Virus record (IMG/VR): IMGVR_UViG_3300024983_000137
Source of the DNA: a virus
Reading direction: 5' to 3' (one strand)
DNA length: 64,000 bases
In this document: piece by piece, positions 1-64,000 of the stretch
Layout of the letters: every line of letters starts with the position of its first letter
Position numbering within the stretch: position 1 is the stretch's first letter
The notes under the pieces: generated by a model
Seen by the model: the letters and a program-made list of their open reading frames with translations, nothing else
The model's database searches: none
Told to the model about the DNA's origin: nothing
Made by a program: the position numbers and the translations under genes

Positions 1-198
1 GAAACAACTATGGGTACAGTTTTCGGAGCATACAATGCTGTCACAGGCTACTATCAGAATGTACGCAATTACAAGGACGATGAAGCCAAACTGCAATCTA
101 TCGTAATGGGTGGTACCGCACAGATGAAGGCGCAGAAAGCATTCGATTGGTGTACAGCCTTCGCAAAGGACGGAGCAGATATTTTTAACTGGAATTAA
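1..198 (+). CDS. C-terminal part of a DUF932-family (phage/plasmid-like) protein, 5'-truncated by the window
   Basis: Frame is open back to base 1; GTVFGAYNAVTGYYQN...KAFD resembles the DUF932 C-terminus typical of Bacteroidota ICEs. Confidence 0.65.
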   Translation, partial: ETTMGTVFGAYNAVTGYYQNVRNYKDDEAKLQSIVMGGTAQMKAQKAFDWCTAFAKDGADIFNWN

Positions 199-220
199 TA
201 ATCTAAGGCTACCGTCTTAA

Positions 221-499
221 ATGGCGGTAGCCTACTATAAAACAAGCGATATGACTAAAGATGAACTAAAAGAACGGTTTAAAAGATTTTTTGAAGCTAA
301 CCCACCTTTAGAGGAAATCGAAGAACTATTGAATGAAATACTTAATCTCTCTGTGCTTGATTACAAACATGACAAGGGAGAGGATTATAGAATAGTTAAA
401 ATAATCTATCACGCTATTCTGTGCAAGATGGCAAAACATTGGGAGCTTGCCAGTGAGGAAAACAAAAAAGTTTCTGCTGATATACAAAAATACATCTGA
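221..499 (+). CDS. Hypothetical protein, 92 aa
   Basis: ORF in a co-directional gene string; no recognised motif. Confidence 0.55.
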   Translation: MAVAYYKTSDMTKDELKERFKRFFEANPPLEEIEELLNEILNLSVLDYKHDKGEDYRIVKIIYHAILCKMAKHWELASEENKKVSADIQKYI

Positions 500-502
500 C
501 AA

Positions 503-979
503 ATGGGCAAACCGTTCACACCCCAAAGACTGGCGAATATCCGCAGGATGCGCAAAGCAAGAAGGCTATACAAGAAACAACCTCTTTTTGCTTACGATAT
601 ACTGTGCAAGGAATATCCCGATTATACGTATGACAAATTTTGGGATGATCTAAGATACCGCAGAAAGCCAAAACGCAGAAAAGGTAAATCTGCATTGGTA
701 CGATACGGGAGATACAGGCGCATGGAGCAACTCAACGAATTGTACAGCAGTACCGCAAACATTGAGTATGGCTTACAGGCACAGAGGTTACGCAAATATA
801 TGACCAAGCCTTATAGGGTGCTTGTCAGGGTTAGCGGTAAGGTTTTCGAATACGGTTTCTCTCCATTGATCCCCGTAGAGAAGATTGAAGCACTTACAGT
901 AGAACTTTCCAATGTCAAAAGTCCACAGGAAGCGGACGAGGTGGTACAGCAGTTTCGGATAAACGCCCATATAGGGTAA
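503..979 (+). CDS. Basic hypothetical ICE protein, 158 aa
   Basis: Starts 3 nt after the previous stop; Arg/Lys-rich. Confidence 0.65.
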   Translation: MGKPFTPQRLANIRRMRKARRLYKKQPLFAYDILCKEYPDYTYDKFWDDLRYRRKPKRRKGKSALVRYGRYRRMEQLNELYSSTANIEYGLQAQRLRKYMTKPYRVLVRVSGKVFEYGFSPLIPVEKIEALTVELSNVKSPQEADEVVQQFRINAHIG

Positions 980-1017
980 GTAAAAAACAATTTATTCACA
1001 TACTAAAAACAGTAATT

Positions 1018-1368
1018 ATGACACGTTCAAACCTTCATATCAAATTAAGCAACGGCAAAAACATCATTTGTGTTGCAGACAGTAGCAGTGCACCCGAACA
1101 GGGATATATCGTGGAGCGATTGTTATTGCCTCTTTTCGAACAGGAAGACACAGAAAAAGAGCTGGCTTTACTTTCTGAACACTGTACAATGGATGACAGG
1201 CGTATTAATGCGACTTACCGCTATGTGATAGACCTTACAATAAAGGAAATAAAGTTTTTTGAGGAACATTACAGCTATTCAAGAGGTAGTTTCCGAAAAG
1301 GCAGTGATATAACGGAACGATACAAAGATTATTTAATGACGATTGATAACAATAAAGTAGGACAATGA
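1018..1368 (+). CDS. Hypothetical ICE protein, 116 aa
   Basis: Stop overlaps the next start (ATGA). Confidence 0.65.
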   Translation: MTRSNLHIKLSNGKNIICVADSSSAPEQGYIVERLLLPLFEQEDTEKELALLSEHCTMDDRRINATYRYVIDLTIKEIKFFEEHYSYSRGSFRKGSDITERYKDYLMTIDNNKVGQ

Positions 1369-2027
1369 AGACAATTAAAATACCGCTTTATACCTTTTCA
1401 GAACTGGAAAAGGAAGCACAGGAGAAAGCAACAGAACATTTTCGGTACATCAATACGGGTCACGGTTGGTGGGATGCCGATTACGAAGACTTTGCGAATA
1501 TCTGCGAAACAATGGGAATTTCTGTAAACCCGAAAGAGATATACTTCAGAGGTTTTTATTCACAGGGGGACGGTAGTTGCTTTGCATCAAAGATAGATAC
1601 AGCTGCCTTTATCAAAAGCATGGAAAAACAAGGGTGGAAAAGCTACGCACCTACATTGGAACTGAATGCTGAAAGTTGTCCAATACCCCCACGCATCGTT
1701 AACCTCATTGAACAAGAGATAATAGAAATGGAAATATGGACAGAAACATCACACAGATATTATTTTTTGCATTACCGCTCACAAAATTATCTGTACCGGA
1801 AATCAAACAGGGACTATATCCGAATTGAGGAAGAACTCGCAAAGTTGGACAAATGGACAAAAAAAATATTGGAAAGGCTAAACGAATATTTGTATAAAAG
1901 CCTTGAAGAAACTTATGATTATATGACAAGTGATGAAGCCGTACAGCAAACCATAAAAGCCAATGAATACCATTTTACACCAAACGGAGTACATACAGAT
2001 TGGCTTTGTGAATATTCGGAATTATAA
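1365..2027 (+). CDS. Conserved ICE/plasmid hypothetical protein, 220 aa
   Basis: WWDADYEDF...IYFRGFYSQGDGSCF motif resembles a family common on conjugative elements; function not supported. Confidence 0.6.
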   Translation: MKTIKIPLYTFSELEKEAQEKATEHFRYINTGHGWWDADYEDFANICETMGISVNPKEIYFRGFYSQGDGSCFASKIDTAAFIKSMEKQGWKSYAPTLELNAESCPIPPRIVNLIEQEIIEMEIWTETSHRYYFLHYRSQNYLYRKSNRDYIRIEEELAKLDKWTKKILERLNEYLYKSLEETYDYMTSDEAVQQTIKANEYHFTPNGVHTDWLCEYSEL

Positions 2028-2062
2028 CAGGAATTACAACAACAAATTAAATTTTTAGAACA

Positions 2063-2686
2063 ATGGAAACAAATTTTTTCAGTCAGATGTCACATTTGGA
2101 CGTTGCAGGTAGCCTGCAACTTACCATAGCAAAGGGAGTGGAAAACAACCTAATCGTATCGGTATTGCTTCAAAACGAGCAATGCGGAGATGATGCAAAG
2201 AAATTAATTCCTCCCTATAATCTTCGGGGAACAGCCGAGGAACTCGATAACGGTTTTTTTGATAAGATAACCGTACCTATTCAGACCGCTTCGGGCTTAA
2301 TGGTAGATATGGAAGCCTTTATGAAGCAACTCGAAGAAGCCAAAAAGCAATCGGCAATGGAAAAGGAAAAAGCCGATAAAGCGAAATCGGAAAAGGATGC
2401 CAAAGATAAGAAGTATAAAGAAGCAATGGCGAAGGTTGACGAACTTGACAAGGCAGAAAAGCCGAAAGAAGCATGGATGAAACTTCCAGGAACAAAGGAT
2501 TTCCCCGAACATGCCGAAACCATTCGCAAACGCAGATCGGAACTTTCTGCCAGGTTTGCACCAGACCTTTTTGGGAATGTGCCAACAGAGGAGCAACAGA
2601 CAAATGATGCATCTTCTCACAAGGAGGAGTTATTTTCTCAATCGGAGGAAATGGAATTTGACGATGTGGAAGACGACGAATATTAA
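2063..2686 (+). CDS. PRTRC system protein E
   Basis: N-terminal METNFF...LIVSVLLQNEQCGDDAKKLIPP...LRGTAEELDNGFF, coiled-coil middle, acidic tail; first gene of the cassette. Confidence 0.8.
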   Translation: METNFFSQMSHLDVAGSLQLTIAKGVENNLIVSVLLQNEQCGDDAKKLIPPYNLRGTAEELDNGFFDKITVPIQTASGLMVDMEAFMKQLEEAKKQSAMEKEKADKAKSEKDAKDKKYKEAMAKVDELDKAEKPKEAWMKLPGTKDFPEHAETIRKRRSELSARFAPDLFGNVPTEEQQTNDASSHKEELFSQSEEMEFDDVEDDEY

Positions 2687-2704
2687 CATTTAAAATCAGA
2701 AATC

Positions 2705-2923
2705 ATGTTATTAGCAACGCAATTAGAAAGGGTATTCCTATTCAGCGACAAGGGACAGGAAATCAGATTGACAGACCCCGAACCCAAATGGAGTGTACAG
2801 GCAGTATTGAATTTTTATTCCAATACATACCCCATTTTGACAACTGCAAAAGTATCAGCCCCACAGATTAAGGATGATGCGGTACAGTACCGCTTTGAAA
2901 GTGCTATGGGAACAAAAGGTTAA
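2705..2923 (+). CDS. PRTRC system protein C (ubiquitin-like)
   Basis: 72 aa, LERVF...LTDP...YSNTYPILTTA, ends in GTKG with a C-terminal glycine. Confidence 0.85.
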   Translation: MLLATQLERVFLFSDKGQEIRLTDPEPKWSVQAVLNFYSNTYPILTTAKVSAPQIKDDAVQYRFESAMGTKG

Positions 2924-2939
2924 ACAAAACAGTAAAACA

Positions 2940-4094
2940 ATGACTTATGCAACGACATACCGTATCGGGTACATTCCAAATGCCCCGAGAACCGAAGCAA
3001 AGGCAGTTGCACCGCCAGTTAAGCGAGTTCGCAAATTGGATGCAAAGACCAAAAGACGCAAACGAAATCCAAAAGGACAAACAGCAATCTGTACCTGTAA
3101 TCATGTTGCCAATGGTTTTCTAAGGACTTCATTTCTGCCAAGACTGAACGAAACAGAAGCCGTACAGGCTTACAGGGATAATGCCAAAATGGAAAGGGAT
3201 TTTTATATCTCCCTTTCCCGATTGGCAGAGCATTACGGTATCACTCCCAAACCAACACAATCATTGGAGTATCCCTACAATATAGCACTGGCTATAAAAG
3301 ATACCGAAGAACAGTTAAGGCTTAAAATAAAGGATTGGGAAGAAATCAGACTGATACAGGATGGTAAGAAAGTGTTTTTCACAAGCGAGGAAAGGTACTG
3401 CACAGGTGCAACCTTGTATTACATTCCCGTAGTACCTTTATTTCGATGGCTGAAAGAACCTAAGCGGAAGCAAACCGCCCGATTGCTCTTGTCAGTTTGC
3501 AGTTATCTGTACCACATTGCCGACATTCCTTATTACAGGCAGGAAAACAGTTACCTGTATTGGATATATGAAATGTTGAAGGATTGGGTAATGCAGGATG
3601 ACTACGAAGAAGATGTGGCACACCATCTTAGGGAAATAGAGCAAGCTGAATGGATAGGCGACCGTATAGAGAAGAAGATTTTCAACCAAAAAAATTTAAA
3701 GCTGTTTAAAAACCGTTTAGACCGCTTTAAAATCAAAGACCATACAGATAAGGAATGCTTTAATTTGGCGCAGGAAGCCTACGCCCTTTATCAACAATAT
3801 CCCAACGAAAGCGTGTTCCGAAATGCCCGACCCAATGGCGAAGCAGACGAGGAAGACAGGGAGGATATCATCCCTATGGATAGGTATGTTTCATTCTTTG
3901 CGGATAGCACGGGGTGGTTAACAGATAATCTCATCGAAACTGTAAACACTGAATTGCAGGAGTACGGACAAATGGAAGAACCTATTATTATCAAACGTTT
4001 TGACGGAGGCGACATAAGCGCCAATACATTGGAGTTTGAGAACCGGCTATTGCCCATGCTTGATAAACTTGCTTACATTTTAAACAATCTTTAA
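2940..4094 (+). CDS. PRTRC-associated protein (protein F-like position)
   Basis: Lies between protein C and protein B; start moved to ATG 2940, after the protein C stop. Confidence 0.65.
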   Translation: MTYATTYRIGYIPNAPRTEAKAVAPPVKRVRKLDAKTKRRKRNPKGQTAICTCNHVANGFLRTSFLPRLNETEAVQAYRDNAKMERDFYISLSRLAEHYGITPKPTQSLEYPYNIALAIKDTEEQLRLKIKDWEEIRLIQDGKKVFFTSEERYCTGATLYYIPVVPLFRWLKEPKRKQTARLLLSVCSYLYHIADIPYYRQENSYLYWIYEMLKDWVMQDDYEEDVAHHLREIEQAEWIGDRIEKKIFNQKNLKLFKNRLDRFKIKDHTDKECFNLAQEAYALYQQYPNESVFRNARPNGEADEEDREDIIPMDRYVSFFADSTGWLTDNLIETVNTELQEYGQMEEPIIIKRFDGGDISANTLEFENRLLPMLDKLAYILNNL

Positions 4095-4104
4095 AACAGC
4101 GACT

Positions 4105-4818
4105 ATGAATGATATAACACAGGATTTTGGAACGCTTTACTATCCCAAATCGGCATTGGTTTTTTATCAGACCACAGGGAAAAATCAAGATACGTATGTA
4201 GAACATTTCGATATGGATAAAAACGGTATGCCGGTCAATGCGCACCCTTTGACTATAAGGGAAGCAAACCGATTGGCAAAGGCTTTGAAAACTGCAAATG
4301 AAGAAAAGGAACCTTTACTGAAACCGCAGGGAATAATGAGCAGTCAGATTTTGCATTTTAACCCAATGGGTAACACCGTGATATGGTTTACAAAAGCCAT
4401 GCAAAGAGAATTGTATTTTACGCAAAGCCTGGGCATACCCAAAGGCAGGGCAAGCGTACCGCCTATGCTATGGGTAGCAGACCGGAACGGCTTATCGGTT
4501 TTTGCTTTGGCAGGAAACCGCAGACCGACCGAAAGAACAAAGCTGTACAATGCGCCCTTTTTCAACGTTTACGAAGATGGAAGTGTCTGTATGGGGACGG
4601 TAGATATAAGGATAAAGAAAACCGCTTCATTGGAGGAATTTACCCACGCATGGGAGGGATTTTTCTTTAACAGCTATTTCAGCCACTTAATACACGGTTA
4701 TAACCCGATAAAAGTAAATTGTGTAAGTCTTTGGGAAAGCCTTATTACCACAGGCAAAGCCTTTCCAATGGAAGTATTAACCAGAAGTAATTTAACCTTA
4801 AAAGATATAATGCGATGA
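4105..4818 (+). CDS. PRTRC system protein B (prokaryotic E2-like)
   Basis: LYNAPFFNVYEDGSVCMG motif with candidate active-site Cys; FFNSYFSH. Confidence 0.85.
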   Translation: MNDITQDFGTLYYPKSALVFYQTTGKNQDTYVEHFDMDKNGMPVNAHPLTIREANRLAKALKTANEEKEPLLKPQGIMSSQILHFNPMGNTVIWFTKAMQRELYFTQSLGIPKGRASVPPMLWVADRNGLSVFALAGNRRPTERTKLYNAPFFNVYEDGSVCMGTVDIRIKKTASLEEFTHAWEGFFFNSYFSHLIHGYNPIKVNCVSLWESLITTGKAFPMEVLTRSNLTLKDIMR

Positions 4819-5621
4819 ACACAGATAGAATAAAAGTCCACTTTACCGATAACCATTTGATAAATGCCACCAATCCCGTATCGGTAAACCTTATCGGTGC
4901 AGGTGGCACAGGCTCAAAAGTTTTGACAGCCTTAATGGAAATGAACAGCAGTCTTTTAGCGTTAGGACACGCAGGATTGTCTGTTCGGCTTTGGGATGAT
5001 GATATTGTTACCGAGGCTAATTTGGGAAGACAGCGGTTTGCACAGTGCGAAACAGGTTTGTACAAGTCCGTCGCACTTATCAACCGTGCCAACCGATTTT
5101 CGGGTACAGATTGGAAAGCCGAAATACAGAAGTTTGAGAGAAATAGTTTAGGTAAACTGCCCGAAAACGCACAGGCTACTATCTTCATTACCTGTGTTGA
5201 CAGTGTAAAGGCGAGGTTTGACGTTGCTGAAATATTGAAAGCATTGCACAACGGTAAATATTACTACCATAAGCCCAAGTATTGGCTGGATTACGGCAAC
5301 AGTCAATATTCGGGACAAGTGTTGTTATCTACCATTGGCGATATTTCGCAACCGAAGTCCGACCGATTTGAAACCGTAGCCAACCTGCCAATGATTACGG
5401 ATGAATTTGGCGACCTGCTGAAACACTCCGAGCAGGAGGATAACACGCCAAGCTGTTCTTTGGCAGAAGCACTCGAAAAGCAGGACTTGTATATAAACTC
5501 CTCATTGGCTCAAATGGGCTGTTCACTTTTGTGGAGCTTGTTCCGCAACGGATTGACCGAACACAGGGGATTTTTTCTCCATCTGAAAGATTTCCGTTCA
5601 CAGCCGATAAAAGTTGCCTGA
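4815..5621 (+). CDS. PRTRC system ThiF/E1-like protein
   Basis: IGAGGTGS nucleotide-binding motif, DDDIVTEANLGRQ, ITCVD, PSCSLAEAL. Confidence 0.9.
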   Translation: MNTDRIKVHFTDNHLINATNPVSVNLIGAGGTGSKVLTALMEMNSSLLALGHAGLSVRLWDDDIVTEANLGRQRFAQCETGLYKSVALINRANRFSGTDWKAEIQKFERNSLGKLPENAQATIFITCVDSVKARFDVAEILKALHNGKYYYHKPKYWLDYGNSQYSGQVLLSTIGDISQPKSDRFETVANLPMITDEFGDLLKHSEQEDNTPSCSLAEALEKQDLYINSSLAQMGCSLLWSLFRNGLTEHRGFFLHLKDFRSQPIKVA

Positions 5622-5798
5622 TAACCCAAATCGGGCGGCGAAAATACACATCCTTCCTTCGTCGGAAGCGTATTTTCGCATTTAAAGCGGTGCAACCCCT
5701 TGCGCCGAAAACCTCGCTTACTTATCGTCGCTCATTTTCACCGCAAAAGGTTGCGGATTTGTTCGGATATTTTTTCAGTTCCATAGAAATAGAATCTG

Positions 5799-6563
5799 TC
5801 AGCCTTTAATATCTTTTAATTGATTTTTAAGTTCCCGGAACATCTGTATAACCGTCTGATGATCTAAATTAAAATCTTCCCTTGTAAATTCCTGTGTGGC
5901 AATACTGGCTGCATACTCCCAAATTTCCAAAAGATCGGTAAATGGAATCCTGTACGGTTCGTAAAATTCGTTGTCGGCACTAACAAGCAACTGTTCTTCT
6001 TCTACTTTTACCAAACGCTTGTAGGTCATACCTTCGTTTCTTGTGATAAAAACATATCCTTTTCCTTTTTTTAGGCGATCCATCCGTTCTACGTACCTTC
6101 CGATGATATAAGAGCTGTCTTTATGGGGAGGCATTGAATCCCCTTCTGCGGGAAATGCCCTGAACTTACCTGTTCCCAAAAATGGCAACGAAATTGTTTG
6201 CAGACTTTCTATATAGTCAGGATCGGCATAGCCGTTCAGGTAACCCATTGACGCCTTATGTGGTACAATTTCGATCTTATTTTCCTTTGAGCCATCTACT
6301 ACGATTGGCAGGACGATACGGTTATCGGGTAAATCAATTATTTCCTTCAAGGGAAACCTTCGTAGATCAATAGAAACTAACAGGTCTATGCTGATGTGAA
6401 AATACCGTGAGATACGAATGAGCAATTCTACCGGAGGTTCAGCAGCTCCATCCTCATATTTTGCGTATCGCCCCCTCGTTATCATAAGATCATCTGCGAT
6501 CTTTTGCTGAGAGGAGTTCAGCTGGCTGCGCAGATAACGCATGTTTTCAGATAGTTTTGACAT
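5799..6563 (-). CDS. LexA/CI-like repressor (XRE HTH plus S24 peptidase)
   Basis: HTH LRSQLNSSQQKIADDLMITRGRYAKYE; AEGDSMPP (catalytic Ser) and TYKRL (Lys); start at ATG 6563; divergent from dinB. Confidence 0.85.
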   Translation of the reverse strand: MSKLSENMRYLRSQLNSSQQKIADDLMITRGRYAKYEDGAAEPPVELLIRISRYFHISIDLLVSIDLRRFPLKEIIDLPDNRIVLPIVVDGSKENKIEIVPHKASMGYLNGYADPDYIESLQTISLPFLGTGKFRAFPAEGDSMPPHKDSSYIIGRYVERMDRLKKGKGYVFITRNEGMTYKRLVKVEEEQLLVSADNEFYEPYRIPFTDLLEIWEYAASIATQEFTREDFNLDHQTVIQMFRELKNQLKDIKG

Positions 6564-6626
6564 TGCTACAAAATTTAGCAACAAATATAGGTAATTCTGA
6601 TACAATACGTACTAATTTTGTTAGCA
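6564..6626. promoter_or_regulatory. Two palindromic operator-like boxes in the divergent repressor/dinB promoter
   Basis: TGCTA-caaaatt-TAGCA (6564-6580) and TACTA-attttgt-TAGCA (6610-6626). Confidence 0.6.
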
Positions 6627-6648
6627 TACGAGGAGAAAGGAGAAATAG

Positions 6649-7806
6649 ATGGAACGTGCGGTGGTACACATGGATCTGGACACTTTTTTTGTGTCCTGTG
6701 AGCGGTTGAATAATGATAAATTAAATGGAATACCTGTAATCATTGGTGGAGGGGATCGTGGAGTGGTGGCTTCATGCTCATACGAAGCAAGATATTTCGG
6801 TGTGCGTTCGGCAATGCCGATCAAAATGGCATTACGGCTTTGTCCAGAAGCAAAGGTCATTAAAGGGGATATGGAAATGTATTCCAGGCTTTCGCATACC
6901 GTCACGGAAATAATCGAAGAAAAAGCCCCTGTGGTGGAAAAAGCCAGTATTGACGAGCACTATCTGGATATTTCGGGAATGGACAGGTTTTTTGGTGCGT
7001 ACAAGTGGACCGAGGAGCTGATGCAGTCCGTTACCAGACATACCGGACTGCCTGTTTCATTTGCCTTATCCGTTAATAAGACAGTTGCAAAAATTGGTAC
7101 AGGTGAAGCAAAGCCGATAGGTAAAAAGGAAATTCCATCGGAAATGGTGCGCCCGTTCCTGAATCCGTTATCCATCAAAAAAATTCCCGGTGTCGGCGAT
7201 GCGTCTTTCCAGCTGTTGTCACGGATCGGAATCCGTCAGATACACACATTGGCGGATATGCCTGTGGAAGTCCTGCAACAGATGATCGGCAAGAACGGTA
7301 TTGAACTGTGGAAGAAAGCCAATGGCATTGACAATACTCCGGTTGAACCCTACACGGAAAGAAAGTCCATCTCGACAGAACATACCTTTGACCGGGACAC
7401 CATTGATCTTTTTGTACTTAGGGCATTGATTTCGGATATGGTGGAAAAACTGGCGTTTCAGCTGCGTTCCGAACAGTGGCTTACATCAACAGTAGTGCTG
7501 AAGATCCGTTATGCTAACTTTGATACGGAAACAAAGCAATCCCGCATACCTTATACATCGGCGGATCATACCTTATTGCAATGTGTGACAGAATTGTTTG
7601 ATAAGCTCTATAACAGACGCATGCGCATACGTCTGATCGGTATCCGGCTTACTAATCTTGTACATGGTAATTTACAGATTAATCTTTTCGAGGACACGCA
7701 GGAAATGGTATCGCTGTATCAGGCAATGGATCACATCAAAAACCGCTTCGGATACGATAAGATCGGGCGTGCGGCTGGGTTTAGATTTATGACGGGGAGA
7801 AAGTAA
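6649..7806 (+). CDS. dinB: Y-family DNA polymerase IV
   Basis: HMDLDTFFVSCE, SCSYEAR, ASIDEHYLD motifs. Confidence 0.92.
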   Translation: MERAVVHMDLDTFFVSCERLNNDKLNGIPVIIGGGDRGVVASCSYEARYFGVRSAMPIKMALRLCPEAKVIKGDMEMYSRLSHTVTEIIEEKAPVVEKASIDEHYLDISGMDRFFGAYKWTEELMQSVTRHTGLPVSFALSVNKTVAKIGTGEAKPIGKKEIPSEMVRPFLNPLSIKKIPGVGDASFQLLSRIGIRQIHTLADMPVEVLQQMIGKNGIELWKKANGIDNTPVEPYTERKSISTEHTFDRDTIDLFVLRALISDMVEKLAFQLRSEQWLTSTVVLKIRYANFDTETKQSRIPYTSADHTLLQCVTELFDKLYNRRMRIRLIGIRLTNLVHGNLQINLFEDTQEMVSLYQAMDHIKNRFGYDKIGRAAGFRFMTGRK

Positions 7807-7807
7807 G

Positions 7808-10800
7808 ATGTACCTGAATTGTCATTCTTACCATAGTTTGCGCTATGGAACCATTCCGATCAATATGTTGGTAGAGCAGGCAAGAGCCTGTAATGTTACC
7901 ACACTGGCACTAACCGATATTAATACCGTTACGGGAATATACGATTTTACAAAAGCATGTCAACAGGCAGGCATTAAACCCATTGCAGGCATGGAAATCC
8001 GGAAGGACAACCGTTTACTGTATATCGCCTTGGCTAAGAAGCAGTCCGGTATCGGGGAAATATGTCGTTTGCTTACCGAACACAACTGTGAGGGAACAGC
8101 ATTGCCTGCCATTGCACCCGATTTCCGGAACGTTAACGTGATATATCCAATATCCAATACACCTGAAACCCTAAAAGAAAATGAATTCATCGGTATTCGG
8201 CCGGAAGAATTGAGCATGCTTTTTCGTCCTGAATGGAAGAAGCGATTGAATAGCATGGTGATCCTGTCTCCTGTGACCATAACGAATAAAACAGAACATA
8301 ACCTGCACCGCATTCTACGGGCAATTGACAGGAATGTAATCCTTTCTAAACTTGATGAGCAGGATTACTGCTGCCCGGAGGAGAAAATGAGAGGTATTGA
8401 AGATCTTCTTAATAGCTACAAAGATTATCCCCAGATCATCGCCAATACTGTACGGGTAATGGAAAGTTGTCATTTTGAATTTGACTTCAGCACACCTAAA
8501 AACAAGAAGTTTTATACCGGCAGTAAGATAAGCGACGTCAAATTGCTTAGTACGCTTGCTTATGCAGGATTGGAAAAGCGCTATGGAAAAAACAATGCTA
8601 CTGCCCGGCAGAGGATAGAAAAGGAGCTGAAGGTAATTGACGAATTGGGTTTCAGTGGCTACTTTCTCATTACATGGGATATTATACGGTATAGCAACAG
8701 TATGGGCTTTATGCACATAGGACGAGGCAGCGGGGCAAATAGCATCATTGCCTATTGCCTTGGTATTACAGATATATGCCCATTAGAGCTTGACCTGTAT
8801 TTTGAGCGCTTCCTCAACCTGAACCGCAAGACACCGCCCGATTTTGACATTGATTGGAGCTGGCAGGAACGGGATGCAATCCTGCAATATATTTTTGATC
8901 GGTACGGAAAAGAGCATGTGGCTTTTTGTGGAACGAACGTGGAATTTAAGTACCGCTCTATTTTTCGTGAAGTGGGTAAGGTTTTCGGTTTACCCAAAGA
9001 GGAACTTGATTCATTAACGACAACTCCTGCTGAAAAACACGATGATAATTCGGTTGTAAAATTGGTGCATAAATACGGTAAGATGCTTGAAAAATATCCC
9101 AACCAACGCAGTATGCACTCCTGTGGGATCATTATTTCCGAAGAACCTATTACCAATTACACAGCCTTGGAAATGCCCCCTAAAGGCTTTCCGATAGTAC
9201 AGTTTGACATGCACATTGCCGAGGATATTGGCTTTGAAAAATTCGATATTTTAAGCCAGAGAGGTATCGGACACATCAATGATGCTGTAAAGCTCATTAA
9301 AAAGAACAAAGGGATCAACGTCGATATCCGGGATACCTCCATTTCAAAGGATGAAAAAGTCTGTAACCAATTTCTGAGCAGGGGAAATACAATCGGTTGT
9401 TTCTATATCGAATCCCCGGCTATGCGGGGATTGCTACGCAGGTTGAAGTGCGATAATTACAAAACACTCGTTGCCGCATCATCCATAATCCGTCCGGGAG
9501 TTGCCCAGAGCGGGATGATGAAAGAATATGTGTTTCGGCATAATTATCCTGATAAGTTCGACTATTTTCACGATGTTTTTAAGGAACACTTAGGCGACAC
9601 TTATGGGATCATGGTCTATCAAGAGGATGTAATAAAGATTGCCATGCACTTTGGCGGGTTATCGGCTGCTGATGGTGATATCCTCCGTCGTGCCATGAGC
9701 GGTAAAGGCAGGTCATTAGCTGCATTACAGAAAGTAAAGGAAAACTTTTTTGCATCTTGCAAAGAGAAAGGACATCCCGAAGAATTAAGCCGGGAGGTCT
9801 ATCGGCAGATCGAATCATTTGCCGGTTACTCGTTCTGTAAAGCGCATTCCGCATCTTATGCTGTGGAAAGCTACCAAAGCTTATATCTGAAAGTTTACTA
9901 CCCAATGGAATTTATGGTTGCCGTAATCAATAATATGGGCGGCTTTTACCGTACCGAGGTGTATGTACACGAAGCAAGGATGTCCGGTGCAAATGTGCTG
10001 AACCCTTGCGTAAACAAAAGCGAATACGAAACTACCATTTACGGGAGAGATGTTTACCTCGGTTTCATGCACCTGCAAAGTCTGGAAATGAAGATCAGTC
10101 AACTTATTCCTGAAGAACGAAAAAGAAATGGAGATTATAAGTCTCTCGAAGATTTTATCAGGCGTATCCCGATAGGCATTGAGGGTGTGCAAATACTGAT
10201 CTATATTGGAGCGTTTCGTTTTACGGGTAAATCGAAAAATGAGCTTCTGATACAAGCAAGGTTATTATTGATAAAATTTAAGCAGGAAGATCGTAATCTT
10301 ACGATCCTGCAAGAACCCGTCAAAGAGTGGAAACTCCCTGTATTGGAACGGTCATCATTCGAGGATGCTTTTGATGAAATTGAATCGTTGGGCTTTCCAG
10401 TTTCGTGTTCGCCGTTCGACTTGCTCCAAACCAAATACAGGGGCGTGGTCATGGCAAAGGATCTTACAAACTACCACAGACGCGAAGTAAAGATGCTGGC
10501 TTATCTTATTGCCCGGAAACACGTACCTACCAAACGGGGCGAAATGTATTTCGGGACGTGGATAGATGTTAATGGCGATTATTTCGATACGGCCCATTTT
10601 ACAGATTGCCTGCAAAAATACCCTTTTCAGGGAGGAGGCTGTTACCTGCTATTGGGAACAGTAGAGGTAGATTATCATTTTCCGACTATAACCATTAGCA
10701 AAATGGCAAAGATGCCATTTATACCTGATCCGAGATATTCACATTCCAACGAACATAAATACCGTGCTCACGGTCAGATCAGGGAGGACGTGAGCATGAC

Positions 10801-10861
10801 TGATCGAGCACCTTATCCCACAGAGGTAGGATTACCACGAAGAAAAATGTCCGGCTCCTGA
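7808..10861 (+). CDS. dnaE2: Error-prone DNA polymerase III alpha subunit (DnaE2-like)
   Basis: PHP domain (HSYHSL, LTDIN), GRGSGANS, PDFDIDW, KFDILS, FCKAHSASY; coupled to dinB. Confidence 0.88.
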   Translation: MYLNCHSYHSLRYGTIPINMLVEQARACNVTTLALTDINTVTGIYDFTKACQQAGIKPIAGMEIRKDNRLLYIALAKKQSGIGEICRLLTEHNCEGTALPAIAPDFRNVNVIYPISNTPETLKENEFIGIRPEELSMLFRPEWKKRLNSMVILSPVTITNKTEHNLHRILRAIDRNVILSKLDEQDYCCPEEKMRGIEDLLNSYKDYPQIIANTVRVMESCHFEFDFSTPKNKKFYTGSKISDVKLLSTLAYAGLEKRYGKNNATARQRIEKELKVIDELGFSGYFLITWDIIRYSNSMGFMHIGRGSGANSIIAYCLGITDICPLELDLYFERFLNLNRKTPPDFDIDWSWQERDAILQYIFDRYGKEHVAFCGTNVEFKYRSIFREVGKVFGLPKEELDSLTTTPAEKHDDNSVVKLVHKYGKMLEKYPNQRSMHSCGIIISEEPITNYTALEMPPKGFPIVQFDMHIAEDIGFEKFDILSQRGIGHINDAVKLIKKNKGINVDIRDTSISKDEKVCNQFLSRGNTIGCFYIESPAMRGLLRRLKCDNYKTLVAASSIIRPGVAQSGMMKEYVFRHNYPDKFDYFHDVFKEHLGDTYGIMVYQEDVIKIAMHFGGLSAADGDILRRAMSGKGRSLAALQKVKENFFASCKEKGHPEELSREVYRQIESFAGYSFCKAHSASYAVESYQSLYLKVYYPMEFMVAVINNMGGFYRTEVYVHEARMSGANVLNPCVNKSEYETTIYGRDVYLGFMHLQSLEMKISQLIPEERKRNGDYKSLEDFIRRIPIGIEGVQILIYIGAFRFTGKSKNELLIQARLLLIKFKQEDRNLTILQEPVKEWKLPVLERSSFEDAFDEIESLGFPVSCSPFDLLQTKYRGVVMAKDLTNYHRREVKMLAYLIARKHVPTKRGEMYFGTWIDVNGDYFDTAHFTDCLQKYPFQGGGCYLLLGTVEVDYHFPTITISKMAKMPFIPDPRYSHSNEHKYRAHGQIREDVSMTDRAPYPTEVGLPRRKMSGS

Positions 10862-10949
10862 ATAGATTGCTTTCCCAACAGGGTAACAATATGCTCTATC
10901 TCTTGATATATCATAGACAAAAGCATGGTTGAACTAAAACTTATTAGCG

Positions 10950-11753
10950 ATGAAAAGATCATTTTTTAGCGCATTGACCTGTATTGTTGCAGTATCAATG
11001 CTTATTGCAAACGCAAATGCCCAGGAGAATTTTTTGCAGGCTGAAATTTTCAGCGGTCAGAGCAAGCCAATGAAAGATTATCAAAAAATTGGAGAAGCTC
11101 AGCCTGGCTGGCTAATTGGAGGTGCATTCAATTATTACTTTCTTGATGGTTTTGGCTTAGGTTTGGATTTACGCTCCGTAAAGCATTCAAGAAGTCAGCA
11201 GAGTAGTGACACGATATTTTATAATGATGGGTATATATCGAATGCTTATGAAAATGAGAACGAGTTCAGGCACTTCGGAATTTCTCTGGGGCCTGTTTAT
11301 CAATTACAGGCCGGGAAAATAAGTCTGGAACTCTTTGCTAAAGGAGGAGTACTGTTTCAAAAGATGCCCCAGTACACACGAAAGCTTCATGTAAAATATC
11401 ATTCGCTTGACCCTGAAGCACCGATCGAAGCAAACTATAATGTCCTTAAAACAACCCATGATGCTGAAACAAAAGCATGGGCAGTAGTGGCTGGGGCTAA
11501 TTTGAGCTATAATGTCACCAAAAATTTTGGTCTGTTTTTTCAGACGGATTACCACACAACTTTAGGTAAGGAATCTTTCGGAAAACCAACGAACTTTACA
11601 TTTGAAGATCAACGTTTAGGACTTAACCGTCCGCTTGATGGAGTTGCCGATGGAACCGCTAAGGTACAGATGCTAAATTTCAACTTGGGGATAAAATTCT
11701 CATTTGGGAAGAGGAATTATAGAGATTACAGCGAGCTAAAGGAAGTCCAATAG
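10950..11753 (+). CDS. Outer-membrane beta-barrel protein with signal peptide
   Basis: N-terminal signal peptide ending ANA-Q; alternating hydrophobic strands; C-terminal NFNLGIKFSF. Confidence 0.7.
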   Translation: MKRSFFSALTCIVAVSMLIANANAQENFLQAEIFSGQSKPMKDYQKIGEAQPGWLIGGAFNYYFLDGFGLGLDLRSVKHSRSQQSSDTIFYNDGYISNAYENENEFRHFGISLGPVYQLQAGKISLELFAKGGVLFQKMPQYTRKLHVKYHSLDPEAPIEANYNVLKTTHDAETKAWAVVAGANLSYNVTKNFGLFFQTDYHTTLGKESFGKPTNFTFEDQRLGLNRPLDGVADGTAKVQMLNFNLGIKFSFGKRNYRDYSELKEVQ

Positions 11754-11884
11754 TTAGTTGATATAATTGCGGCTAACAGGGCTAAATTCTTCTTATTTTT
11801 ATAGATGCAAAAAGCTATGTACTTGATATTTATTCTTATCTTTGTATAGATAGTTCTTTAACACTATAAAACAATTCAGAAATC

Positions 11885-11915
11885 GGGACCTACTTTGGGA
11901 CCTATTTCGGGACCT
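11885..11915 (+). repeat. Three GGGACCT direct repeats at 12-bp spacing (candidate integrase arm sites)
   Basis: Copies start at 11885, 11897 and 11909, ~55 bp before the att-like fragment. Confidence 0.6.
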
Positions 11916-11970
11916 GTTTTTAAATAGTTTTGTAATTTACTGAAAGTAAGCGTTTTGTATTTTAAAATAT

Positions 11971-11987
11971 AATCCCAGCCGGATCAC
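11971..11987 (+). other. att site: duplicated 3' end of a tRNA (probably Arg)
   Basis: AATCCCAGCCGGATCAC resembles T-loop end, T-stem and acceptor 3' strand; no 5' tRNA half upstream; lies between two elements and is followed by a terminator and an integrase. Confidence 0.6.
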
Positions 11988-11988
11988 T

Positions 11989-12016
11989 AAAAAGCCACCT
12001 TCAGGGTGGCTTTTTT
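11989..12016 (+). terminator. Rho-independent terminator
   Basis: AAAAAGCCACC-ttcag-GGTGGCTTTTTT. Confidence 0.8.
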
Positions 12017-12110
12017 CGTTAAAAACTGCCAATTCCTATTAAAATCAATACGTTAGCGATTCTCTCAAAAAGCGGTAAAAACAAATAAAACTATCAGAAT
12101 AGAAACTTTT

Positions 12111-12157
12111 TGTCACCTATTCTGTCACCAGTTTTTTTGCTTTATTTTGGTGACAGA
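12111..12157. repeat. GTCACC direct repeats (12-bp spacing) and a TCTGTCACCA/TGGTGACAGA inverted repeat
   Basis: GTCACC at 12112 and 12124; inverted arms 12121-12130 and 12148-12157; upstream of the integrase. Confidence 0.55.
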
Positions 12158-12253
12158 AACATCTGTACACATTGTACAGTAAGGCTTTCCGATTTCGTTC
12201 GTCCCATTTATCGAATGATTTTTTGATACAAAAAACATCAAAAATTCAACGCT

Positions 12254-13510
12254 ATGATTACAAAACAAAAAGTAAGAGTTGTGTATCGTCTGAACACACA
12301 GAAAGAAAAAGACGGAAAACATCCCATTTTCATGCGGATATTCGTCGACCACAAAAAATCCGAAGTCTTTACAGACCAGTATGTTTCAGAAGCACATTGG
12401 GACAATAACGCCAAGAAAGTTCGTTCAGCCTGTAAAGAAGCCGATTACATAAACAGCTATTTAGACAACCTGAAAGCCAAAGTTCAGAACCAGTTTTACG
12501 AACTGAGAAGCCAGGGAAAAGAAATTACTTCAGAACAGCTAAAGAATCAACTCTTAGGCATCGAAGAAAAGCTTAAACACAAAACCATCCTCGAAGCCTT
12601 CGACTACCACAATTTAAAACTATCCGAACAGGTCAAAATCGGAAAAGTAGTTGCTAAGACATACACCCGTTACAAAATCACAAAAAACAAAGTAGAAGCA
12701 TTCATACAGTACCAGTACAAAAAAGACAACATACCCCTGCCCGAAATGCGGTTGCGGTTTGTAACAGAATTTGAACATTATCTGCTGACCATTGACAAAC
12801 TCCAATCCAACACCGCACACAAATACATCAAGAACCTCAAAAAGATCATGAACATGGCAGTAGGTTTGGACTGGATTCCCTCAAACCCTTTCAACCTATT
12901 CAAGTGTTCTTATGTCAGCACCGAGCGCGATATTTTGAACCAGGAAGAACTGGATGTAATCCGTCACAAGAAAATCAGCATAGAACGCCTGGCAGAAGTC
13001 CGCGATGTATTCATATTCTGCTGTTACACCGGGTTCGCCTACAGTGATGTTTACCAGTTCGAACGCAACGCGGTTATCATTGGTTTGGATGGCGAATACT
13101 GGCTTTCAACCAACCGCCAGAAAACAGGCACAAAAGAAAGTGTGCCATTGTTACCCATTCCTTTGGAAATTATTGAGAAATACAAAGACAATGAATATTG
13201 CATCAAGCACAACAAGTTGTTGCCCATCAACAGCAACCAGCGTTACAATGCCTACCTGAAAGAAATGGCAGACATCTGCGGGATCAAAAAACACCTCACA
13301 ACCCACATTGCACGGCACACATTCGCCACAACCGTCACCCTGGCAAATGGCGTTCCGATAGAAACAGTCAGTGCCATGCTCGGACACAACAACATCCGCA
13401 CCACACAGATTTATGCAAAAGTCGTAGAACAGAAAGTAAGCGATGATATGCAGCAACTAAGAGAAAAACTATTCGCACAATCCGGCCAACTGAAAACCAA
13501 AATAGGGTAA
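12254..13510 (+). CDS. Tyrosine recombinase/integrase (Bacteroidota arm-binding type)
   Basis: Catalytic region HLTTHIARHTFAT, LGHNNIRTTQIYAK; N-terminal arm-binding domain. Confidence 0.93.
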   Translation: MITKQKVRVVYRLNTQKEKDGKHPIFMRIFVDHKKSEVFTDQYVSEAHWDNNAKKVRSACKEADYINSYLDNLKAKVQNQFYELRSQGKEITSEQLKNQLLGIEEKLKHKTILEAFDYHNLKLSEQVKIGKVVAKTYTRYKITKNKVEAFIQYQYKKDNIPLPEMRLRFVTEFEHYLLTIDKLQSNTAHKYIKNLKKIMNMAVGLDWIPSNPFNLFKCSYVSTERDILNQEELDVIRHKKISIERLAEVRDVFIFCCYTGFAYSDVYQFERNAVIIGLDGEYWLSTNRQKTGTKESVPLLPIPLEIIEKYKDNEYCIKHNKLLPINSNQRYNAYLKEMADICGIKKHLTTHIARHTFATTVTLANGVPIETVSAMLGHNNIRTTQIYAKVVEQKVSDDMQQLREKLFAQSGQLKTKIG

Positions 13511-13528
13511 TAAGTTCGATACAAAATC

Positions 13529-13556
13529 AAGGAGGGAAAAACGACCCTCCTTTTTT
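13529..13556 (+). terminator. Rho-independent terminator after the integrase
   Basis: AAGGAGGG-aaaaacga-CCCTCCTTTTTT. Confidence 0.75.
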
Positions 13557-13752
13557 ATTTTCGGGACATTTCAGTACGATTTTCAAAGACATCAAAACAT
13601 TCATTCAGAGGCAAAAAGAATGATTCAACAACATCCATTTAAACCAATTCGGCACAAAATCACACAAATAAATACCCAACTTGGGTACAACTTGTGAGAA
13701 TATTTCGACCGAACCCTTGAGTTTTGTTCCAACAACACATAAAATCAACGAA

Positions 13753-14037
13753 ATGGCACTAGAAATCATCACATTGGAAGACTTGGAACGTTTTGGCGAA
13801 AAACTTACCGAAACCCTAAAAAACATTATCGAAGAAAACAAACAACCCGAAAAACAGGAAGACACCATCTGGCTAAAATCGCATCAGGTACAGCGAATGC
13901 TCGGAATTTCTCCCGGAACACTGCAAAATCTGAGAATAAACGGAACAATTCCCTACTCCAAAGTTGGCGGGGTCATTTTCTACGACAGAAGGGAAATCAT
14001 CAAAGTGATGGAATCAAACAAGCGTAATTCCCTGTAA
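13753..14037 (+). CDS. Excisionase-like HTH protein
   Basis: WLKSHQVQRMLGISPGTLQNLRINGTIPYSKVGG, a HTH_17-like signature; start at ATG 13753. Confidence 0.85.
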   Translation: MALEIITLEDLERFGEKLTETLKNIIEENKQPEKQEDTIWLKSHQVQRMLGISPGTLQNLRINGTIPYSKVGGVIFYDRREIIKVMESNKRNSL

Positions 14038-14038
14038 G

Positions 14039-14800
14039 ATGAAAACCCCTGAAACTCCCGTCAACGGCAAAACCCTCAACGAAGTGAATTACATTCAGCA
14101 CCTGACGGGCTTTTATGAGTTAATCGCCAAAGACAACCGGCTGACAACAGCACACGTCAGTCTCTACATGGCATTGTTCCAGTTCTGGAACCTCAACCGT
14201 TTTCAAAACCCCATTTCAATCAGCAGAAACGAAATGATGGACATTTCAAAGATTGGTTCAACCAACACCTACACCAGGTGCCTGAAAGAATTGGACACCT
14301 ACGGTTACATCCAATATTTACCCTCATTCAATCCCTTGAAAGGAAGTACCGTCAACCTGTTCGATTTCAATAAGGGTACTGATAATAGTTGTGATAAAGG
14401 TAGTAGTAAAGCTACCGATAAAGCTTGTGAAAGGCTTGTGCGACCTTCTATAAACAAAAGAAAACATATAAACAATAAAACAAGAGAGAAGGAAAATTCG
14501 AAAAACGAATTTCCTCCCACCCAAAAAAATAAGAAAATGAAAAATCAACATTTTACCATTCCGGATTTACAAGAAGTACAATCCTACTTTCTCGAAAAGC
14601 AAAACAGCCAAACCGAAGCAGAACGCTTTTTTAACTACTTCGAATCAAATGGGTGGTTAGTCGGAGGAAAAACAAAAATGAAAGACTGGAAAGCAGCTGC
14701 ACGAAACTGGATGATGCGGTCAAAAGAATTCCAAAAAGAAAAACAACCAACCAATCCACTCAGTACCAATCAAAACAAAGACTATTCCATCCCATTATAA
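14039..14800 (+). CDS. Replication initiator-like protein (N-terminal wHTH, phage-type C-terminal domain)
   Basis: SLYMALFQFWN...ISRNEMM...YTRCLKEL; C-terminal FFNYFESNGWLVG...MKDWKAAARNW. Confidence 0.7.
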   Translation: MKTPETPVNGKTLNEVNYIQHLTGFYELIAKDNRLTTAHVSLYMALFQFWNLNRFQNPISISRNEMMDISKIGSTNTYTRCLKELDTYGYIQYLPSFNPLKGSTVNLFDFNKGTDNSCDKGSSKATDKACERLVRPSINKRKHINNKTREKENSKNEFPPTQKNKKMKNQHFTIPDLQEVQSYFLEKQNSQTEAERFFNYFESNGWLVGGKTKMKDWKAAARNWMMRSKEFQKEKQPTNPLSTNQNKDYSIPL

Positions 14801-14841
14801 ATTCATCTAGTGTCTTTTGTCTAACCTCTTATGTCTCAACT

Positions 14842-15465
14842 ATGGAATTACCATACAAAATAGAAAACAACACACGGATCTTTGACTGGAACCAAACCTG
14901 TCATTACCTTATCCACATCGGCAGACTTCGTTACGGTCAAAGCTTCACGCTCCACAAAGAAAACCTGAAAATAATTTATCGGTTGGTACTCTACATCATC
15001 CGGGACGAAGAAAACTGCAAACAGCGAAACATTGACCTCAACAAAGGAATCTTATTACTTGGCTCTGTTGGTTGTGGCAAAACCTCCTTAATGACCTTAG
15101 TCCAGGAACTCGCGTTTCCCGAATTTCGTTACCGTGTAAAACCAACCAGAGACATCGCCTTTGAATTTCAAAAAGAAGGCTACGACATAATTCATCGTTA
15201 CGGAAAATCCAAACACACCATCTGCTTAGACGATTTAGGAGTAGAACACAATATCAAATTCTATGGCAACGAATGCAACACCATTGGTGAAATACTCTTA
15301 CATCGCTATGACCTCTTAATCCATTCCGGAACTATTACCCACGCCACCACCAACCTCAATGCCGAAGAACTCGAACAAATGTATGGCAACCGTGTACGAT
15401 CAAGGCTCCGTGAAATGTTCAATTTGATTTCATTCCCGGTATCGTCTCAGGATAAGAGGAAGTGA
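14842..15465 (+). CDS. DnaC/IstB-like P-loop ATPase (helicase-loader-like)
   Basis: GSVGCGKT Walker A, CLDDLGVE Walker B, TTNL, YGNRVRSRLREM; start at ATG 14842. Confidence 0.8.
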   Translation: MELPYKIENNTRIFDWNQTCHYLIHIGRLRYGQSFTLHKENLKIIYRLVLYIIRDEENCKQRNIDLNKGILLLGSVGCGKTSLMTLVQELAFPEFRYRVKPTRDIAFEFQKEGYDIIHRYGKSKHTICLDDLGVEHNIKFYGNECNTIGEILLHRYDLLIHSGTITHATTNLNAEELEQMYGNRVRSRLREMFNLISFPVSSQDKRK

Positions 15466-15489
15466 CTGAAATCATTCAATTATTGGTAA

Positions 15490-16611
15490 TTATATCGTAA
15501 GTTTCTTTTCAAGTTTGTTCAATGTGTCTATAAGTTTCGTGAGTGGATTAATCTGATTTTTTCCAACAAAGCAAAAGAAAATTTCAATGTTCAGTTCCTT
15601 ACATTTTTCAATAATTGTCGTTGAAGGCATAAACCTTGAAACTAAAAGAGATTTAGAAATAACACCACCATAAGTGTCTTTTACTACTCGCATTTTATTT
15701 ATGTCCTCTTGTTTTACAATTCCAGATTTACATTCAACAAAAATTAGTTTACCTCCAATGTTTACAAGAATATCTATTTCATTTTTTGTCGTGTTTGTAT
15801 CTGTTTTAAAAGGAAGTTCGCATTGAATTAGTAGTTCTTTTGCTTTTGTCCATTTTGAAATTGCTTTAGCAACGGTCAACTCCCACCAACCCGCATTAAA
15901 AAATAGAGTTCTCGCATTGGGAGAATCAATTTTCAATACATCACGGCCTTGAAGCGTTATAGTAATTTTGTTAGCAGTCCAGTTCAATTTGCAGGTTTTA
16001 TTTATTTCAAGCAGTCCTGATGTTGGAACCTTAATTTTATTGTATTTATCCTTGTAGGCATTTCTGATTTTAGAATTGATTTGCAAAAGCAATTTGTCGT
16101 AGGACAATGAAAAACTTTCTATGGCTGAAACACATTTAAAATCATCGTTAGAAAAATTAGAAAGAACATTTGAATGACTTATTTTATGTCCCGTCATTTC
16201 CAAAAATTCTTTTATCGTAATTTCTGATATGATTTTTTTGATTTCGTATGAAGGTAATTGTAGGAATGTATTGTCTAAGTTTATGTAAAATCCTTTTATA
16301 TTTTTTTCTTGCATTATGGCTTGGGCAGCCAATACCATTACTTTAGTTCCTCCTGTCAAATTAAATTGAACTTCGTCAGAAGATTCAATCTTCTCAAGTA
16401 TGTCAGTAAGTTTTTTTTTGATAGAAGTAAAATCAAACGGATTGCATTGTTTTTCAGAAAATATTTTGTCTGAAAAAAATGGTTTGAGTAAGCTAATTTT
16501 GTTTTTGGATTCTTCTGAAACAATAAAATGAATTTTATCGGGAGAAAATTCTTTTATCCCAACAAATACTGGCAAAAGTTGCCCGCCAATGAAAGTGATT
16601 TGGTGCTTCAT
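15490..16611 (-). CDS. CARF plus PD-(D/E)XK nuclease (Card1/Can2/DUF1887-like)
   Basis: N-terminal CARF (IGGQLLPV...FNLTGGTKVM); C-terminal GWWEL...NEIDIL...FVECKSG. Confidence 0.82.
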   Translation of the reverse strand: MKHQITFIGGQLLPVFVGIKEFSPDKIHFIVSEESKNKISLLKPFFSDKIFSEKQCNPFDFTSIKKKLTDILEKIESSDEVQFNLTGGTKVMVLAAQAIMQEKNIKGFYINLDNTFLQLPSYEIKKIISEITIKEFLEMTGHKISHSNVLSNFSNDDFKCVSAIESFSLSYDKLLLQINSKIRNAYKDKYNKIKVPTSGLLEINKTCKLNWTANKITITLQGRDVLKIDSPNARTLFFNAGWWELTVAKAISKWTKAKELLIQCELPFKTDTNTTKNEIDILVNIGGKLIFVECKSGIVKQEDINKMRVVKDTYGGVISKSLLVSRFMPSTTIIEKCKELNIEIFFCFVGKNQINPLTKLIDTLNKLEKKLTI

Positions 16612-17186
16612 TTTAAGAATATTTCAGGTTGATTTTTAAACGGATTGTACACAACATTAAGTATTTCAGAGCCTGGCATTGGCTTTCTTAAATCTTTGAT
16701 ATATTCAGAAAAATCAACGTAAACGATTCTACAACCGTAATCTTTTCCAAAAATGGAAGCTGATGCCACCATTGATTTTTTACCGCCTGTAATGTCAACC
16801 GTAATTTGTGAGTTTGGATTCAAAACAAGTTGTTCTTTCATTGCGTTATACATTGATTCAAAACTTTCATCATCTAGGTAGATGAGTTCGTAATTAGATT
16901 CAAGGAATTTTTCAAGATAACTATTATCAACTTTTTGGTTGTTTGTAGTGAAAATGATATGTGTTTCAGGCTGTACTGCTTTTGCAGTAAGAATTATTGG
17001 TTCAGGTGAAAAACCAAGCACCGAAAACAATGTGCCACCTCGAGGCAATGTATTACTATACTTTTCGCAGAAATTGTTTATCACTGCTTCAAAAAGTTTT
17101 TCAAAGTATAATTCTTGTGCTTTTTCAAATTTGCCATTTTGGGCAAGGTCAAGCCATTCTTGTAAATATGGAATTTGTTTACTCAT
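16608..17186 (-). CDS. Stand-alone CARF-domain protein
   Basis: VLGFSPEPIILT and VDITGGKKSM CARF motifs, VYVDF; no effector domain in 192 aa. Confidence 0.78.
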   Translation of the reverse strand: MSKQIPYLQEWLDLAQNGKFEKAQELYFEKLFEAVINNFCEKYSNTLPRGGTLFSVLGFSPEPIILTAKAVQPETHIIFTTNNQKVDNSYLEKFLESNYELIYLDDESFESMYNAMKEQLVLNPNSQITVDITGGKKSMVASASIFGKDYGCRIVYVDFSEYIKDLRKPMPGSEILNVVYNPFKNQPEIFLK

Positions 17187-18631
17187 TAGCTTTTACTGAT
17201 TTTAAGTTCAAAAAATTTAAAGATGTATTTTTCTATATCAAACCTTGGTGCGGTTTTTTCTAAAAGAAAAATGTTACTCCCTTTTAAATTGCATTTATAG
17301 AAATAGTTTCCTATAATTAAGTATTCAGAATCTTTAGATTTCCCATAAAATATAATGGATGATTTAAACTCCTCTAAGTTCACATTCAAGGTGGATTTGT
17401 ATGAAACAACTGGGTTTTGCGGCAATAAAGGAGCGCTTAAACCCTTTTGCTGTTCATAAGCGATATACGTTACAAATAAGTCGTTTCGTGTTGGATTAAT
17501 TTTAAATTCATAAAACGATGTTTCTATTAGTTTTTTGTGAAAATCAAGAAACTCTTTTCGTTGTGTTTCATTTAAAACACTACCAACTTCAAAGCCATTA
17601 ATTAAACCGTGATTTCCGTCAATATTTGCTGTAAATATCATTCCTGTTTTTTCATTAATAACACCTTTTGAATGATTAAATACATCTGCATAAACTTTAC
17701 AACCAATTTCACTTAATTTTGATACGCCTTCCAAATGGTCATTTCTGTAATTCATTCCTCTGCAAAAAATAGAAACAGAAACGCTTCTTTCTATTGCTCT
17801 CTTAATTGATTGAAATAATTCTTCTATTGAATTTAATCCAACAATACTGTAAGTTGATAAATACAAATATTCATTTGCTTGGTTGATGATTGAAACAATT
17901 TCATCAAGCAAATTATTAGATAGATTTTCGCAAGTATATCTGAGGGCTGAAAGTTCTGATTTTGGCAATAAATTGCTATCAATGTCTGCTTCTGATTGAA
18001 CAACTAACATTTTACCTTTTTTCTTAGTGCCTAAAAATTGCTTGTAAGTTGTGCCTTGTAGAAAAATTACATCAAATAATTTGTCAAGTTCTTCACTGCT
18101 TTTTTCATCTAAATAAGCACCCGATTCCGTATTAAAGGTTAGTGATGGTGTAGTGAAATTTGCACTTGTAATAAAGCCAATGGTTCTGTCTGCAACTATA
18201 AATTTAGAATGGGCAGTAAGCGAAGCTCTAACGTGTATGCCATTATCATAAAGTTGCTTTATGTATTTCAAATGTGTTCGTGCTGGGTTTTCCTTTATTT
18301 CTTCTTCGGTAATAAAATCAACCAAAGACAAGGAGTTTTCCAATTTGGTTGGATCTAATTGAGTAAGTATAAAAAGAGCAACTTGGGTTTCTTTAGCTTT
18401 ATTCAGTATTGCACTAAATATCTCTTGGTCGGTAATAATGAAACTACAAACTTTTAAAACAGAGGTCGCTTCGCCAATTATTTTAAGTATTTCATTTTTT
18501 AAAGTAACATTACCTTCTTGAGTTAAGAAAATGGTTTCATAATCAAGAAATGGAGTAAACTCTGCTTTACTTTCGTTTAAAACGAAAACGCCTGAATTTA
18601 GTGTGTCTGTATTTTTTAAAACTAATTCCAT
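17186..18631 (-). CDS. Phospholipase D-family protein with two HKD motifs (putative nuclease)
   Basis: HSKFIVAD...TSANFT and HSKGVINE...FTANID. Confidence 0.82.
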   Translation of the reverse strand: MELVLKNTDTLNSGVFVLNESKAEFTPFLDYETIFLTQEGNVTLKNEILKIIGEATSVLKVCSFIITDQEIFSAILNKAKETQVALFILTQLDPTKLENSLSLVDFITEEEIKENPARTHLKYIKQLYDNGIHVRASLTAHSKFIVADRTIGFITSANFTTPSLTFNTESGAYLDEKSSEELDKLFDVIFLQGTTYKQFLGTKKKGKMLVVQSEADIDSNLLPKSELSALRYTCENLSNNLLDEIVSIINQANEYLYLSTYSIVGLNSIEELFQSIKRAIERSVSVSIFCRGMNYRNDHLEGVSKLSEIGCKVYADVFNHSKGVINEKTGMIFTANIDGNHGLINGFEVGSVLNETQRKEFLDFHKKLIETSFYEFKINPTRNDLFVTYIAYEQQKGLSAPLLPQNPVVSYKSTLNVNLEEFKSSIIFYGKSKDSEYLIIGNYFYKCNLKGSNIFLLEKTAPRFDIEKYIFKFFELKISKS

Positions 18632-19995
18632 TAAATCACTTTTAGCATATGCTTTTCTATATCGTATTTTTCTAACAGATCATATTCTCCTGCTAATATC
18701 AAATACGATCTTATTTTTTCCTTGTATTCTGAATGGCTTTTCAAAAAATCAGAAAATGAAGATTTTCTGTGCTGCTTTATCAATTCAATAAATTCTATCA
18801 ATTCTTTAATACTCGAATCATCGGTAGAATAGTATAAATAAAACAAGAACACATTTCGTTCTAAACTGTTATTAAAAATCCGATAATCACGTTTTCTAAT
18901 TAAGTCGCTAACCAGCTTTTGTCTATTGGGACTTTCTTCCAATGTTTTTTTGCGAATGTTTATTTCTACAGCATCGTCTTCATAAATGAGGCTATCTGAG
19001 TCTATATATTTCAAACCATACATACTCTCTAAAAACTTCAATAAATCTTCACTACTAAAATTGAAACATTTGTTGTTTGATTCCTTATATCTGTCAATCT
19101 CGGGTAAGTTTGTTGTTAAGATAAGCATAGGCTTTTCAGAACTTTCTCTTTTCTGAAACGGAATAGTTATTTTAAATTCTAAATTTTGAATACGTTCTTT
19201 TAATGTAGAATCAAAAATCTTTACATTCTTTCTTAATGTTTCGTAGTAAGTTAGTTCTTCTCCTATGGAATAAATAGCGTATCCATCTATTAGTTCTTTG
19301 ATTAAGCCATTTTTTGATTTACTAACAGAAACAAGAATTTGAAAACTCATTTTGGTAAATGATATTTCATCTATGCTTTGTAGTCCATTGGGTATTCCAA
19401 AATCTTCTCTTTGCTCTATAGCAACAGCAAAAACCAATTCGGAGATTTGATTTTTTTCAGGTGGCGTATGCACCAAATCAGGGGCAAATGGTCTTATTAC
19501 ATAGCGTTCTCTTGTTTTCGGATTCGTTTTGTAAAAACTGTAATGTTCATTTATTAGCTTACTTTTATAGTAATTATAAAATACTTTAGGTAACGGTTTA
19601 AATGTAATTCCATCAATAAAAAAATCGTGAGATTGTTTATGACGTCTTAATTGGGTTTTGGTGTCAAAAACAGAAATCCCATCTTCGGTTAATAAATATT
19701 TTTTATCTTCTTTAGTCAATAAACCATCACTTACAAGTTTATCAAGACGTAGTTCTATCAATGCTTTTGACGTGCCGATAATGCTCCCAATTTGAAATGA
19801 GCTAAAATCAGGTTTGACTTTTATAAAATCAACAATTACTTTATCCAAATTGTCAAGCGGGTCAGGCGTGGAATCAGAAATTTCAGAGTGTATGCAATAA
19901 ATAGGATATTGGATACAAAAAATCCCTTTTAATTGCCTATCCATTGCAGACAATTCTTCATAATATCTTTCTATGTCAATACTAAAATTGCTCAT
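18631..19995 (-). CDS. Unknown protein with a probable N-terminal winged helix, 454 aa
   Basis: SSFQIGSIIGTSKALIELRLDKLVSDGLL...YLLTEDG is wHTH-like; 1-nt overlaps with both neighbours. Confidence 0.6.
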   Translation of the reverse strand: MSNFSIDIERYYEELSAMDRQLKGIFCIQYPIYCIHSEISDSTPDPLDNLDKVIVDFIKVKPDFSSFQIGSIIGTSKALIELRLDKLVSDGLLTKEDKKYLLTEDGISVFDTKTQLRRHKQSHDFFIDGITFKPLPKVFYNYYKSKLINEHYSFYKTNPKTRERYVIRPFAPDLVHTPPEKNQISELVFAVAIEQREDFGIPNGLQSIDEISFTKMSFQILVSVSKSKNGLIKELIDGYAIYSIGEELTYYETLRKNVKIFDSTLKERIQNLEFKITIPFQKRESSEKPMLILTTNLPEIDRYKESNNKCFNFSSEDLLKFLESMYGLKYIDSDSLIYEDDAVEINIRKKTLEESPNRQKLVSDLIRKRDYRIFNNSLERNVFLFYLYYSTDDSSIKELIEFIELIKQHRKSSFSDFLKSHSEYKEKIRSYLILAGEYDLLEKYDIEKHMLKVI

Positions 19996-22900
19996 TAATA
20001 GGAAAAGGCTATTTGTTTTTTAGTTCTATCAATCTTTATAATTTTAACTCGTATTGTTTCATTCAATAAAATATTGTTGGAGCTTTTAATCCAACTTTTA
20101 TGCAAAAGACCTTCAAGTCCAGTTTCCATTTTAATGAAATATCCGAATTCAACTTCTTTTTGAACTATGCCGTTTACCCAATCTCCTTTTTTATATTTCT
20201 TGATTGTTGTTTCCCAATTCAGATTTTTTTCTTGTTCAGTATTTTTTCTGTTATAATGTTGTGGATTACCATTTGGTGGATTTGTGGTCAGATAATTTAA
20301 AGAGTTATTTTTATTGATCAACATAACAGTAATTCTTTTAGAGTTATTATCTATTTCGGTAACTATTACATTTACCGGATCTCCCTCTACATAATTAGTA
20401 AAATTTTTATTTAAGATTTGACCCTTATGGAAATATGGAGCTAATACAGTTACCTCGTTAATATCAATAAATAAGCCGTACGGCTTATCGCTGTCTTTTG
20501 ATACTCCAAGTTTTTTTGATACTCCTGTAGTAGTATCACCGACTTTGTACTTTTCTAAGAAAGATTCGAATGGAGATTTAAAATCATACAAATCGGCAAC
20601 ATTTATAAAGTTTCCGATTGCATCTTTTTTGCTAAGTCGCACTAAATTTTTAAATAGTTCAGTATAATCAAAAATACGGTCATAATGCGACCTTTTATCA
20701 GTAAGTGTTTTTGAATTTCCAATAAAAATTAATTTCTTTTTTGCTCGACTAAAAGCAACATTCAATCGTCTTGCATCGTCCAAAAATCCAACTTTTGAAA
20801 ACTTAGGTTTTCCATTTATAACAGGGGCTTTACTGTGGTCAGATGAACGGGTAAAACTAAAAATGATTATATCATATTCCTTTCCTTGAAATGAATCAAG
20901 TGTTGAAACATCAATGTTTTTAAATTTACAAGACGACCTGTTTATATGGTTTTTGATATTTGCAACTTGTGATTTGTATGGTGCTATAATAGCAATGTTT
21001 GAAGGGTTTACTTCGTTGTCAAATAGTTTTGGCAGTATGATTTCTGAAATTGTTTCTGCTTCCGTATTATTCATCGCAGAAAAACCGTCATTTTGCTCAA
21101 ATGGATTTTTTGAATTTGATGTATCAAAGAAAACCACTTCTTTATCAAAAGGCGAAGGAAAATCAAGTCTGTTCAAATGGGTTTTACTTCCCATTTTTAC
21201 CTTGCCATCATAAAAAGAACTTGATACAAATTCGCCAATGTTAGGGTGCATTCTGTGCTGATAATTCAGCATTTCTATATTTTCTTTTGGAAATTGGTCT
21301 GCGTTAATTCTATTTACAATAAATTCAAAGAATGAGGTTTTAAGAGCGTGAAGAATTTCTTCTTCCAGAAACTCTGAACCGTATACAGAATTTGGAAAAC
21401 TTGTTGGTTCTGATTTGTCAATAAGCGAACCGTCCATATACGGAGGTAATTGTTTTTGGTCGCCAACAAGAATTACTTTTTCCCCAAGTTCAATTGCAAC
21501 TAATGATTCCGCAATGTTTGCTTTCCCAGCTTCGTCAATAATTACGGTGTCGAATTTGAAATTTTTGTCTTTGAAAATTGGGTCGGATTTGATACCAATG
21601 CAAGTTGCAAAAACCACGTCAATAGAATTGTAGATTAAAGGTTTTAATAAAATCTCATATTCATTGTTTGATTCTTCAACCCATTTTTTTAGTATTTCTA
21701 TCGTTTCTTTTATTTCTGATAATGATAACTCTGACAGCCCTTTAAGTAAAATAAAGTGTCTTTGTTTATAGACTTCTTTTAAAACACCGTATTTTTCAAT
21801 TAATGAATTTATATACTGATTAAGCGATGTTTTAATTTCGCTTTTATCTGTTCCGTTAATTTTTTTCGTTAAATATTCATTGGCAACTAAAAGCTGATTT
21901 GCAATAAACTTTTTGAAGTCTATTTTATATTCATCAACAAGATTGTCAATGCTATATCTTACTAATTGCTTATCAATTCTGTCAGGATTTCCAACTCTTA
22001 AAAGGTTTAATTTTGGAAATTGAGAAATTTTCTCCAATACATTATCTACCGCAACATGATTTTGTCCTGAAACCAGTATTTTTTCACCTTTTTCAACTAA
22101 TTGCTGTATAATTTCTGCAATTACAGTCGTTTTTCCAGTACCAGGAGGTCCTTGAATTAAAAAGATATTTTGATTACCTACGGCTTTTTTTACAGCAGTT
22201 ATTTGGTTATTACTTGAATCTTCATTTTCGGTTATTGCTAAATTTTCATTTTTGAATTGTACTGATTTTAGAATAGGTGTCTTTACCTTATCGGGCTTAA
22301 CCAATAATGATTCTATGTGGTCAATCTTTATTTTTTTATCTAAAAAATCTTGAATAATTTCCCGTTGTATTTGAAATTGTTTTTTAGAAATACGTTTGTC
22401 CAAATAAAATCCATCTTTCAATAAAGAAAGTTTTATTTGCTTGTTGAATGTTATGACATAGTCATCATTGGAGTATGAAAGAATTCCGTCAGATAATTTT
22501 ATGAGTTTGTCCTCATCTTTATCTTTCAATCTAACATTTACAACAGTATCTTCATTGACTTCAAGACTATCTCCAACTGTTCTCGGTAATTTTATTGCTA
22601 CACCTTGATTAGCCGCAGGAATACGTTCACATTTATCGACAAATACATTATTCTCCTTTTGTTGTTCGATTAAGCTAATTTGATATTCAAGAAATTTATC
22701 AATAATAGCAAGGGTTCTTCCTTCTTGTCTTAAAATTTCACCTGCTTCGTTTTTTAACTGATTTATAGTTTCAAAACATTTTGTTTTTAGAACTGCGTAA
22801 TCAAGAAATTCATTTTGCGAATTGTCAAATGGGGTTGTTCCATAAGGTGAAATAATTTTCAACTTGTTGCTAAATAGGAAAGAACCATACTTTGTATTTC

Positions 22901-23921
22901 TTTTCTTGGCTTCACTCGATTTAACCTGGCTATGTCCAAATGAAAAGTCCTTGATAATGAATTTTATTTCCTTTTTATCTTTACTTATTGCAACATCTCC
23001 AAAGATGTTTACATCTTCATTATAAAGTGAAAAATCAGTTTTTTGATTTCCTTCCCGAATATTTATTTTAAACCAATAGTGTTGATTAGATAATAGCTCT
23101 AAGAGTTTGTTTTCACTTTCGTTTGAAACATTGGTTTCATTTAAAAAATAAGGAATTGCATTTTGCTTAAATGTTGTCTCGTAGCTTGCGTTTCCTAATT
23201 CAAACTGTATGTATAACGTTTTGTCTGTTTTAAATTCCTTTGAAAATATTTTATCATCAAATTCAAAACCGGCTTTAATTACAATTAGTTGCTCGTCTGT
23301 TGCGTAAACACCAAGAATTGAGTTCTTGAAAAAATAGAATGATTGTAAATCATCTTCAATAAAGTTGATTTCAGGGATTGAAAATTCTTCGTCTGCTTCG
23401 TCTTGTGCAATATCTAAAGATGCAGGAACAAAGGAAAGCAATTCACTATAATCAAGTTTAGAATTAACTTTGACCCTAATCTTTTTCTCTGGATTTTGAA
23501 GATAGTTATTATTTATTATGCCATAAAGACTATCATTTGTCTTTACGATTGTAGTATTGTTGTATCTTTCAACAATATCAGCATAAAATTCATCACCACG
23601 TTCTATTCTTTCCCAAGCTACGGTGCTGCTTATAGGTTCTGAAAGATGTTTTTTGCTTAAAATAACTTGTTTATTGGGGAAGTCTATATTCAGAACAACA
23701 CAATTAATTTTATCGCCAACTTTGAATTTTTTAAATTCTGCTTCACCTTCTGGAAAACACCAAGAGAGATCCATTATAGATAAACGACCAATAAAATCGT
23801 TTTCAATTTCTAATATTATCTGAGAAGGATTTATGATTGAAGTAATGTAGGTTTCAATAACAGTTCCTCTGTCATATTTTTGTAAAAACTCAGTTCTTAA
23901 TTTTTCCTTACCAATCTCCAT
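19995..23921 (-). CDS. SF1 (Upf1/DNA2-like) helicase with N- and C-terminal S1 RNA-binding domains, 1308 aa
   Basis: QGPPGTGKTT, IIDEAGK, VGDQKQLPP, YQHRMHP, IIAPYKSQV, TLDSFQGKE, RRLNVAFSRAK; S1-like segments (GRLSIMDLSW...VGDKINCVVL; YGYFIK-type EFGYFIKMETGLEGLLHKS). Confidence 0.88.
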   Translation of the reverse strand: MEIGKEKLRTEFLQKYDRGTVIETYITSIINPSQIILEIENDFIGRLSIMDLSWCFPEGEAEFKKFKVGDKINCVVLNIDFPNKQVILSKKHLSEPISSTVAWERIERGDEFYADIVERYNNTTIVKTNDSLYGIINNNYLQNPEKKIRVKVNSKLDYSELLSFVPASLDIAQDEADEEFSIPEINFIEDDLQSFYFFKNSILGVYATDEQLIVIKAGFEFDDKIFSKEFKTDKTLYIQFELGNASYETTFKQNAIPYFLNETNVSNESENKLLELLSNQHYWFKINIREGNQKTDFSLYNEDVNIFGDVAISKDKKEIKFIIKDFSFGHSQVKSSEAKKRNTKYGSFLFSNKLKIISPYGTTPFDNSQNEFLDYAVLKTKCFETINQLKNEAGEILRQEGRTLAIIDKFLEYQISLIEQQKENNVFVDKCERIPAANQGVAIKLPRTVGDSLEVNEDTVVNVRLKDKDEDKLIKLSDGILSYSNDDYVITFNKQIKLSLLKDGFYLDKRISKKQFQIQREIIQDFLDKKIKIDHIESLLVKPDKVKTPILKSVQFKNENLAITENEDSSNNQITAVKKAVGNQNIFLIQGPPGTGKTTVIAEIIQQLVEKGEKILVSGQNHVAVDNVLEKISQFPKLNLLRVGNPDRIDKQLVRYSIDNLVDEYKIDFKKFIANQLLVANEYLTKKINGTDKSEIKTSLNQYINSLIEKYGVLKEVYKQRHFILLKGLSELSLSEIKETIEILKKWVEESNNEYEILLKPLIYNSIDVVFATCIGIKSDPIFKDKNFKFDTVIIDEAGKANIAESLVAIELGEKVILVGDQKQLPPYMDGSLIDKSEPTSFPNSVYGSEFLEEEILHALKTSFFEFIVNRINADQFPKENIEMLNYQHRMHPNIGEFVSSSFYDGKVKMGSKTHLNRLDFPSPFDKEVVFFDTSNSKNPFEQNDGFSAMNNTEAETISEIILPKLFDNEVNPSNIAIIAPYKSQVANIKNHINRSSCKFKNIDVSTLDSFQGKEYDIIIFSFTRSSDHSKAPVINGKPKFSKVGFLDDARRLNVAFSRAKKKLIFIGNSKTLTDKRSHYDRIFDYTELFKNLVRLSKKDAIGNFINVADLYDFKSPFESFLEKYKVGDTTTGVSKKLGVSKDSDKPYGLFIDINEVTVLAPYFHKGQILNKNFTNYVEGDPVNVIVTEIDNNSKRITVMLINKNNSLNYLTTNPPNGNPQHYNRKNTEQEKNLNWETTIKKYKKGDWVNGIVQKEVEFGYFIKMETGLEGLLHKSWIKSSNNILLNETIRVKIIKIDRTKKQIAFSY

Positions 23922-24603
23922 TTTATTTTCATTTTAGGCTGAGTATTCATTTTACAGATGGCAAATAGATTAAAAAAATGCATAGAAACATCTATTCACA
24001 TGAATTTGTCCATTTGTGATATATATAATCTACATATAAATTCATACTAAATAATTTTTGATATTACTTGTTTATCGTTAGGCGTAATAGTGAATATGTA
24101 TGGAAATAACTTCTAATTTATTAAAAATGAATCTTCTTACGAAGAACCAATATTACAAAATATATGATAAAAATCTACATAAAACAAAACATTTTAGCGT
24201 TTATTACCTCCTTAATGTAAATCTCTTGATTAAATTTTATGTCCCAATTTTGGTAAATATTTGATACAAAATCCAGTCATAAATCAGCGACAAATTTTAA
24301 ATCTGTTTTTTGAAAAATGCTATATTTATTAGGTGTTTTAGCTTGTTTTTTGTCACAAATAATGACAAAATTTGTTACAAAATAAGAGGAATTACAGATG
24401 GTATAATCAAATTCAATTGAGGGTGGTCAGGAAGGTAGTCAAGTGGTGGTCAAGTTGAAAATAAATAGTAATTCTCAATTGAAAATTGATATTGAGTATT
24501 TATACCTAATCAACTAGGTATAAATACCCGATTTTCATCCATCATACACATCATATTTCAAAATTTAGTAGCATTGTATACTCATACCTGAATAACGAAT
24601 CTT

Positions 24604-24636
24604 TTTGTCACAAATTTTTACTAAATTTGTGACAAA
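24604..24636. promoter_or_regulatory. Perfect 14-bp inverted repeat upstream of the AbiE-type operon
   Basis: TTTGTCACAAATTT-ttact-AAATTTGTGACAAA, 17 bp before the GTG start. Confidence 0.65.
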
Positions 24637-24653
24637 TTATTATTTTAAACAAC

Positions 24654-25268
24654 GTGCAAACATCTAAAAATAAGATAGAAAATAAAATTTTAAAATCTCC
24701 GAGAGGAATACTGTTCTTCGCTGAGGATTTTACAAATTATGGAACACCTGAAAATATCCGTCAGGTACTGTCTCGTTTAGAAAAAGAGAGTGTATTAGTA
24801 CGTTTGGCACATGGAATTTATGTTAAGCCCAAAATAGATCCGTTATTAGGGACTATTTTACCTACTGCAGAACATGTAGCTGTCGAAATTTCAAAACGTG
24901 ATAAGTCGCGAATAGCTCCAACAGGAGTTCTGGCATTAAATCTATTAGGACTATCTACCCAAGTCCCGATGAATGCCGTATATCTTACTGATGGTTCACA
25001 AAGAATCGTAAAAATCGGAAAGCGGACAATCAGATTTAAGAAAGCCGCACCAAGAAATTTTGCGATAAAAGATGAACTCCTGCATTTGATTGTCCAGGCA
25101 ATGAAAGTAACAGGGCAAAAAGAAACAACAGATGATTTTCTGGATCGGATAAAACCATTCGTGCAAAAGTTAAATCCGGCTGTAATCAAAACACAATTGA
25201 AATATGGCCCTGTATGGATACAGAAAGAGATTATGAAACTATACAAAAATCAGACGGATGTGGATTAA
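24654..25268 (+). CDS. abiEi: AbiEi-like antitoxin / transcriptional regulator (DUF6088-like)
   Basis: N-terminal wHTH (IRQVLSRLEKESVLVRLAHGIY), ALNLLGLSTQVP...YLTDG; overlaps the downstream NTase. Confidence 0.78.
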   Translation: MQTSKNKIENKILKSPRGILFFAEDFTNYGTPENIRQVLSRLEKESVLVRLAHGIYVKPKIDPLLGTILPTAEHVAVEISKRDKSRIAPTGVLALNLLGLSTQVPMNAVYLTDGSQRIVKIGKRTIRFKKAAPRNFAIKDELLHLIVQAMKVTGQKETTDDFLDRIKPFVQKLNPAVIKTQLKYGPVWIQKEIMKLYKNQTDVD

Positions 25269-26262
25269 TTTAGAAAGAAATCAAAAAATACAGCTATTAG
25301 AGCAAATGAGTACCTTGACAGGATACCCTGCTTTAGTCATTGAAAAAGACTGGTGGGTATGTCTTGTTTTAAAAGCTGTATTCCAATCAGAATATGCAGA
25401 CTCTATTATATTCAAAGGAGGAACTTCATTAAGTAAAGCATATCAATTGGTAGAACGCTTTTCGGAAGATATCGACTTGATTATCGACAGACATCTGTTA
25501 GGATTTGACGAACTAAATTCAAAATCTCAGATCAAAAAACTTCGCAAAGCATCAGGAGGATTTATCATCAATGAATTCAGAGAAGAATTAATACAGCAGC
25601 TCTCCAACTTGGGAATAGATTCTTCCTTATACGAAATCAAATACAATGACGAAGTAGATGATACCAGCGACCCAAATACACTGGAATTACACTATCAGTC
25701 CGCTATAGATACAGACAATGACTACATACAAAAACGGGTACTTTTAGAAGTCGGTGCACGATCACTAACCGAACCATCCGAAAAGAAAGCCGTTATTTCA
25801 TTCATTGATAAAGAATTTAGTCATTTACCATTCGCATTGCCTGAGTTTAATGTACAAGTGGTAAAACCAATCAGAACGTTTATCGAAAAGACCTTACTGT
25901 TACACGAAGAATTTTCGAAACCAACAGACAAAATAAGAACAGACCGCTTAACAAGACATCTGTACGATCTGGAAAAAATGATGGATACAGAACATGGTAT
26001 TACAGCAATAACCGATGATGAATTATTCAATACAATTGTAGAACACCGCAAAAGTGTTACTCCTATACGTGGGATTGATTATTCCAATCATAAAAAAGGA
26101 AAACTCAAAATCGTACCTCCTCAAGAAGTCATTCAAGATTGGGAAAACGATTACAAAGAAATGCAGCAAAACATGATGGCAGGCGAAAGCTTGCCGTGGA
26201 ACGCTCTCATAGAGCGAATAAAAGAAATTGAAATAAGATTTAATGAAATTGAAAAAGAATAA
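25258..26262 (+). CDS. abiEii: AbiEii nucleotidyltransferase toxin (type IV TA)
   Basis: IEKDWWV, FKGGTSLSK, RFSEDIDL, EKTLLLHE, RHLYD. Confidence 0.88.
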   Translation: MWINLERNQKIQLLEQMSTLTGYPALVIEKDWWVCLVLKAVFQSEYADSIIFKGGTSLSKAYQLVERFSEDIDLIIDRHLLGFDELNSKSQIKKLRKASGGFIINEFREELIQQLSNLGIDSSLYEIKYNDEVDDTSDPNTLELHYQSAIDTDNDYIQKRVLLEVGARSLTEPSEKKAVISFIDKEFSHLPFALPEFNVQVVKPIRTFIEKTLLLHEEFSKPTDKIRTDRLTRHLYDLEKMMDTEHGITAITDDELFNTIVEHRKSVTPIRGIDYSNHKKGKLKIVPPQEVIQDWENDYKEMQQNMMAGESLPWNALIERIKEIEIRFNEIEKE

Positions 26263-26265
26263 GAA

Positions 26266-28542
26266 ATGAGTGGATTTAAATTGTTGGCAATAAGACCATT
26301 GGAGGGATGTGATGAAAAGTATAGGAAAAATTTGATTCCGGGACAGATTTATCAATTTTATCAGGATTATCAATTTGAAATTTCCAAGGATGAAGAAGGC
26401 AAAGAAGTTGTTTCTGCAAAACCTTTAGAAACTAACGTTCCAATGGATTTGTACAATATTAGACGAAAAGATAAGCCAGATTTGAAGATTAATATTTCTG
26501 CAATTGTAGGTAAGAACGGTAGTGGGAAAAGTTCATTGCTTGAAATTATTTATGGTACAATCTATTTGCTAGGTGAACAGGAAGAACTTTTTGATGATGA
26601 AAGTAGCTTTGATGAGGCAAATAGACTCCTTTTAGATGCAAAAGATTTGTTCAATAAACATAAGAAATTTAAAGAAGAAACAGAATTAGAATGGTACAAG
26701 AATTTTTTTGAAGATATTACGATAAATCTAGAAGGTAATTCGGAATACCTAAAACTGAATGAAGACAAGTATAAACGAATCAGAAAATTATTTGAACGAA
26801 CAAAACCAGATAATTACGAAGAATTAATAAATATTCGACAACGAACTGTTGACTCGTTTAATCACATTCATACTGGACTGAAAACAGAAATTTATTTTGA
26901 AATAGATAGTGTTATCTATGTTATTCGCGTGAATAATGATGAAAAACAAGTTTCAATTACTCCTATCCACGGATTATCCATTGAAGATTATAAAAAGAAA
27001 GAACTTTCTATTCTTCAAACATTCTTTTATTCTATAGCTGTCAATTATTCAATTCATGGATTAAACGATCGTACAATTGGTAGTTGGATAAATCCGCTAT
27101 TTCATAAGAATGATGGTTATCAAACTCCTTTAGTTATCAATCCAATGAGAACACATGGGGATTTTAAAATTGAAAGAGAAGAATATCTAGCAAAATCAAG
27201 GTTGTTATCTAACCTATTATTGAATGATGAAAAAAATGAACACCGGAAATTAACTGATAAACAGATAGCAACCCACCTAATATTTACTCTTAACAAAGAG
27301 AAAATTGGTCCAGATAGACTTAAAACAATTAATGAAGACACACTTAAGGATAGAATTACTAAACAAATCCAGAGTGAATTGTATGGAACATTCAATATCA
27401 ATATTGATTTAATTAATATTCCATTTAAGCAAGAAATTGAAAATTACATACTCAACAAAATTGAAAAAATATTGTATGTGTATAAACCCTATGAAAAAAC
27501 ATACACGAATAACTTAGCAAGATTTAGAGATGTTGTATTTGATACTGTAATAGAAGAAAAAATTCCTCAACTCATAAATGCGCTTTATACAGATGATTCT
27601 CACATTACGTTTAAATTGCGTCAGGCGATCAATTATTTAAAAAATGGCTTATTAGAAAATGTTGCTGATAAAATAGAGTGGGAATTTGGTAACCATAAAT
27701 ATCTTTTGGAAAGTTGGAATGATAAAGATCAATATGTCATTTCCATTGAAAGTTTATCAGATAAGCTGGCTAAAAAAACAAATGATCGACTAATTAATTT
27801 AATCCCTCCGTCGCTTTTTGATATTGAGATTATATTAACTGATGATAAATCTCTGTCGTCTTTTAAGCTATTAAGTTCAGGTGAACAGCAACATATTCAC
27901 TCTATACAATCCATTCTTTATCATCTTTATAACATTGATTCTGTTTTCAATCAACCAGATCATAGTGAGATTGTTGGTACACGCTTTACATACCCAAATA
28001 TTAATATAGTCTTGGATGAAATTGAGTTATATTTCCATCCAGAGTTTCAAAGAAGATTTGTTTCTGATTTACTTAAATCGATAGGACGTTTGAATTTAGG
28101 TAAAAATGATGCTAAAGATAATTTTTTGGGTATCAATTCAATCAATATTTTGTTTGCTACTCATTCGCCCTTTATTCTTTCAGACATTCCATCACAAAAT
28201 GTTCTCCGTTTGGAAAATGGCATTCCATCTAATAATGAGCAAAAAGGAACTTTTGGAGCAAATATTCATGAGATGCTCAATGACAATTTTTTCTTAGATA
28301 AAGGTGCAATGGGAGAGTTTGCTAAGACGCATATTGAGGATATAGCCAAAGAAATAATAGATTCAAATTTCATTGAACTCAAAAAAGTATACGAATTATC
28401 AAAAAAGATTGAAATAATTGAAGAACCGCTTATAAAAGAAAGACTTGAGTTTTTACTTGCACAAAAGAGTTCTTTGAAAAGTAAAGATGAAATCATTGCC
28501 GAGTTGAAACAAGAAATTCAGGGTTTGAAAAATAAAAGTTAA
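26266..28542 (+). CDS. ptuA: ABC/AAA_21 ATPase, Septu PtuA-like
   Basis: GKNGSGKSS Walker A, LSSGEQQ signature, LDEIELYFHPEFQR Walker B/D-loop, ATHSPFILSD H-loop; followed after 4 nt by a partner gene. Confidence 0.72.
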   Translation: MSGFKLLAIRPLEGCDEKYRKNLIPGQIYQFYQDYQFEISKDEEGKEVVSAKPLETNVPMDLYNIRRKDKPDLKINISAIVGKNGSGKSSLLEIIYGTIYLLGEQEELFDDESSFDEANRLLLDAKDLFNKHKKFKEETELEWYKNFFEDITINLEGNSEYLKLNEDKYKRIRKLFERTKPDNYEELINIRQRTVDSFNHIHTGLKTEIYFEIDSVIYVIRVNNDEKQVSITPIHGLSIEDYKKKELSILQTFFYSIAVNYSIHGLNDRTIGSWINPLFHKNDGYQTPLVINPMRTHGDFKIEREEYLAKSRLLSNLLLNDEKNEHRKLTDKQIATHLIFTLNKEKIGPDRLKTINEDTLKDRITKQIQSELYGTFNINIDLINIPFKQEIENYILNKIEKILYVYKPYEKTYTNNLARFRDVVFDTVIEEKIPQLINALYTDDSHITFKLRQAINYLKNGLLENVADKIEWEFGNHKYLLESWNDKDQYVISIESLSDKLAKKTNDRLINLIPPSLFDIEIILTDDKSLSSFKLLSSGEQQHIHSIQSILYHLYNIDSVFNQPDHSEIVGTRFTYPNINIVLDEIELYFHPEFQRRFVSDLLKSIGRLNLGKNDAKDNFLGINSINILFATHSPFILSDIPSQNVLRLENGIPSNNEQKGTFGANIHEMLNDNFFLDKGAMGEFAKTHIEDIAKEIIDSNFIELKKVYELSKKIEIIEEPLIKERLEFLLAQKSSLKSKDEIIAELKQEIQGLKNKS

Positions 28543-28546
28543 TAAA

Positions 28547-28573
28547 ATGCGTAAAATAAAAATCACCGATGAG
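28547..28573 (+). pseudogene. ptuB: 5' stub (MRKIKITDE) of the PtuB-like partner gene, interrupted by the prophage
   Basis: Rejoins in frame through the ATGAG repeat to 63673. Confidence 0.72.
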
Positions 28574-28582
28574 TATATTCGA

Positions 28583-28624
28583 CAAATCTACTCGCCCAGA
28601 AATCCAAATCTACTCGCCCAGAAA
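28583..28624 (+). repeat. Two 20-bp direct repeats at the prophage left end (candidate transposase sites)
   Basis: CAAATCTACTCGCCCAGAAA at 28583-28602 and 28605-28624. Confidence 0.75.
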
Positions 28625-28656
28625 AAACAAGCAGGGAGCAAATATACTCCCTGCTT
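28622..28656 (-). terminator. Terminator after the methylase
   Basis: AAGCAGGGAG-caaatata-CTCCCTGCTT stem, followed by a U-tract on the minus strand. Confidence 0.75.
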
Positions 28657-28666
28657 TAAAAACCAT

Positions 28667-29452
28667 TTAAACGCTCTTTAAATCATAATTCGCAGTCAAA
28701 GCTTCCACCTTCCTCTTATTCGAATTACGGCTCGCAGATAGCACCATATCCTTGTCATCATTAAACCAACTACATTCTGTACGTGCAGCTGTTAGATACT
28801 CATTAGGATAACTGCTCATTAGAAACTTCCCTTTGATCGTCTTCAGCGTATCAATAAGCTCATTGAAATGCTCTTGTGTGTAACCTCCGTAATGACCCTG
28901 ATTGCTGTCAACGTATGGCGGATCAAGGTAGAAGAACGTTTCCGGCGTGTCCTGCTTTTTAATCAGCTCCACAGCATCTTTATTCTCAATCTGAACAAAA
29001 TCTAATCTTTGAGATAAAACCTCGTCAAACAGTAGCTTTTTATTGAAATTGAGCTTTGCCTCCTTACTTCGGGTGGTTGAACTGCGCCAGGAACCTATCT
29101 TATTACTGAAGCCTTGAATTGTCCCAACCCAAAAAGCCCAGGCGCGAACTTCCGGCCGGAAGATAAAAGGATTCTCATACACAACCATTGCCTGCTTATA
29201 TACATCTCTCGAATAAGGTGTGGCATCAATGAGTTTCTTCAGTTCTTTATAGTTTGTTTTTAACTGATGGTAGAAATTGACAACATTAGCATTGTAATCA
29301 TTGATAATTTCAACATCTGCTGGTTCTTTAGCAAAAAAGACAGCGCCTCCGCCAAAGAACGGTTCTACATATACGTGATGTTCCGGAATGATTGGTAAAA
29401 TGTGTTTTAGCATACTCTGCTTTCCTCCGTAATAACTAATTGGTGTTTTCAT
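28667..29452 (-). CDS. DNA adenine methyltransferase (Dam/D12 family)
   Basis: YYGGKQ, YVEPFFGGGAV (SAM binding), FYLDPPY (catalytic). Confidence 0.9.
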   Translation of the reverse strand: MKTPISYYGGKQSMLKHILPIIPEHHVYVEPFFGGGAVFFAKEPADVEIINDYNANVVNFYHQLKTNYKELKKLIDATPYSRDVYKQAMVVYENPFIFRPEVRAWAFWVGTIQGFSNKIGSWRSSTTRSKEAKLNFNKKLLFDEVLSQRLDFVQIENKDAVELIKKQDTPETFFYLDPPYVDSNQGHYGGYTQEHFNELIDTLKTIKGKFLMSSYPNEYLTAARTECSWFNDDKDMVLSASRNSNKRKVEALTANYDLKSV

Positions 29453-29595
29453 TTTTTAATCTTTAAATTGTTTTTACTTTTGCATCACCGCACAAAAAAA
29501 TTGCATAAACGCACTCCAAGGATATTAGTCCTCGGTAGCGTTTATGCGATTTTCTTTTTTTTGTGTGGTAACTTAAAAGGAGGCCGGGGACTTTT

Positions 29596-30381
29596 TTACC
29601 TGAACACCACCCCGTCAAATGAGATCACATAAGTATAGTCGTCCGGAACACTGTTTACCCATGCTTTCAGTTTTACTTCTCCGTTAGTCTGAATAGTGAC
29701 CTGAATCATTTTAGCAGATGAAGACAGCGGAAGGGAAAGCACCTGCTCGGTTCCCGGGCGATAGCCAGCCGGCAACGTGAATAACGTACTACCAATAGAT
29801 AAATCCTCTGCCCATCGGCGACCAGTTAAATGAATTCCTGAAGCAAAATCTTTCCAACCTCTGATCAGGTAAGTTCCTTCCAATGTTTCTCCCGGAGGAA
29901 TCGTCTGTGTAACCAATGTTGTCATGGGAGACAGACGAGATTTCAGCTGTGTTTCTATTGATTGTATTGCCGTAACATAAGAGCTGTAATCCACAGCTCC
30001 AACAGGCAACGTATTCGATTGAATCAGTTTTCCGCGTCTGATAGCATATACGTCATGTGTGAGGCCATTTTTAAATTCTTTCAAGCCGGACGGATCAAAT
30101 GATTCAATCACATCAAAGTACTTATACGTAGTGCCTGCGTCTGGTTCGCTTTGGGATGGAACAAAAAACACCTCATTATTCAAGAAGATAAAACCTTCAG
30201 TTAAGGTCAGGGTTCCGCCACTGATCGAAAGTGAACAGCCTGATAAAATTATCTGCGTATTGTTATTCAGAAGCGGAGAAGCCAAACCTTTAAAGGCTTC
30301 AAAAAGTCCGGTTTCTATCCAGCGAAAATCATTCATTTTTAAATTAAAACCGCCGTTATAAGTTGTGGTGAGCCTATTCAT
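29596..30381 (-). CDS. Tail fibre / distal tail protein, 261 aa
   Basis: Last gene of the tail operon; C-terminal FTLPAGYRP motif common in tail fibres. Confidence 0.6.
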   Translation of the reverse strand: MNRLTTTYNGGFNLKMNDFRWIETGLFEAFKGLASPLLNNNTQIILSGCSLSISGGTLTLTEGFIFLNNEVFFVPSQSEPDAGTTYKYFDVIESFDPSGLKEFKNGLTHDVYAIRRGKLIQSNTLPVGAVDYSSYVTAIQSIETQLKSRLSPMTTLVTQTIPPGETLEGTYLIRGWKDFASGIHLTGRRWAEDLSIGSTLFTLPAGYRPGTEQVLSLPLSSSAKMIQVTIQTNGEVKLKAWVNSVPDDYTYVISFDGVVFR

Positions 30382-30847
30382 ATTTAATAGTATAATTAAT
30401 AGATGGTAACTTGTATTTTTTGACTAAAGCATGGAAATAGTCCTGATTAAATACCAAAGCAATTGGTATGTGAATGATAAATCCGGATAATGATTCATCA
30501 GATTTAAAAATGTAAAGAGGATCTTCCAGTTCTGAAGCGTTGAAAACAAACGTTTCCTCATTCTGTTCCTCCACATTAAAGATGTAAACATCGTCTGACT
30601 CTATGTAATCTTCAATCCAGATACGTTTTAAAGCCCCGTCAAATTCCCGGTTCAACAATTCTTCCAGCACACACACCTGACCGTTCCAGATAAGTTCATA
30701 AGTTTTGCGGTCATAAAATTGCTGGAACTGTGTGTGAAGGCTAATTAATGGCTTCATGACACATTGGATATACAACAACAACTCTATTCTATAAAGCCGG
30801 GGAGAAACCAAAACAGAAATCAAGTATATAAAGTCTATTGTGATCAT
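30374..30847 (-). CDS. Baseplate wedge-like protein
   Basis: Follows the gpJ-like gene; WNGQVCVLEELLNREFD motif. Confidence 0.6.
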   Translation of the reverse strand: MITIDFIYLISVLVSPRLYRIELLLYIQCVMKPLISLHTQFQQFYDRKTYELIWNGQVCVLEELLNREFDGALKRIWIEDYIESDDVYIFNVEEQNEETFVFNASELEDPLYIFKSDESLSGFIIHIPIALVFNQDYFHALVKKYKLPSINYTIKYE

Positions 30848-31707
30848 GCTATCAGATATGTAATTGTTATTGCCAAAGGAAATGCCGGATCAATTTTCAT
30901 AAAGCCAGCATTAGGCGTGTAATAATCGCCAACCGGCTGATAAGGATTAGCACCGTATTGAACGTCGCACGACTGTAATACAGGATTCTCAACTCCTAAA
31001 GCTCTCTGAATTTGATCTGTTAAATCTGTAGGTGTGAAAATGCCGTTAAATGGCAAATTACGGATGTAATTATTGATAGCATCTTCTACCGGTTTAACGG
31101 ACGGATCCGAAAGTAATACACCCGAAGTATTCATCACCATAGGATCAATATAAACCTTGTAATATACTTTCATTAAATCAGCAGATCGAGAAACTGCCCC
31201 AACTTTCAGACCAGCGAACTTGATTTTTTTCAAATAAATATCAAAGGCATCTTTTTCCGGACCAGTCAATGGTTCCGGATCATTTCCGTTTAGTTTCGCC
31301 ACTTTAATAAGCACCATTTCTGTCAGCTCCGTTACGGAAGCCATTTTAATGATTCGCGCGGATTCGTTAACAGTTGGATATACGAATTCAGTTCCATTAA
31401 AAACCAAAGCGTCGCCGTATTGAAACTCTAATGCTTTCTGCTGATACCAGAATGTATTACCGACGCGTATCTGTTTTGCTCGGTTTTCAATCCATGCTCT
31501 GTGTTCATCGAACAACTTTTCAATTGTCCATACAGCAACAGCTGTAACGAAGAATATCAATCGCCAGACCGCTACTTTACTGCTCGTTGTTAAATCACTT
31601 AACAAGGCCTGATAGGATGAAATGTTTGGCTGTAATGCTGTAAGCTGAGCCATTGATTCTTTCTCAGCGATCATTTCATCATAAATAACTTTAATCGTTC
31701 GTGCCAT
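30844..31707 (-). CDS. Baseplate J-like protein
   Basis: MARTIKVIY...SKVAVWRL...WYQQKALEFQYGD; position in the operon. Confidence 0.7.
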   Translation of the reverse strand: MARTIKVIYDEMIAEKESMAQLTALQPNISSYQALLSDLTTSSKVAVWRLIFFVTAVAVWTIEKLFDEHRAWIENRAKQIRVGNTFWYQQKALEFQYGDALVFNGTEFVYPTVNESARIIKMASVTELTEMVLIKVAKLNGNDPEPLTGPEKDAFDIYLKKIKFAGLKVGAVSRSADLMKVYYKVYIDPMVMNTSGVLLSDPSVKPVEDAINNYIRNLPFNGIFTPTDLTDQIQRALGVENPVLQSCDVQYGANPYQPVGDYYTPNAGFMKIDPAFPLAITITYLIA

Positions 31708-31718
31708 ATCTTTTGTTT

Positions 31719-31937
31719 TTATTCATCTTCCGGATCAGGAATTATACACTCGGTTGGAGTGTCCTCATAATAAGCTGCTCCTATTCCTGCCAGTGCAGCA
31801 TCCCAGATTGCCAATTGAGCAGTATCATTATCTGCTAATGCCTGTTCGTACTCTTCAACAGTGATTCTTCCGAATCCTGCTATACCAACTCCTGTAGGTG
31901 CTTCAATGCACTCAGGTAATTTCCAAAATGATCCCAT
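31719..31937 (-). CDS. Small acidic tail-region protein
   Basis: 72-aa ORF in the operon. Confidence 0.45.
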   Translation of the reverse strand: MGSFWKLPECIEAPTGVGIAGFGRITVEEYEQALADNDTAQLAIWDAALAGIGAAYYEDTPTECIIPDPEDE

Positions 31938-31961
31938 TTATTTTGTTTAATTGTTTACTAA

Positions 31962-33356
31962 CTAATAAAATATATTCCATCCTTTTGTGTATAATGTCGT
32001 TTCCACAGATGATCCGGAACCGCCGAATGAACTATACTGAAGTGATGTCATAGTAATAATCCCTCCTACATTTGCGAAGCCTAAACTATTAGCATATTCG
32101 GCGAATCCGACCACTCCAAAAACAGAAGTTTGTGTAATATTATGACTCACTTTATACCCATCTAAGCAAAGTGAAATGCAGTTCAGCAGTCCCGTTAGTT
32201 CGATGGAGAAGGTTTGTGATGACATATTACGAAGGCGTATTCTCTTCGCCTTGGAGGAGGAAACGACAGACACTGATAAGCTGACAGTAAGTATCATGTC
32301 AAGGTCTATTTCTTCAATATTTGAAGCCGTAAAAATAGTGGTGGCATTGACCGGTCTAAACAATACCCCTTCAGGTAGTGTTCTAAGAGGGCAGAGATTA
32401 AAAGCATTCGTGGCAATGTCTATATCATAAGTACCGGGGCTGATCTCAAGATTTTGCAAATTAGTGGCTGAATTAAAAAGGGAAGAGATATTTTTCAATT
32501 TAAAATTTTTAAATACAACAGATTCAAGCATTGAAGCTGGCTGTGAAGAAGAACCGAAATTGACTGTCCCCGAAATAACATTGGTATCGTTTGACACAAT
32601 GATTTCTAAAATATTAATCGGGCGATTCCCGTAGGTAGTAGTGCCAGATGCTCCTATATTGAATGATGTATTTCTTGAACCATTTGAAGATTTTATCTTC
32701 AGCCATACTTGGCGATATCCTCTAAATTCGGAACCAGGCAATCCTATATTATAACCAAACATAAGATTAGTGAATCCAGATGTTATTGTTGCTACAGGCG
32801 GCAAAGAAACATCGGAATATACTTCGACAACAGTTGATCCTGAAAACCAATTTATTCCTCCTAACGAAAGCCAGTTAGGACTTTGTGAAAATAAAGCAAA
32901 CAGAAGCCAGTAACAGTTGTCATTTGACGGAATTACAGGACGTGTCAGCCATTTAGTCGGGCGTTGCCAGCTACGTTCAGGGAGTTCGACAAGCAGATCA
33001 TTACCACTTCCGGAAACTGTCAGAATATTGCCTGATGTATCTTTTACAACTATATCCTGAGTAGTTCCTGCCTGCCAAATATTGAAAGGCTGACCGTTTA
33101 CCGTTACTGTCACATTGTAAGGATCTGTTCCGCTCATGCTACCAATAACCGGGTATTCAACAGATGAAGGATTCAAGACCGTAACAACGTCCTCATTGAT
33201 CACTCCAGGAGCGATATATTCTCCTTCAGGAATATCTAATACTGTCAATGAATTGGAGCTCATGAAATCAAATAATCCCGATATTGCGCCGGAATGCTGG
33301 AGCAATACGTCAAAGATCGTTTGTGGATCCTGTTTAATTATACGTTGCTGTTGCAT
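31962..33356 (-). CDS. Putative receptor-binding tail protein (LysM-like N-terminus, repeat-rich C-terminus)
   Basis: QTIFDVLLQHSG...NSL N-terminus; Ser/Asn/Leu-rich C-terminal region; in the baseplate cluster. Confidence 0.5.
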   Translation of the reverse strand: MQQQRIIKQDPQTIFDVLLQHSGAISGLFDFMSSNSLTVLDIPEGEYIAPGVINEDVVTVLNPSSVEYPVIGSMSGTDPYNVTVTVNGQPFNIWQAGTTQDIVVKDTSGNILTVSGSGNDLLVELPERSWQRPTKWLTRPVIPSNDNCYWLLFALFSQSPNWLSLGGINWFSGSTVVEVYSDVSLPPVATITSGFTNLMFGYNIGLPGSEFRGYRQVWLKIKSSNGSRNTSFNIGASGTTTYGNRPINILEIIVSNDTNVISGTVNFGSSSQPASMLESVVFKNFKLKNISSLFNSATNLQNLEISPGTYDIDIATNAFNLCPLRTLPEGVLFRPVNATTIFTASNIEEIDLDMILTVSLSVSVVSSSKAKRIRLRNMSSQTFSIELTGLLNCISLCLDGYKVSHNITQTSVFGVVGFAEYANSLGFANVGGIITMTSLQYSSFGGSGSSVETTLYTKGWNIFY

Positions 33357-33627
33357 TTACTTCTGTTGTTGCTGTATTTACACTTACTTTGATATTTTTT
33401 GCTCCATCCGCTTCAAGCTGAAGCTGAATGTTTCTTTCCAGTTCCGCAGCGATCTTCGGAGACATCGGCGCATTCACATATTGAAGAATGTTAACCCCGA
33501 TCAGCGGATGCTGCTTAAAGTGTCCAGGAGCTGAAGTTATCACATGGTTAATGTGCTGCTCATCGCTGTAATCAACGTTAAAATCACCATTTTTAAAAAT
33601 GTCTGCAATAATGATATCCTTAGCCAT
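33334..33627 (-). CDS. gp25-like baseplate wedge protein
   Basis: GDFNVDYSDEQH...PGHFKQHPLIGV. Confidence 0.55.
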   Translation of the reverse strand: MAKDIIIADIFKNGDFNVDYSDEQHINHVITSAPGHFKQHPLIGVNILQYVNAPMSPKIAAELERNIQLQLEADGAKNIKVSVNTATTEVNATATYN

Positions 33628-34162
33628 GAGTTACATTTTTGTTTTCCATATCCTTAAAAGTGATTGCCTGAGAAGACATAGCACCATTGAACGCAGTTGC
33701 TCCATTCGGGCCGCTGGCTGCGGTTGAAGCTCCGACTGCATTCAACCCTGTCATTACAGCATTCTTCATTGCCTCACAATATTGCTTCAGTGCATCCAGG
33801 TTATTTTCCAGGTCTTTCAGTTTGACCAGGCCGCCAAAATCATCACCGCGCAGCTTCAGCTGTTCCTTTGGCATCAGCTCCATATTGACTATCTCGCTAA
33901 ACAAAACAACTTTTAAATTTTCCAGCTTGCCATCGGCCATAGCACACAACACGATACTACCAACCTCCGGCTCTATGAATACGCCTGTCTCGTCATCGTT
34001 CAATACTGATCTGATCGTCACATCTTCCACGGTTCCGCCCTGGTTCAATTCAACTGATATTGTCCAGTTCACGGACTCAAAAGACTTTACTGTTCCGATC
34101 AGCAGATCAGGCTTAATCATCGACTTAACGACTTGTCTTATTGCTTTTACAATTTCACTCAT
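33620..34162 (-). CDS. Baseplate spike (gpV-like)
   Basis: N-terminal OB-like region with PEVGSIV; follows the hub gene. Confidence 0.6.
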   Translation of the reverse strand: MSEIVKAIRQVVKSMIKPDLLIGTVKSFESVNWTISVELNQGGTVEDVTIRSVLNDDETGVFIEPEVGSIVLCAMADGKLENLKVVLFSEIVNMELMPKEQLKLRGDDFGGLVKLKDLENNLDALKQYCEAMKNAVMTGLNAVGASTAASGPNGATAFNGAMSSQAITFKDMENKNVTHG

Positions 34163-35115
34163 GCGCTTGCTTTTGGTCCTGGTTGTACATCTTGTTCTAT
34201 TCCGGATACTCCGAAGGAATACTTTACACCGTCGATATAATAATCACCTGTTTTGTCTGAATCCTGAGAATTCTGAAGCGTCAGTATATCGCCATGGAAA
34301 ACGATCGGTGCGCCGAACAATTTAAGATCACCACGATAGCCATCATACTTTAGTTTCTCAGCTTCAGCCTCGGCAATTGGTTGCAATTGACTTTTGGGAA
34401 TGTTAAAGAAATTAAGTGTTCGTTCTTCTCCGTCCGGATCACCAAACTCCACCTCTTCTTTTTTGCCATTAGCCATGTTTGAGATGGCAGTTACTTTAAT
34501 CTTCACATCTTCTTTAGCCATATATTCCAGATTCTGAGATTTCACATTGCAATCAGAAGACTGATCAATAATCACTGTGTGCCGCTGATTGGAAGAGTCA
34601 GAATATTGTTTTCCAACGACCAACCAGCCTTTTCGGAAAAAGGAGTGAAAGCCGTATTCCTCTTTAATCTCATCCAGCAGCTGTGCACCTGTCTTTTTAC
34701 TGACTACCTTTGAAGGAATCGTCACATCAAAAGCATCCACAGGAACGTTTAACACTCTCTGCAGGTAATCGCCCAATTTTTCATTTTTACAATTCTCGTT
34801 GATCTGAATACGCTTTAAATTCCACATCTCATCTTCACATTCAATCTCCACCGGCACTTTACTTCGAACCCGTGCAACATATCCTTTAAATATCTCTGTT
34901 AATGGTGTGCCTTCATAGCCTATCTTTACTGATACTTCACTGCCAACAGGGATTGCTTTTTTCAAATCATTGTAATCAATTTTCAATGCGGCAGGAAGCA
35001 TAATAACAGCCTTATCCGTGAACTCTTTCCACGAACTTTCAACTGTAACCTGGTGAACAAAGTCAAACCAATAGTTACCGATCGTTATGCTGCTTTTTAA
35101 AACTTCCATACTCAA
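34159..35115 (-). CDS. Baseplate hub (late-control-D-like)
   Basis: KIGYEG...FKGYV...IECEDEMW; YDGYRGDLKLFGAP. Confidence 0.7.
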   Translation of the reverse strand: MSMEVLKSSITIGNYWFDFVHQVTVESSWKEFTDKAVIMLPAALKIDYNDLKKAIPVGSEVSVKIGYEGTPLTEIFKGYVARVRSKVPVEIECEDEMWNLKRIQINENCKNEKLGDYLQRVLNVPVDAFDVTIPSKVVSKKTGAQLLDEIKEEYGFHSFFRKGWLVVGKQYSDSSNQRHTVIIDQSSDCNVKSQNLEYMAKEDVKIKVTAISNMANGKKEEVEFGDPDGEERTLNFFNIPKSQLQPIAEAEAEKLKYDGYRGDLKLFGAPIVFHGDILTLQNSQDSDKTGDYYIDGVKYSFGVSGIEQDVQPGPKASA

Positions 35116-35753
35116 TACATTGGTGCGGTTGATTTAAGATCAATGATCAGTGGCAGTGGTTTGGTCTCTTTTGCATTGAAGGAATAGGCCTGAAGATTCC
35201 AGTGAGGTGTTTTCGTTAGCGTTTCTGACAATACAACGATTTCGTAAATCCCCAGCTTATTCATCAGCTCATGTTCTATTTCAATAGGTGAGCTCTGATT
35301 CATCCATCCTTCGTATTCAATTACTTCTTCCAGCGGATATCTCGGTTCATTAGTGCTTAGAATTCCGGATACGGTAATTTGCCATTCACCATTATTAATG
35401 AATTCGTCAACAGAAGTATCCCTGCCCTGAACAATGGTTGAGACAATATTTTTTGTCCTGGTTAATTCAACAACCGCCGATTCAAGTAACATATCTCTTT
35501 GTCCCGGCTTGCCTTTAAATAATAATGGTTGCCACAGTGGCATTCCCGGCAGATAAGAAGACATGCCATAGTCTTTCTTGGATGCGATTGAAATATTCTC
35601 ATAACCGATCGCAATCTTTGTAGCTTCCTCCAGCGCGATTTCATATTCTATCTTGTCACGGGACGAAAGCAACTTGTTGACAGCAACACCAAGCGCCGGA
35701 TAGTAATTAATATCCGCCGCCATCACTGCTAAATCTTGTATTTTAAATTCCAT
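35112..35753 (-). CDS. Tail tube initiator-like protein (DUF6046-like)
   Basis: KNIVSTIVQGRDTSVDEFI; directly after the tape measure gene. Confidence 0.6.
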   Translation of the reverse strand: MEFKIQDLAVMAADINYYPALGVAVNKLLSSRDKIEYEIALEEATKIAIGYENISIASKKDYGMSSYLPGMPLWQPLLFKGKPGQRDMLLESAVVELTRTKNIVSTIVQGRDTSVDEFINNGEWQITVSGILSTNEPRYPLEEVIEYEGWMNQSSPIEIEHELMNKLGIYEIVVLSETLTKTPHWNLQAYSFNAKETKPLPLIIDLKSTAPMY

Positions 35754-35764
35754 TTAAACACTTT

Positions 35765-38017
35765 TTAAATTGCGGTTTCATAATCTCGCACAGCTCCGAT
35801 CAAAGCTTCGGATACTTGTTTCTTAATATCTGCAGCCCCTTCTTTTACTGAGCTTGTCTGAATGATCAGATTCTCCACCAGGCGTTCTATTCGAACACTG
35901 ATGTTTCGCTTTTCACCTCCGGAACCTGATCCGGAAGAACTACCGGAAGCCGCCGATCCTGATTTCTGACCTAAGCGTGACTTTAAGCGTGTAATTTCAC
36001 CAGCCAGCCTGTAGTATTCTTTTGTACCGATCTTTGTTGCCGATTTCTGCTCTTCCAGTAACTTGATCTGCTTCTTAATCGCTGCTTCCGTATCATCCGC
36101 CGGTTGCTGTTTCGTTTCCAGATCAGGAATCGCCACCGGAGCTTCCGGCTGTGTTGCTTCGGGTTGTGACGAAGTCTTTTGTGCGTTCAGTTCTTTTTGT
36201 AAAGAGGCAACATTTTTTCGGTATTGAGATTGTTTTTGCCGCGACTCTTTTCCTGATTCATGCCAAGCTGACGTTCCCGTTAACCAATGAGCAGCAATGT
36301 TTGCGATGTTAGGCCCATCCTGCTTATTAAGAAGCTCATCTTTCTTTTCCTGAACCAGAAGTTCTTTATTCGCTTCTAATTCCGCTTGCTTATCAATATT
36401 TTTGATAAGATCCTTATAAGCACTATTTAAGTCTTCTATACGTCCTTTGTGCAGATCATACTTTTGAATGATGCCAGGATACTTGTTGTTTAATTCTGTC
36501 AAGGCCTGCTTGTAATCGTCAGAACCTTTTTTGGCGGATTTTAAACGGCCGAAAAGCAGATCCAGTTCTGTACGTTCTTCTACTGTCTTTTCAATTACCT
36601 TTTGTTTAACAGCAGCTTGAACCTGTGCCGCTACAGTATTTGTTTTCATCGCTCGTGTGAGCGCATAAATTCCAGCGGCAGCTGCCACAGTACCGGTAAT
36701 GATCAGGCCGATCGGATTAGCGTTCATCGCAGCATTCCATATCAATTGAGATGCGGACGCTGCTTTGGTTGCCACATTCTGGTAAATTGTGGATTTACGA
36801 AGTAGTTCGATTCCACTTTTCGCACCGGTAACTAATGGAACAAACGCCGATATTTCACGAACAGTTTCGCTCAGAGGTGTCAGGTAGGCAATCGTTCCGC
36901 CTGTCAGGTTGTACAACGACACTTTCATATCATCAACACGCGCCTGCCAGCGTGCGAGCTTTTCCTCGTCAGATTCCATCATGGTTGCTGCATAACGCTG
37001 CGCCTCGTTGGTTCCTCTGATGGACGCTGTCATTTCATCCTGCGCATCTGCAGTAGCGATCAATGCTTGTGCAGCTCCGGAATAAGGACCGCCGAATAAT
37101 GCCCCGATCAACGCAGTATCTTTAGCGATTGGTTTCAGCATTCGGAGTTTATCTGTGAATGACACCGTGGTATCCGCTAATTTGCTGATGTCAATACCAG
37201 CACCCCGCAATTCGTCCTGAACTTTCTCCGGCAGGAAACGGCCTTTTGAGAGCTGCTCCAATACATTTCGAAGAGCAGTTCCACCTTCTGCAGATTTATA
37301 GTTTGCTTTGTCCAGGAACTGAAGAGATGAAAGCATTTGTTCAAATTCCAAGCCAGCACGTTTTGCAGCACCTCCGGCAACACCAACTGCCGCCTGCAGT
37401 TGTGGCAATTCTGATGATCCGGCATTTGCGGAGGCAGCCATGGCATTCATCATGACCGTCATTTGCTCCTGCGCTTTTGCGGCATTGGTCAGGTCAACAT
37501 TGTATTGTTGTACTGCAGTGGAAAGTACTGCGGCAGCTCCGGGCACATCTCCACCCATAGATTTTGCCAAGACCTCCGCATTACGAGCCATAAGATTAAA
37601 CACTTTCGGTTGTTGTGCCAGCTCCGGTCCGAGCTGCGCAAGAATCAACTTGAAAGTTTCAATGGATTTAGCGGCATCACCCCCGAATTCCTTCGCGTTC
37701 TCGCGGGCCATATTACCAAGCTCCCGCAGTTTTTTACCGGTAATCCCGGACATTGCCTCCAGCTCTTTCAGAGCAGCGTTATACTTTAATCCCGGCTCAG
37801 CAGCATTACGTAAACCTTCCGAAACATTATCAATACCCTGAATGACTGATTGAAAAGAAATATTCTTCAAAGATTTGCGCATGGATTCCCATGTGTCTTT
37901 CGAAGCTTTTTCCACATCTTCCACTTTATCACGCAACGAGGTTACTTCCGATCGGAGCTTTTTCAGCTCTTCGAAAATACCGTGGCCGATATTCATATCG
38001 AATGTTGCGTCACTCAT
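35765..38017 (-). CDS. Tape measure protein
   Basis: 750 aa, Ala-rich helical; KSAEGGTALRN motif (TP901-like core); follows the chaperone genes. Confidence 0.85.
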   Translation of the reverse strand: MSDATFDMNIGHGIFEELKKLRSEVTSLRDKVEDVEKASKDTWESMRKSLKNISFQSVIQGIDNVSEGLRNAAEPGLKYNAALKELEAMSGITGKKLRELGNMARENAKEFGGDAAKSIETFKLILAQLGPELAQQPKVFNLMARNAEVLAKSMGGDVPGAAAVLSTAVQQYNVDLTNAAKAQEQMTVMMNAMAASANAGSSELPQLQAAVGVAGGAAKRAGLEFEQMLSSLQFLDKANYKSAEGGTALRNVLEQLSKGRFLPEKVQDELRGAGIDISKLADTTVSFTDKLRMLKPIAKDTALIGALFGGPYSGAAQALIATADAQDEMTASIRGTNEAQRYAATMMESDEEKLARWQARVDDMKVSLYNLTGGTIAYLTPLSETVREISAFVPLVTGAKSGIELLRKSTIYQNVATKAASASQLIWNAAMNANPIGLIITGTVAAAAGIYALTRAMKTNTVAAQVQAAVKQKVIEKTVEERTELDLLFGRLKSAKKGSDDYKQALTELNNKYPGIIQKYDLHKGRIEDLNSAYKDLIKNIDKQAELEANKELLVQEKKDELLNKQDGPNIANIAAHWLTGTSAWHESGKESRQKQSQYRKNVASLQKELNAQKTSSQPEATQPEAPVAIPDLETKQQPADDTEAAIKKQIKLLEEQKSATKIGTKEYYRLAGEITRLKSRLGQKSGSAASGSSSGSGSGGEKRNISVRIERLVENLIIQTSSVKEGAADIKKQVSEALIGAVRDYETAI

Positions 38018-38226
38018 TGTTCTTGTGGGTTATTGATTGCTATATATGCTTGTATTACTGCAGATTTTATCGTTTCTCCCATTGCTGCTGCCGCGCGTTT
38101 TTCTTTGTAGTCTAACAGCCACAACACATCTCTGGAGCGTTCGATAAATTCTTCATTGGTTAATGAATTGGGGTCTAAGTGAAGCTCACTGCGGATTAAC
38201 ACAGCGAGCTTTCTGAATTCGGCCAT
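38014..38226 (-). CDS. Tail assembly chaperone C-terminal extension (gpT-like; probably made by -1 frameshift)
   Basis: In the -1 frame of the upstream gene and open from the A AAA AAG site. Confidence 0.7.
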   Translation of the reverse strand: MAEFRKLAVLIRSELHLDPNSLTNEEFIERSRDVLWLLDYKEKRAAAAMGETIKSAVIQAYIAINNPQEQ

Positions 38227-38252
38227 CCCTATTTCCCCAGGTATGGGAGTGG

Positions 38253-38606
38253 CTATAGCTTTTTTGAGCTTGCCTTATAGAATTTAAATAGTGAGGCGAT
38301 CTCGTTGGCTACTGCGAGTTTCAATTCATCTTCTGAATTGATCAGTGGATCCCCACCCAGATAACAATTCTGAAACAGGAACAGATTTTGCTTCACACTA
38401 TCGTCAGGTGCATATTCTTCTGCAGCCAGAATCTCATCTAAGCCTGGTTTACGAGCAACACCAATGATCTCTTCAAATTCCTGCTCTTTTCCCTCCTCGC
38501 GTGGAAGAGGTATTTTTACGGGAATCTCATAAATCTTGTGATCCCCATATTCTTTTTTCCATGCTGCTATCTGGGCAGGTGTTACTGATCTTAATTTCTT
38601 TGTCAT
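38253..38606 (-). CDS. Tail assembly chaperone (gpG-like)
   Basis: Between tube and tape measure; ends tcA AAA AAG cta tag. Confidence 0.75.
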   Translation of the reverse strand: MTKKLRSVTPAQIAAWKKEYGDHKIYEIPVKIPLPREEGKEQEFEEIIGVARKPGLDEILAAEEYAPDDSVKQNLFLFQNCYLGGDPLINSEDELKLAVANEIASLFKFYKASSKKL

Positions 38607-38623
38607 TTTATATTAATTAATGA

Positions 38624-39067
38624 TTAGAACTCTGTTTGTGCGTGCCATTTGATATCGGATGTAATCAACTCAAATTCGTATTCAGATAACATATCGCCAG
38701 CTGAAAGAGCTCTTCCGTTAGTGAGGAACTCGCAGTTCCGAACTACATCGACCACCAGCTCATCAGCACCTTCTGGGAGATAGGTTACGACTATGTCAAA
38801 CATTGGAATTGACTGTAAGCGTCTGCCACCAGCCGCTTTTTGAATCCCTACCACTTCAAACTGATAAAGCTTGATTTTACATGTCGCCTTATAGTTCCCA
38901 CGCCCCCTGTTATTTGGCATACCTCCGGCGCCAGGATTGTCTTGTTTATCGGTGGTGTCATCGTAAGAAATAGAAGAAAAACCCGTCACGGATCTTCCTA
39001 AAAAATTGAGCCTAACGGAAGCGAATACATGCCGCTTCCCGTTAATTAATGGTTGTAAATCTGCCAT
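38624..39067 (-). CDS. Tail tube protein
   Basis: 147 aa after the sheath; LINGKRHVFASV...ISYDD. Confidence 0.75.
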   Translation of the reverse strand: MADLQPLINGKRHVFASVRLNFLGRSVTGFSSISYDDTTDKQDNPGAGGMPNNRGRGNYKATCKIKLYQFEVVGIQKAAGGRRLQSIPMFDIVVTYLPEGADELVVDVVRNCEFLTNGRALSAGDMLSEYEFELITSDIKWHAQTEF

Positions 39068-39070
39068 GAA

Positions 39071-40276
39071 TTACGAGTTAAAAGGGTTATTAAATCCGAT
39101 TTTGATAATTATCTTTCTGGCAGTTCCTACCGGAGTAATGGTCAGTACTGCTTCCAGCTGAGAGGTTGCCAGGATATCCTGAGCAGGCTCTATTGTGAAT
39201 GTAAATCCGGAGATTTCGCCAGCTGTCAACATTTCATCGGTGATCGTTTTGTTACCGACTTGTTCCAACATAGCTACCACATTAGGAGCGAGCTGACCTG
39301 TATTTGGGTCAACATAGATCGGACTATTCAGATAAGGCAAAAATGCGCGTCTGATCAGGCGGGTAGCTTTATCAATAGTCCGGTTGTTTTCCAGGTAAGC
39401 GAAATCATCAGTTAATGTGGTACAGGTGAATGAATCGTTCCAGTACAAGCCTGCCTGCGGATCATCCGCAAAATCCTTCAGGAACACCAGTCCGTTATCA
39501 TTCATTGTTGTGAGCTGGGATAATGACAGCTGAGAAATTTCAGTTCCACCAACAGCTGCTTTCATCAGGTTGCCGCCGATCTGGTTGAATTTCTGCAACC
39601 ATCCGATATTCTCATGTACAGCTGCTAAGGACGCTGTCCCAAGCGCCCGACCGATAGCACACCGATATTTTGTATCGTTATCCTGAGCAATAGCATAGTT
39701 TTGACCAGCAACTGCAGTTACATTCCGTGCATTTTTGTTGTGATAATTTGTCGATGTGGCAACAGCAACTGTCAAGCCGACCATTTCCACCAAAGCAGAT
39801 AATGGGTAATGATTAGTACGCAGTGTTGTCGTTACTGACTGAGCAGCGGCGATCACTGCATCCAAATCAACAGGCGTTGCCGGAATACCCGTTAACTTAT
39901 CATTGTAGCTGTAGCCGACCAGCTTGACAGCTCCACCGGAACCAAGTACCAAAGGCTCTGTTTTCTGAGTGACCATCTGTGCATACGTCAGTGTATTATC
40001 GACACCATATATCCATACTTCTCCAGTAGATGGATTAGAAAGGAAAAAGTCTTTGATGTTTTCATACACCAATACCTTATTAGTGGTATCATACGTCTCG
40101 TCGATCAGGAGCGCATCCAGGTCAGCCAAAGCTGTCAGCCTGTATGCTTTATTCAACTGAAACCCGCCGACCACTGCAACCGCGTTGAACAACAGACCGC
40201 TAACGCCGTCTGTTGCTGCCACACGTCTTCCAAGGCCTCCGGACTGCTGAACTACTATTACATCATTAAAAGCCAT
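39071..40276 (-). CDS. Tail sheath protein (DUF2586-like)
   Basis: GLYWNDSFT...LENNRTIDKA...ITPVGTARKIIIKIGF C-terminus. Confidence 0.8.
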   Translation of the reverse strand: MAFNDVIVVQQSGGLGRRVAATDGVSGLLFNAVAVVGGFQLNKAYRLTALADLDALLIDETYDTTNKVLVYENIKDFFLSNPSTGEVWIYGVDNTLTYAQMVTQKTEPLVLGSGGAVKLVGYSYNDKLTGIPATPVDLDAVIAAAQSVTTTLRTNHYPLSALVEMVGLTVAVATSTNYHNKNARNVTAVAGQNYAIAQDNDTKYRCAIGRALGTASLAAVHENIGWLQKFNQIGGNLMKAAVGGTEISQLSLSQLTTMNDNGLVFLKDFADDPQAGLYWNDSFTCTTLTDDFAYLENNRTIDKATRLIRRAFLPYLNSPIYVDPNTGQLAPNVVAMLEQVGNKTITDEMLTAGEISGFTFTIEPAQDILATSQLEAVLTITPVGTARKIIIKIGFNNPFNS

Positions 40277-40278
40277 GA

Positions 40279-40692
40279 TTAATCGTTTTGAACAGGTTTG
40301 TAATCTTCCTCGGAAACATCCTCAGTTTCTTCTTCTGTTGCTGCAGGATCATCCGACTGAGGTTTAGAAGCGTCAGCAATAGCTTGAAGCAACTCGGCTT
40401 TTTTAGATTTTGGATTCAGATCCAATCCTAATGTTTTGCCAAATTCAGCCAGTTCCTTATTGGTTTTTGCGGACAGATCGCCTTCTTTAACAAGAGGCAA
40501 TACTTTTGTTTCAGATTCAATTTCAGATTTCTTTACCGTCTCGAACTTTAGTCCTGATTGCTGGTGAAACTGATTGGCATAACCTTCGTTCTTACGGGTG
40601 AAGATCTGGCCGTCTGCGAAGAGGATACATTCCGTTTCCTCCGGATATACCTTGAAGAACTCTTCAAGGCGTGAGATATGCTCTTTTTTCAT
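40279..40692 (-). CDS. Hypothetical virion protein with a short HeH-like motif
   Basis: KTNKELAEFGKTLGL...KKAELLQAI. Confidence 0.5.
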   Translation of the reverse strand: MKKEHISRLEEFFKVYPEETECILFADGQIFTRKNEGYANQFHQQSGLKFETVKKSEIESETKVLPLVKEGDLSAKTNKELAEFGKTLGLDLNPKSKKAELLQAIADASKPQSDDPAATEEETEDVSEEDYKPVQND

Positions 40693-40919
40693 TGTTGTTT
40701 TGTATTAGATGATTTTCGTTCTTCGCGTGGAAGGAGCGCAAGAAACTCCGGGCGGATCTGATCAGGGAACTGAGATTCGGAAACACGAACCCGAGTTTCA
40801 AGGCAGTTATACAGGCGATTTTCAACATCTGACAATCGGCTGTTAACTGTAAACAGCCATACCGCCATAATGCCTGTTGCGCCGTATTTTAATATGTATT
40901 CCGGGAAAAGCTTATCCAT
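40689..40919 (-). CDS. Single-TM membrane protein (holin-like position)
   Basis: One hydrophobic stretch (YGATGIMAVWLFTV), next to the endolysin. Confidence 0.5.
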   Translation of the reverse strand: MDKLFPEYILKYGATGIMAVWLFTVNSRLSDVENRLYNCLETRVRVSESQFPDQIRPEFLALLPREERKSSNTKQQ

Positions 40920-40927
40920 TGCCGTTG

Positions 40928-41491
40928 TTATTTACCAGTCCAAAATTCCGGGTATGCTTCTTTGACCTTGAATGACGGGCAGGCTTTAGCTGCTACTTCA
41001 TTATGGCCGATCACTTTAATATTGGGGATCAGTCTGCGTATCTCTTCCAGGCATACTTTTAACAGGTGTTTCTGGAGTTCCGTCCGGGTGTCTTTTGGCT
41101 TCCCGGAGGAATCAATACCGCCGATATAGGAGAAATGCACTCCACAGGCATTATATCCTATCGCGCCGTTCGTCACGTTATTGAAGTCCGACAGAACAGT
41201 AAATCCGGACGTACCTATCAGTATGTGATAGCCGGGATTCTGCCACTTTAAAGTATTCTTCCAATAGTTTAAAATAGATGATACAGAAGCTGTCGGCTGG
41301 GTAGCTGCACAGTGAATCACCGCGTGAGTTATCTTTCTTTTAATTGAGAGATTTTTGAAGTACTCTCTCAGCTCCTGTTCGCTTTTAGCAGCCGGACATT
41401 CTTCCTGAATATCCGGGACAGCCATGAAATCTAAATCCTCACAAAATTCTGATTCGGCAAGAATTCCAACCTGATAAAGCTCCTGTATCAT
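40928..41491 (-). CDS. N-acetylmuramoyl-L-alanine amidase (endolysin)
   Basis: VIHCAAT, GYHILI, IGHNEVAAKACPSF zinc-amidase motifs. Confidence 0.88.
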   Translation of the reverse strand: MIQELYQVGILAESEFCEDLDFMAVPDIQEECPAAKSEQELREYFKNLSIKRKITHAVIHCAATQPTASVSSILNYWKNTLKWQNPGYHILIGTSGFTVLSDFNNVTNGAIGYNACGVHFSYIGGIDSSGKPKDTRTELQKHLLKVCLEEIRRLIPNIKVIGHNEVAAKACPSFKVKEAYPEFWTGK

Positions 41492-41510
41492 CTGTATCTG
41501 TGTTTAGTAG

Positions 41511-42524
41511 TTAAGCAGCTGGTGAATAGATCGCCGCAATTCCTTTGTTTCTGATCGGCATGGATAATCCGCGCATTTGGAAACCAAATTTGTCACCTCG
41601 TTCATCCGGATCTTTCTCTCTGGCGAACATATCAACAGTTCCCTGCGCTCTCATTACTTCATCTTTATGAAATGCAATGGATGCACGCACGTCTGTGGAA
41701 GGAGCATCAGTTGCCTGCCATGCCACTTTAGCACCAGTTGTTTTGTTGTAACGAGGTAAGCGCTTGGATGCCAAAGAATAGAGTTTGAACCCGTACAACG
41801 ACTTATCTTTCAGCAACTGGTTGTACAGATCCCGGTCTTCATTCTGCAGATCCATTCTGTGTTGAGCTGACAGTACAAGAATTCTTCCTTCTGACGGCAT
41901 CTCAGCTTCATCAAATTGCCGTTGTAGATTCAACACGTCGGCAAACGTCAGGCGTTTATTACCGGAACCATTGTTGGCACCGGTAGCGGTGATAATAGGT
42001 GTATAAGTACCGTTTGTTGCAGGGGCGATCCGGAAAGCGGCATATTCCATAAAGCGCATTCTCAATGCCATCCGATGACCGAAAAGAACAGAGGAGCGTT
42101 TATCATACGAAAGCTCTGCCGTTTCAATGGCACGAATCAGCGTATTCTCTGTATCATACGTATCCAGCGGCAGTGCCAGTGCTGTATCTGCACGCTGTGC
42201 AGTGGCGATCGGATAAGAAGTATTATTGATCAGCACATCCGGATTAACACCTGCCTCCGCCAAGTTGATAGTGTCATTGTCAACGAATGCTGTCATATCA
42301 CGGCATTCGGATAAGAACATATCATCTGCGTAGAATCCTTCCATCAGATCCGGAAGCCAGATTTCTTTGTTTAATCCTGCCATGGCTGTTGATTCATAGG
42401 AAGGCGTCATAAAGGAGGCGATACCTACACCAACAGCGCCGGCAAAGAAAGGGATGCCAAGAACGGCACTTACGGGAACCGCTATCATCGTGACAGCGAT
42501 CAGGGCGAAAAATAGTTTCTTCAT
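41511..42524 (-). CDS. Major capsid protein with a hydrophobic N-terminal leader
   Basis: Follows the protease gene; core begins AGLNKEIW; first ~40 aa hydrophobic. Confidence 0.75.
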   Translation of the reverse strand: MKKLFFALIAVTMIAVPVSAVLGIPFFAGAVGVGIASFMTPSYESTAMAGLNKEIWLPDLMEGFYADDMFLSECRDMTAFVDNDTINLAEAGVNPDVLINNTSYPIATAQRADTALALPLDTYDTENTLIRAIETAELSYDKRSSVLFGHRMALRMRFMEYAAFRIAPATNGTYTPIITATGANNGSGNKRLTFADVLNLQRQFDEAEMPSEGRILVLSAQHRMDLQNEDRDLYNQLLKDKSLYGFKLYSLASKRLPRYNKTTGAKVAWQATDAPSTDVRASIAFHKDEVMRAQGTVDMFAREKDPDERGDKFGFQMRGLSMPIRNKGIAAIYSPAA

Positions 42525-42543
42525 TGTTGCTTGTGTTTTGATT

Positions 42544-43605
42544 TTACAATTTGATTCCTGTCTTTTGCGCCAGGGCTTTGTAGCGGTCAGGATCTTCTTC
42601 TTTCATTTTTAAAAGCCCGGCAGTGTCTTTTCGGGACCAGTCGGTGAAGCTCCAGTCCTTATTCTCTTCAGATACAGGATTGCCTTTGTTTGCTCCCGGA
42701 GTGACCGGTAGGTTTTCTTTAGCTTGCAACGCGGCTATTCTTCGTGCTGCCAAGTCATAATTGGCTGTTGCCAATTGTTCCCAATCGTCAGACTCTGCCT
42801 TTGGAATTCTGCCGTCAGCAACGGCCGGATCAATCAATGCACGGATGCGTGCTTTAGTCGCAGCAGCTGTCTTTTCCTTCAGATCATCATTCTCTTTAGA
42901 CAATCTTTCTACAGCTTCATTTACCTGCTCGTCTGTAGCGTCATCCGCTACGCCAAGAATTGACTTGGCTTTTGCGCTCAATTTCATGTGCTCATCATTT
43001 TGATTATTACTTGGTTGTTTAATGAATTTCTGATCGAAGGTGTTAGCCAGGGCAGTGAAGGACATGGATTGCAATGCAGCCAGATCGATATCATCCAGCA
43101 CGGTATCTGAGATCTGATCTACTAATCCGGCATTCAGAGCTTCTTCAGCGCTGAACCAGTTGTCACCATTCAGCCAGGCTTTTACTTCCTCTTCGGTTTT
43201 ACCTGTCTTAGCTGCGTACTTGGTTATGAACTGTTTTTCCATTGTCGTCAGCAGCTGTGCTGCTTTGCTCATCGAACTGGCGTTGCCTTCCACGATTCCG
43301 GACGGCGCATGGATCATGACAAAAGCATTATCCGCAATTGATACCGTATTACCTGCCAGCATCAGGATAGATCCCATACTGGCAGCGAGGCCGTCAATTA
43401 CAATGTGGATCTTTGCCTGTGAGTTCCGCAGTGCATTGTAGATAAGATTACCGTCGAATACGCTACCTCCGGGAGTGTGAAGATGAATCGTCGCTTCTGT
43501 CTTTGACTTTAAAAAAGCCTTTAATTCCGATGCGATGTACTGCCCGTCACCACCCCAAATGGTTCCATATAACTGACCTGTTGATCCCTCTGATGTGAAA
43601 TACAT
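42544..43605 (-). CDS. ClpP-like prohead protease with a scaffold-like C-terminus
   Basis: HLHTPGGSVFDG, GLAASMGS, VMIHAP, NWFSAEEAL. Confidence 0.9.
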   Translation of the reverse strand: MYFTSEGSTGQLYGTIWGGDGQYIASELKAFLKSKTEATIHLHTPGGSVFDGNLIYNALRNSQAKIHIVIDGLAASMGSILMLAGNTVSIADNAFVMIHAPSGIVEGNASSMSKAAQLLTTMEKQFITKYAAKTGKTEEEVKAWLNGDNWFSAEEALNAGLVDQISDTVLDDIDLAALQSMSFTALANTFDQKFIKQPSNNQNDEHMKLSAKAKSILGVADDATDEQVNEAVERLSKENDDLKEKTAAATKARIRALIDPAVADGRIPKAESDDWEQLATANYDLAARRIAALQAKENLPVTPGANKGNPVSEENKDWSFTDWSRKDTAGLLKMKEEDPDRYKALAQKTGIKL

Positions 43606-43761
43606 TTTACGTTGTTTTGAACTCCAAAATTGAGGGCGTTTTTTGGCTAAAAAAAATCAGGAAAACACAAGAGTAATGCTACTGTAACATAATGTTTTTA
43701 AGGCTTAAGCATTATGAAAAAGCAATTTTTTAAGGTCTGAAATTCCGCTGAATTTTGATTC

Positions 43762-44202
43762 ATGAATCAAGAGGAAAAAAAGCAGAGAGCGTATGAGTTT
43801 TATGTCCTTTCTTCCGTGAAAAGAACCCGGAAAGAAATTGCCAAACTGGCACAGGTGACGGAGAAAACACTGCGGGAATGGATCGACAAATACGACTGGG
43901 ATAAACTTCGGGAAGCCCGGCAGATCACACGACCACAATTACTTCAGGAAGCCTATGCACAGCTGAAAGCTATCAATCAGGTCATTCAGACAGAACACAA
44001 CAATGTTCCGAACAAAGAGCTGAGTGATGCTAAAGCAGTGATCCGTAAGGAAATTGAAGCGTTTTCATCACAGCCAATTCACCGCTACATTGAAGTGTTC
44101 GAGGAGTTCATCGAATGGCTGTCAAAAAATGAGCCTGTACAGCTCAATACGTTCGGAACGCTTTCTCAGCGATTCATACAGGAACTATCCAAACAGAAGT
44201 AG
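43762..44202 (+). CDS. Terminase small subunit-like (DUF1804-like)
   Basis: N-terminal HTH (KEIAKLAQVTEKTLREWIDKYDW); upstream of TerL. Confidence 0.7.
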   Translation: MNQEEKKQRAYEFYVLSSVKRTRKEIAKLAQVTEKTLREWIDKYDWDKLREARQITRPQLLQEAYAQLKAINQVIQTEHNNVPNKELSDAKAVIRKEIEAFSSQPIHRYIEVFEEFIEWLSKNEPVQLNTFGTLSQRFIQELSKQK

Positions 44203-44207
44203 AAGTA

Positions 44208-45734
44208 ATGGCTGGCGAAACACATAAGCTGAAGGACAAACAGGCAGTCAAGCGCTACGATGAATTAATCCAGCGGATCACGGCTCACAGTCAGATCAAT
44301 CCTTTTGAGACTGACAAGGAAAAGAATGTCCGAATCTCAAAAGCAAAAGCAGACTTCAAGTATTTCGTTGAAACCTACTTCAAACACTACGCAGAGAGCG
44401 AAACTCCTTTTTTTCACATCCGGATAGCAAGAAAAGTACGGCGGAACAAGAAATACAAAGGCTGGCTAAAGTGGGCGCGCGGACATGCTAAATCAGTAGT
44501 TGCTACTGTACTGCTTCCGTTATGGTTGTGGATCAATGATGACATTAAATACATGGTCGTTGTTGGGCAGACGGAAGATAAAGCAAAAATTCTGCTTAGT
44601 GACATTCAGGCAGAGTTCGAATACAACCAACTACTGATTAACGATTTCGGTGTTCAGAAAGGCACTAATAACAAATGGGAAGAAGGGTATTTCGTCACCA
44701 ATTCCGGCTTCAAGGCAAAAGCGCTCGGAATGGGACAGGATCCGCGCGGATTAAGAACAGTTGCTGATCGGCCGGACTATATCGTCGCGGATGACTGGGA
44801 AGGAAAAGATACAGCCAAAAATCCGAAACGCCAGGATGAATATGCCGAATGGTTCCTGCGAGGAGTGATCCCGACAATGGATAACAAAAACAGGCGTGTC
44901 CTTATCGCGCAGAACCACTGGACGCCAAGAATGATCTTTTCCAAGATCGTGGAAGAAAATTCCGGCTGGGATATCGACAGGCTTGACGGTTATGATCCGG
45001 TAACTTATATGCCTACCTGGAAGGAGAAGTACGACCGATGGTTCTTTAAAGAGATCGAGCAGGAAATAGGTACGATCAGAGCGTTAGCAGAGTATAATAA
45101 TACACCACATATCGAAGGTAAGCTATTCCTGGACGAATACATCCAATGGTGTAAGCTTCCGCAGTTACGATCAATGACAGCTATCATAGGCCGCTGGGAC
45201 GTAGCGTTTGCCGGCACAAAGACTTCCGATTATAATGCCGTCCGGATTTGGGGCTTAAAGGATGGTAAAAAATACCTGATCGACTGTTTTGTCAAGCAAT
45301 CCAAAGTAAAAGAGCCACTGAACTGGATCGCCGATTTTCAATCACGGCTTCCTGAAGGAATTAATGTGCAGATAGGTTTTGAAGCGCAGTTCTGGAACGA
45401 AGAGATCTACCGGAACATTAAAGAAGTTGAGGAAGCTAAGAAGATCAGCCTGAACCTGGTTAAGATCGACCGCAGGAAAGGTAATAAGTATGATGACATC
45501 ATTAAGATGTTGCCACAGTACCAGAATAGCCGGATCTATTACAATCACCATCTCCGATCACACAATGATACACAAGTTGGACTGGCACAGCTGAAGGGAA
45601 TCGAGCCCGGCTACAAAACAAAAGACGATGCACCGGATGCAGATACCTACTCTTTCGATTACCTGGATGCTTTCGAACGGCACGACAGGAATCCAAACAG
45701 AACAGGGGGAACAAGAACAAACCGAAAATTTTAG
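44208..45734 (+). CDS. Terminase large subunit
   Basis: WARGHAKS Walker A variant, RPDYIVADD Walker B, WDVA and DDAPDA nuclease motifs. Confidence 0.85.
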   Translation: MAGETHKLKDKQAVKRYDELIQRITAHSQINPFETDKEKNVRISKAKADFKYFVETYFKHYAESETPFFHIRIARKVRRNKKYKGWLKWARGHAKSVVATVLLPLWLWINDDIKYMVVVGQTEDKAKILLSDIQAEFEYNQLLINDFGVQKGTNNKWEEGYFVTNSGFKAKALGMGQDPRGLRTVADRPDYIVADDWEGKDTAKNPKRQDEYAEWFLRGVIPTMDNKNRRVLIAQNHWTPRMIFSKIVEENSGWDIDRLDGYDPVTYMPTWKEKYDRWFFKEIEQEIGTIRALAEYNNTPHIEGKLFLDEYIQWCKLPQLRSMTAIIGRWDVAFAGTKTSDYNAVRIWGLKDGKKYLIDCFVKQSKVKEPLNWIADFQSRLPEGINVQIGFEAQFWNEEIYRNIKEVEEAKKISLNLVKIDRRKGNKYDDIIKMLPQYQNSRIYYNHHLRSHNDTQVGLAQLKGIEPGYKTKDDAPDADTYSFDYLDAFERHDRNPNRTGGTRTNRKF

Positions 45735-45739
45735 ACGCA

Positions 45740-46171
45740 ATGGACTTTTTAACGATAAACGACTTTTTCAAAGTCATTCAGCCGGAAGAGCTGATTGATG
45801 TAGTAGGTGAATATGAAGATCCGACGGATCAGGGAGCTGTCATATTAGATGCGCTGGAGCTGGATGCGATCGGAGAAATGACCGGTTATCTGTCTATCCG
45901 CTATGATGCGGCAAAATGCTTTGATAGCACCACGGACAGGATTCCGATCATTATTCAAAAGTGTGTGGACATTGTGCTATACAATGCCTACAGTGCTGTT
46001 GCTCCGAACAATATTCCAAAGCTTCGGACAACACGCTACGAAAATGCGGTGAACTGGCTGGAGAAAGTAGCGAGCGGTTTTATCGCTCCGGATCTTCCAG
46101 TGAAAGAGGATCAGCCCAAAACACCCCTCAGATATGGCAGCTCGCAAACTAAAACAGACAACTTCTTTTAA
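45740..46171 (+). CDS. Mu gp36-like head-tail adaptor (DUF1320)
   Basis: GYLSIRYD...RYENAVNWLEKVASG. Confidence 0.8.
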   Translation: MDFLTINDFFKVIQPEELIDVVGEYEDPTDQGAVILDALELDAIGEMTGYLSIRYDAAKCFDSTTDRIPIIIQKCVDIVLYNAYSAVAPNNIPKLRTTRYENAVNWLEKVASGFIAPDLPVKEDQPKTPLRYGSSQTKTDNFF

Positions 46172-46173
46172 TC

Positions 46174-47397
46174 ATGGCAAAGAAACAAGCAAAACAAGCA
46201 CCGGAAACGGCACAGCCAAAGCAACGCCCGGACAGACTGGTAACACGTATTATCCGCAGCACTAATGCGCGGTCTAAAAAAGATATTCAGCAATGGCGTG
46301 TCGCGCTGCAGCAAGCAGAGAATGCCGATAACCCAAAGCGGATACTTCTTTATAACATCTATAATGAAATTCTTATTGACGCGCATTTGTCTGCAGAAAT
46401 CGAACGGCGTTTAAATGCACTGCTCGGAAATAAGTACGAATTGTATGACGAAGACGGAACCGCACAACCTGAAGCTTCAGCAATGATCAGAAAAGAATGG
46501 TACAGACAGCTGCTGCGCTGGGCATGGGAAACGATCTTATGGGGCCATTCGCTGGTTGAAATCGAAGCACTCACTCAGGATGGTTTAATCGGAAGCGTGA
46601 GACTGGTGAACCGCTGGCACGTTTACCCGGAACGTGGGATTGTGGCAGTAAAACAAGGCGACGAAAATGGGATTGACTACAGATTAGACAAGAAGTATTC
46701 GCCCTGGTTGTTCGAGATCGGTGATCCGTACGACTTAGGTTTGCTCAACAAATGTGTTCCTCATGTGATCTTTAAACGTTTTGCACAAAGTGCCTATTCA
46801 GAGTACTGTGAAGTGTTGGGGATTCCGCCACGGGTGCTCAAAACTGATGCACTGGATCCGGAACACCTGAACCGCTCCGAAGACATGATGGCAAATATGG
46901 GTACAAACTCTTATGCTGTCATCGGAAAAGATGAAGAGATTGTTTTTGTGAACGCTCAGGGCGGAGATGGTGAGATCTTTACCAATCTGTTTAAAATATC
47001 TTCAAATGAGATTTCCAAATTAATAGGTGGAGCTGTAATCGGAGAAGACTCGCAACAAGGATCAAGAGCAAAAGAACAGGTAGCTTATGATTTAAGCAAG
47101 TCCATCCAGCAAGCGGACAAGACAATGATTGAAAGTGTGATTAACGAGCAGATCATTCCACGTCTTGTTGAAATGGGTTATCCGTTCGCAGGGTTAACTT
47201 TTGAATTTATCCGTGAAAAGAACCTGACTGAAGAACTGGATATGGCTTTGAAAATAGCACAGCAGTTTGATATGGATAAGGAAGGCATAGATTATATGAA
47301 TCAGACGTTCTCTGTACCTGTTGTGAAGCAGAAACAAAATTCCGGGTTCGACGGAGCAGCTCCTGAAGCTAAAGGGAACAGCTCTTTTTTCGGCTAA
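46174..47397 (+). CDS. Portal protein (Mu gp29/DUF935-like)
   Basis: DAHLSAEIERR, DLGLLNK, LGIPPRV; ends T TTT TTC ggc TAA. Confidence 0.85.
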   Translation: MAKKQAKQAPETAQPKQRPDRLVTRIIRSTNARSKKDIQQWRVALQQAENADNPKRILLYNIYNEILIDAHLSAEIERRLNALLGNKYELYDEDGTAQPEASAMIRKEWYRQLLRWAWETILWGHSLVEIEALTQDGLIGSVRLVNRWHVYPERGIVAVKQGDENGIDYRLDKKYSPWLFEIGDPYDLGLLNKCVPHVIFKRFAQSAYSEYCEVLGIPPRVLKTDALDPEHLNRSEDMMANMGTNSYAVIGKDEEIVFVNAQGGDGEIFTNLFKISSNEISKLIGGAVIGEDSQQGSRAKEQVAYDLSKSIQQADKTMIESVINEQIIPRLVEMGYPFAGLTFEFIREKNLTEELDMALKIAQQFDMDKEGIDYMNQTFSVPVVKQKQNSGFDGAAPEAKGNSSFFG

Positions 47398-48689
47398 GCC
47401 CCGATGCACTCGGGGCACAGCTCGCAAAAACGTATGATCTTACTGCCGTAACTGCAGCAAGCAATATCTTCAGTGACGATGAGCTGGAACGAATTGCACG
47501 GAAGTTTTTCAATGATAAGGGCGAACCCGTCGATGATGAACTTTGGAAAAAGAATTATTCCGAATTATCTAAAGCGATCGGAAAGGGTTATACCGTTGTA
47601 ACAGACGAGCAGGATGTCCGGATGAATTACGAGCTGAAAAATAACGTTGCCGTCTTCGCTGCTTTCAAAGCCTGGCGCATGGGTGGAGATGTAAGCAATC
47701 TGCTTGTGGATGAAAATGGTAATAAAAAACAATGGGGCGAATTCCTGAAGGATTACAAAAAGATAAATGGTGATTATAATGTTCACTGGTTATCTGCAGA
47801 ATACAATCTGGCACAACGCCAGGCAAGCGCTGCACGTCAATGGCAGGACTGGCAGCGGGATAAGCATGTTTATCCAAACCTGGAATATATGCCTTCCAAA
47901 AGTGCTAACCCAAGTGAGCAGCACAAGCTCTATTACGGCATTATAAAGCCGATTGATGATCCGATCTGGAATTATATTCTGCCTCCGAGCAGGTGGAACT
48001 GTGATTGCTGGTTAAAACAAACAAGGGAAGATCCTACCGAACATGACGTGGAAGTTCCGACACCACCTGCAGGAATTGTTGGGAATCCCGGAAAGACAGG
48101 AATGATTTTTTCACCGGATCATCCATACATACCGAAAAGCAAGGCTGAAAAGCAGGAAGTGCGGGAATCTTTCAATCAATTGCGAAATGCTTTGAATGAA
48201 GAGTACATTGATTTCAAGGCGAAAAAAGGAAAGGTGCGGGTGAGCATGAACGCAGATCCGGATGATTACCTGGACAACTTCCGGTACGCAAAAAATGTCA
48301 GCGATCAACATCCTGGAGTGTTCAAAATTTTGGCGCATTCAAACAAACAAGGTGTTAAAAACCCGGAGTTCAACTATAAAGGGTTTGTCGGTGACAGAAC
48401 CGCGGCAAAAACATCCTATCCGGAGAAGTACATCAACAATAGCTTTTCGGATAAAATGGGTGTAAAAAAACAGCTCAGAAGCTTTGATAAAACATTCATT
48501 GCGCTGGACTTCGGTAATATTCTTAATGAAGACAACGTGCTTAGGGCTGCTCAACAATTGTATGGAAAGTTCAAACGTTATGAGACCGTTCATTTTGTAA
48601 TCTGCAGGAAAGGTAACAAAACAGTTATACTATCTAATGGCAGCAGCATTAAGGATATGAGCGATAAAATCACAAAAGGACTGCTATAA
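47373..48689 (+). CDS. MuF/gp30-like minor head protein with a C-terminal toxin-like domain; 5' part has no start codon
   Basis: LSAEYN, PNLEY, PPSRWNCDC MuF motifs; frame is open from 47373 but the first ATG/GTG/TTG is at 47622. Confidence 0.78.
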   Translation, partial: REQLFFRLSPDALGAQLAKTYDLTAVTAASNIFSDDELERIARKFFNDKGEPVDDELWKKNYSELSKAIGKGYTVVTDEQDVRMNYELKNNVAVFAAFKAWRMGGDVSNLLVDENGNKKQWGEFLKDYKKINGDYNVHWLSAEYNLAQRQASAARQWQDWQRDKHVYPNLEYMPSKSANPSEQHKLYYGIIKPIDDPIWNYILPPSRWNCDCWLKQTREDPTEHDVEVPTPPAGIVGNPGKTGMIFSPDHPYIPKSKAEKQEVRESFNQLRNALNEEYIDFKAKKGKVRVSMNADPDDYLDNFRYAKNVSDQHPGVFKILAHSNKQGVKNPEFNYKGFVGDRTAAKTSYPEKYINNSFSDKMGVKKQLRSFDKTFIALDFGNILNEDNVLRAAQQLYGKFKRYETVHFVICRKGNKTVILSNGSSIKDMSDKITKGLL

Positions 48690-48753
48690 AATAACAGTCC
48701 TTTTGGGGCGGGATTGGCAATGCCGCTCCCTATATTTACAAATATACAAACAA

Positions 48754-49236
48754 ATGGCTGATTTCAAAAACATTGATAAAAAAATAGCTAATCTGGAACG
48801 ATACATCCGGACAGAGCTGCCTACCATTATAGGCGTGGAAGGAGTTAACCATTTCAAAGAATCGTTCCAAAACGAAGGGTTCACCGATCGAAATCTACAA
48901 AAATGGCCTCAGGTAAAAAGAAGAACGGCGACATCACCCTGGTATGGGTTTAAATACGGTTCCAACAAAATATCTAACGCAGCCACCAGTAGAAAGATTC
49001 TTACGGGTGAATCAGGCGCACTGGCAGATTCCATACGATGGAAGCTATACGCAAATGGAATCCGATTTATTGCCGCCACTAAATACGCCAAGATTCAAAA
49101 TGAAGGAGGTGAGGTGAAGGTATTCGGCCGGGCAACCAAAAGAATTCCGGCAAGGAAGTTTATGGGAGATTCTGAAAAGCTTAGAAAGCGGATTGTTGAC
49201 ATAGTAATTAAGGACTTTAAACGTATAATGAAATGA
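48754..49236 (+). CDS. Virion morphogenesis protein (Mu gpG-like)
   Basis: FQNEGF...KILTGESGALADSI...YAKIQNEGG...IPARKFMG; start at ATG 48754. Confidence 0.8.
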   Translation: MADFKNIDKKIANLERYIRTELPTIIGVEGVNHFKESFQNEGFTDRNLQKWPQVKRRTATSPWYGFKYGSNKISNAATSRKILTGESGALADSIRWKLYANGIRFIAATKYAKIQNEGGEVKVFGRATKRIPARKFMGDSEKLRKRIVDIVIKDFKRIMK

Positions 49237-49718
49237 TTGTTTTAAATGAAATTTACACGGTATTAAAATCCCGTTTAAAAGAGCTTCAGGAGATAAAAAA
49301 AATTGACTGGTACAATAATCAGTATAACAACACGGAAGAGGAGAAAGCAACTCGTTATCCTGTAGTATATGTTGAATTCATTGATCCTATTTCGTGGATC
49401 CAGAACGGTGATAAGTTTCAACATGGAACTGCAACCATCCGACTACACTGTGTAGTATATGATCTGCAGGACACGCCGGTGCGCTGCATGGAGTTTGTTC
49501 AGAAGATCTACGAGCACATTAACAGTAAGAGCTTGTATGATGCTACCGATTTTCAGCTAACTACAGAGCTGGTACGCCAGGCAACAACATTTCCAAAAAG
49601 GTATAATCAGCTAAAAGTGGTGATGATGGATTTTGTCTGCGAAATATTCGACATCAGCAATATGCCGGAAGGAATAGCCGTACAGCCGGTTGAATTTATT
49701 ATCTCGACTTCCAGTTAA
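49233..49718 (+). CDS. Tail terminator/completion-like protein
   Basis: IDWYNNQY...YPVVYVEF; follows the gpG-like gene. Confidence 0.55.
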   Translation: MIVLNEIYTVLKSRLKELQEIKKIDWYNNQYNNTEEEKATRYPVVYVEFIDPISWIQNGDKFQHGTATIRLHCVVYDLQDTPVRCMEFVQKIYEHINSKSLYDATDFQLTTELVRQATTFPKRYNQLKVVMMDFVCEIFDISNMPEGIAVQPVEFIISTSS

Positions 49719-50016
49719 AGTGTGGAAATTTCTTTGACAGTTCCGGAAGTGTCGGCTTCTCATTGACAATCTGTGACAACTGATCTACACTGGCCGATAA
49801 CACTACTATAATACGAGGCGCTGTCAGATAGAATTCTTTTTCCAGATGTGCAATACAGTCGTCATATCGGTAACGGTTAATTTCCGCATGAAAATAATAA
49901 CGGTGTAACAGCGCTTCGTTGCGATCAGGTAGGAAATAATTGCGGGGCCGTTGCTTTCTTACAGCCGGCTGTTGTTCAGAGAATAAATCGGAAAATAGAG
50001 ATTGTTGCCCACGCAT
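49699..50016 (-). CDS. Candidate Mor/C-like late activator
   Basis: Last early-strand gene; LEKEFYLT..RI helix pattern; weak call. Confidence 0.4.
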   Translation of the reverse strand: MRGQQSLFSDLFSEQQPAVRKQRPRNYFLPDRNEALLHRYYFHAEINRYRYDDCIAHLEKEFYLTAPRIIVVLSASVDQLSQIVNEKPTLPELSKKFPHFNWKSR

Positions 50017-50061
50017 ATTTCCAAATTTATGGGGTTAATTTGAATTTTGCAAATGGGAATT

Positions 50062-50087
50062 AAAAAAACCGCCCAAACAGGCGGTTT
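50062..50087 (-). terminator. Rho-independent terminator
   Basis: AAAACCGCC-caaaca-GGCGGTTTT with a U-tract on the minus strand. Confidence 0.7.
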
Positions 50088-50092
50088 TAATG

Positions 50093-50326
50093 TTATTTTA
50101 CGGTCTTTTCAACCTCTTCAGCAATTTTTGCAAGGTTGATTTCGATTCCCTTTTCTTTTGCTATCTGTTGTAAAACCTGCAACTGCATACTTTGCATTAT
50201 TCGTAACCTCTTTGTATATTTAAGCATACTGTTCATCCACATGAACGCATATATCACTAAACAAAGAGAGATAATTAAAATTAGTATTCCTATATTCGAT
50301 TCCATAGTTATATTTTTAGTTTTCAC
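50093..50326 (-). CDS. Small single-TM protein
   Basis: IGILILIISLCLVIYAFMW. Confidence 0.55.
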   Translation of the reverse strand: MKTKNITMESNIGILILIISLCLVIYAFMWMNSMLKYTKRLRIMQSMQLQVLQQIAKEKGIEINLAKIAEEVEKTVK

Positions 50327-50343
50327 AAAACTAATAAAAAAAG

Positions 50344-50733
50344 TTACGAGACAACCATCTCACAAGCTCTTTGATGCCCGATAACAGATTCATCCCATGT
50401 TGAGTACCTTTCCTGATAACCGGAATGTTCACCGCCAAAAATCATCGTTTCAAACAAAATCGGAGCTTCATCTTCTTTAAACGACAGAGAATGATCAATT
50501 CCCAAAAAAACAGTTGAAACCTCAACACCCTGAATCATTGTTTTTTTTACAATCCGATTTTCTATTTTTGCATGCCATTGAGCCCATTCAATGCTATTTA
50601 CTTTTTTAGGAACTTTATTTTCTAAAATGTAATATATATTCAAATCATCTATATAGTTCATCGGTCTTACATCTATCTCTTTCCCACCGAGCATAACCTT
50701 AATAGATGCCCAATTATATTTTTTATTTTGCAT
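50344..50733 (-). CDS. Phage hypothetical protein
   Basis: VSTVFLGIDHS...LFETMIFGG...RYSTWDE, a motif I recognise from phage hypotheticals. Confidence 0.6.
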   Translation of the reverse strand: MQNKKYNWASIKVMLGGKEIDVRPMNYIDDLNIYYILENKVPKKVNSIEWAQWHAKIENRIVKKTMIQGVEVSTVFLGIDHSLSFKEDEAPILFETMIFGGEHSGYQERYSTWDESVIGHQRACEMVVS

Positions 50734-51170
50734 AACCTGAGTTCTTTTACCACGTTAATACTTTTTCTTCTACAAATTTGCAATTCCTCTTTATTCAAAT
50801 AGTAAATTTTAGGCTCATTATCTTCTTCATACATGGTAATGGCATACATATCGTTATATCCACTCCCTGAATCTATCCATGGCTTTACCAGTTCCAGAAA
50901 TTTCTCAATTTCATTTTCGTAATTTTTCAGATTTGATCGTGCAGATAAAATCCATTGGTCCGTAATTTCATCCTGCCACATCTTTATTACAGGATCACTT
51001 ACAGCAAAATAATAACTGCCATTTACCAACACATTTCGATCTTCTTCCCAAAGATAACCTTCTGGCTCTTCTTCCAAATCGCCAGCTAAATATCTTATTG
51101 TGTCTATAACATTTTGAGGCGTATTCTTTTTAAAACTTGCGCCAAATATTAGTTCCGTGTACATTCCCAT
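50673..51170 (-). CDS. Phage hypothetical protein
   Basis: MGMYTEL...NLKNYENEIEKFLE. Confidence 0.6.
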   Translation of the reverse strand: MGMYTELIFGASFKKNTPQNVIDTIRYLAGDLEEEPEGYLWEEDRNVLVNGSYYFAVSDPVIKMWQDEITDQWILSARSNLKNYENEIEKFLELVKPWIDSGSGYNDMYAITMYEEDNEPKIYYLNKEELQICRRKSINVVKELRLCKIKNIIGHLLRLCSVGKR

Positions 51171-51194
51171 TTCTTAATTTTTAATTGTTTCAAA

Positions 51195-51491
51195 TTATTG
51201 ATTTATTGGTTTCCATTTACGTTTTTGTAAGCTAATACCGTACTGTTTTACGGTGTCTGTTAATATCGTAATTTCGCTTTTTTTACTTTTTTCAAACTCG
51301 TTAATTACTTCAGCAAGTTTGCTAAGTGAATCACAAGCAGTGTTACAAACGTGGTATATATTTTTTAGTGCTTCCGTCAATTCATCTACTGTAAATCTTG
51401 TCACGATTGAAAGATGTTCTAATTCTTTATTTATTCTATCCGAATCAAATTCTGAATATCCTAATAATGTCCAATCCATATCAATATTCAA
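51195..51491 (-). CDS. Hypothetical protein, 98 aa
   Basis: ATGA-type overlap with the upstream gene. Confidence 0.5.
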   Translation of the reverse strand: MNIDMDWTLLGYSEFDSDRINKELEHLSIVTRFTVDELTEALKNIYHVCNTACDSLSKLAEVINEFEKSKKSEITILTDTVKQYGISLQKRKWKPINQ

Positions 51492-51778
51492 CTAAATTCA
51501 TAATACTTTCCAACCTGGACAATAGTCGTACTGAAAGGAAAGCTGTCTTTTGAAATCTGGTTCAGTGTGTTGATCAACACAGTAGATCCGGTAAACAATA
51601 CATGCTTCATTTCATTAAACTCTATTTGAATCTGCGCATATTCTCCTTTGATTTTAGATGGAGAAATAATGTAGGCATGAACAATTATTTCCTTGTTTAA
51701 AATCCAGTTTATCTGAACTTTGTTACCGATGAAATGATTAGTTTCATTTCTTATTCCGAGATCACTGAACTTCTTCAT
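51488..51778 (-). CDS. 96-aa protein coupled to the RT (candidate DGR accessory)
   Basis: Start overlaps the RT 3' end by 17 nt; beta-rich; LFTGSTVLI...FPFSTTI. Confidence 0.6.
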   Translation of the reverse strand: MKKFSDLGIRNETNHFIGNKVQINWILNKEIIVHAYIISPSKIKGEYAQIQIEFNEMKHVLFTGSTVLINTLNQISKDSFPFSTTIVQVGKYYEFS

Positions 51779-52727
51779 ATACCTTTAATTTTTTGATTAG
51801 ATTTTTTGTGTCGGCATGCTTTGCCCAACCCATATACCCGGCAATAGATGCTTTGTTTTTTCGTTTCTTGAGCATCCGTGCAAAATTCTTTTTAATGCTC
51901 TTCCGGAGTAAGATGTGCGTGTGGTAGAATTTATAGCCTATAAAATCAATGCCGCGGGATGCAACGGGAAATACCTGGTAATTATCCTTTACCTGTAAGT
52001 TCAGCTCTTCGTTTAAATACCGTTTAATGGCTGCTAAAATACCGTGTAAAAAAGGTTTATTATCAGAGAGGATCACAATATCATCTGCATATCTGAAGTA
52101 GTATTTCACCTTCAGCTCTTCTTTGATCCAGTGATCAAAATAACACAGGTAGAAGTTTGCAAAATACTGACTAAGATAATTTCCAATAGGAATACCCGGT
52201 GCGCTGGCAATAATCTCATCCAACGACCATAACAGATCCTTGTCTTTTATTTTTCGACGAAGAAGCTCTTTTAAAATGTCATGATCCACGCTCGGATAAA
52301 ACTTCTTAATATCCAGCTTCAGACAGTAACGTGTACCTTCTTTATCCTTCAGGGACTTTTTGAGCCTCCGGAAAGCTGCGCCTATTCCCATACCTTTAAT
52401 ACAGGAATACGTATCGCTTGTGAATGTGGAGACAAATAATGGTTCCAGGATATTCATAATAGCGTGGTGGACGATGCGGTCAGGATAATAAGGAAGGCTA
52501 TAAACAAGACGCTCTTTTGGTTCAAAAACTGAAAACGTTGAATAAGCGGATGTTTTATAGCCTTTTTCCTGCAGTAATTTATGCAACAGTAAAATGTTCT
52601 CCTCACGATGCAGATCATGGGCTTTTACACCGTATTGTTTTGACTTACCCTTTCTTGCTTTTTGATCTGCCAGGATAAGGTTTTCAATACTGATCACTTG
52701 TTGAAATAAATTACCTTTTCTTTTCAT
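51762..52727 (-). CDS. DGR reverse transcriptase
   Basis: PDRIVHHA, LKLDIKKFYPSVDH, GIPIGNYLSQ (DGR-type GxxxSQ), RYADD; adjacent TR/VR pairs. Confidence 0.93.
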   Translation of the reverse strand: MKRKGNLFQQVISIENLILADQKARKGKSKQYGVKAHDLHREENILLLHKLLQEKGYKTSAYSTFSVFEPKERLVYSLPYYPDRIVHHAIMNILEPLFVSTFTSDTYSCIKGMGIGAAFRRLKKSLKDKEGTRYCLKLDIKKFYPSVDHDILKELLRRKIKDKDLLWSLDEIIASAPGIPIGNYLSQYFANFYLCYFDHWIKEELKVKYYFRYADDIVILSDNKPFLHGILAAIKRYLNEELNLQVKDNYQVFPVASRGIDFIGYKFYHTHILLRKSIKKNFARMLKKRKNKASIAGYMGWAKHADTKNLIKKLKVYEEVQ

Positions 52728-52824
52728 CTCCTTTGTTTTTCGGTCATCTTCGGAAATCCTACCAATGCCCTTTTGTAAACTTTATCTTTTGCACTGTTGG
52801 CAAGGTCTATGATGCAATTTCAAA

Positions 52825-52892
52825 GTTGTGGGCTGAGAACCGAGTTCGTGTTCGTGTTCGTGTAATTCGAATCGTTGAACTGGAAACCTGAA
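52825..52892 (-). repeat. DGR template repeat (TR), 68 bp
   Basis: Minus strand TTCAGGTTTCCAGTTCAACGATTCGAATTACACGAACACGAACACGAACTCGGTTCTCAGCCCACAAC, 21 A, rich in AAC/AAT codons. Confidence 0.93.
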
Positions 52893-52935
52893 CAACGAAC
52901 CACCGGCTACAGCTACATCATACAACCTGATTGTT

Positions 52936-53310
52936 TTATTTTTTCGGATTGTAAAGCTCCTTAAAGATCGGAGCTGTCAACTCCGCGAATTGTTTCGATT
53001 TCGCGGTTGTCTGTTGGGAATGGAGTGGGCCGAGAACCGAGCCCGTGTTCGTGTCCGCGTAATCCGAATCGTCGAACCGGAAACCCGAAGGATTATTAAC
53101 CCAGAACCAGGACTCATATTTATCTTGTGATCGATCGTCATAATCAGGTTCCCAACCATCCCGAACAGCATCGCTGATCACTAACGATTCAAATACTTTC
53201 TCCAGGATTGGAACATACTGTTCCGGGATTCCCGTAATGACAGGTTTTGTGTTGGGAGCGATATTCATTTTCTCGAATGCCTGCTCTACCGTGTTAATCG
53301 TTTTTGACAT
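52936..53310 (-). CDS. DGR target protein 1, 124 aa
   Basis: Contains VR1; WEPDYDDRSQDKYESWF motif. Confidence 0.88.
   Translation of the reverse strand: MSKTINTVEQAFEKMNIAPNTKPVITGIPEQYVPILEKVFESLVISDAVRDGWEPDYDDRSQDKYESWFWVNNPSGFRFDDSDYADTNTGSVLGPLHSQQTTAKSKQFAELTAPIFKELYNPKK
53022..53089 (-). repeat. Variable repeat VR1
   Basis: 11 mismatches to TR in 68 bp, all at TR adenines (9 to G, 1 to T, 1 to C). Confidence 0.93.
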
Positions 53311-53311
53311 A

Positions 53312-53794
53312 TTACTTCTTTTTTAGAATGATTACATTTTTAAATTCACCTTCAAAGGTTCTTCCTACATAGTCAGTCACTTCCTCTGATGGAAGCCAAA
53401 GGAGTGGGCCGAGAACCGAGCGCGTGTGCGCGTTCGAGTAATCCGAACCGAGGAACCGGAAACCCGAAGGATTAGCGGGTGAAATTTCTAAATCAAACCA
53501 AGGAAACCATTTGCGCTGATTAGTGTTATTAGGATCTAATTCCTCAGCTTCTTTTTGAAACAGCTCACAGATCAGCAATACTCTGTCAAGTGCCTGACGT
53601 GCTGCAATCCGTGGATTATCGCTGGTGATCTCATAGTCCTTTGGATCCTGCGACATTTCCTTACATACTTCCTCAAAGGTTTTAATTCTACCTACTAAAG
53701 GCAGTGACTTTGGTTTGAACTTAATGACACCTGATTCAGTGTTAAAACTATCTACCTGAAAGCCTTCAGGGATTTGAATTTTTAATTGTTCCAT
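53312..53794 (-). CDS. DGR target protein 2, 160 aa (paralogue of target 1)
   Basis: Contains VR2; DPNNTNQRKWFPWF motif. Confidence 0.88.
   Translation of the reverse strand: MEQLKIQIPEGFQVDSFNTESGVIKFKPKSLPLVGRIKTFEEVCKEMSQDPKDYEITSDNPRIAARQALDRVLLICELFQKEAEELDPNNTNQRKWFPWFDLEISPANPSGFRFLGSDYSNAHTRSVLGPLLWLPSEEVTDYVGRTFEGEFKNVIILKKK
53401..53468 (-). repeat. Variable repeat VR2
   Basis: 14 mismatches to TR in 68 bp, all at TR adenines. Confidence 0.93.
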
Positions 53795-53803
53795 ATTATT
53801 GAT

Positions 53804-53971
53804 TTATTGGTTACTATTATTTTCTTTCATTGCGATTACAAACAATGCGTAAATCGCAAAATAGATCGTACCTGCTCCTAACTTCAGGTAGAGGTCAACC
53901 GGTGCAGCTCCGATGGCGAAAAAGGCCATAAAGAAAGCACCGGAGATAAAAAGATTAAAAAGGGTTTTCAT
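53804..53971 (-). CDS. 55-aa two-TM membrane protein (absent from the ORF track)
   Basis: MKTLFNLFISGAFFMAFFAIGAAPVDLYLKLGAGTIYFAIYALFVIAMKENNSNQ; fills the gap between flanking genes. Confidence 0.6.
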   Translation of the reverse strand: MKTLFNLFISGAFFMAFFAIGAAPVDLYLKLGAGTIYFAIYALFVIAMKENNSNQ

Positions 53972-53972
53972 A

Positions 53973-54392
53973 TCAATTATTCCAGATTTGTTGATTCAAA
54001 TAAGTTTCTGCGTTTTTCTTCGCAAAACCTGTCTGTGCCAAATGCTGATTGTACTTTGGTATAAAGGCGATTGCCTTTGCTTTCTCAATATCCGAAAGTG
54101 AATCCCAGATAGCTTTTGCCCGTTGCTTCTTCCCGAACTTCTGATCATATAGCTCGTAGAAGCGTTCGAAGCTCAAGTCTTCGGCAATCTGACGGATAAT
54201 AACATTACGCATTTTGCTCTGCTGCCAGCTTTCAATATTCTTAGTATTGAAAGGAAATTTTGAAGCCAGAAAACAGTAATGTTCAGATTCAAATACTCCG
54301 GGAGTTAACTCGTACTTTATAAGTAATCCTTCGGAATTATATTCAAACAATGCACTGGCCTTTTGAGACGGGAAATCAATTAAGTATTTCAT
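53973..54392 (-). CDS. Phage hypothetical protein
   Basis: SFERFYELYDQK...AETYLNQQIW C-terminus. Confidence 0.6.
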   Translation of the reverse strand: MKYLIDFPSQKASALFEYNSEGLLIKYELTPGVFESEHYCFLASKFPFNTKNIESWQQSKMRNVIIRQIAEDLSFERFYELYDQKFGKKQRAKAIWDSLSDIEKAKAIAFIPKYNQHLAQTGFAKKNAETYLNQQIWNN

Positions 54393-54396
54393 AATT

Positions 54397-54705
54397 TTAG
54401 ATATAAGACAAACAAAACTTATCGATCTGCAAGTAGAGCTGTAGGATTACCGATTTTGAATAGGTATCAGGAAGTTCTACCTGTGGAAGGATCACATTCA
54501 GCACTAACAGTTCCGGTATAGATAGCTTAATAGAGAATTTGTCCTGAAGGGAAAACTGCTTATTCATTAACCGTTTCACCAACTCCCTGATCACTGCTCC
54601 GGAAAGGCGGGATTCAAGCTTCGTGTTGAATCGAAAAGAACCTGCATGATCTACAATGTAAGACTGTAGGACCATTAGTTCACTTTTATTGATTTTGATA
54701 TTCAT
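54397..54705 (-). CDS. Hypothetical protein
   Basis: In the early operon with overlapping stop/start. Confidence 0.55.
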   Translation of the reverse strand: MNIKINKSELMVLQSYIVDHAGSFRFNTKLESRLSGAVIRELVKRLMNKQFSLQDKFSIKLSIPELLVLNVILPQVELPDTYSKSVILQLYLQIDKFCLSYI

Positions 54706-55127
54706 ATTCGGTCAATGTGGGATTTATAAAACTTCTCCGCCTGTGTTACAAGGCGTGGTATTTCGTTAAGAGAATACTGGTTAAATGGCTTATGCAGATA
54801 GCCGTGAGAAAGTACCCAGGAATAGATCCGTGGCATATCTGCTTTGTCATTCTTAACATAACCGATCTTACACAGCAGCGCTATGATCTTTCGGCGCTGT
54901 TTGGTCAGCTGATCAACTGCGTGTTGCTTTCCGGAGGCTCTTGCTCCGGCAGATGTAAACGATTTGTTTAGCCAAATGATCAGCGCACTGTATTCTGCTG
55001 AGCTCAGTTCACGAAGGCCGCTTTTACGGCCATCAGTGAACTGCTGTATCACTTCAGTGCGATCAACGTCATAACCTTGCGCCTGAAGCGTTTTTTCAAT
55101 TGCGAAATAGGTAGAAAAGTCTGTCAT
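54702..55127 (-). CDS. GemA/gp16-like protein
   Basis: QRRKIIALLCKIG...LNEIPRLVTQ; early region of a Mu-like phage. Confidence 0.55.
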   Translation of the reverse strand: MTDFSTYFAIEKTLQAQGYDVDRTEVIQQFTDGRKSGLRELSSAEYSALIIWLNKSFTSAGARASGKQHAVDQLTKQRRKIIALLCKIGYVKNDKADMPRIYSWVLSHGYLHKPFNQYSLNEIPRLVTQAEKFYKSHIDRI

Positions 55128-55369
55128 CCTAACAAGTTTTGATTGGTAACGCCTTTGAAAAGTTGTGAATCAGAACCAGTCGCGCCGACAGCTTCGAGGA
55201 ATTCGATTTCAGCACGTGCGGTGTCCACAATCGCTGAACTTAGTTCTGAAATTGCCTTAGCTTTCTTCAGCTCTTCCTGGAGCTTATCTCCTGAAATGTC
55301 TTCATCACTCAATCTTTCGATTGCTGCAAAAAGATGATCTCGGAGATCTTCTATTTTATTTCTTGCCAT
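55124..55369 (-). CDS. Conserved phage protein paired with the HNH gene
   Basis: DLRDHLFAAIERL...AKAISELSSAIVDTA. Confidence 0.6.
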   Translation of the reverse strand: MARNKIEDLRDHLFAAIERLSDEDISGDKLQEELKKAKAISELSSAIVDTARAEIEFLEAVGATGSDSQLFKGVTNQNLLG

Positions 55370-55991
55370 TTTCTTTGATTTTTTTGTTTAACTTATTTTT
55401 CAGCTTAATTACCTGTTGAAGCTCCGGAGGAAGATCTGTAATCCTGTTTCTGTCCATTGCTTCCTTATCAGTGATTAATTCAAGATTTGACAGATCACAA
55501 TTTGTAGTGTCCTTATCCTTAAACCAGATTCGATAACCTTCAGGGATTAATCCATTTTTTTGCTGCCAAACGTGACGGTGTAATAACTGCCATTGATTAG
55601 GTTCTGCTATTTTAATTTTCAGATAACCACCTTTTATTGAAACTATATCCCCAACATTAGCGGAATTATGCGGTATATTTCCTTTGGGAAAATATGTGTG
55701 GCGACATTTGTCTTTTATTTCAGGCGGAATTTTTCGACCTTTATAATATGGAGGATCGCCCTTCTTAAATCGTGTTTTTATACCAGATTTTGGCAAATGA
55801 GCTGATGTCTCCTTCAGCATTCTTTCTATGAATTCAGGCGTTTTTTTTAACCCCAACTTATGAGCCTGCTTTACAACCGACGAATAAGATCTTGCCAGTT
55901 TTTCACCAACGGTTCTGGTATAGCTGTTTGGAAATAGATCTATCAAAACAAGGTTATCCTCTTGGGTCCACAATCTTCTGCTCATAATCAA
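55356..55991 (-). CDS. HNH endonuclease-family protein
   Basis: LHRHVWQQKNGLIPEG...FKDKDTTNCDLSNL. Confidence 0.75.
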   Translation of the reverse strand: MIMSRRLWTQEDNLVLIDLFPNSYTRTVGEKLARSYSSVVKQAHKLGLKKTPEFIERMLKETSAHLPKSGIKTRFKKGDPPYYKGRKIPPEIKDKCRHTYFPKGNIPHNSANVGDIVSIKGGYLKIKIAEPNQWQLLHRHVWQQKNGLIPEGYRIWFKDKDTTNCDLSNLELITDKEAMDRNRITDLPPELQQVIKLKNKLNKKIKENGKK

Positions 55992-56057
55992 GAATTTTTG
56001 ATTTCACATATTCGGAGATAGAGGGCAACATTAAAGTGCCCTCTACGTCTCCACCAG

Positions 56058-56348
56058 TTAATTTGTGTGGTTATTGTTGGGAACATTTCTTTGAGATTTA
56101 TCCTTAACAACAGACACCAGCTTCAGCTTCAGATCCTGATTGATTTTATGAGCCGCATTATCGCGACTGTAGGCCATAACAGTGGTTGTAAACTGACGAA
56201 TCGGTTTGCCTTCATACGTCAGAGCAACAGTGCCTTTGTACTGTTTTTTTCCAGATTGTTTAACCCTTTCGGATATTGGAGCTTTAGCGGTGCGTAACGG
56301 CTTCAGTTTTGGCTCTTTTTTATTTTTGAAAAAATCGAATAGTCCCAT
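56058..56348 (-). CDS. Basic hypothetical protein, 96 aa
   Basis: Start moved to MGLFDFF at 56348, just after the upstream stop. Confidence 0.55.
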   Translation of the reverse strand: MGLFDFFKNKKEPKLKPLRTAKAPISERVKQSGKKQYKGTVALTYEGKPIRQFTTTVMAYSRDNAAHKINQDLKLKLVSVVKDKSQRNVPNNNHTN

Positions 56349-56352
56349 TTTA

Positions 56353-57039
56353 TTATTGATTATTTGGTTTGAAAAAATCGAATTTGAAGTCCGCTGGAAA
56401 AGGAACTGTAGAAAGTGCCAGCGGGATTGTTTTCTTAATGCCGTTATCGTTGTAATAAGCTTCGATAAACCAACTTGATTGTTGCGGCTTATAAGCATCA
56501 AGAATGATTCTTACACCGTCGATGAATTCTTCATTACCTGATTCATTTGCCATTTCCTGTAACTCAATAATTCGCGACTGTTTTAAATTCCCTTTATCAT
56601 CCTTCTTTAGCAGCTTAAAGATTCCATTTACCAGGTAACGACTGTCATCATCTTTAGCTAAAGACTCCAAATAAGTGTTTACTTTAGTGATTCCTGCCGT
56701 ATAGCTGTCATCCCAACCATCAACGATTCTAAAGCCAATTTGAATAGATTTACCATCAGTAGAAGTGAAGGTGTGCGATTGCTGTTCCTCTACTACTCCG
56801 TATGCCTCCGCTTTCATTTTAATGATATCCCGGAACGAGTTAAATATATTTGCTTTAGCTTCGGACAAGCCTTTAGAAATAGCAAGTAACTCGTCCACCA
56901 TGCCAGGAACAAGATCATTCACTAATCCTTTGTATGTACTCCGCAAGCCTTTTTGAGCGGATTCACGACGCTCTAATTCTTTACGCAATTCTGAGGCGCT
57001 TAATGTTGATAAATCAACTTGTTTTGTCTGTTTTTCCAT
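56353..57039 (-). CDS. DUF3164-like protein (Gam-like position)
   Basis: QQSHTFTSTDG...IGFRIVDGWDD; typical of Bacteroidota transposable phages. Confidence 0.65.
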   Translation of the reverse strand: MEKQTKQVDLSTLSASELRKELERRESAQKGLRSTYKGLVNDLVPGMVDELLAISKGLSEAKANIFNSFRDIIKMKAEAYGVVEEQQSHTFTSTDGKSIQIGFRIVDGWDDSYTAGITKVNTYLESLAKDDDSRYLVNGIFKLLKKDDKGNLKQSRIIELQEMANESGNEEFIDGVRIILDAYKPQQSSWFIEAYYNDNGIKKTIPLALSTVPFPADFKFDFFKPNNQ

Positions 57040-57258
57040 CTATCTATTATTTAAGAGATTATTAATACTTACTGTTTCCATCACCGCGCGATTCTTTCCG
57101 TAATTATCGCGTCTTGATTTGGCGATCATTACATCTGTGGCGAGGCTGTTTCTTTTTTGAATATTATCGAACGTCGGATTATCCAAACATTCTTTGTATG
57201 CCTCATCGTAGGCTTCCTGTAGTTTTTCAACTCGCTTTCTTAAGTCGTCTGTGTACAT
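57040..57258 (-). CDS. Hypothetical protein
   Basis: 72-aa ORF in the operon. Confidence 0.5.
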   Translation of the reverse strand: MYTDDLRKRVEKLQEAYDEAYKECLDNPTFDNIQKRNSLATDVMIAKSRRDNYGKNRAVMETVSINNLLNNR

Positions 57259-57647
57259 ATAGTTTCTTTTTTTAGGGTTTCGATTTGAAGTTTTAACCAG
57301 GTGTCGAATGAATCATACATTGACCTGGACATTACACACTTGTAATGGATATGCTGTATATACAGCTCACGCGCTGCAGTGATCGGACAGCTGATAAATG
57401 TCCGGGCTTTATCCAGCCAGTTCTTTTGGGCAAAGTGCCACTCGCTCCGGTACCAGTTCCAGAAGCGCCGGTCATACGCCAGTAGTCGGAAGTCTTCATT
57501 TTCGGATCCGAAAACTTTCTGAAGAAATGAGATACCTGATTCGAACAGGTGGTTATTATGTTCCTGGTCACTCATTCGAAGTGATCGCATGATCTCAGCT
57601 CCTGTCTGAGCATGCTGTTCTTTTGCTGTTTGGACAAATGTTTTCAT
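57240..57647 (-). CDS. Hypothetical protein, 135 aa
   Basis: Start moved to MKTFVQ at 57647 (ATGA overlap); FWNWYRSEW. Confidence 0.55.
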   Translation of the reverse strand: MKTFVQTAKEQHAQTGAEIMRSLRMSDQEHNNHLFESGISFLQKVFGSENEDFRLLAYDRRFWNWYRSEWHFAQKNWLDKARTFISCPITAARELYIQHIHYKCVMSRSMYDSFDTWLKLQIETLKKETICTQTT

Positions 57648-57838
57648 TCTATTTCTGTTTGCAGGCTGTAGCCGAGCTGCAGCAGTTGTTTTACATATTT
57701 GTTCTCCTGGGCGTGTTCCTGAAGCGATACTCCTACGAACAGCGTTCGTTCTCTCGTTTTTAATCTTACTTCCGGGATGCTTTTTCTTAACCGGTGGTGC
57801 AGATAGTATCTGCGTGCGTTTTTTTTTTTTGTTTTCAT
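57644..57838 (-). CDS. Hypothetical protein, 64 aa
   Basis: RRYYLHHRLRK...LGYSLQTEI. Confidence 0.55.
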   Translation of the reverse strand: MKTKKKNARRYYLHHRLRKSIPEVRLKTRERTLFVGVSLQEHAQENKYVKQLLQLGYSLQTEIE

Positions 57839-57852
57839 GGTTCATAGCATTA

Positions 57853-58461
57853 TTATATTATTCCGTATAGATCAGCCTTCTCATCGTGTATTATCATAGT
57901 TCCGCCGGGACAACGTCCGCCGATAAATACCTGAAGACCCTCTATTCGCATGATTATTTTCGCTAATTTTTTAACTAGCCTGCCAGCTGCTGTTGCAGGT
58001 TCTTTTCGGTCTTCGTGAGATATGAATATGATTAGGATGTTTTCGTGTTTACGCATGAAATCAACGATTCCATTTCTCTTGAATTCATCCATATACACTG
58101 TCATATTATCTATCACAACTATTCTTGCCGCATTACGCTGTTTCAGCTTTTCGGTCAATTTTTCGATTGTGATGTATGGTAAAAAACCGATCTTGTTGGT
58201 AGCAGGTATTTCCGCTCTCTTACATGCCTCGACAAAGAGCGCATCAGTTCCTTCCTCTGCGGACACATACAACACTTTTTCAAAGTTGCTCAGATACTTC
58301 ACCAACGATAATGTAAATGCAGTTTTACCATGTTTTTCCTTACCTTGTATTGACCAAACACCGTTCTTTGGGGCATTGCCAAAAATTTCCAACCATTTTC
58401 CGTCGAAATCAAAACAAGAATGTTTCATGTCATACAAGTTTCTGGCTGATAAAATTTTCAT
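57853..58461 (-). CDS. P-loop ATPase (RecA/Sms-like)
   Basis: GKEKHGKT Walker A, VLYVSAEEG, IVVIDNM. Confidence 0.75.
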   Translation of the reverse strand: MKILSARNLYDMKHSCFDFDGKWLEIFGNAPKNGVWSIQGKEKHGKTAFTLSLVKYLSNFEKVLYVSAEEGTDALFVEACKRAEIPATNKIGFLPYITIEKLTEKLKQRNAARIVVIDNMTVYMDEFKRNGIVDFMRKHENILIIFISHEDRKEPATAAGRLVKKLAKIIMRIEGLQVFIGGRCPGGTMIIHDEKADLYGII

Positions 58462-59333
58462 TAGTTCATTTTGATTAAGGTTTCCAAATAGCGAAGTGTA
58501 CCTTCTTTCTTCATTGCCTTGGTTACGAATTGGCGAACCGCTGTTTTATCAGAAACATTAACACCTGCTACATCTTCAAGCAGCTGCATATAGAATTGAT
58601 CACGCTCATGTTTTCCTGTCGGAGTAACAGAGATGAACTCATCAGAGAACCGGGAAAATATTTCACGATATCCAACCTTTTCATTTTGAATTCCGCGTCT
58701 GATTTTAGCACGCAATCCATCCGCACCGATCATATACCAGGCACAAGAGCCGGAAGTAGCATTCCAAAGCTCTTTTAATTCTAAAAATGCGTTATAATCC
58801 AAATCACCTGCCTCATCCAATGCGATGATTGGCATTTCAATGAGGTTTAAAAAGTATTTCAAGTTGCTTTTAACATCAATGTATTTGCCTGTTGATTCAA
58901 CGCCTACCGTTTTAGCAAGTGTTCGGATAAATTGCTGCTTTGTTTTTGCCTGAGAACAGTCTAAGTAAAAAGCATTTTTCATTGTACGGATAACATGCTT
59001 TACGCAAAATGTTTTGCCGATACCACAATCATCCACCAGTATCATTGAGGTATTATTCTGCTGGCAGAATTTCAATGAATCTTCTATCTGCTCATATACA
59101 ACTGTTCGGGCAACCTTCCATTTGCTTTCCTTCAGTTGTACGTCCATCATTCGACCAATGGTTAACCACTGAGTATCTGAAAGGATTCGTTCTAATTCTC
59201 CTTTTTTCAGTCTTGAATAAATGGGGGCAGAAGTACCTATTGATTTCGCAAAATCAGAGTCTGAACCTCCGTAGTTCTCACGTGCTGACAAAACAGCATC
59301 TCTTACCTTTTCTTTAAATAAAGTTGTTACCAT
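58461..59333 (-). CDS. MuB-like transposition ATPase
   Basis: DDCGIGKT Walker A, IALDEAGDL Walker B; directly after the transposase. Confidence 0.82.
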   Translation of the reverse strand: MVTTLFKEKVRDAVLSARENYGGSDSDFAKSIGTSAPIYSRLKKGELERILSDTQWLTIGRMMDVQLKESKWKVARTVVYEQIEDSLKFCQQNNTSMILVDDCGIGKTFCVKHVIRTMKNAFYLDCSQAKTKQQFIRTLAKTVGVESTGKYIDVKSNLKYFLNLIEMPIIALDEAGDLDYNAFLELKELWNATSGSCAWYMIGADGLRAKIRRGIQNEKVGYREIFSRFSDEFISVTPTGKHERDQFYMQLLEDVAGVNVSDKTAVRQFVTKAMKKEGTLRYLETLIKMN

Positions 59334-59335
59334 AG

Positions 59336-61435
59336 TTAGAAATTATTTCGCCATCCATTTGATGCAGGACGGTCCTGATTGATTATTACAAATTCATCCT
59401 CATGCTCCGGTAGTTGCTCAACTTCCGTTTCTCTTGGTTGGAATCTATTTAAGCCCGGTATTTGAAACCGTACTTTAGGTTCTGGCTGTTGTTCTTTACC
59501 AATAACCAATACCTTGTCGATTGTTTTCTTTTGAAGCTTTGCAAACGCTTCTACAGATGCCACATATTTTGATTGTATCTCACGAGCTGCACGATCTGCA
59601 TCTGTCTGCTCAGCCTGAGCACGATTGTAGCGTGGTATAGGTAGCAGTTCACAAACATATTCTCCGTCTAAGAATGCAATCGCTTTAAGAACGGATCCAT
59701 CGTTAGCATCCAGCCAATATACCTGAAGGGGCTGACCTTCAATTTTCTTCATTTTGGCAATCAGAGATTCACCTGTCAGAATCTGACCATCATCTCCAAT
59801 CATTCGTTTTCGGCCTTGTAATATGATATAGCCTACATTGCAGGAAGTTTTTTGTTCATAACCGATATAAGGAAGTATGGCACGCCAGTTTGTTTCAGGT
59901 ACATCCGGGTTTTGCATCTCAAGGAAATACTCAAACCTTGATAACTCTGCATTTTGGGCAGACGGCATATTATTCCAGTCTTCAATATTTTTTAAACGTG
60001 CATCAATCAACTGTTCCAGAGGAAGAACAGGAACATGATGATTCCCTTCCTGGTTTGATTCTGATTTTGCAAATGGTCTGGCTAACCAGCCTAATTCTTT
60101 TTTCTCAACCTCGTAACGCAGTTTTCCAAATTCCCTTTCAATATACTTTCCACGAGCATTATTAGCTTCAATTCTAACTTTTTGAAACATTGCACCTTCG
60201 CGAAGGAACGTTCCTTTGAAAGATGAGTTCAAAGAACTTTCACACTCTAATTCATAAGGAATAGGCAAATTCCAATCGGTATAATTCCTCACCAATTGGC
60301 GGTAAAAATCCAGTATAATACCATCTTTTGTTGCTCCGTAAACAAACGCTGTAAAACATCCGGAAGCAACGTCACAACCGATATAAAACCAAATTCGTTT
60401 TTTAATGGTTTTCGCTTTTCCATTGACAGTGACCTTTTCCTCATATTCAAATGGTGGCTGCCGGTCGTCGATGGAAAGTAAGGATCCTGAAAATATTGGC
60501 AGATCCATTTCGTGATGAGGTTTGAATAACTGCATATTTCGCTGGCGGTCACCGCCACGAATCTGATGTGTGGCAATAGTATTCTCCCAATCTGACAAGT
60601 AGGACATAATAGTGGATCGGCTGATTTTCTTGAAATCTTTCGGATTGTACATTTCTCCGGTAGATGTGTTAATTACTTCTAAATAGCCGGATAAGAAGCT
60701 ATCATATTGCCGGGAAACCTCTGTCATTGTCGGTTTGTAGTCTTGTCCGGCGAACAGGTCATTGAAAAATTTAATAAAAACGGAATCTACCTTGCGGGCA
60801 TTATCGTTGTTTCTTCTGCCATCAATGAGCGATGTATAACCGTCTTTATCATACTTTGAAAACTTCTTTCGAAGACCGTCTGGAGAGATAGGCAGTGAGT
60901 GAGGAACCTCTGTGAAATTGTTGACTTCTGTTGACAGGATAATCCAAATATCCGAACAGGAAGAATTCATGAATTTCCTAAAAGCCTTTCTGTTTATATA
61001 TACTTTTTTTACCGTATTCAAAACAGATGCGTTATAGGTGTATTCTTCAATTTTGGGAAGATCCAATCGCCGGCGATCTTTTCCTTCTGTGTATTCCTGG
61101 GAAAAAAATCTGTAAGCTTTCTCATCCCATTCATATTGCTTTGAGAAATAGCTTTGTCGAACATTTTCCGGAGCATTACCAAATCTATGGACAAGTTGCT
61201 GCTGCCATTCACGGCACAACGAGTTAAATTCGACCAAGGACGGGTTTTTTGCAAATGGTTTTCTAAGTTGTTTTTCACAGCAAGTAATAGAATCCATTCG
61301 TTTTTTGAAAGCTCTATAAGAGATCAAACGAAGGCTATCTGGGTGACATGACTTATTTTTATCTTCTACAATAATATAAGCCACTTTCACACCCAGTTTA
61401 CCTTCGTAATATTCGTATGGACTTTCTTTTTGCAT
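59336..61435 (-). CDS. MuA-like DDE transposase
   Basis: SIDDRQPP, GCDVASG, ECESSLN, NARGKYIEREF; 699 aa. Confidence 0.85.
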   Translation of the reverse strand: MQKESPYEYYEGKLGVKVAYIIVEDKNKSCHPDSLRLISYRAFKKRMDSITCCEKQLRKPFAKNPSLVEFNSLCREWQQQLVHRFGNAPENVRQSYFSKQYEWDEKAYRFFSQEYTEGKDRRRLDLPKIEEYTYNASVLNTVKKVYINRKAFRKFMNSSCSDIWIILSTEVNNFTEVPHSLPISPDGLRKKFSKYDKDGYTSLIDGRRNNDNARKVDSVFIKFFNDLFAGQDYKPTMTEVSRQYDSFLSGYLEVINTSTGEMYNPKDFKKISRSTIMSYLSDWENTIATHQIRGGDRQRNMQLFKPHHEMDLPIFSGSLLSIDDRQPPFEYEEKVTVNGKAKTIKKRIWFYIGCDVASGCFTAFVYGATKDGIILDFYRQLVRNYTDWNLPIPYELECESSLNSSFKGTFLREGAMFQKVRIEANNARGKYIEREFGKLRYEVEKKELGWLARPFAKSESNQEGNHHVPVLPLEQLIDARLKNIEDWNNMPSAQNAELSRFEYFLEMQNPDVPETNWRAILPYIGYEQKTSCNVGYIILQGRKRMIGDDGQILTGESLIAKMKKIEGQPLQVYWLDANDGSVLKAIAFLDGEYVCELLPIPRYNRAQAEQTDADRAAREIQSKYVASVEAFAKLQKKTIDKVLVIGKEQQPEPKVRFQIPGLNRFQPRETEVEQLPEHEDEFVIINQDRPASNGWRNNF

Positions 61436-61615
61436 TTATTCTTCTATTATTGCTGCAACTTCTTTCTGAAGTAGCTCCTTAGCTCTTTTTCGAATTTCCT
61501 TTGATTTATCAGAGTTAAATACATAGTAAAGGCTCATTCTGACTGTTTGAATACTACAATCAAATTCTTTAGCCATTTGCTGCATATAATCGCCGTGAAT
61601 TCTTATTTTTTTCAT
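61436..61615 (-). CDS. Ner/Cro-like small DNA-binding protein
   Basis: QMAKEFDCSIQTVRMSL HTH; divergent from the repressor. Confidence 0.7.
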   Translation of the reverse strand: MKKIRIHGDYMQQMAKEFDCSIQTVRMSLYYVFNSDKSKEIRKRAKELLQKEVAAIIEE

Positions 61616-61667
61616 TACTTTGTTTTTGTTAAGTATTTTAGCAAATATATACAAGTTATCTCGTTTA

Positions 61668-62357
61668 ATGCAAATTTATATGCAAGAAAAATCGCTTATT
61701 AAGCAAAATATTTTACAATACATTGATTTTAAAGGTATTTCTAAATATAAATTTTACCAAGACAGTGGTATCACAAGAGGAATATTAGATCAAAACAATG
61801 GAATGTCTGAAGAAAACACAACGAAATTTCTCGCTTGTTTTCCAGAAGTTAATCCTGCATGGCTACTTACCGGAAAAGGGCCGATGTTGTTAAAAAGTTA
61901 CTCATCATTAGAGAATGAAAATGATATAAGCACAGTAAATGAACCGGTTGCTTTCTCTGGTAAAAAGAGAGGTATTCCTCTATTACCTATCGAAGCAATG
62001 GCAGGAGTGTTTAAAGGGGATATTCAGGTAATGGAATATGAATGTGAGTACATCTATATCCCAATGTTTAAAGATGCTCATTTTTTCATGCCGGTATTGG
62101 GTGATAGTATGTACCCAACTTATAATAATGGAGATATTGTTGCATGTAAAAAATTGGAGTCCTGGTCTTTTTTTCAAATAGGAAGAGTATATGTGATATA
62201 CACATCTCAAGGAGCAATTATCAAGCGGGTCATGAAAGGAAGCTCAGAAGACTATCTATTGATAGTAAGCGACAATGAAGATTACCCGCCATTTGAACTG
62301 CCTAAAAATGAAATATTGGGTGTTGCGTTGGTTATTGGCGGGGTTTGGGTGGAGTAA
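61668..62357 (+). CDS. Prophage CI-like repressor (HTH plus S24)
   Basis: ISKYKFYQDSGIT HTH; GDSMYP and IIKRV peptidase motifs; start could be 61668 or 61680. Confidence 0.88.
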   Translation: MQIYMQEKSLIKQNILQYIDFKGISKYKFYQDSGITRGILDQNNGMSEENTTKFLACFPEVNPAWLLTGKGPMLLKSYSSLENENDISTVNEPVAFSGKKRGIPLLPIEAMAGVFKGDIQVMEYECEYIYIPMFKDAHFFMPVLGDSMYPTYNNGDIVACKKLESWSFFQIGRVYVIYTSQGAIIKRVMKGSSEDYLLIVSDNEDYPPFELPKNEILGVALVIGGVWVE

Positions 62358-62431
62358 ATTCTTGTCTTGTTTTTAATAATGTAAATTTACTTAAAAATTA
62401 CAATACCTGTAGTATCCGCTATTTTTGAGAG

Positions 62432-62620
62432 TTACTGGCAAGCTTTGTTATTTCGCTTCTCCCAAATCACGTTTGCCGTTGCAATTATCGAGTAGCCATC
62501 AGTAGAAAAACCAGACGTGCTGACCCGTTCCCATTCACCTATTTCTTTAAGCCATTCCACTGCATCAGAATAACCTTTTAAATCGTAGGCAAAACGGGGT
62601 CTAACATTGGTTTTTGTCAT
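62432..62620 (-). CDS. Hypothetical protein, 62 aa
   Basis: Overlaps the upstream stop. Confidence 0.5.
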   Translation of the reverse strand: MTKTNVRPRFAYDLKGYSDAVEWLKEIGEWERVSTSGFSTDGYSIIATANVIWEKRNNKACQ

Positions 62621-63111
62621 TTTAAAATCAAAGCACCCAATAACACCCCATTTGTTACCAACGACCAGTTGCGTTGATTCTTAACCTTTTTCAACTTATG
62701 TTCACCGATGGCGATAATCGTGTCTTTACTGTTAATGATGTATCGTTGAGCAGTGATAACACTGTCCTGGACATTAATGATTGTTCGAAGGCTCTTGTTT
62801 TCAGCGGTCAGAGTATTGATGAGTGTATCTTGGATCTGCACTATTTGAAGCGTATCTCTTTTTGCCTTGTATGTTTCCAGCTCTTTCCGAAGATCCGCTA
62901 TTTCACCATGTATGGCGGCAACGATCTTTTTCTCGTTATTAATTGTGGTGTAGAAGTTATTAATATCAGCTTCTTTACCTTCAATCCGCTTTTCAATCGC
63001 CTTTTCAGACGGAACAGGATAGACTGGAGCAACTCCTTGTTTAAACACCAAGATTAGTATCAGTACTGCGATGCCGATAAATGTAAGAATTGGTAAAATG
63101 TGCTTTTTCAT
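62617..63111 (-). CDS. Membrane-anchored coiled-coil protein (spanin-like)
   Basis: N-terminal TM, long coiled coil, hydrophobic C-terminus. Confidence 0.5.
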   Translation of the reverse strand: MKKHILPILTFIGIAVLILILVFKQGVAPVYPVPSEKAIEKRIEGKEADINNFYTTINNEKKIVAAIHGEIADLRKELETYKAKRDTLQIVQIQDTLINTLTAENKSLRTIINVQDSVITAQRYIINSKDTIIAIGEHKLKKVKNQRNWSLVTNGVLLGALILK

Positions 63112-63298
63112 TGTATTGTTGTTGTGTACAAAGATAAGGTTTTAAATATATCAAACAATATTTAAGTTATTGATTATAAAATAATTAGTTTGTAAAAATA
63201 CAATGCAAAAAGGGGGTTGTTTCACGGTGTAAATATGTAAATTCAGCGGTTTTTTTATCTATATGTGGTATGTTTCACGGGTTTTAAAAACATTAAAA

Positions 63299-63636
63299 AG
63301 TTCACCCGTGAGTTCACCCGTGAGTTCACCCGAAGCAAAAAAGAGGGTAAAAACAGATAAAAGCTGCTGTGTACATACAGGAGGTTTAATGTGCTTTAAT
63401 TGGCATTAAAAAAGGAGTTAAAAAGGCTTTAAATTACCACTGTTTAAGCCGTTTTAAGGGCATTCTGAACGTTTAATGGTAGTATGTATCACTTTATCTG
63501 GTCAGAGTGATAATAGAATGGTAGTAAAATGGTAGTAAATGGTAGTATCCGGTTTAGTTGTTTTGGTATTACTTTCAGGCTTTTTTATCGCTAAACCGTT
63601 GATTTTTCAGGCTTTTCAGGCTTTTTTTCGGGCTTT
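63299..63636. repeat. Clusters of short direct repeats at the prophage right end
   Basis: AGTTCACCCG x3 (63299, 63311, 63323); AATGGTAGTA x4 (63475, 63517, 63528, 63538); TTCAGGCTTT x3 (63574, 63606, 63615) plus TTCGGGCTTT (63627). Confidence 0.75.
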
Positions 63637-63672
63637 TTTTATTTGGTTGTTTTGTTTTGTAGGGGTTATGAG

Positions 63673-64000
63673 CTAATTAATAAAGTTGATTCTCTCTACA
63701 AAAATCAGTTTGATAAACAAAAGATTATAAATCAACTTAGAGATCTTTCCTCTAAGAGAGGATATAAATGCGGAAAACAAAATAAATATTTATTAATGAT
63801 AATTAATAAATATGATATAATTCAACGTTTAAAGCCCTCTGAATTTGATATATGGAAAGATAAATTTGACTCAATTATCCCATCTTCTAAAATAACGACA
63901 AAATTCTACAATACAATTGTAGATAAAATGGGATATAGTGGATTTCGACAAGGAGAATATTTGCGTTTTGCTCAAGAATTACAAATAAAATCATGTGCCT
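63673..64000 (+). pseudogene. ptuB: Remainder of the interrupted PtuB-like (probable HNH) gene, running off the window
   Basis: 109 open codons LINKVDSLYKNQ...ELQIKSCA; ends at what looks like the first CxxC; the HNH motif itself is not visible. Confidence 0.68.

Follow-up and report, generated by a model that had tools for sequence, protein, structure and literature searches.

A conserved five-gene cassette coupling a Mokosh-like helicase and PLD nuclease to two CARF proteins: a candidate defence system with a proposed Cas10-independent signal

Introduction

Which signal is read by two CARF proteins that are encoded in one operon with a helicase and a nuclease, and with no Cas10? In the current understanding, CARF sensors receive cyclic oligoadenylates (cOA) made by Cas10. 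Two CARFs hard-wired into a Mokosh-like operon without Cas10 would point either to a new route to an adenylate messenger or to CARFs of the Csm6 and Can2 kind that read a different infection signal. The literature searched contained no study devoted to the mechanism of Mokosh or CnuH-CnuE, and a conserved fourth subunit with predicted ligand binding would offer a direct experimental way into Mokosh-type systems. The operon lies in a stretch of 64,000 nucleotides of viral DNA (IMG/VR record IMGVR_UViG_3300024983_000137), here called the window.

Gene content and setting

The cassette (positions 15490-23921, 8.4 kb) consists of five minus-strand open reading frames, with successive overlaps of 1, 1, 1 and 4 nt according to the ORF list (Table 1). 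These are exactly the five overlapping genes described in the initial annotation of the window, and its domain calls for a helicase with S1 domains, a double-HKD PLD, a stand-alone CARF and a Card1/Can2-like nuclease hold in Pfam, PADLOC and structure comparison. It had also reported that a CRISPR array, Cas10 and a CD-NTase were missing from the window and a kinase domain from the helicase. Our search of the window for the first three found none, and no kinase domain was among the 24 Pfam matches of the helicase at E<=0.01. The cassette sits in a low-GC island together with an integrase, AbiE, a PDC-M62A-like ATPase and a Dam methylase.

Table 1. Predicted genes, domains and motifs of the cassette (window positions)
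Feature	Position	Strand	Basis or remark
Gene 1, Upf1/MkoA-type SF1 RNA helicase, 1308 aa	19995..23921	-	Profile matches
Two tandem N-terminal S1 RNA-binding domains, aa 10-182	23376..23894	-	Ribosomal protein bS1 profile E=8.5e-19; VIA-align Z 10-11.6 vs S1 domains
Upf1-like stalk helix and 1B beta-barrel, aa 394-531	22329..22742	-	AF2 model, VIA-align, Foldseek
RecA1/RecA2 core, aa 571-1071	20709..22211	-	Pfam AAA_11 571-828, AAA_12 861-1071
C-terminal S1 domain, aa 1242-1308	19998..20198	-	Pfam S1 E=2.7e-16
Gene 2, stand-alone 'elongated wHTH' adaptor, 454 aa, CnuE/MkoB N-terminal type	18631..19995	-	Predicted fold
Winged helix-turn-helix, aa 43-117	19645..19869	-	Lrp/AsnC/MarR HTH PDB profile matches E=2e-4; VIA-align Z 9-10, rmsd ~2 A
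Gene 3, double-HKD PLD-family nuclease, 481 aa	17186..18631	-	Pfam, HKD motifs
HKD motif 1, H141-K143-D148	18188..18211	-	Invariant in 31 sequences
HKD motif 2, H320-K322 ... N336-D338	17618..17674	-	Invariant in 31 sequences
Gene 4, CARF-only protein, 192 aa, Csm6/Crn1-type	16608..17186	-	PADLOC, TtCsm6 profile match
Motif I, L57-G-F-S-P-E-P63	16998..17018	-	Invariant; aligns to TtCsm6 G58-T59-S60
Motif II, D131-I-T-G-G-K-K-S-M139	16770..16796	-	Invariant; aligns to TtCsm6 T133/G135/K137
Gene 5, Can2/Card1-type CARF-PD-(D/E)xK nuclease, 373 aa	15490..16611	-	PADLOC, Pfam, PDB
CARF domain, aa 1-140, with G9, S/T32, K90, Y109	16192..16611	-	Aligned to SthCan2 cA4 contacts S19, T42, K99, Y118
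Nuclease domain, aa 234-344, with E278, D280, E293, K295	15580..15912	-	Invariant in 32 sequences

Helicase, adaptor and PLD nuclease

The helicase matched the PADLOC model MkoA (PDLC03920) over residues 267-1089 (E=3.7e-122) and the NCBIfam model for the IGHMBP2-family helicase (E=4.7e-84), with the SF1 core recognized by Pfam AAA_11 (E=1.9e-46) and AAA_12 (E=1.1e-50). Both the Walker A motif (G591-T598) and D796-E797 were invariant in the 34 sequences compared. Towards the N terminus the two S1 domains are followed by a stretch without fold match (residues 190-360) and then by the stalk. An AF2 model of the stalk and 1B region (pLDDT 79) aligned to Upf1 (2XZL) and Sen1 (8RAM) at Z 7.6, and Foldseek matched it to Upf1 (2XZP) with E=7e-4.

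For the product of gene 2 neither Pfam nor NCBIfam gave a match. Its AF2 model (pLDDT 90.5) was similar in fold to the N-terminal regions of proteins with fused PLD, HEPN or PIN domains in AFDB and Atlas (e.g. E1WR07, E=1.2e-9), and PADLOC returned a weak match to MkoB (PDLC03923, E=9.5e-4). No catalytic-looking motif was conserved over the wider adaptor family. CnuE likewise has a wHTH N terminus joined to varying nuclease domains (Bell et al. 2024, eLife, PMC11090510). As judged from the model, this protein is not a cyclase and is predicted to be a stand-alone counterpart of the CnuE/MkoB N-terminal adaptor. It had previously been listed as an unknown wHTH protein; the winged helix is there, but "unknown" no longer applies to a fold of this type.

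The third protein matched Pfam PLDc_2 in two stretches (E=4e-22), many DrmC models and, weakly, MkoB (PDLC03922, E=1.3e-4, PADLOC). Among solved structures its best relative was a poxvirus 'virion nicking-joining enzyme' (E=1e-7), followed by the PLD3/PLD4 exonucleases. The usual products of HKD nucleases carry 5'-phosphate and 3'-OH ends and are not cyclic, which counts against the signal production proposed below. Transesterification is known for HKD enzymes such as BfiI.

CARF proteins and their pockets

The small CARF protein encoded by gene 4 was assigned by PADLOC to CARF1--CARF (E=1.5e-28), and its profile matched the CARF domain of TtCsm6 (5FSH/8JBB; E=5e-13, residues 25-188). A HMMER alignment showed that the TtCsm6 residues G58, S60, T81, T133, G135, K137, Y161 (here Y156), R172 (R167) and E179 (E174) are kept and that R173 is conservatively replaced by K168, whereas aromatic residues (F/Y) stand at two positions of catalytic type, T59 and N164. 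The functions of these residues in TtCsm6 are those given by Du et al. 2023, where K137A abolishes cA4 binding. NCBIfam Crn1 matched with E=3e-4, which is below the cut-off of that model. By sequence, binding of a ligand of the cA4 type by the small CARF is likely, and cleavage of it as a ring nuclease is uncertain.

Gene 5 encodes a predicted Can2-type protein (PADLOC CARF4--CARF_PDDEXK, PDLC01890, E=1.1e-136; Pfam CARF_Card1 and Card1_endonuc), with PDB matches to the DUF1887 protein 8BAO (E=2.7e-36) and to Can2 7BDV (E=4.6e-12). Three of the four key cA4 contacts of SthCan2 are kept, with S19 changed to G9. The pocket residues of both CARF proteins are invariant across 30-50% identity, and both pockets look competent for cA4. 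Nevertheless the ligand could differ from cA4, because of the two aromatic replacements in the small CARF and the glycine in place of S19 in Can2.

Conservation of the cassette

In total 35 related loci were fetched, 31 of which had enough flank for comparison of gene order. In all of these (31/31) the five genes were present and their order was unchanged, down to 30-40% identity, with intergenic gaps of -19 to +10 nt. The flanks differed in every lineage, and there was no recurrent sixth gene, as no flanking ORF family occurred in more than 4 of 32 loci. Pairwise identities were found to co-vary between the genes, with values of 0.93 for the helicase against the adaptor, 0.91 against PLD, 0.87 against CARF and 0.75 against Can2. 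Mean pairwise identity was 66% for the small CARF as compared to 44-52% for the other four genes. This gene arrangement is far beyond chance.

A more distant member (L038) has all five genes. Among four informative distant loci, two (L039 and L041) have helicase-adaptor-PLD-CARF without Can2, and one (L043) has adaptor-PLD-CARF without Can2, its contig ending within the upstream gene. In the fourth (L040) a contig end truncates the CARF1-type gene, of which at least 310 aa are present. A CARF1-type gene directly follows the PLD gene in all four of these loci, each of which keeps helicase-adaptor-PLD-CARF or whatever part of it the contig holds. The CARFs of the distant relatives are 47-50% identical to the small CARF of the window, with identical motifs also where Can2 is missing, and WYL ligand-sensor genes accompany two of these relatives.

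The view of the five genes as one conserved unit is thus borne out by the 31 loci and the distant relatives. Neighbourhood recurrence had been set beforehand as a refuting test, and the CARF genes do stay with the helicase-PLD homologues. The domain call for the stand-alone CARF was also right, but the protein is not a mere partner of Can2, since it is the best-conserved of the genes and is kept in relatives without Can2. Because three of the four informative distant relatives lack Can2 yet keep the CARF, we consider the small CARF to belong to the core and Can2 to be an addition specific to this clade. At least 32 species-level genomes carry the cassette. Because cultured strains have it, among them Parapedobacter indicus, Cecembia rubra, Taibaiella chishuiensis, Pedobacter frigiditerrae and Flavobacterium chilense, material for testing exists.

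Search for a signal-making enzyme

The host genome (99.7% complete) gave no match to the Cas10 models PF22335, TIGR02578 and TIGR02577. The Cas10 palm (PF22335) was found in none of the 26 other carriers, with positive controls matched and with the limit that absence from MAGs is never absolute, so that Cas10 was seen in 0 of 27 genomes including the host. No SMODS-type CD-NTase was present in the host or in 19 of the 26 other carriers, and seven of the 26 had one. The sole CRISPR array of the host adjoins Cas9 and is of type II. These scans agree with the earlier proposal that no known cyclase stands behind the cassette.

Comparison with known systems

The cassette shares with Mokosh type I an Upf1-like COG1112 helicase (the MkoA match above), a PLD-family nuclease and the setting in a defence island. 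[quoted passage not shown] 2022, bioRxiv 10.1101/2022.05.11.491447). In contrast to Mokosh type I, the helicase has S1 domains instead of a Ser/Thr kinase domain, and the role of MkoB looks divided between an adaptor gene and a double-HKD PLD gene, which MkoB models match weakly (E ~1e-3 to 1e-4). Mokosh type I also has two genes, whereas here five are conserved (31/31 loci), two of them CARF genes.

With CnuH-CnuE of Type II/III CoCoNuT the cassette has in common an Upf1-like helicase with OB-fold RNA-binding domains and a stalk. The order of helicase, wHTH partner and effector with two PLD domains resembles Type III-C, where the wHTH is fused to two PLD domains, but here adaptor and PLD are on separate genes. 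An association of CnuH-CnuE with CARF proteins, including Can1/Can2-like ones, has been described, and for CARF-linked CoCoNuT a ligand not derived from Cas10 has been proposed (Bell et al. 2024, PMC11090510). Unlike in CoCoNuT, Pfam and PADLOC analysis of the neighbouring genes found no McrB/McrC (CnuB/CnuC), Hsp70-like CnuD or TerY-P in or near the cassette, flanking genes do not recur across 32 loci, and the CARF partner is a fixed CARF-only gene of the Csm6 type immediately after the PLD gene.

The two CARF families are those of cOA signalling in type III CRISPR (Can2/Card1 and a CARF of the Crn1/TtCsm6 type), with the cA4 contacts mostly kept and the Can2 nuclease motif intact, but no Cas10, type III genes or associated array are found with them. 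Proteins of the Can2 family usually serve as type III accessories. A Can2-fold protein outside a type III CRISPR locus is also known from Vibrio cholerae, namely the orphan DUF1887 protein VC1899 (PDB 1XMX), which is not regulated by cA4. The cassette Can2 matches 1XMX weakly in sequence (E=1.5e-3) and keeps three of four cA4 contacts, whereas in VC1899 the contacts are lost and the four positions read D, D, R and V. The best reading of these comparisons is that the cassette is a new CARF-wired variant of the Mokosh/CnuH-CnuE helicase-nuclease systems.

Discussion

Based on homology and the island context, we propose with a probability of roughly 55% that the cassette is a self-contained, horizontally mobile five-gene unit of anti-phage type that would use a Cas10-independent signal of the adenylate type. 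That the five genes form one integrated defence-type system is highly probable. The odds are about even for a ligand that is a cA4-type oligoadenylate. That the helicase-adaptor-PLD trio itself makes the ligand, much as the initial annotation had suggested for the helicase/PLD module, is somewhat less likely than not. In the proposed mechanism the adaptor would link the helicase to the PLD nuclease, and a cA4-like adenylate ligand would arise during the helicase-PLD reaction, without Cas10 or CD-NTase. Can2 would sense this ligand and respond by DNA nicking or RNA cutting as a second, abortive-infection layer, while the small CARF would sense it too and may either gate the trio or buffer or degrade the signal.

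The CARFs might instead be input sensors only, which we regard as rather unlikely. A CARF would then switch the trio on by protein contacts, Can2 would bind the same ligand in parallel, and the trio would make no messenger. Three of the four distant relatives have a CARF-only protein and no CARF effector, so that an off-switch would be senseless there and a regulatory subunit sensible, and the WYL ligand-sensor genes beside two of the relatives also speak for an input. The same logic has been proposed for CARF-linked CnuH/CnuE superoperons (Bell et al. 2024, PMC11090510), and the CARFs in the CoCoNuT paper are transcription regulators upstream of the module, which fits an input at least as well as a trio that is the source of the signal. 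However, the two pockets are more like those for cA4 than like RtcR, and no RNase leaving cyclic-phosphate ends is conserved with the cassette.

It is very improbable that the CARFs no longer bind a small molecule and act as structural or dimerisation modules, with Can2 activated by protein contacts or constitutive, as has been suggested for VC1899. That orphan is indeed not cA4-regulated, but it has lost the pocket residues that are invariant in both cassette proteins and that match the contacts of solved cA4 complexes. Hardly any weight is given to the idea that the cassette borrows cOA from type III CRISPR or CBASS elsewhere in the cell and that the CARF genes ride along with a Mokosh-like system; a borrowing of cOA had also been raised in the initial annotation and is now unlikely. 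The usual role of Can2 members as type III accessories and the SMODS-type CD-NTase in 7/26 carriers would fit such borrowing; the Cas10 palm is nevertheless absent from the host and all 26 other carriers, SMODS is missing in the host and 19/26, the host CRISPR is of type II, and the genes of the operon stay strictly together in 31/31 loci. That a Mokosh system came to lie beside two orphan CARF genes by chance has already been refuted by the comparative data. Defence genes do cluster, and AbiE and an ATPase system lie in the same island, but the order conserved in 31/31 loci, the overlapping reading frames, the flanks that differ in every lineage and a PLD-CARF link kept over deep divergence all argue against it.

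As to how the ligand would be made in the favoured model, an improbable version is that the PLD makes a cyclic or cA4-like oligoadenylate without a polymerase, or that the small CARF reverses the ring-nuclease transesterification. In its main form, the S1-helicase would supply A-rich phage RNA, and the PLD would excise and cyclise short oligoadenylates, its phospho-histidine intermediate being resolved by a ribose hydroxyl and not by water; both CARFs would then read the product. If true, CARF messengers would have a second source that does not depend on Cas10, and Mokosh-type systems would gain a mechanism. Three points lend it indirect support. Catalytic centres in the conserved quartet are limited to the ATPase of the helicase, the HKD site and the pocket of the CARF, HKD enzymes such as BfiI are known for transesterification, and the nearest solved sequence relative of the PLD is a poxvirus enzyme that nicks and joins.

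Conservation of the cassette

The cassette of five minus-strand genes is real and conserved. The ORF listing of the window returned the coordinates of the initial annotation, 15490-23921, with overlaps of 1, 1, 1 and 4 nt between successive ORFs. The operon spans 8.4 kb, and its carriers include cultured organisms such as Cecembia rubra and Taibaiella chishuiensis. With an adaptor profile 35 loci were retrieved from one-genome-per-species contigs, mostly labelled Bacteroidota. The expected recurrence of the whole set was borne out, as all five genes were found in the same order in 31 of the 31 loci with enough flank, with a spacing of -19 to +10 nt; the other four loci were cut by contig ends. 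Among these 31 loci identity went down to 30% (adaptor) and 39% (helicase), and the pairwise identities of the cassette genes co-varied. Each flanking ORF family occurred in at most 4 of 32 loci, and therefore the unit consists of the five genes and is mobile between different neighbourhoods. A profile search with the small CARF gave 778 clusters, and the 120 matches listed were all close cassette members. In a Chitinophagales MAG (L001:6128-12806) a cassette with 85-93% identity has frameshifts in its helicase gene and its PLD gene, owing either to decay of this copy or to faulty assembly.

Features of the window around and within the cassette
Feature	Window position	Strand	Length or remark
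Helicase ORF	19995-23921	minus	1308 aa
Adaptor ORF	18631-19995	minus	454 aa
PLD ORF	17186-18631	minus	481 aa
Small CARF ORF	16608-17186	minus	192 aa
Can2 ORF	15490-16611	minus	373 aa
Tyrosine integrase	12254-13510		in low-GC stretch of the cassette
RNA-library contigs	15491-17081, 18219-18435, 22800-23484		91-99% identity

The small CARF had the highest mean pairwise identity (66%), followed by the helicase (52%), PLD (50%), adaptor (46%) and Can2 (44%). Can2 was the least stable gene, and some otherwise close cassettes encode a very different Can2. Locus L007 compared to the window showed identities of 69% for the helicase, 84% for the CARF and 35% for Can2, and L028 compared to L029 showed 73%, 93% and 41%, respectively. 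The can2 genes of L007, L021, L025 and L028-L035 were either exchanged or are evolving much faster than the other cassette genes.

An exhaustive profile search also identified a distant branch of adaptors of 400-430 aa. In all four informative contexts of this branch a CARF1-type gene directly follows the PLD gene. In three of them (L039, L041 and L043) it encodes a CARF-only protein of 197-206 aa and Can2 is missing; the gene order is helicase-adaptor-PLD-CARF in L039 and L041, and in L043 the gene upstream of the adaptor is cut by the contig end. In the fourth context the CARF protein is longer (at least 310 aa) and is truncated by the contig end. The distant CARF proteins were 47-50% identical to the small CARF of the window, with identical pocket motifs. 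The conserved quartet is therefore helicase-adaptor-PLD-CARF, with Can2 as an addition specific to the clade of the window. The existence of quartets without Can2 speaks for a role of the small CARF beyond that of switching Can2 off. Genes for WYL-domain ligand sensors were located near two of these quartets (L039:664-1746 and L041:13821-14906).

Predicted functions of the proteins

The helicase matched the PADLOC model of MkoA (E=3.7e-122) and has an AAA_11/AAA_12 SF1 core with a C-terminal S1 domain. Residues 10-182 form two further S1 domains (family profile against bS1, E=8.5e-19; structure alignment, Z ~11), and residues 394-531 have the stalk and 1B barrel fold of Upf1/Sen1 (Z 7.6). As the initial annotation had stated, no kinase domain was visible, and none was detected in the helicase with Pfam. 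S1 domains dominated each of the fold searches covering residues 190-360, and an Atlas feature search for this region gave no match. A hidden nucleotidyltransferase is unlikely here, because the region has a single conserved acidic residue, E270. The region may form a third OB-like barrel or, as in CnuH, a RelE-like domain.

The adaptor had no match in Pfam or NCBIfam. Its AlphaFold model was confident (pLDDT 90.5), and solved structures matched it only at a winged helix, residues 43-117. The first ~370 residues resemble the N-terminal parts of predicted structures that have C-terminal nucleases of the PLD, Swt1- or Apea-type HEPN, or PIN type. In CnuE, an elongated wHTH is joined to one of several kinds of nuclease, and its gene follows that of an Upf1-like helicase (Bell et al. 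2024, PMC11090510). From this architecture and the modelled N-terminal fold, gene 2 is predicted to be a stand-alone adaptor, with the nuclease now a gene of its own. This adaptor is the "unknown wHTH protein" of the initial annotation. Invariant residues in the wider adaptor family were scattered only. We also considered the adaptor as a hidden cyclase, and rejected this as the confident model consists of a wHTH and an adaptor fold common to nuclease fusions.

Both HKD motifs of the PLD-family protein encoded by gene 3 were invariant. Co-folding of PLD with the small CARF scored 0.01 with the tool verdict "no answer", which counts neither for nor against binding.

The small CARF is a CARF-only protein, and its family profile aligned over nearly the full length with the CARF domain of Csm6 from Thermus thermophilus (TtCsm6; E=5e-13). 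The cA4 pocket of TtCsm6 has been defined by Du et al. 2023, and its residues were mapped onto the small CARF via the HMMER profile alignment. The kept or conservatively changed positions were invariant, or nearly so, across the family. This makes it likely that the small CARF binds a cA4-like adenylate; as judged from the same alignment, ring cleavage is uncertain.

Pocket residues of TtCsm6, with roles from Du et al. 2023, and the corresponding positions of the small CARF
TtCsm6	Role	Small CARF	State
G58	motif I	G58	kept
T59	motif I, positions 2'-OH nucleophile	F59	changed
S60	motif I, positions scissile phosphate	S60	kept
T81	adenine contact	T81	kept
E83	adenine hydrogen bond; alanine mutant retained ring-nuclease activity	N83	changed
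T133/G135/K137	motif II; K137A abolishes binding	identical numbering	kept
Y161	cleavage	Y156	kept
N164	cleavage	F159	changed
R172	stabilises cyclic phosphate	R167	kept
R173	adenine recognition	K168	conservative change
E179	adenine recognition	E174	kept

Can2 has the full length of a Can2/Card1-type protein, its nuclease residues were invariant, and PDB 8BAO was its best match. The contacts common to Can1 and Can2 (Zhu et al. 2021), which are S19, T42, K99 and Y118 in SthCan2, correspond to G9, S/T32, K90 and Y109 here. VC1899, an orphan not regulated by cA4, has D, D, R and V there.

Comparison with known systems

The closest named system is Mokosh type I, which has the strong MkoA match in common with the cassette. 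However, the cassette was not filed as Mokosh type I: its helicase lacks the kinase domain, the weakly matching counterpart of MkoB is divided over two genes, and the cassette has five genes in all. The cassette would work like the CnuH-CnuE module of CoCoNuT Type III-C, but McrBC and the other CoCoNuT genes are missing. The CARF pair comes from families of type III CRISPR systems, but no Cas10 accompanies it. A literature search gave no paper describing the cassette, and the CoCoNuT paper was the only related find on stand-alone CARF proteins or on CARF with Mokosh-like modules. No system of this kind appears in the 2025 CRISPR classification.

Source of the CARF ligand

In the proposed mechanism, phage RNA would be loaded by the S1-helicase, and the helicase would be coupled to the PLD nuclease through the adaptor. 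An adenylate-type ligand would arise and activate Can2 as a second layer, and the small CARF would gate the helicase-adaptor-PLD trio or tune the signal. The signalling question raised by the cassette is testable. The initial annotation had offered cOA borrowed from elsewhere as one possible source. Scanning the host genome (99.7% complete) with three Cas10 models and for SMODS-type CD-NTases identified neither. The Cas10 palm model found none in 26 other carrier genomes, with positive controls detected, and SMODS was absent from 19 of these 26. On host contig C6:428812-439298, outside the window, the sole CRISPR array of the host, with at least 49 copies of a 47-nt repeat and ~30-nt spacers, adjoins a gene for a 1445-aa Cas9 (TIGR01865, E=8e-100); it is of type II. 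Taken together, these results make borrowing of cOA unlikely. In one carrier genome, G018, a weak SMODS-like match (E=5e-6; contig C6:184038-184409) was located ~5 kb from the cassette of L035; it is probably a mere defence-island neighbour, since no other locus had one.

Two models of the ligand source were considered. The trio itself may make the CARF ligand (internal source); within the quartet, catalytic centres are limited to the ATPase, the HKD site and the CARF pocket. HKD enzymes are capable of joining besides cutting, and a speculative chemistry for this model would be transesterification by the PLD, whose nearest solved sequence relative is a poxvirus nicking-joining enzyme. Alternatively, the ligand may be an external RNA-damage product with the CARF as input switch, an RtcR-like logic proposed for related CARF-linked superoperons (Bell et al. 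2024, PMC11090510).

Genomic surroundings and hints of transcription

The GC content of the cassette stretch was ~30% in comparison to ~40% in its surroundings. This low-GC stretch also contains an AbiEi/AbiEii pair, a PDC-M62A-like ATPase and, next to a prophage, a Dam-type methylase. No tRNA and no CRISPR-like array was detected in the window. At window 24654-28542 the AbiEi/AbiEii pair is directly followed by the 758-aa ABC/AAA_21 ATPase, which matched the PADLOC candidate PDC-M62A (E=2.5e-47), and the three may form one unit. A palindromic TTTGTCACAAAT...ATTTGTGACAAA motif occurs twice (window 24345-24385 and 24604-24636) in the 730 bp that separate the divergent helicase and AbiEi genes, and is probably the AbiEi operator. 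The host is likely a member of Bacteroidota, and a sigma-70 promoter scan, which does not cover the promoters of this group, gave fewer sites than shuffled sequence did.

Short contigs from RNA-type libraries of wastewater and sludge aligned to can2, carf, pld and hel, and within one metatranscriptome all four genes had such matches. As DNA carry-over is possible, they give a weak hint that relatives of the cassette are transcribed. The DNA of the window itself was found in bioreactor and wastewater metagenomes.

Follow-up and report, generated by a model that had tools for sequence, protein, structure and literature searches.

A probable programmed −1 ribosomal frameshift between portal and MuF in a Hankyphage-like, Mu-like prophage

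The portal/MuF junction

The locus lies within a 64-kb stretch of viral DNA (the window) from a Hankyphage-like, Mu-like prophage whose portal gene ends in a probable frameshift site (Table 1). Profile searches place the zero-frame product in the Portal_Mu family (PF06074, E 4.7e-66, residues 60-370; 223.9 bits against a gathering cut-off of 23.9), with phrog_113 (portal protein) as the second profile match. The 3′ end of the gene reads AGC TCT TTT TTC GGC TAA, the stop codon occupying positions 47395-47397. The T_TTT_TTC embedded there follows the X_XXY_YYZ pattern of a −1 cassette, with TTT and TTC as the portal-frame codons. Downstream, a 7-bp hairpin begins after 6 nt, within the roughly 5-9 nt expected of the structural element in such a cassette, and folds alone at −12.7 kcal/mol. 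The folding z-score of the 101-nt context around the hairpin is only −1.83, so the case for structure is carried by the comparative data presented below. When the 64-kb window is searched with the covariance model of this signal (R1), a single match is returned, at 47379-47420 (47.4 bits). A role of the hairpin as a terminator was considered and ruled out, because no T-run lies 3′ of it on either strand and the terminator scan is blank there.

The MuF gene lies directly after the portal gene, as expected for the superfamily, but it lacks a conventional start. The −1 frame opens behind a TAA at 47370-47372 and overlaps the portal gene by 25 nt, which contain the heptamer. The first ATG, GTG or TTG in this frame, at 47622, is 77 codons past the slip point and 83 codons from 47373. 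MuF homologues of 400-437 aa align to residues of about 20-83 of the window protein, upstream of this first ATG, and tblastn matches at many loci start at residue 5, where the heptamer encodes FF. The start-less stretch is therefore coding, and the frame has the open, protein-conserved character of a −1 cassette, homologues aligning from residue about 5-20 on. The product proposed by the gene caller is truncated, at 336 aa only. A slip at the heptamer would join portal residues 1-406 to 432 codons (47391-48686), giving a predicted fusion of 838 aa with the junction ...GNSSFF/RLSPDALGAQLAK. These elements had been put forward in the original prediction: an in-frame slippery heptamer at the portal end, a 7-bp GC stem after a 6-nt spacer, a −1 frame open from 47373 to 48689 and start-less for 83 codons, and, from this geometry, a 407-aa portal plus a fusion of ~838 aa. 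The letters and their phase, the fold, the ORF and start scans, and the lengths and junction recomputed from the sequence all agree with it.

Within the MuF protein, the Phage_Mu_F domain is matched marginally by PF04233 (30.0 bits against a cut-off of 29.6), and phrog_19194 covers residues 36-271 (E 1.7e-63). PF04233 is present in 48 of the 50 MuF homologues listed. Structurally, the C-terminal domain yields an AF2 model with a pLDDT of 93.4, whose best PDB match is 4g6v_A, the CdiA-CT tRNase of B. pseudomallei (Z 10.2, rmsd 3.2 Å, 121 residues), followed by a next-best match at Z 6.6; Foldseek gives E 1.4e-3, and Pfam at E 0.05 returns no match for the domain. The ‘toxin’ label attached to this protein in the original prediction thus stands at the level of the fold only, as a CdiA-CT-like nuclease. 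No small immunity-like ORF adjoins MuF, the next gene (48703-49236) being Phage_tail_S/Mu G-like. For the same domain, the Atlas lead is PF18451, and Foldseek against Swiss-Prot models lists weak PD-(D/E)xK-like rows only.

Table 1. Positions of the genes, domains and signal elements at the portal/MuF junction (window coordinates)
Feature	Coordinates	Strand	Basis or remark
Portal gene (zero-frame product, 407 aa)	46174..47397	+	Pfam PF06074 Portal_Mu, phrog_113
−1 frame ORF encoding MuF	47373..48689	+	Predicted to be decoded from 47391 after the slip; no ATG/GTG/TTG before 47622
Slippery heptamer T_TTT_TTC	47385..47391	+	Phased with the portal frame; its codons start at 47386 and 47389
6-nt spacer GGC TAA, portal stop codon included	47392..47397	+	Sequence
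Stimulatory hairpin (predicted) GCCCCGA-TGCAC-TCGGGGC, 7 bp	47398..47416	+	Folding, covariance model; arms GCCCCGA 47398-47404 and TCGGGGC 47410-47416, loop TGCAC
MuF (Phage_Mu_F) domain	47751..48011	+	PF04233, E 9.1e-7, residues 127-213 of P0002
CdiA-CT-like (PD-(D/E)xK-type) nuclease-fold domain, MuF C-terminus	48165..48686	+	AF2 model, fold match

Conservation of the signal at related junctions

Profile-based scans gathered 54 non-redundant junctions from related Mu-like phages and prophages, mostly of Bacteroidota (MuF identity 28-55%), in which MuF occupies the −1 frame; scanning viral contigs with one protein and searching phage records by blastn yielded no relative. An in-phase slippery heptamer is present in all 54 (41 T_TTT_TTC, 2 T7, 10 A-runs and 1 G_GGA_AAG), although the loci share phylogeny and such junction counts therefore overstate independence. 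The frequency of T_TTT_TTC at the portal end exceeds chance: across 20,652 in-phase control positions in the bodies of related portal genes, it occurs at most 3 times and falls outside the twelve commonest heptamers. Codon choice is equally distinctive. Of the 32 FF dipeptides elsewhere, which use the four TTT/TTC codon pairs 11, 9, 7 and 5 times, only 8 follow a T; FF at the junction, by contrast, is always encoded as xxT TTT TTC. In L002, a relative from the same genus (55% aa identity), the heptamer, the TAA and both stem arms (GCCCCGA/TCGGGGC) are all retained, and the loop differs.

All 43 T-run junctions retain the heptamer phase and carry a hairpin 3′ of the heptamer (mean −13.5 kcal/mol; spacer 3-8 nt, mostly 6), with a mean hairpin score of 20.2 at junctions against 8.6 at random portal positions. 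The portal stop varies from 0 to 51 nt past the heptamer, while the spacing between heptamer and hairpin is constant; the −1 frame of L011-L013 and L026 begins precisely at the heptamer. A MAFFT alignment of 30 junction sequences introduced no gaps and left the 3′ arms of stems with unequal loops out of register, so a covariance model was used instead. In the alignment derived from this model, which leans towards the structure, pairing holds in 97.6% of cells, compared with 34-63% once the partners are slid, and 22 cells carry double changes; the covariation score of 0.273, against 0.095, is reached by none of 500 shuffles. Double changes number 10 and 12 in stem pairs 5 and 6, whereas the three outer pairs are invariant and hence uninformative on structure. 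Over 433 kb, the model matches at junctions only. The frame relation by itself, −1 at 53 of the 57 unique junctions, was left out of the evidence, because common ATGA and TAATG overlaps yield the same frame.

Homologues are of three kinds, with a normal MuF start, a start-less MuF, or an in-frame portal-MuF fusion (840-911 aa in relatives), and the signal is kept in all three. Such retention speaks for selection on the signal rather than a chance event in this genome. The in-frame fusions carry the same arrangement of heptamer, 6 nt and stem, which they translate as FFADAP..., whereas the −1 route reads it as FFRLSP...; the same RNA module is thus read in two frames, which points to conservation at the RNA level rather than the peptide level. 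With a heptamer at every junction, a fixed synonymous choice and a covarying stem, the signal is conserved beyond the needs of the protein. The original prediction had proposed conservation of heptamer, stop and stem across Bacteroidota Mu-like prophages as its check, and had counted normal MuF starts or in-frame fusions among homologues against itself. On the first point, heptamer, phase, spacing and stem are kept, with compensatory changes in the stem; on the second, homologues of both kinds exist, yet they retain the signal.

Frameshifting and competing explanations

The junction probably supports a programmed −1 ribosomal frameshift, yielding the 407-aa portal and an 838-aa portal-MuF-nuclease fusion, and the comparative checks favor the −1 recoding reading of the original prediction at the sequence level. 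Most ribosomes would read TTT TTC GGC TAA in the zero frame and release the portal. Some would pause on meeting the GC hairpin, which begins 6 nt past the heptamer, and the two tRNA-Phe would move from UUU UUC to U UUU UU; decoding would then resume at CGG CTA AGC... and continue through the hairpin into MuF. Of the −1 shift motifs in E. coli, U_UU.Y takes second place (PMC4066793). Since MuF has no start near its conserved N-terminus, frameshifting would be the only route to full-length MuF in this genome, and MuF would consequently be made at a fixed low ratio to the portal and already tethered to a portal subunit. The analysis establishes the geometry, its conservation and covariation, the coding content of the start-less stretch and the T6 shared by independent assemblies; actual ribosomal shifting, how efficient it is and any influence on the number of MuF copies carried by the portal dodecamer are inferred. 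Sub-stoichiometric MuF on the portal ring would be a reasonable reading. In SPP1, the MuF protein gp7 binds the portal, with 1-2 copies in each capsid (PMC5576092). A point against the fusion is that, should the nuclease domain have to exit the capsid, a protease would first need to cut it free from the portal.

MuF might instead be translated alone, either beginning at a non-canonical start or reinitiating once ribosomes have terminated at the portal stop, with the T-run and hairpin serving coupling or regulation. An ATG does lie within 25 codons of the heptamer in 11 of the 54 junctions, L002 among them, and the MuF ATG annotated in Hankyphage overlaps the portal stop. In those phages, the fusion is not needed to obtain MuF, and the hairpin could act on the start, as a structure beside it could tune initiation. 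This explanation is nevertheless unlikely for the window, which is start-less for 77 codons past the slip point. Within 40 codons, ATG is absent from 33 of the 54 junctions and any of ATG, GTG and TTG from 19. Furthermore, the hairpin holds a constant distance to the heptamer and not to the stop or to any start, the conserved phase and synonymous choice of the heptamer are unneeded for initiation control, and the module is retained by in-frame fusions that have no internal start.

RNA polymerase slippage on the T6 tract, through which some mRNAs would gain one U and encode the fusion in frame, would generate an identical product, and related clades carry A9-A10 runs at the heptamer position, lengths typical of transcriptional slippage. 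Six Ts, however, are short for efficient polymerase slippage. An in-phase X_XXY_YYZ followed by a 3′ hairpin at 5-6 nt is a hallmark of the ribosomal process, and transcript slippage does not need the phase that every T-run junction keeps, making this origin of the fusion quite improbable.

Slightly less probable still is the decay of a defective prophage, in which the MuF start was mutated away and either a truncated MuF (from the ATG at 47622 or later) or none is made. L002 has an ATG where the window has CTC, and the short product of the gene caller would fit such a loss. Against this, the start-less state recurs in many divergent lineages with an intact, conserved N-terminal coding sequence, the head genes around portal and MuF are intact, and samples from 13 studies all carry the element unchanged. 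A homopolymer assembly error, with a true T7 tract and a plain in-frame fusion like those of relatives (one added T would join the frames), is highly improbable given that T6 is the same in 3 independent assemblies, is free of indels in contigs (Logan) of 4 runs from 4 studies, which confirms at contig level the run that the original prediction had wanted checked, and recurs at over 40 different related loci, in annotated records of Hankyphage (Bacteroides hosts) and in the in-frame fusions themselves.

A possible recoding switch and its relation to known systems

The same signal occurs at the portal/MuF junction of dozens of related phages, the common gut Hankyphage included. The original prediction knew of no frameshift at such a junction, and the literature search likewise found none published, with nothing on ‘portal-MuF’ or on DUF935 combined with frameshifting; the accessible part of a 2016 recoding review does not mention ‘portal’, and the Hankyphage paper does not mention a frameshift. 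Across this family, the junction may well be a general recoding switch with three interchangeable wirings that would determine the number of portal subunits, out of twelve, to which a MuF-nuclease is covalently attached: a stop with a start-less MuF, as here; a stop with an own MuF start; and an in-frame fusion in which the −1 shift leads to a stop. If this is true, it would be a second conserved frameshift in phage structural genes beside that of the tail chaperones, unannotated so far even in one of the commonest human gut phages. The annotation of many Bacteroidota phages, Hankyphage too, would then miss a major virion protein and truncate or mis-start MuF. Such a frameshift would also offer a simple genetic means of placing few portal-bound, nuclease-carrying head proteins in each capsid, and would make MuF/gp7 copy number and portal association testable by changing seven nucleotides.

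Among known recoding sites, the tail assembly chaperone frameshift (G/GT) of lambda and most tailed phages (Xu, Hendrix & Duda 2004, as cited in PMC7302621 and PMC7911831) is likewise a conserved −1 shift at an X_XXY_YYZ near the end of a structural-module gene, so that a minor form with a C-terminal extension is made in constant proportion to the major one. Unlike G/GT, the gene pair here is portal and MuF, and the site lies between these two rather than between the major tail and tape measure genes. In addition, a strong conserved 3′ hairpin joins the heptamer, and what the shift would add is an entire two-domain protein of 432 residues, which other phages encode as a gene of its own. The tau/gamma frameshift of E. 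coli dnaX (A_AAA_AAG plus a 3′ stem-loop; PMC5009743, PMC4066793) shares the combination of heptamer, short spacer and downstream hairpin. Relatives with in-frame fusions (L051, L054, L072, L088 and others) are similar to dnaX in that a −1 shift meets a stop after 14-30 codons and would give a short product, whereas in the window the polarity is reversed (zero frame short, −1 long) and the heptamer is U-based. SD use is largely absent in Bacteroidota.

Among MuF systems, phage Mu encodes the homologous Portal_Mu and MuF proteins in the same order, as H (portal, gp29) and F (gp30). Unlike the window, the H/F junction has neither heptamer nor hairpin, and F has its own ATG and annotated RBS, overlapping H by 20 nt in the +1 frame. 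The MuF polymorphic toxins of temperate phages (Jamet et al. 2017, PMC5576092) share the position of muf directly downstream of the portal gene and an N-terminal MuF domain followed by a C-terminal domain that, here, is toxin-like in its predicted fold (CdiA-CT). They differ in that the C-terminal domain here is family-conserved rather than polymorphic and is followed by a gene with a Phage_tail_S domain instead of an immunity-like gene; PMC5576092 describes neither a frameshift nor a portal fusion. Microbacterium phages of clusters EA and EB (PMC7302621) encode the same two proteins, in the same order, as in-frame portal-MuF fusion genes. Those are plain fusions of Actinobacteria phages without reported recoding, whereas here the fusion would be conditional on the frameshift; their existence indicates that a covalent portal-MuF protein is viable.

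The portal/MuF junction

In this Mu-like prophage, the portal gene closes with the codons AGC TCT TTT TTC GGC TAA, which contain a slippery heptamer separated from a hairpin by six nucleotides (GGCTAA, the portal stop included). The -1 frame is preceded by a TAA (47370-47372), is open from 47373 to 48689 and holds no ATG, GTG or TTG upstream of 47622. Its product scores 30.0 bits for the MuF domain PF04233 (cut-off 29.6) and matches phrog_19194 (E 1.7e-63). A slip at the heptamer would produce a protein of 838 residues, portal residues 1-406 followed by RLSPDALGAQLAK..., the same length as originally predicted; the heptamer, spacer, stem and start-less open frame described in that prediction are all present in the window.

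Features of the head region in the window
Feature	Position	Strand	Remarks
ClpP/Mu-I-like protease	42544-43605	-	upstream of terminase genes, divergent orientation
508-aa protein at large-terminase position	44208-45734	+	
Portal gene	46174-47397	+	407 aa; Pfam Portal_Mu, E 4.7e-66
Slippery heptamer T_TTT_TTC	47385-47391	+	X_XXY_YYZ type, in phase with portal frame
Hairpin GCCCCGA-TGCAC-TCGGGGC	47398-47416	+	perfect 7 bp; -12.7 kcal/mol when folded alone
MuF C-terminal domain	48165-48686		174 residues; predicted CdiA-CT tRNase-like fold
Phage_tail_S (Mu G-like) morphogenesis protein	48703-49236		gene next after MuF

Homology shows that the start-less stretch of the MuF frame encodes protein. With the translated -1 frame as query, about 50 homologues were recovered, most of 400-437 residues at 87-98% query coverage. 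Their N-terminal regions align with window residues about 20-83 (47430-47621), and several begin with Met at the window's LAKTY (MSATY, MEDVY, MHKTY). Since these matched residues lie upstream of the first ATG, initiation at that ATG would cost MuF a conserved N-terminal segment; the gene-caller product is only 336 residues long.

The T6 run is no assembly artefact. Across the junction, 341 nt including T6 are identical in the window and three independent metagenome assemblies (one JGI, two ENA), and region 46900-47900 shows no substitution or indel in contigs, as opposed to raw reads, from four runs of four wastewater or bioreactor studies, among which the source sample may itself figure. Over 40 distinct related loci share the run, as do Hankyphage records of Bacteroides hosts. 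The T6 run, which the original prediction had left to be confirmed, thus holds at contig level.

The arrangement is canonical for bacterial -1 ribosomal frameshifting, with the hairpin at the usual distance. Among shift-prone A-site motifs of E. coli, U_UU.Y comes second (PMC4066793). Both tRNA-Phe would re-pair in the -1 frame, perfectly or by wobble. Given these properties, the site is read as a programmed -1 frameshift at T_TTT_TTC that would yield a minority portal-MuF fusion and may set the number of MuF copies per portal dodecamer. The MuF protein gp7 of SPP1 is portal-bound at 1-2 copies per capsid (PMC5576092), and the in-frame portal-MuF fusions of Microbacterium phages (PMC7302621) make a covalent link between the two proteins biologically plausible. 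The mechanism itself is known; what is new is the gene context, with its variant wirings. Open-access literature yielded no account of recoding at a portal gene, though such absence does not amount to proof.

Conservation of heptamer and hairpin

Strong comparative evidence supports the frameshift interpretation of the original prediction for the window's junction, through heptamer phase, hairpin covariation and retention of the signal in in-frame fusions. One case is a Crocinitomicaceae MAG of the same genus (55% MuF identity), which reads GAT TTT TTC GAC TAA GCCCCGA-tactt-TCGGGGC gttg ATG. It shares heptamer, stop and stem with the window, but its loop is changed and a MuF ATG lies 3' of the stem.

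A profile scan yielded 80 IMG/VR and 13 genome loci with MuF relatives of 28-55% identity, chosen on MuF similarity without regard to the junction. After removal of duplicates, 54 junctions had a separate portal and a MuF in the -1 frame, and all 54 contain an in-phase slippery heptamer within a short zone open in both frames: T_TTT_TTC in 41, T_TTT_TTT in two, an A-run (A_AAA_AAA or A_AAA_AAG) in ten and G_GGA_AAG in one. Elsewhere in the same portal genes, T_TTT_TTC occurs at most three times in 20,652 in-phase positions. Phe-Phe pairs outside the junction use mixed codons (TTT-TTC 11, TTT-TTT 9, TTC-TTT 7, TTC-TTC 5) and follow a T in just 8 of 32 cases, so a conserved FF peptide does not explain the invariant xxT TTT TTC. 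Within 40 codons of the heptamer, 33 of the 54 junctions lack an ATG and 19 lack any ATG, GTG or TTG; in only 11 does an ATG fall within 25 codons.

All 43 T-run junctions carry a perfect hairpin (mean -13.5 kcal/mol) starting 3-8 nt past the heptamer, most commonly at 6 nt. Conservation of both elements across Mu-like relatives, which the original prediction proposed to check, is borne out. The mean hairpin score is 20.2 at junctions; random portal positions give a mean of 8.6 and a 99th percentile of 21. The portal stop varies from 0 to 51 nt past the heptamer, yet the hairpin spacing is kept, which identifies heptamer plus hairpin, rather than stop plus hairpin, as the conserved unit.

Thirteen sequences sharing the window's geometry were used to train a covariance model, which was searched against both strands of 433 kb. 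It returned 41 matches, all at junctions and one per locus, except in L011, a related locus whose second match is the reverse-strand reading of its junction hairpin; the 64-kb window has a single match (47379-47420). In the alignment fitted to this model, standard pairs fill 97.6% of cells, versus 34-63% with the 3' partners slid by 1-3 columns, and the covariation score is 0.273 versus 0.095 in shuffles (reached by 0 of 500). Both-sided changes occur in 10 sequences at pair 5 and 12 at pair 6; the three outer G-C/C-G pairs are invariant and hence uninformative for structure.

The family extends to 54 phage records by tblastn (Bacteroides, Flavobacterium, Porphyromonas, Winogradskyella and Elizabethkingia phages). 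The portal gene of Bacteroides phage p00 (the widespread gut Hankyphage, BK010646.1; L103, 1807-1855) contains in-phase cgT TTT TTC ggg aaa GCCCCG-gggagaga-CGGGGC. Its annotated MuF ATG lies 36 nt downstream, overlapping the portal stop. The record lists two separate genes, and recoding goes unmentioned both there and in the paper describing the phage. The window's MuF differs from phage Mu F, which has its own ATG and RBS and overlaps H in the +1 frame; the Mu H/F junction has neither heptamer nor hairpin.

In-frame fusions and A-run relatives

In about 20 loci, portal and MuF form one protein of 700-911 residues, and phrog_35074 spans both halves, consistent with in-frame fusion. Eleven of these (L051, L054, L067, L069, L072, L075, L086, L088, L089, L101, L102; junction near 2200-2420 in most) keep an in-phase T_TTT_TTC, 6-nt spacer and GC stem. 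Their stem is read in the other frame (FFADAP... versus FFRLSP...) with unchanged nucleotide geometry, which argues for selection on the RNA rather than the peptide. The -1 frame stops 14-30 codons after the shift, so the polarity is dnaX-like and opposite to the window: a -1 shift would yield the plain portal. Another fusion clade has an A10 run, with the -1 stop 1-2 codons on.

Transcriptional slippage is a serious alternative to a ribosomal shift in the A9-A10 clades, and a minor one at T6 junctions. Near-identical IMG/VR phages differ in run length: A9 in L018 (about 2440-2475) gives separate portal and MuF genes with an ATGA overlap, and A10 in L019 and L022 (2442-2452) gives one 908-residue fusion. 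A sequencing error in the homopolymer, a hypermutable switch or slippage-prone DNA could underlie this difference.

The MuF C-terminal domain and head module

The 174 C-terminal residues of MuF have no Pfam match, and their predicted structure (pLDDT 93.4) most resembles, among solved structures, 4g6v_A, a tRNase toxin (CdiA-CT) from B. pseudomallei 1026b (Z 10.2, rmsd 3.2 Å, 121/132 residues; Foldseek E 1.4e-3). The next match has Z 6.6, and lower-ranked matches are other PD-(D/E)xK-type nucleases. The 'toxin' label of the original prediction agrees with this fold; the domain is kept throughout the family rather than polymorphic, and MuF is followed by the Mu G-like gene instead of an immunity-sized ORF. 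As far as the evidence goes, the domain is best described as nuclease-fold and toxin-like.

The genes around the junction form a Mu-type head module: small-terminase-like HTH protein, 508-aa protein (no Pfam match at E 0.05), Gp36-like protein, portal, MuF and Phage_tail_S protein, together with the divergent protease. The protease could process a portal-MuF fusion. It combines a ClpP-like part with a Mu-I-like (Mu-like_Pro) segment, and its position before the terminase genes on the opposite strand differs from phage Mu, where the protease follows F and G.

Follow-up and report, generated by a model that had tools for sequence, protein, structure and literature searches.

A diversity-generating retroelement with two small tandem targets in the early region of a Mu-like prophage

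Outside vertebrate immunity, the only natural system known to us for the targeted hypermutation of proteins is the diversity-generating retroelement (DGR), and all the experimentally characterised DGR targets that we know of are surface or virion binding proteins with a C-type-lectin fold. A 64,000-nucleotide stretch of viral DNA (IMG/VR record IMGVR_UViG_3300024983_000137; hereafter the window) raises the question of whether a phage may direct such an element at other proteins, as a first-pass annotation had described here a DGR that diversifies two tandem small non-structural proteins rather than a tail fibre. The core of that description is upheld by the present analysis: the cassette is a true DGR, directed solely at two small, soluble paralogues whose genes lie in the early region and outside the tail module.

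The cassette and its setting

The features of the cassette are collected in Table 1. The minus-strand gene order (target 2, target 1, TR, RT) is the one originally described, the in-register comparison reproduced the differences of both VRs from the TR, and the TR and VR peptides quoted at that time had been correctly read. The TR core contains 21 adenines within its 68 nt. Expressed as the chance that random placement would put every mismatch on an A, the pattern has P = 2.3e-7 for VR1 (11/11 mismatches at TR adenines) and P = 9.4e-10 for VR2 (14/14). In addition, the repeat family was recovered by an independent repeat search, and an A-degenerate TR pattern found three matches in the window, namely the TR, VR1 and VR2, with none expected by chance. 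In the 3.5-Mb genome, just three copies of the IMH-like 3' end are present, and a repeat-end search of it returned no third VR or tail target. VR1 and VR2 have in common the G/C-rich 3' end CTCGGTTCTCGGCCCAC, where the TR carries an A at one position; directly after this end, the TR has AA where the VRs have TC. The candidate hairpin following VR1 has a DNA fold z of -3.7, and no convincing counterpart was found after VR2.

Table 1. Features of the DGR cassette (positions in the window)
Feature	Position	Strand	Description
Target 2	53312..53794	-	160-aa ORF; RT-distal paralogue with ~35-aa N-terminal extension; member of Pfam-less family
VR2 (variable repeat 2)	53401..53468	-	14 TR mismatches, all at TR adenines
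Target 1	52936..53310	-	124-aa ORF; RT-proximal paralogue
VR1 (variable repeat 1)	53022..53089	-	11 TR mismatches, all at TR adenines
Candidate hairpin	52983..53006	-	7-bp stem CCGCGAA/TTCGCGG, ~16 nt downstream of VR1, within coding sequence
TR (template repeat)	52825..52892	-	Within the 208-nt gap between target 1 and RT
DGR reverse transcriptase (RT)	51762..52727	-	321 aa
96-aa ORF	51488..51778	-	Overlaps RT stop; predicted OB-fold; candidate accessory factor in Avd's place

The RT matches PF00078 at 6.7e-20 and phrog_1423 at 1e-118, retains an intact reading frame with the motifs IGNYLSQ(YFAN) at residue 181 and YADD at residue 213, and shares 42–58% identity with RTs from phages whose DGRs are annotated. 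No ORF between 50.3 and 55.4 kb matched Avd (four-helix bundle, PF05635-like). The ORF with a predicted OB-fold that follows the RT is conserved, and its product would probably help the RT instead of Avd. Because all 25 mismatches fall on adenines, the RT carries its motifs and only three repeat copies exist in the genome, the cassette can be regarded with near certainty as a real DGR, of the catalogued class PC_00007 that is considered below.

A Mu-like transposable prophage carries the cassette in its leftward early operon, where it is preceded on one strand by genes for an S24 repressor, MuA, MuB, a Sak4-like ATPase, DUF3164 and an HNH endonuclease. The tail genes, earlier placed ~19 kb from the targets, were measured to be 13–24 kb away and comprise the sheath (39071–40276), the tape measure (35765–38017) and the baseplate hub (34159–35115). 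The accompanying statement that the phage sits inside a defence island stands by half, for the one flank examined: defence-type genes (two CARF proteins, a PLD-like protein, an MkoA-like helicase, AbiEii and a PtuA-like ATPase) adjoin one phage end at 15.5–28.5 kb.

Sequence, fold and pairing of the targets

As had been proposed, the targets are paralogues, ~30% identical, with neither a signal peptide nor a transmembrane segment. Hydrophobic segments are absent from both (maximum Kyte-Doolittle 19-residue means of 0.82 and 0.71), and both are acidic, with pI values of 4.7 and 5.2. Their VRs are internal, ending at 0.77 and 0.81 of protein length, and are followed by 28 and 30 further residues to the C-terminus, in keeping with the 25–30 first reported. 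Target 1 has 243 related clusters at 50% identity, and the homologues of target 2 vary at VR-coded positions only. The AF2 model of target 1 (pLDDT 87) comprises three main helices, with the VR in a long loop, and the ~28–30 residues past the VR are predicted to form a helix.

A minimal C-type-lectin-like fold had been raised as something that structure prediction might reveal, and the outcome is divided. No solved PDB fold matched the AlphaFold model of target 1; the predicted fold is not recognisably that of a C-type lectin, which places the targets apart, in this one respect, from the C-type-lectin-fold class of Mtd, TvpA, AvpA and TaqVP. On the other hand, the VR pattern of the family, G-F-x-F...S-x-VGSRLCF, resembles the end of a C-Lec-type VR, aligning with the VR end of the tail protein gp12 of phage BI-TP1 at an hhalign E of 7.5e-4 and a probability of 25%. 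Two candidate assignments were rejected. An SMI1/KNR4 (SUKH) label is carried by one AlphaFold DB neighbour, and 0 of 108 members match that Pfam family; the small DUF6273 targets of Faecalibacterium-type phages (PMC10743442) belong to a different family, no Pfam match being found here.

Complex prediction for target 1 with target 2 gave an ipSAE of 0.70 (0.70, 0.59 and 0.72 in the individual runs) against 0.00 for the best control, with at least 93% of contacts in common among the runs and a partner pLDDT of at least 82. In calibration, 58 of 80 solved complexes and 2 of 110 mismatched pairs attained the ipSAE mark, counts that are only roughly valid here because own alignments were used. Heterodimerisation of the two paralogues is slightly favoured on this modelling, which yields a model score that does not separate a heterodimer from homodimers of the paralogues. 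Furthermore, RT-proximal and RT-distal paralogues largely separate on the tree (9–12 label changes vs ~30 when shuffled), indicating that both copies have been anciently maintained; the window's own pair occupies long branches of this tree.

Relatives and comparison with known systems

The target family is without a Pfam assignment and has at least 538 relatives in IMG/VR, as scanned with a 15-row sub-alignment of the 108-row family alignment. In 62 of the best 80 IMG/VR loci, the same RT clade is found directly downstream, these RTs being 54–72% identical to that of the window, and 17 of the 80 have no RT within 6 kb. The reading of such RT-less loci as DGR-less homologues was largely withdrawn, as the RT lies elsewhere in the phage genome in three of the five records checked; one of these loci (L040) appears to be a PC_00007 target listed nine genes from its RT (Roux et al., 2021). 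The number of VRs was two at 38 of 45 non-redundant related loci, three at three loci and one at three; 38 loci combine a template repeat with paired tandem targets and an RT of the same clade. Across these loci, 1205 TR/VR mismatches fall at A and 48 at other bases, in pairs pre-filtered for at least 60% A. The Avd-less layout is kept in dozens of phages. Of the recognisable neighbours, a DNA primase gene in the same orientation is the most frequent (10/45 loci), with replication-initiation-like, exonuclease and methyltransferase genes as other co-oriented neighbours, and no tail genes occur among the recurrent neighbour families or annotated large ORFs of the 45 loci. The earlier inference of a non-structural role is strengthened by these replication-type neighbours and by the lack of tail genes.

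The window's targets are divergent members, 25–35% identical to most of the family. An order-level genome search recovered the family in 2 of 301 genomes, the window's own included, and it is therefore rare in sampled reference genomes, though common in viral contigs. GenBank phages gave no match to the cassette at the nucleotide level or to target 1 by tblastn, and the family is detectable among them only from a more typical member (P0077).

The class itself is not new: it is catalogued and widespread in Bacteroidota phages. The target cluster PC_00007 was described as viral 'Phage_other', with non-structural or unknown targets, within DGR clade 1 and RT cluster REF_DGR_[t122]FP929032.1; just 1.6% of its members are predicted by PhANNs to be structural, and the authors warn that clusters labelled 'non-structural' may consist of structural proteins that await characterisation (Roux et al., 2021, Nat Commun 12:3076, PMC8144416). 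Three IMG genomes that hold related loci, 2593339301 (L032), 2643221924 (L038/L040) and 2711768317 (L017), appear there with targets assigned to PC_00007, at VR positions of 0.71–0.77 and with RTs of 321–384 aa. The window cassette resembles this cluster in its viral origin, its association with Bacteroidota (FCB), an RT of ~321 aa, clade 1, an internal VR and tandem targets near the RT, whereas the cluster was catalogued without a fold, partner, accessory gene or function. In addition, the distal DGR target of Quimbyvirus/LoVEphage is non-structural and has been proposed to act in phage-host conflict (Benler et al., 2021, Microbiome 9:78, PMC8008677). With both of these reports preceding it, the contrast with BPP-1 that the first-pass annotation had presented as notable is out of date.

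A distal target homologue, gp84 of the Bacteroides phage BI-TP1 (PQ571265), aligns with the family over 125 columns (hhalign 99.3%, E 3.6e-20), and its VR, with 14/14 mismatches at TR adenines, confirms it as a DGR target. Like the window's targets, gp84 is soluble and encoded remote from structural genes, amid DNA-modification (methyltransferase) and nuclease genes, and Pfam and PDB sequence searches with it gave no C-Lec support. In contrast to them, it is single-copy, lies ~15 kb from the RT across the circular genome ends (~56 kb on the linear record), has a longer VR and is accompanied by a frameshifted RT. Moreover, the BI-TP1 TR of 112–118 nt, as opposed to the 68 nt of the window, is shared by gp84 and an Mtd_N tail protein, while the window's DGR serves only two tandem copies beside the RT, with no tail target in the genome.

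Adenine-specific mutagenic homing, a DGR-clade RT and a TR between target and RT are also features of BPP-1 (mtd-avd-TR-brt). There, however, a C-Lec tail-fibre protein serves as the target, its 134-nt VR is C-terminal and Avd is required, whereas the window combines small, predicted helical targets and an internal VR with the lack of Avd and an OB-fold ORF after the RT. Hankyphage p00 (BK010646) has the same Mu-like backbone, including the repressor, MuA/MuB, early genes, a converging MuF-portal-terminase block and head and tail genes. Identity of the prophage with Hankyphage was nevertheless rejected. The DGR of the latter is located at the tail-module end, with a 2245-aa target, a 116-nt VR/TR and a 434-aa RT; no nucleotide similarity to the cassette was found.

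Proposed mechanism, rival explanations and role

The explanation preferred as a whole, with a probability of about 60%, is an intact DGR of canonical mechanism and of the Bacteroidota-phage type (clade 1, target cluster PC_00007; Roux et al., 2021). Following established DGR biology, the TR would be transcribed and copied by the 321-aa RT into cDNA with misincorporation at template adenines, probably with the aid of the co-translated OB-fold protein rather than Avd. This cDNA would then replace VR1 and VR2, recoding ~11 codons in each of the two acidic, soluble paralogues. The targets would be early-expressed cytoplasmic binders, possibly paired in a pseudo-symmetric heterodimer whose variable loops would lie at its interface or next to it. 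Diversification would take place mainly in lytic growth, given the position of the cassette in a repressor-controlled early operon.

A different explanation holds that the targets are virion-associated, as soluble adhesin or decoration subunits that attach to tail or head once made, as Mtd or the T2-type gp38 adhesin do, with the DGR tuning host or mucus binding as in BPP-1. Small adhesins encoded apart from tail genes do exist. The resemblance of the VR pattern to the C-terminal VR end of an Mtd_N-type tail protein speaks for such a role, as do the BI-TP1/LoVEphage TR, which diversifies gp84, the family homologue, together with a tail protein, and the caution attached to 'non-structural' clusters (PMC8144416). 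Against it, phages of many different backbones have the cassette embedded in a replication or early module, with no tail genes among the recurrent families and large ORFs annotated at the 45 loci and those of the window 13–24 kb off, the proportion of PC_00007 called structural is small (PMC8144416), and no attachment domain is evident in the 124-aa protein. Neither gene position nor predictions of the PhANNs type weigh heavily against a virion role; on balance, virion association is considered unlikely, the targets are probably not virion receptor-binding proteins, and a non-virion, intracellular nature is moderately favoured.

It might also be argued that the cassette is a frozen relic, in which past diversification has left the VRs as ordinary fixed sequence. 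Both VRs are indeed identical in all the metagenome runs examined: a 1.2-kb stretch was found word for word in 13 runs from 2016–2020, contigs of four more runs are identical across VR1 and VR2, and no VR variants were seen in these 17 runs from several studies. The absence of a canonical Avd and the weak hairpin after VR1, with none convincing after VR2, would also fit a relic. However, contigs hide minor variants, so identical VRs are weak evidence against activity, and repression of the early operon in lysogens would lead one to expect identical consensus VRs. None of the RNA runs searched holds the locus. In Hankyphage, DGR activity rises on de-repression (PMC12135933). Furthermore, there are zero non-adenine mismatches over 2 x 68 nt, the RT frame and catalytic motifs are intact, and the Avd-less layout has been conserved. 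Comparison with a related phage (L001; L001–L003, from three runs, are identical) adds to these points. DNA identity over the cassette is 74%, and within the first 66 bases the two TRs agree at 65; they differ by a T/C at position 7, a non-A site, where both VRs of either phage carry the base of their own TR. All differences among the four VRs lie in adenine columns. Non-A positions that stay in step and a TR that is near-invariant between the two phages indicate unidirectional TR-to-VR flow. A relic is rated as quite improbable. Finally, chance or ordinary paralogue similarity without any retroelement, for which nothing speaks beyond the expected likeness of paralogues, is refuted by the adenine pattern and opposed by the absence of expected chance matches and by a third copy that is intergenic and adjoins the RT, leaving it a negligible probability.

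As regards the role of the diversified proteins under the preferred explanation, the best guess is a part in conflict between phage and host or between phages, and a specifically anti-defence function is doubtful; the anti-defence, superinfection or host-takeover roles put forward in the first-pass annotation are speculative. The use of one BI-TP1 TR for a tail protein and a family homologue, together with the C-Lec-like VR pattern, could point to a shared class of cell-surface ligand. A bolder and rather unlikely possibility is an antibody-like heterodimer, in which two independently diversified loops drawn from one template would form a composite intracellular site against a variable host defence or rival-phage protein; the DGR would then be portable and Avd-independent, its RT having a small OB-fold single-strand-binding partner shared with archaeal-virus DGRs.

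Since the class has already been catalogued, the window adds one divergent Mu-like example and a set of testable leads, and is no discovery in itself. These leads are the predicted heterodimer and the candidate OB-fold accessory; further additions are the unmatched fold, the TR/VR comparison with L001 and the uniform VRs across the runs examined as contigs. The class nevertheless departs from the picture of DGR targets given at the outset, with small targets that appear to be cytoplasmic and early, an unmatched predicted fold, an internal VR and no Avd gene. This would imply a second, unexplained use of hypermutation in phages, plausibly in an intracellular arms race, and may offer a compact scaffold for engineered diversification.

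Cassette architecture and activity

Gene annotation delimits a Mu-like transposable prophage between ~28.6 and 62.4 kb, in which the diversity-generating retroelement (DGR) cassette follows the early-gene small ORFs on the minus strand, with five further small ORFs beyond it. The first-pass annotation had described the order target2-target1-template repeat (TR)-reverse transcriptase (RT), two variable repeats (VR1 and VR2) with 11 and 14 adenine-only mismatches, and the corresponding TR and VR peptides; ORF calls, alignment and translation bore out all of these. An unbiased repeat search recovered a single three-copy family (52822-52898, 53019-53095 and 53398-53474), and the chance of all mismatches falling on adenines under random placement was 2.3e-7 for VR1 and 9.4e-10 for VR2. 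The RT motifs IGNYLSQ-YFAN and YADD are present in the 321-aa protein. A 7-bp hairpin lies 3' of VR1 (z = -3.7), with no convincing counterpart after VR2.

Features of the prophage, its DGR cassette and the adjoining region
Feature	Position	Strand	Evidence
Defence-type genes: CARF-PDDEXK nuclease (1e-136), stand-alone CARF protein, PLD/DrmC-like protein, 1308-aa MkoA-like helicase (4e-122), AbiEii (2e-100), PDC-M62A/PtuA-like ATPase	15490-28542		
DNA methyltransferase, last gene at tail-side prophage end	28667-29452	-	phrog_56 1.5e-63
Protease, capsid, sheath, tape-measure, baseplate genes		-	
Converging block: terminase, portal, MuF		+	
RT, 321-aa ORF	51762-52727	-	PF00078 6.7e-20; phrog_1423 1e-118
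TR, intergenic copy, 68-nt core, 21 adenines	+52825-52892		in-register alignment
Gap between target 1 and RT, holds TR	208 nt	-	ORF call
Target 1, 124-aa ORF	52936-53310	-	ORF call
VR1, 11 differences from TR, all at TR adenines	+53022-53089		in-register alignment
Target 2, 160-aa ORF	53312-53794	-	ORF call
VR2, 14 differences from TR, all at TR adenines	+53401-53468		in-register alignment
Early genes in order: MuA-like transposase, MuB-like protein, Sak4-like ATPase, DUF3164, HNH endonuclease, several small ORFs		-	
S24 repressor	61620-62357	+	

With N at every adenine, the TR pattern matches these three places alone in the window (0 expected by chance), and the G/C-rich 3' end of the repeat occurs three times in the entire 3.5-Mb assembly; thus, no remote third target, for example in the tail module, was found by either search. 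Elsewhere, family members on two IMG/VR contigs (L011 and L088) have no RT within 6 kb and a same-clade RT 37–38 kb off on the contig, so that remote targets are common in this family.

The related phage L001 (74% DNA identity over the cassette) has a TR identical to that of the window at 65 of the first 66 bases, and the sole non-adenine TR difference is repeated in both VRs of each phage. Furthermore, the four VRs differ at adenine columns only, 19 of 21 of which vary. This pattern is the hallmark of adenine mutagenesis and TR-to-VR homing having continued after the two phages split, evidence of activity on an evolutionary timescale. No sign of present-day activity was seen: a 1.2-kb stretch recurred word for word in 13 bioreactor and wastewater runs from 2016–2020, both VRs were unchanged in four more runs, and the related loci L001-L003, from three runs, were mutually identical, all as judged from contigs, which hide minor variants. 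The Hankyphage DGR is reported to be silent in lysogens (PMC12135933), and the same would be expected of a cassette that lies in an early operon under repressor control.

The segment between two 42-nt direct repeats (51176-51217 and 53777-53818; 90% identical, 2601 nt apart) comprises target 2, target 1, TR, RT, a 96-aa ORF and a 98-aa ORF. Each repeat takes in one gene's stop codon, the intergenic stretch that follows (CCAATAAATCAATAAT) and the beginning of the next gene, and the pair may represent a junction or recombination scar of cassette insertion. No equivalent was seen in L001 or the related locus L010; another locus (L018) carries a weak 30-nt repeat pair, 2298 nt apart.

A portable cassette of a catalogued class

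The two targets are paralogues (~30% identical), both acidic and without a hydrophobic segment; neither has a Pfam family, and phrog_11581 matched weakly. An exhaustive search yielded 243 clusters at 50% identity, mostly of 115–170 aa with some tandem fusions, and a search with a sub-alignment confirmed at least 538 relatives in IMG/VR. Target 2 differs from its close homologues mainly at VR-coded positions. Among the best 80 loci, an RT 54–72% identical to that of the window lies directly downstream in 62, a homologue of the 96-aa post-RT ORF is found in 50, and MuA/MuB neighbours occur in just 10–13. In a dereplicated set of 45 loci, one per RT cluster, two VRs were found in 38, three in 3, one in 3 and none in 1. 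Two tandem targets followed by TR, RT and a small ORF are therefore the standard architecture of the portable cassette. TR-VR lengths in related loci range from 60 to 88 nt, and mismatches fall at A in 1205 cases vs. 48 at other bases (pairs pre-filtered for at least 60% A). Only one other genome among 301 sampled in the order carries the family: at G011:C21:19750-20875 (L005, L007 and L008), an RT 67% identical to the window's is preceded by three copies in tandem, one of which contains an internal TAA.

The first-pass annotation had placed the cassette among early, non-structural genes, for which a survey of the three nearest ORFs to either side of each of the 45 cassettes, clustered by family, provides circumstantial support. 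The commonest neighbour was a co-oriented DNA primase of 700–1100 aa (10 of 45 loci); an exonuclease, a DNA methyltransferase and a replication-initiation-like protein were also recognised as neighbours. The sole structural neighbour was a head gene of portal/MuF type in the opposite orientation, and no tail gene appeared among recurrent families or annotated large ORFs. The non-structural interpretation is plausible and better backed by context, and had already been proposed.

Of the 24 clusters into which Roux et al. sorted the targets of DGRs, two viral ones were classed "non-structural/unknown"; for one of these, PC_00007, PhANNs predicted only 1.6% of members to be structural. Their Supplementary Data 2 includes IMG genomes 2593339301, 2643221924 and 2711768317, each entered as a viral FCB clade 1 DGR (RT cluster t122; RT length 321–384 aa) with a target of PC_00007 in which the VR lies at 0.71–0.77 of the protein; consecutive primary and secondary target gene ids beside the RT also appear there (Roux et al., 2021; PMC8144416). 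These genomes are the sources of related loci L032, L038/L040 and L017, respectively. In addition, a second, non-structural DGR target amid methyltransferase and nuclease genes was described in Quimbyvirus, with a proposed role in phage-host conflict (Benler et al., 2021; PMC8008677). One and the same B. dorei CP011531 prophage is matched by both Quimbyvirus and LoVEphage. The cultured, LoVEphage-like phage BI-TP1 (PQ571265) encodes gp84, which family member P0077 hits (tblastn, E ~1e-9) and which the target-family profile also matches (hhalign 99.3%); all 14 VR mismatches of gp84 fall at TR adenines, and the same TR serves the Mtd_N tail protein gp12. The BI-TP1 RT (L094 5076-6256) is split across three reading frames while both VRs still show adenine-only mismatches, and the Quimbyvirus RT is likewise split (Benler et al., 2021; PMC8008677). 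The window's cassette is a divergent Mu-like member of this catalogued class.

Hankyphage has a similar backbone, but its DGR lies at the tail-module end (2245-aa target, 116-nt repeat) instead of in the early region, and shares no nucleotide similarity with the window's cassette. The methyltransferase at the tail-side end occupies the position of mom-like/methyltransferase genes in other Mu-like phages, Hankyphage included. Defence-type genes (15.5–28.5 kb) adjoin one prophage end, in a region of low GC (~0.30) relative to its flanks.

Predicted folds and complex, and a putative accessory factor

An AlphaFold2 model of target 1, built with a 108-row alignment (pLDDT 87, pTM 0.79), places helices at residues 8-14, 30-50, 94-97 and 102-120 and the VR1-coded residues 75-96 in a long loop (pLDDT 65–77). 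Because neither Foldseek nor a profile search returned a PDB match, the predicted fold is not recognisably C-type lectin; matches in AlphaFold DB, BFVD and ESM Atlas were same-family uncharacterised phage proteins only. The VR end of the BI-TP1 tail protein aligns with the pattern G-F-x-F ... S-x-V-G-S-R-L-C-F of the VR peptides, so the VR module may derive from C-Lec and have been either grafted onto a reduced scaffold or kept within one.

A maximum-likelihood tree built from 90 targets largely set the RT-proximal copies apart from the RT-distal ones (9–12 label changes vs. ~30 when shuffled; 0 of 500 shuffles as low), and the window's own pair sat on long branches. Since the labels separate, the duplication appears to be old, with both copies retained. 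Complex prediction for targets 1 and 2 gave an ipSAE of 0.70 (runs 0.70, 0.59 and 0.72; best control 0.00), a score of predicted binding support that does not discriminate a heterodimer from homodimers. The runs shared at least 93% of contacts, and partner pLDDT was no lower than 82. When the method was calibrated, 58 of 80 solved complexes and 2 of 110 mismatched pairs reached the mark; because our own alignments were used, these figures are approximate here. In the predicted interface, each chain's conserved PWF segment lies against the conserved S-V-L-G-P-L VR end of the other, and variable residues 87-90 of target 1 also form part of it. The models suggest that the two paralogues probably form one complex.

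No Avd-like protein is encoded among the annotated ORFs around the cassette. The 96-aa ORF overlapping the RT stop is conserved among related loci, has no Pfam family and is predicted to adopt an OB fold, with five strands in a barrel and a single helix (pLDDT 92). Homologues directly follow the RT in a Methanosarcinales virus and in archaeal virus ANMV-1, where the DGR targets the tail-fibre-linked adtA; the ORF therefore accompanies the RT whatever the type of target. We infer an accessory role, perhaps in place of Avd; no paper describing an OB-fold DGR accessory was found in a full-text literature search.

The window's cassette is itself not a new kind; the testable leads that it offers on the function of the class are the predicted heterodimer and the predicted OB-fold accessory.
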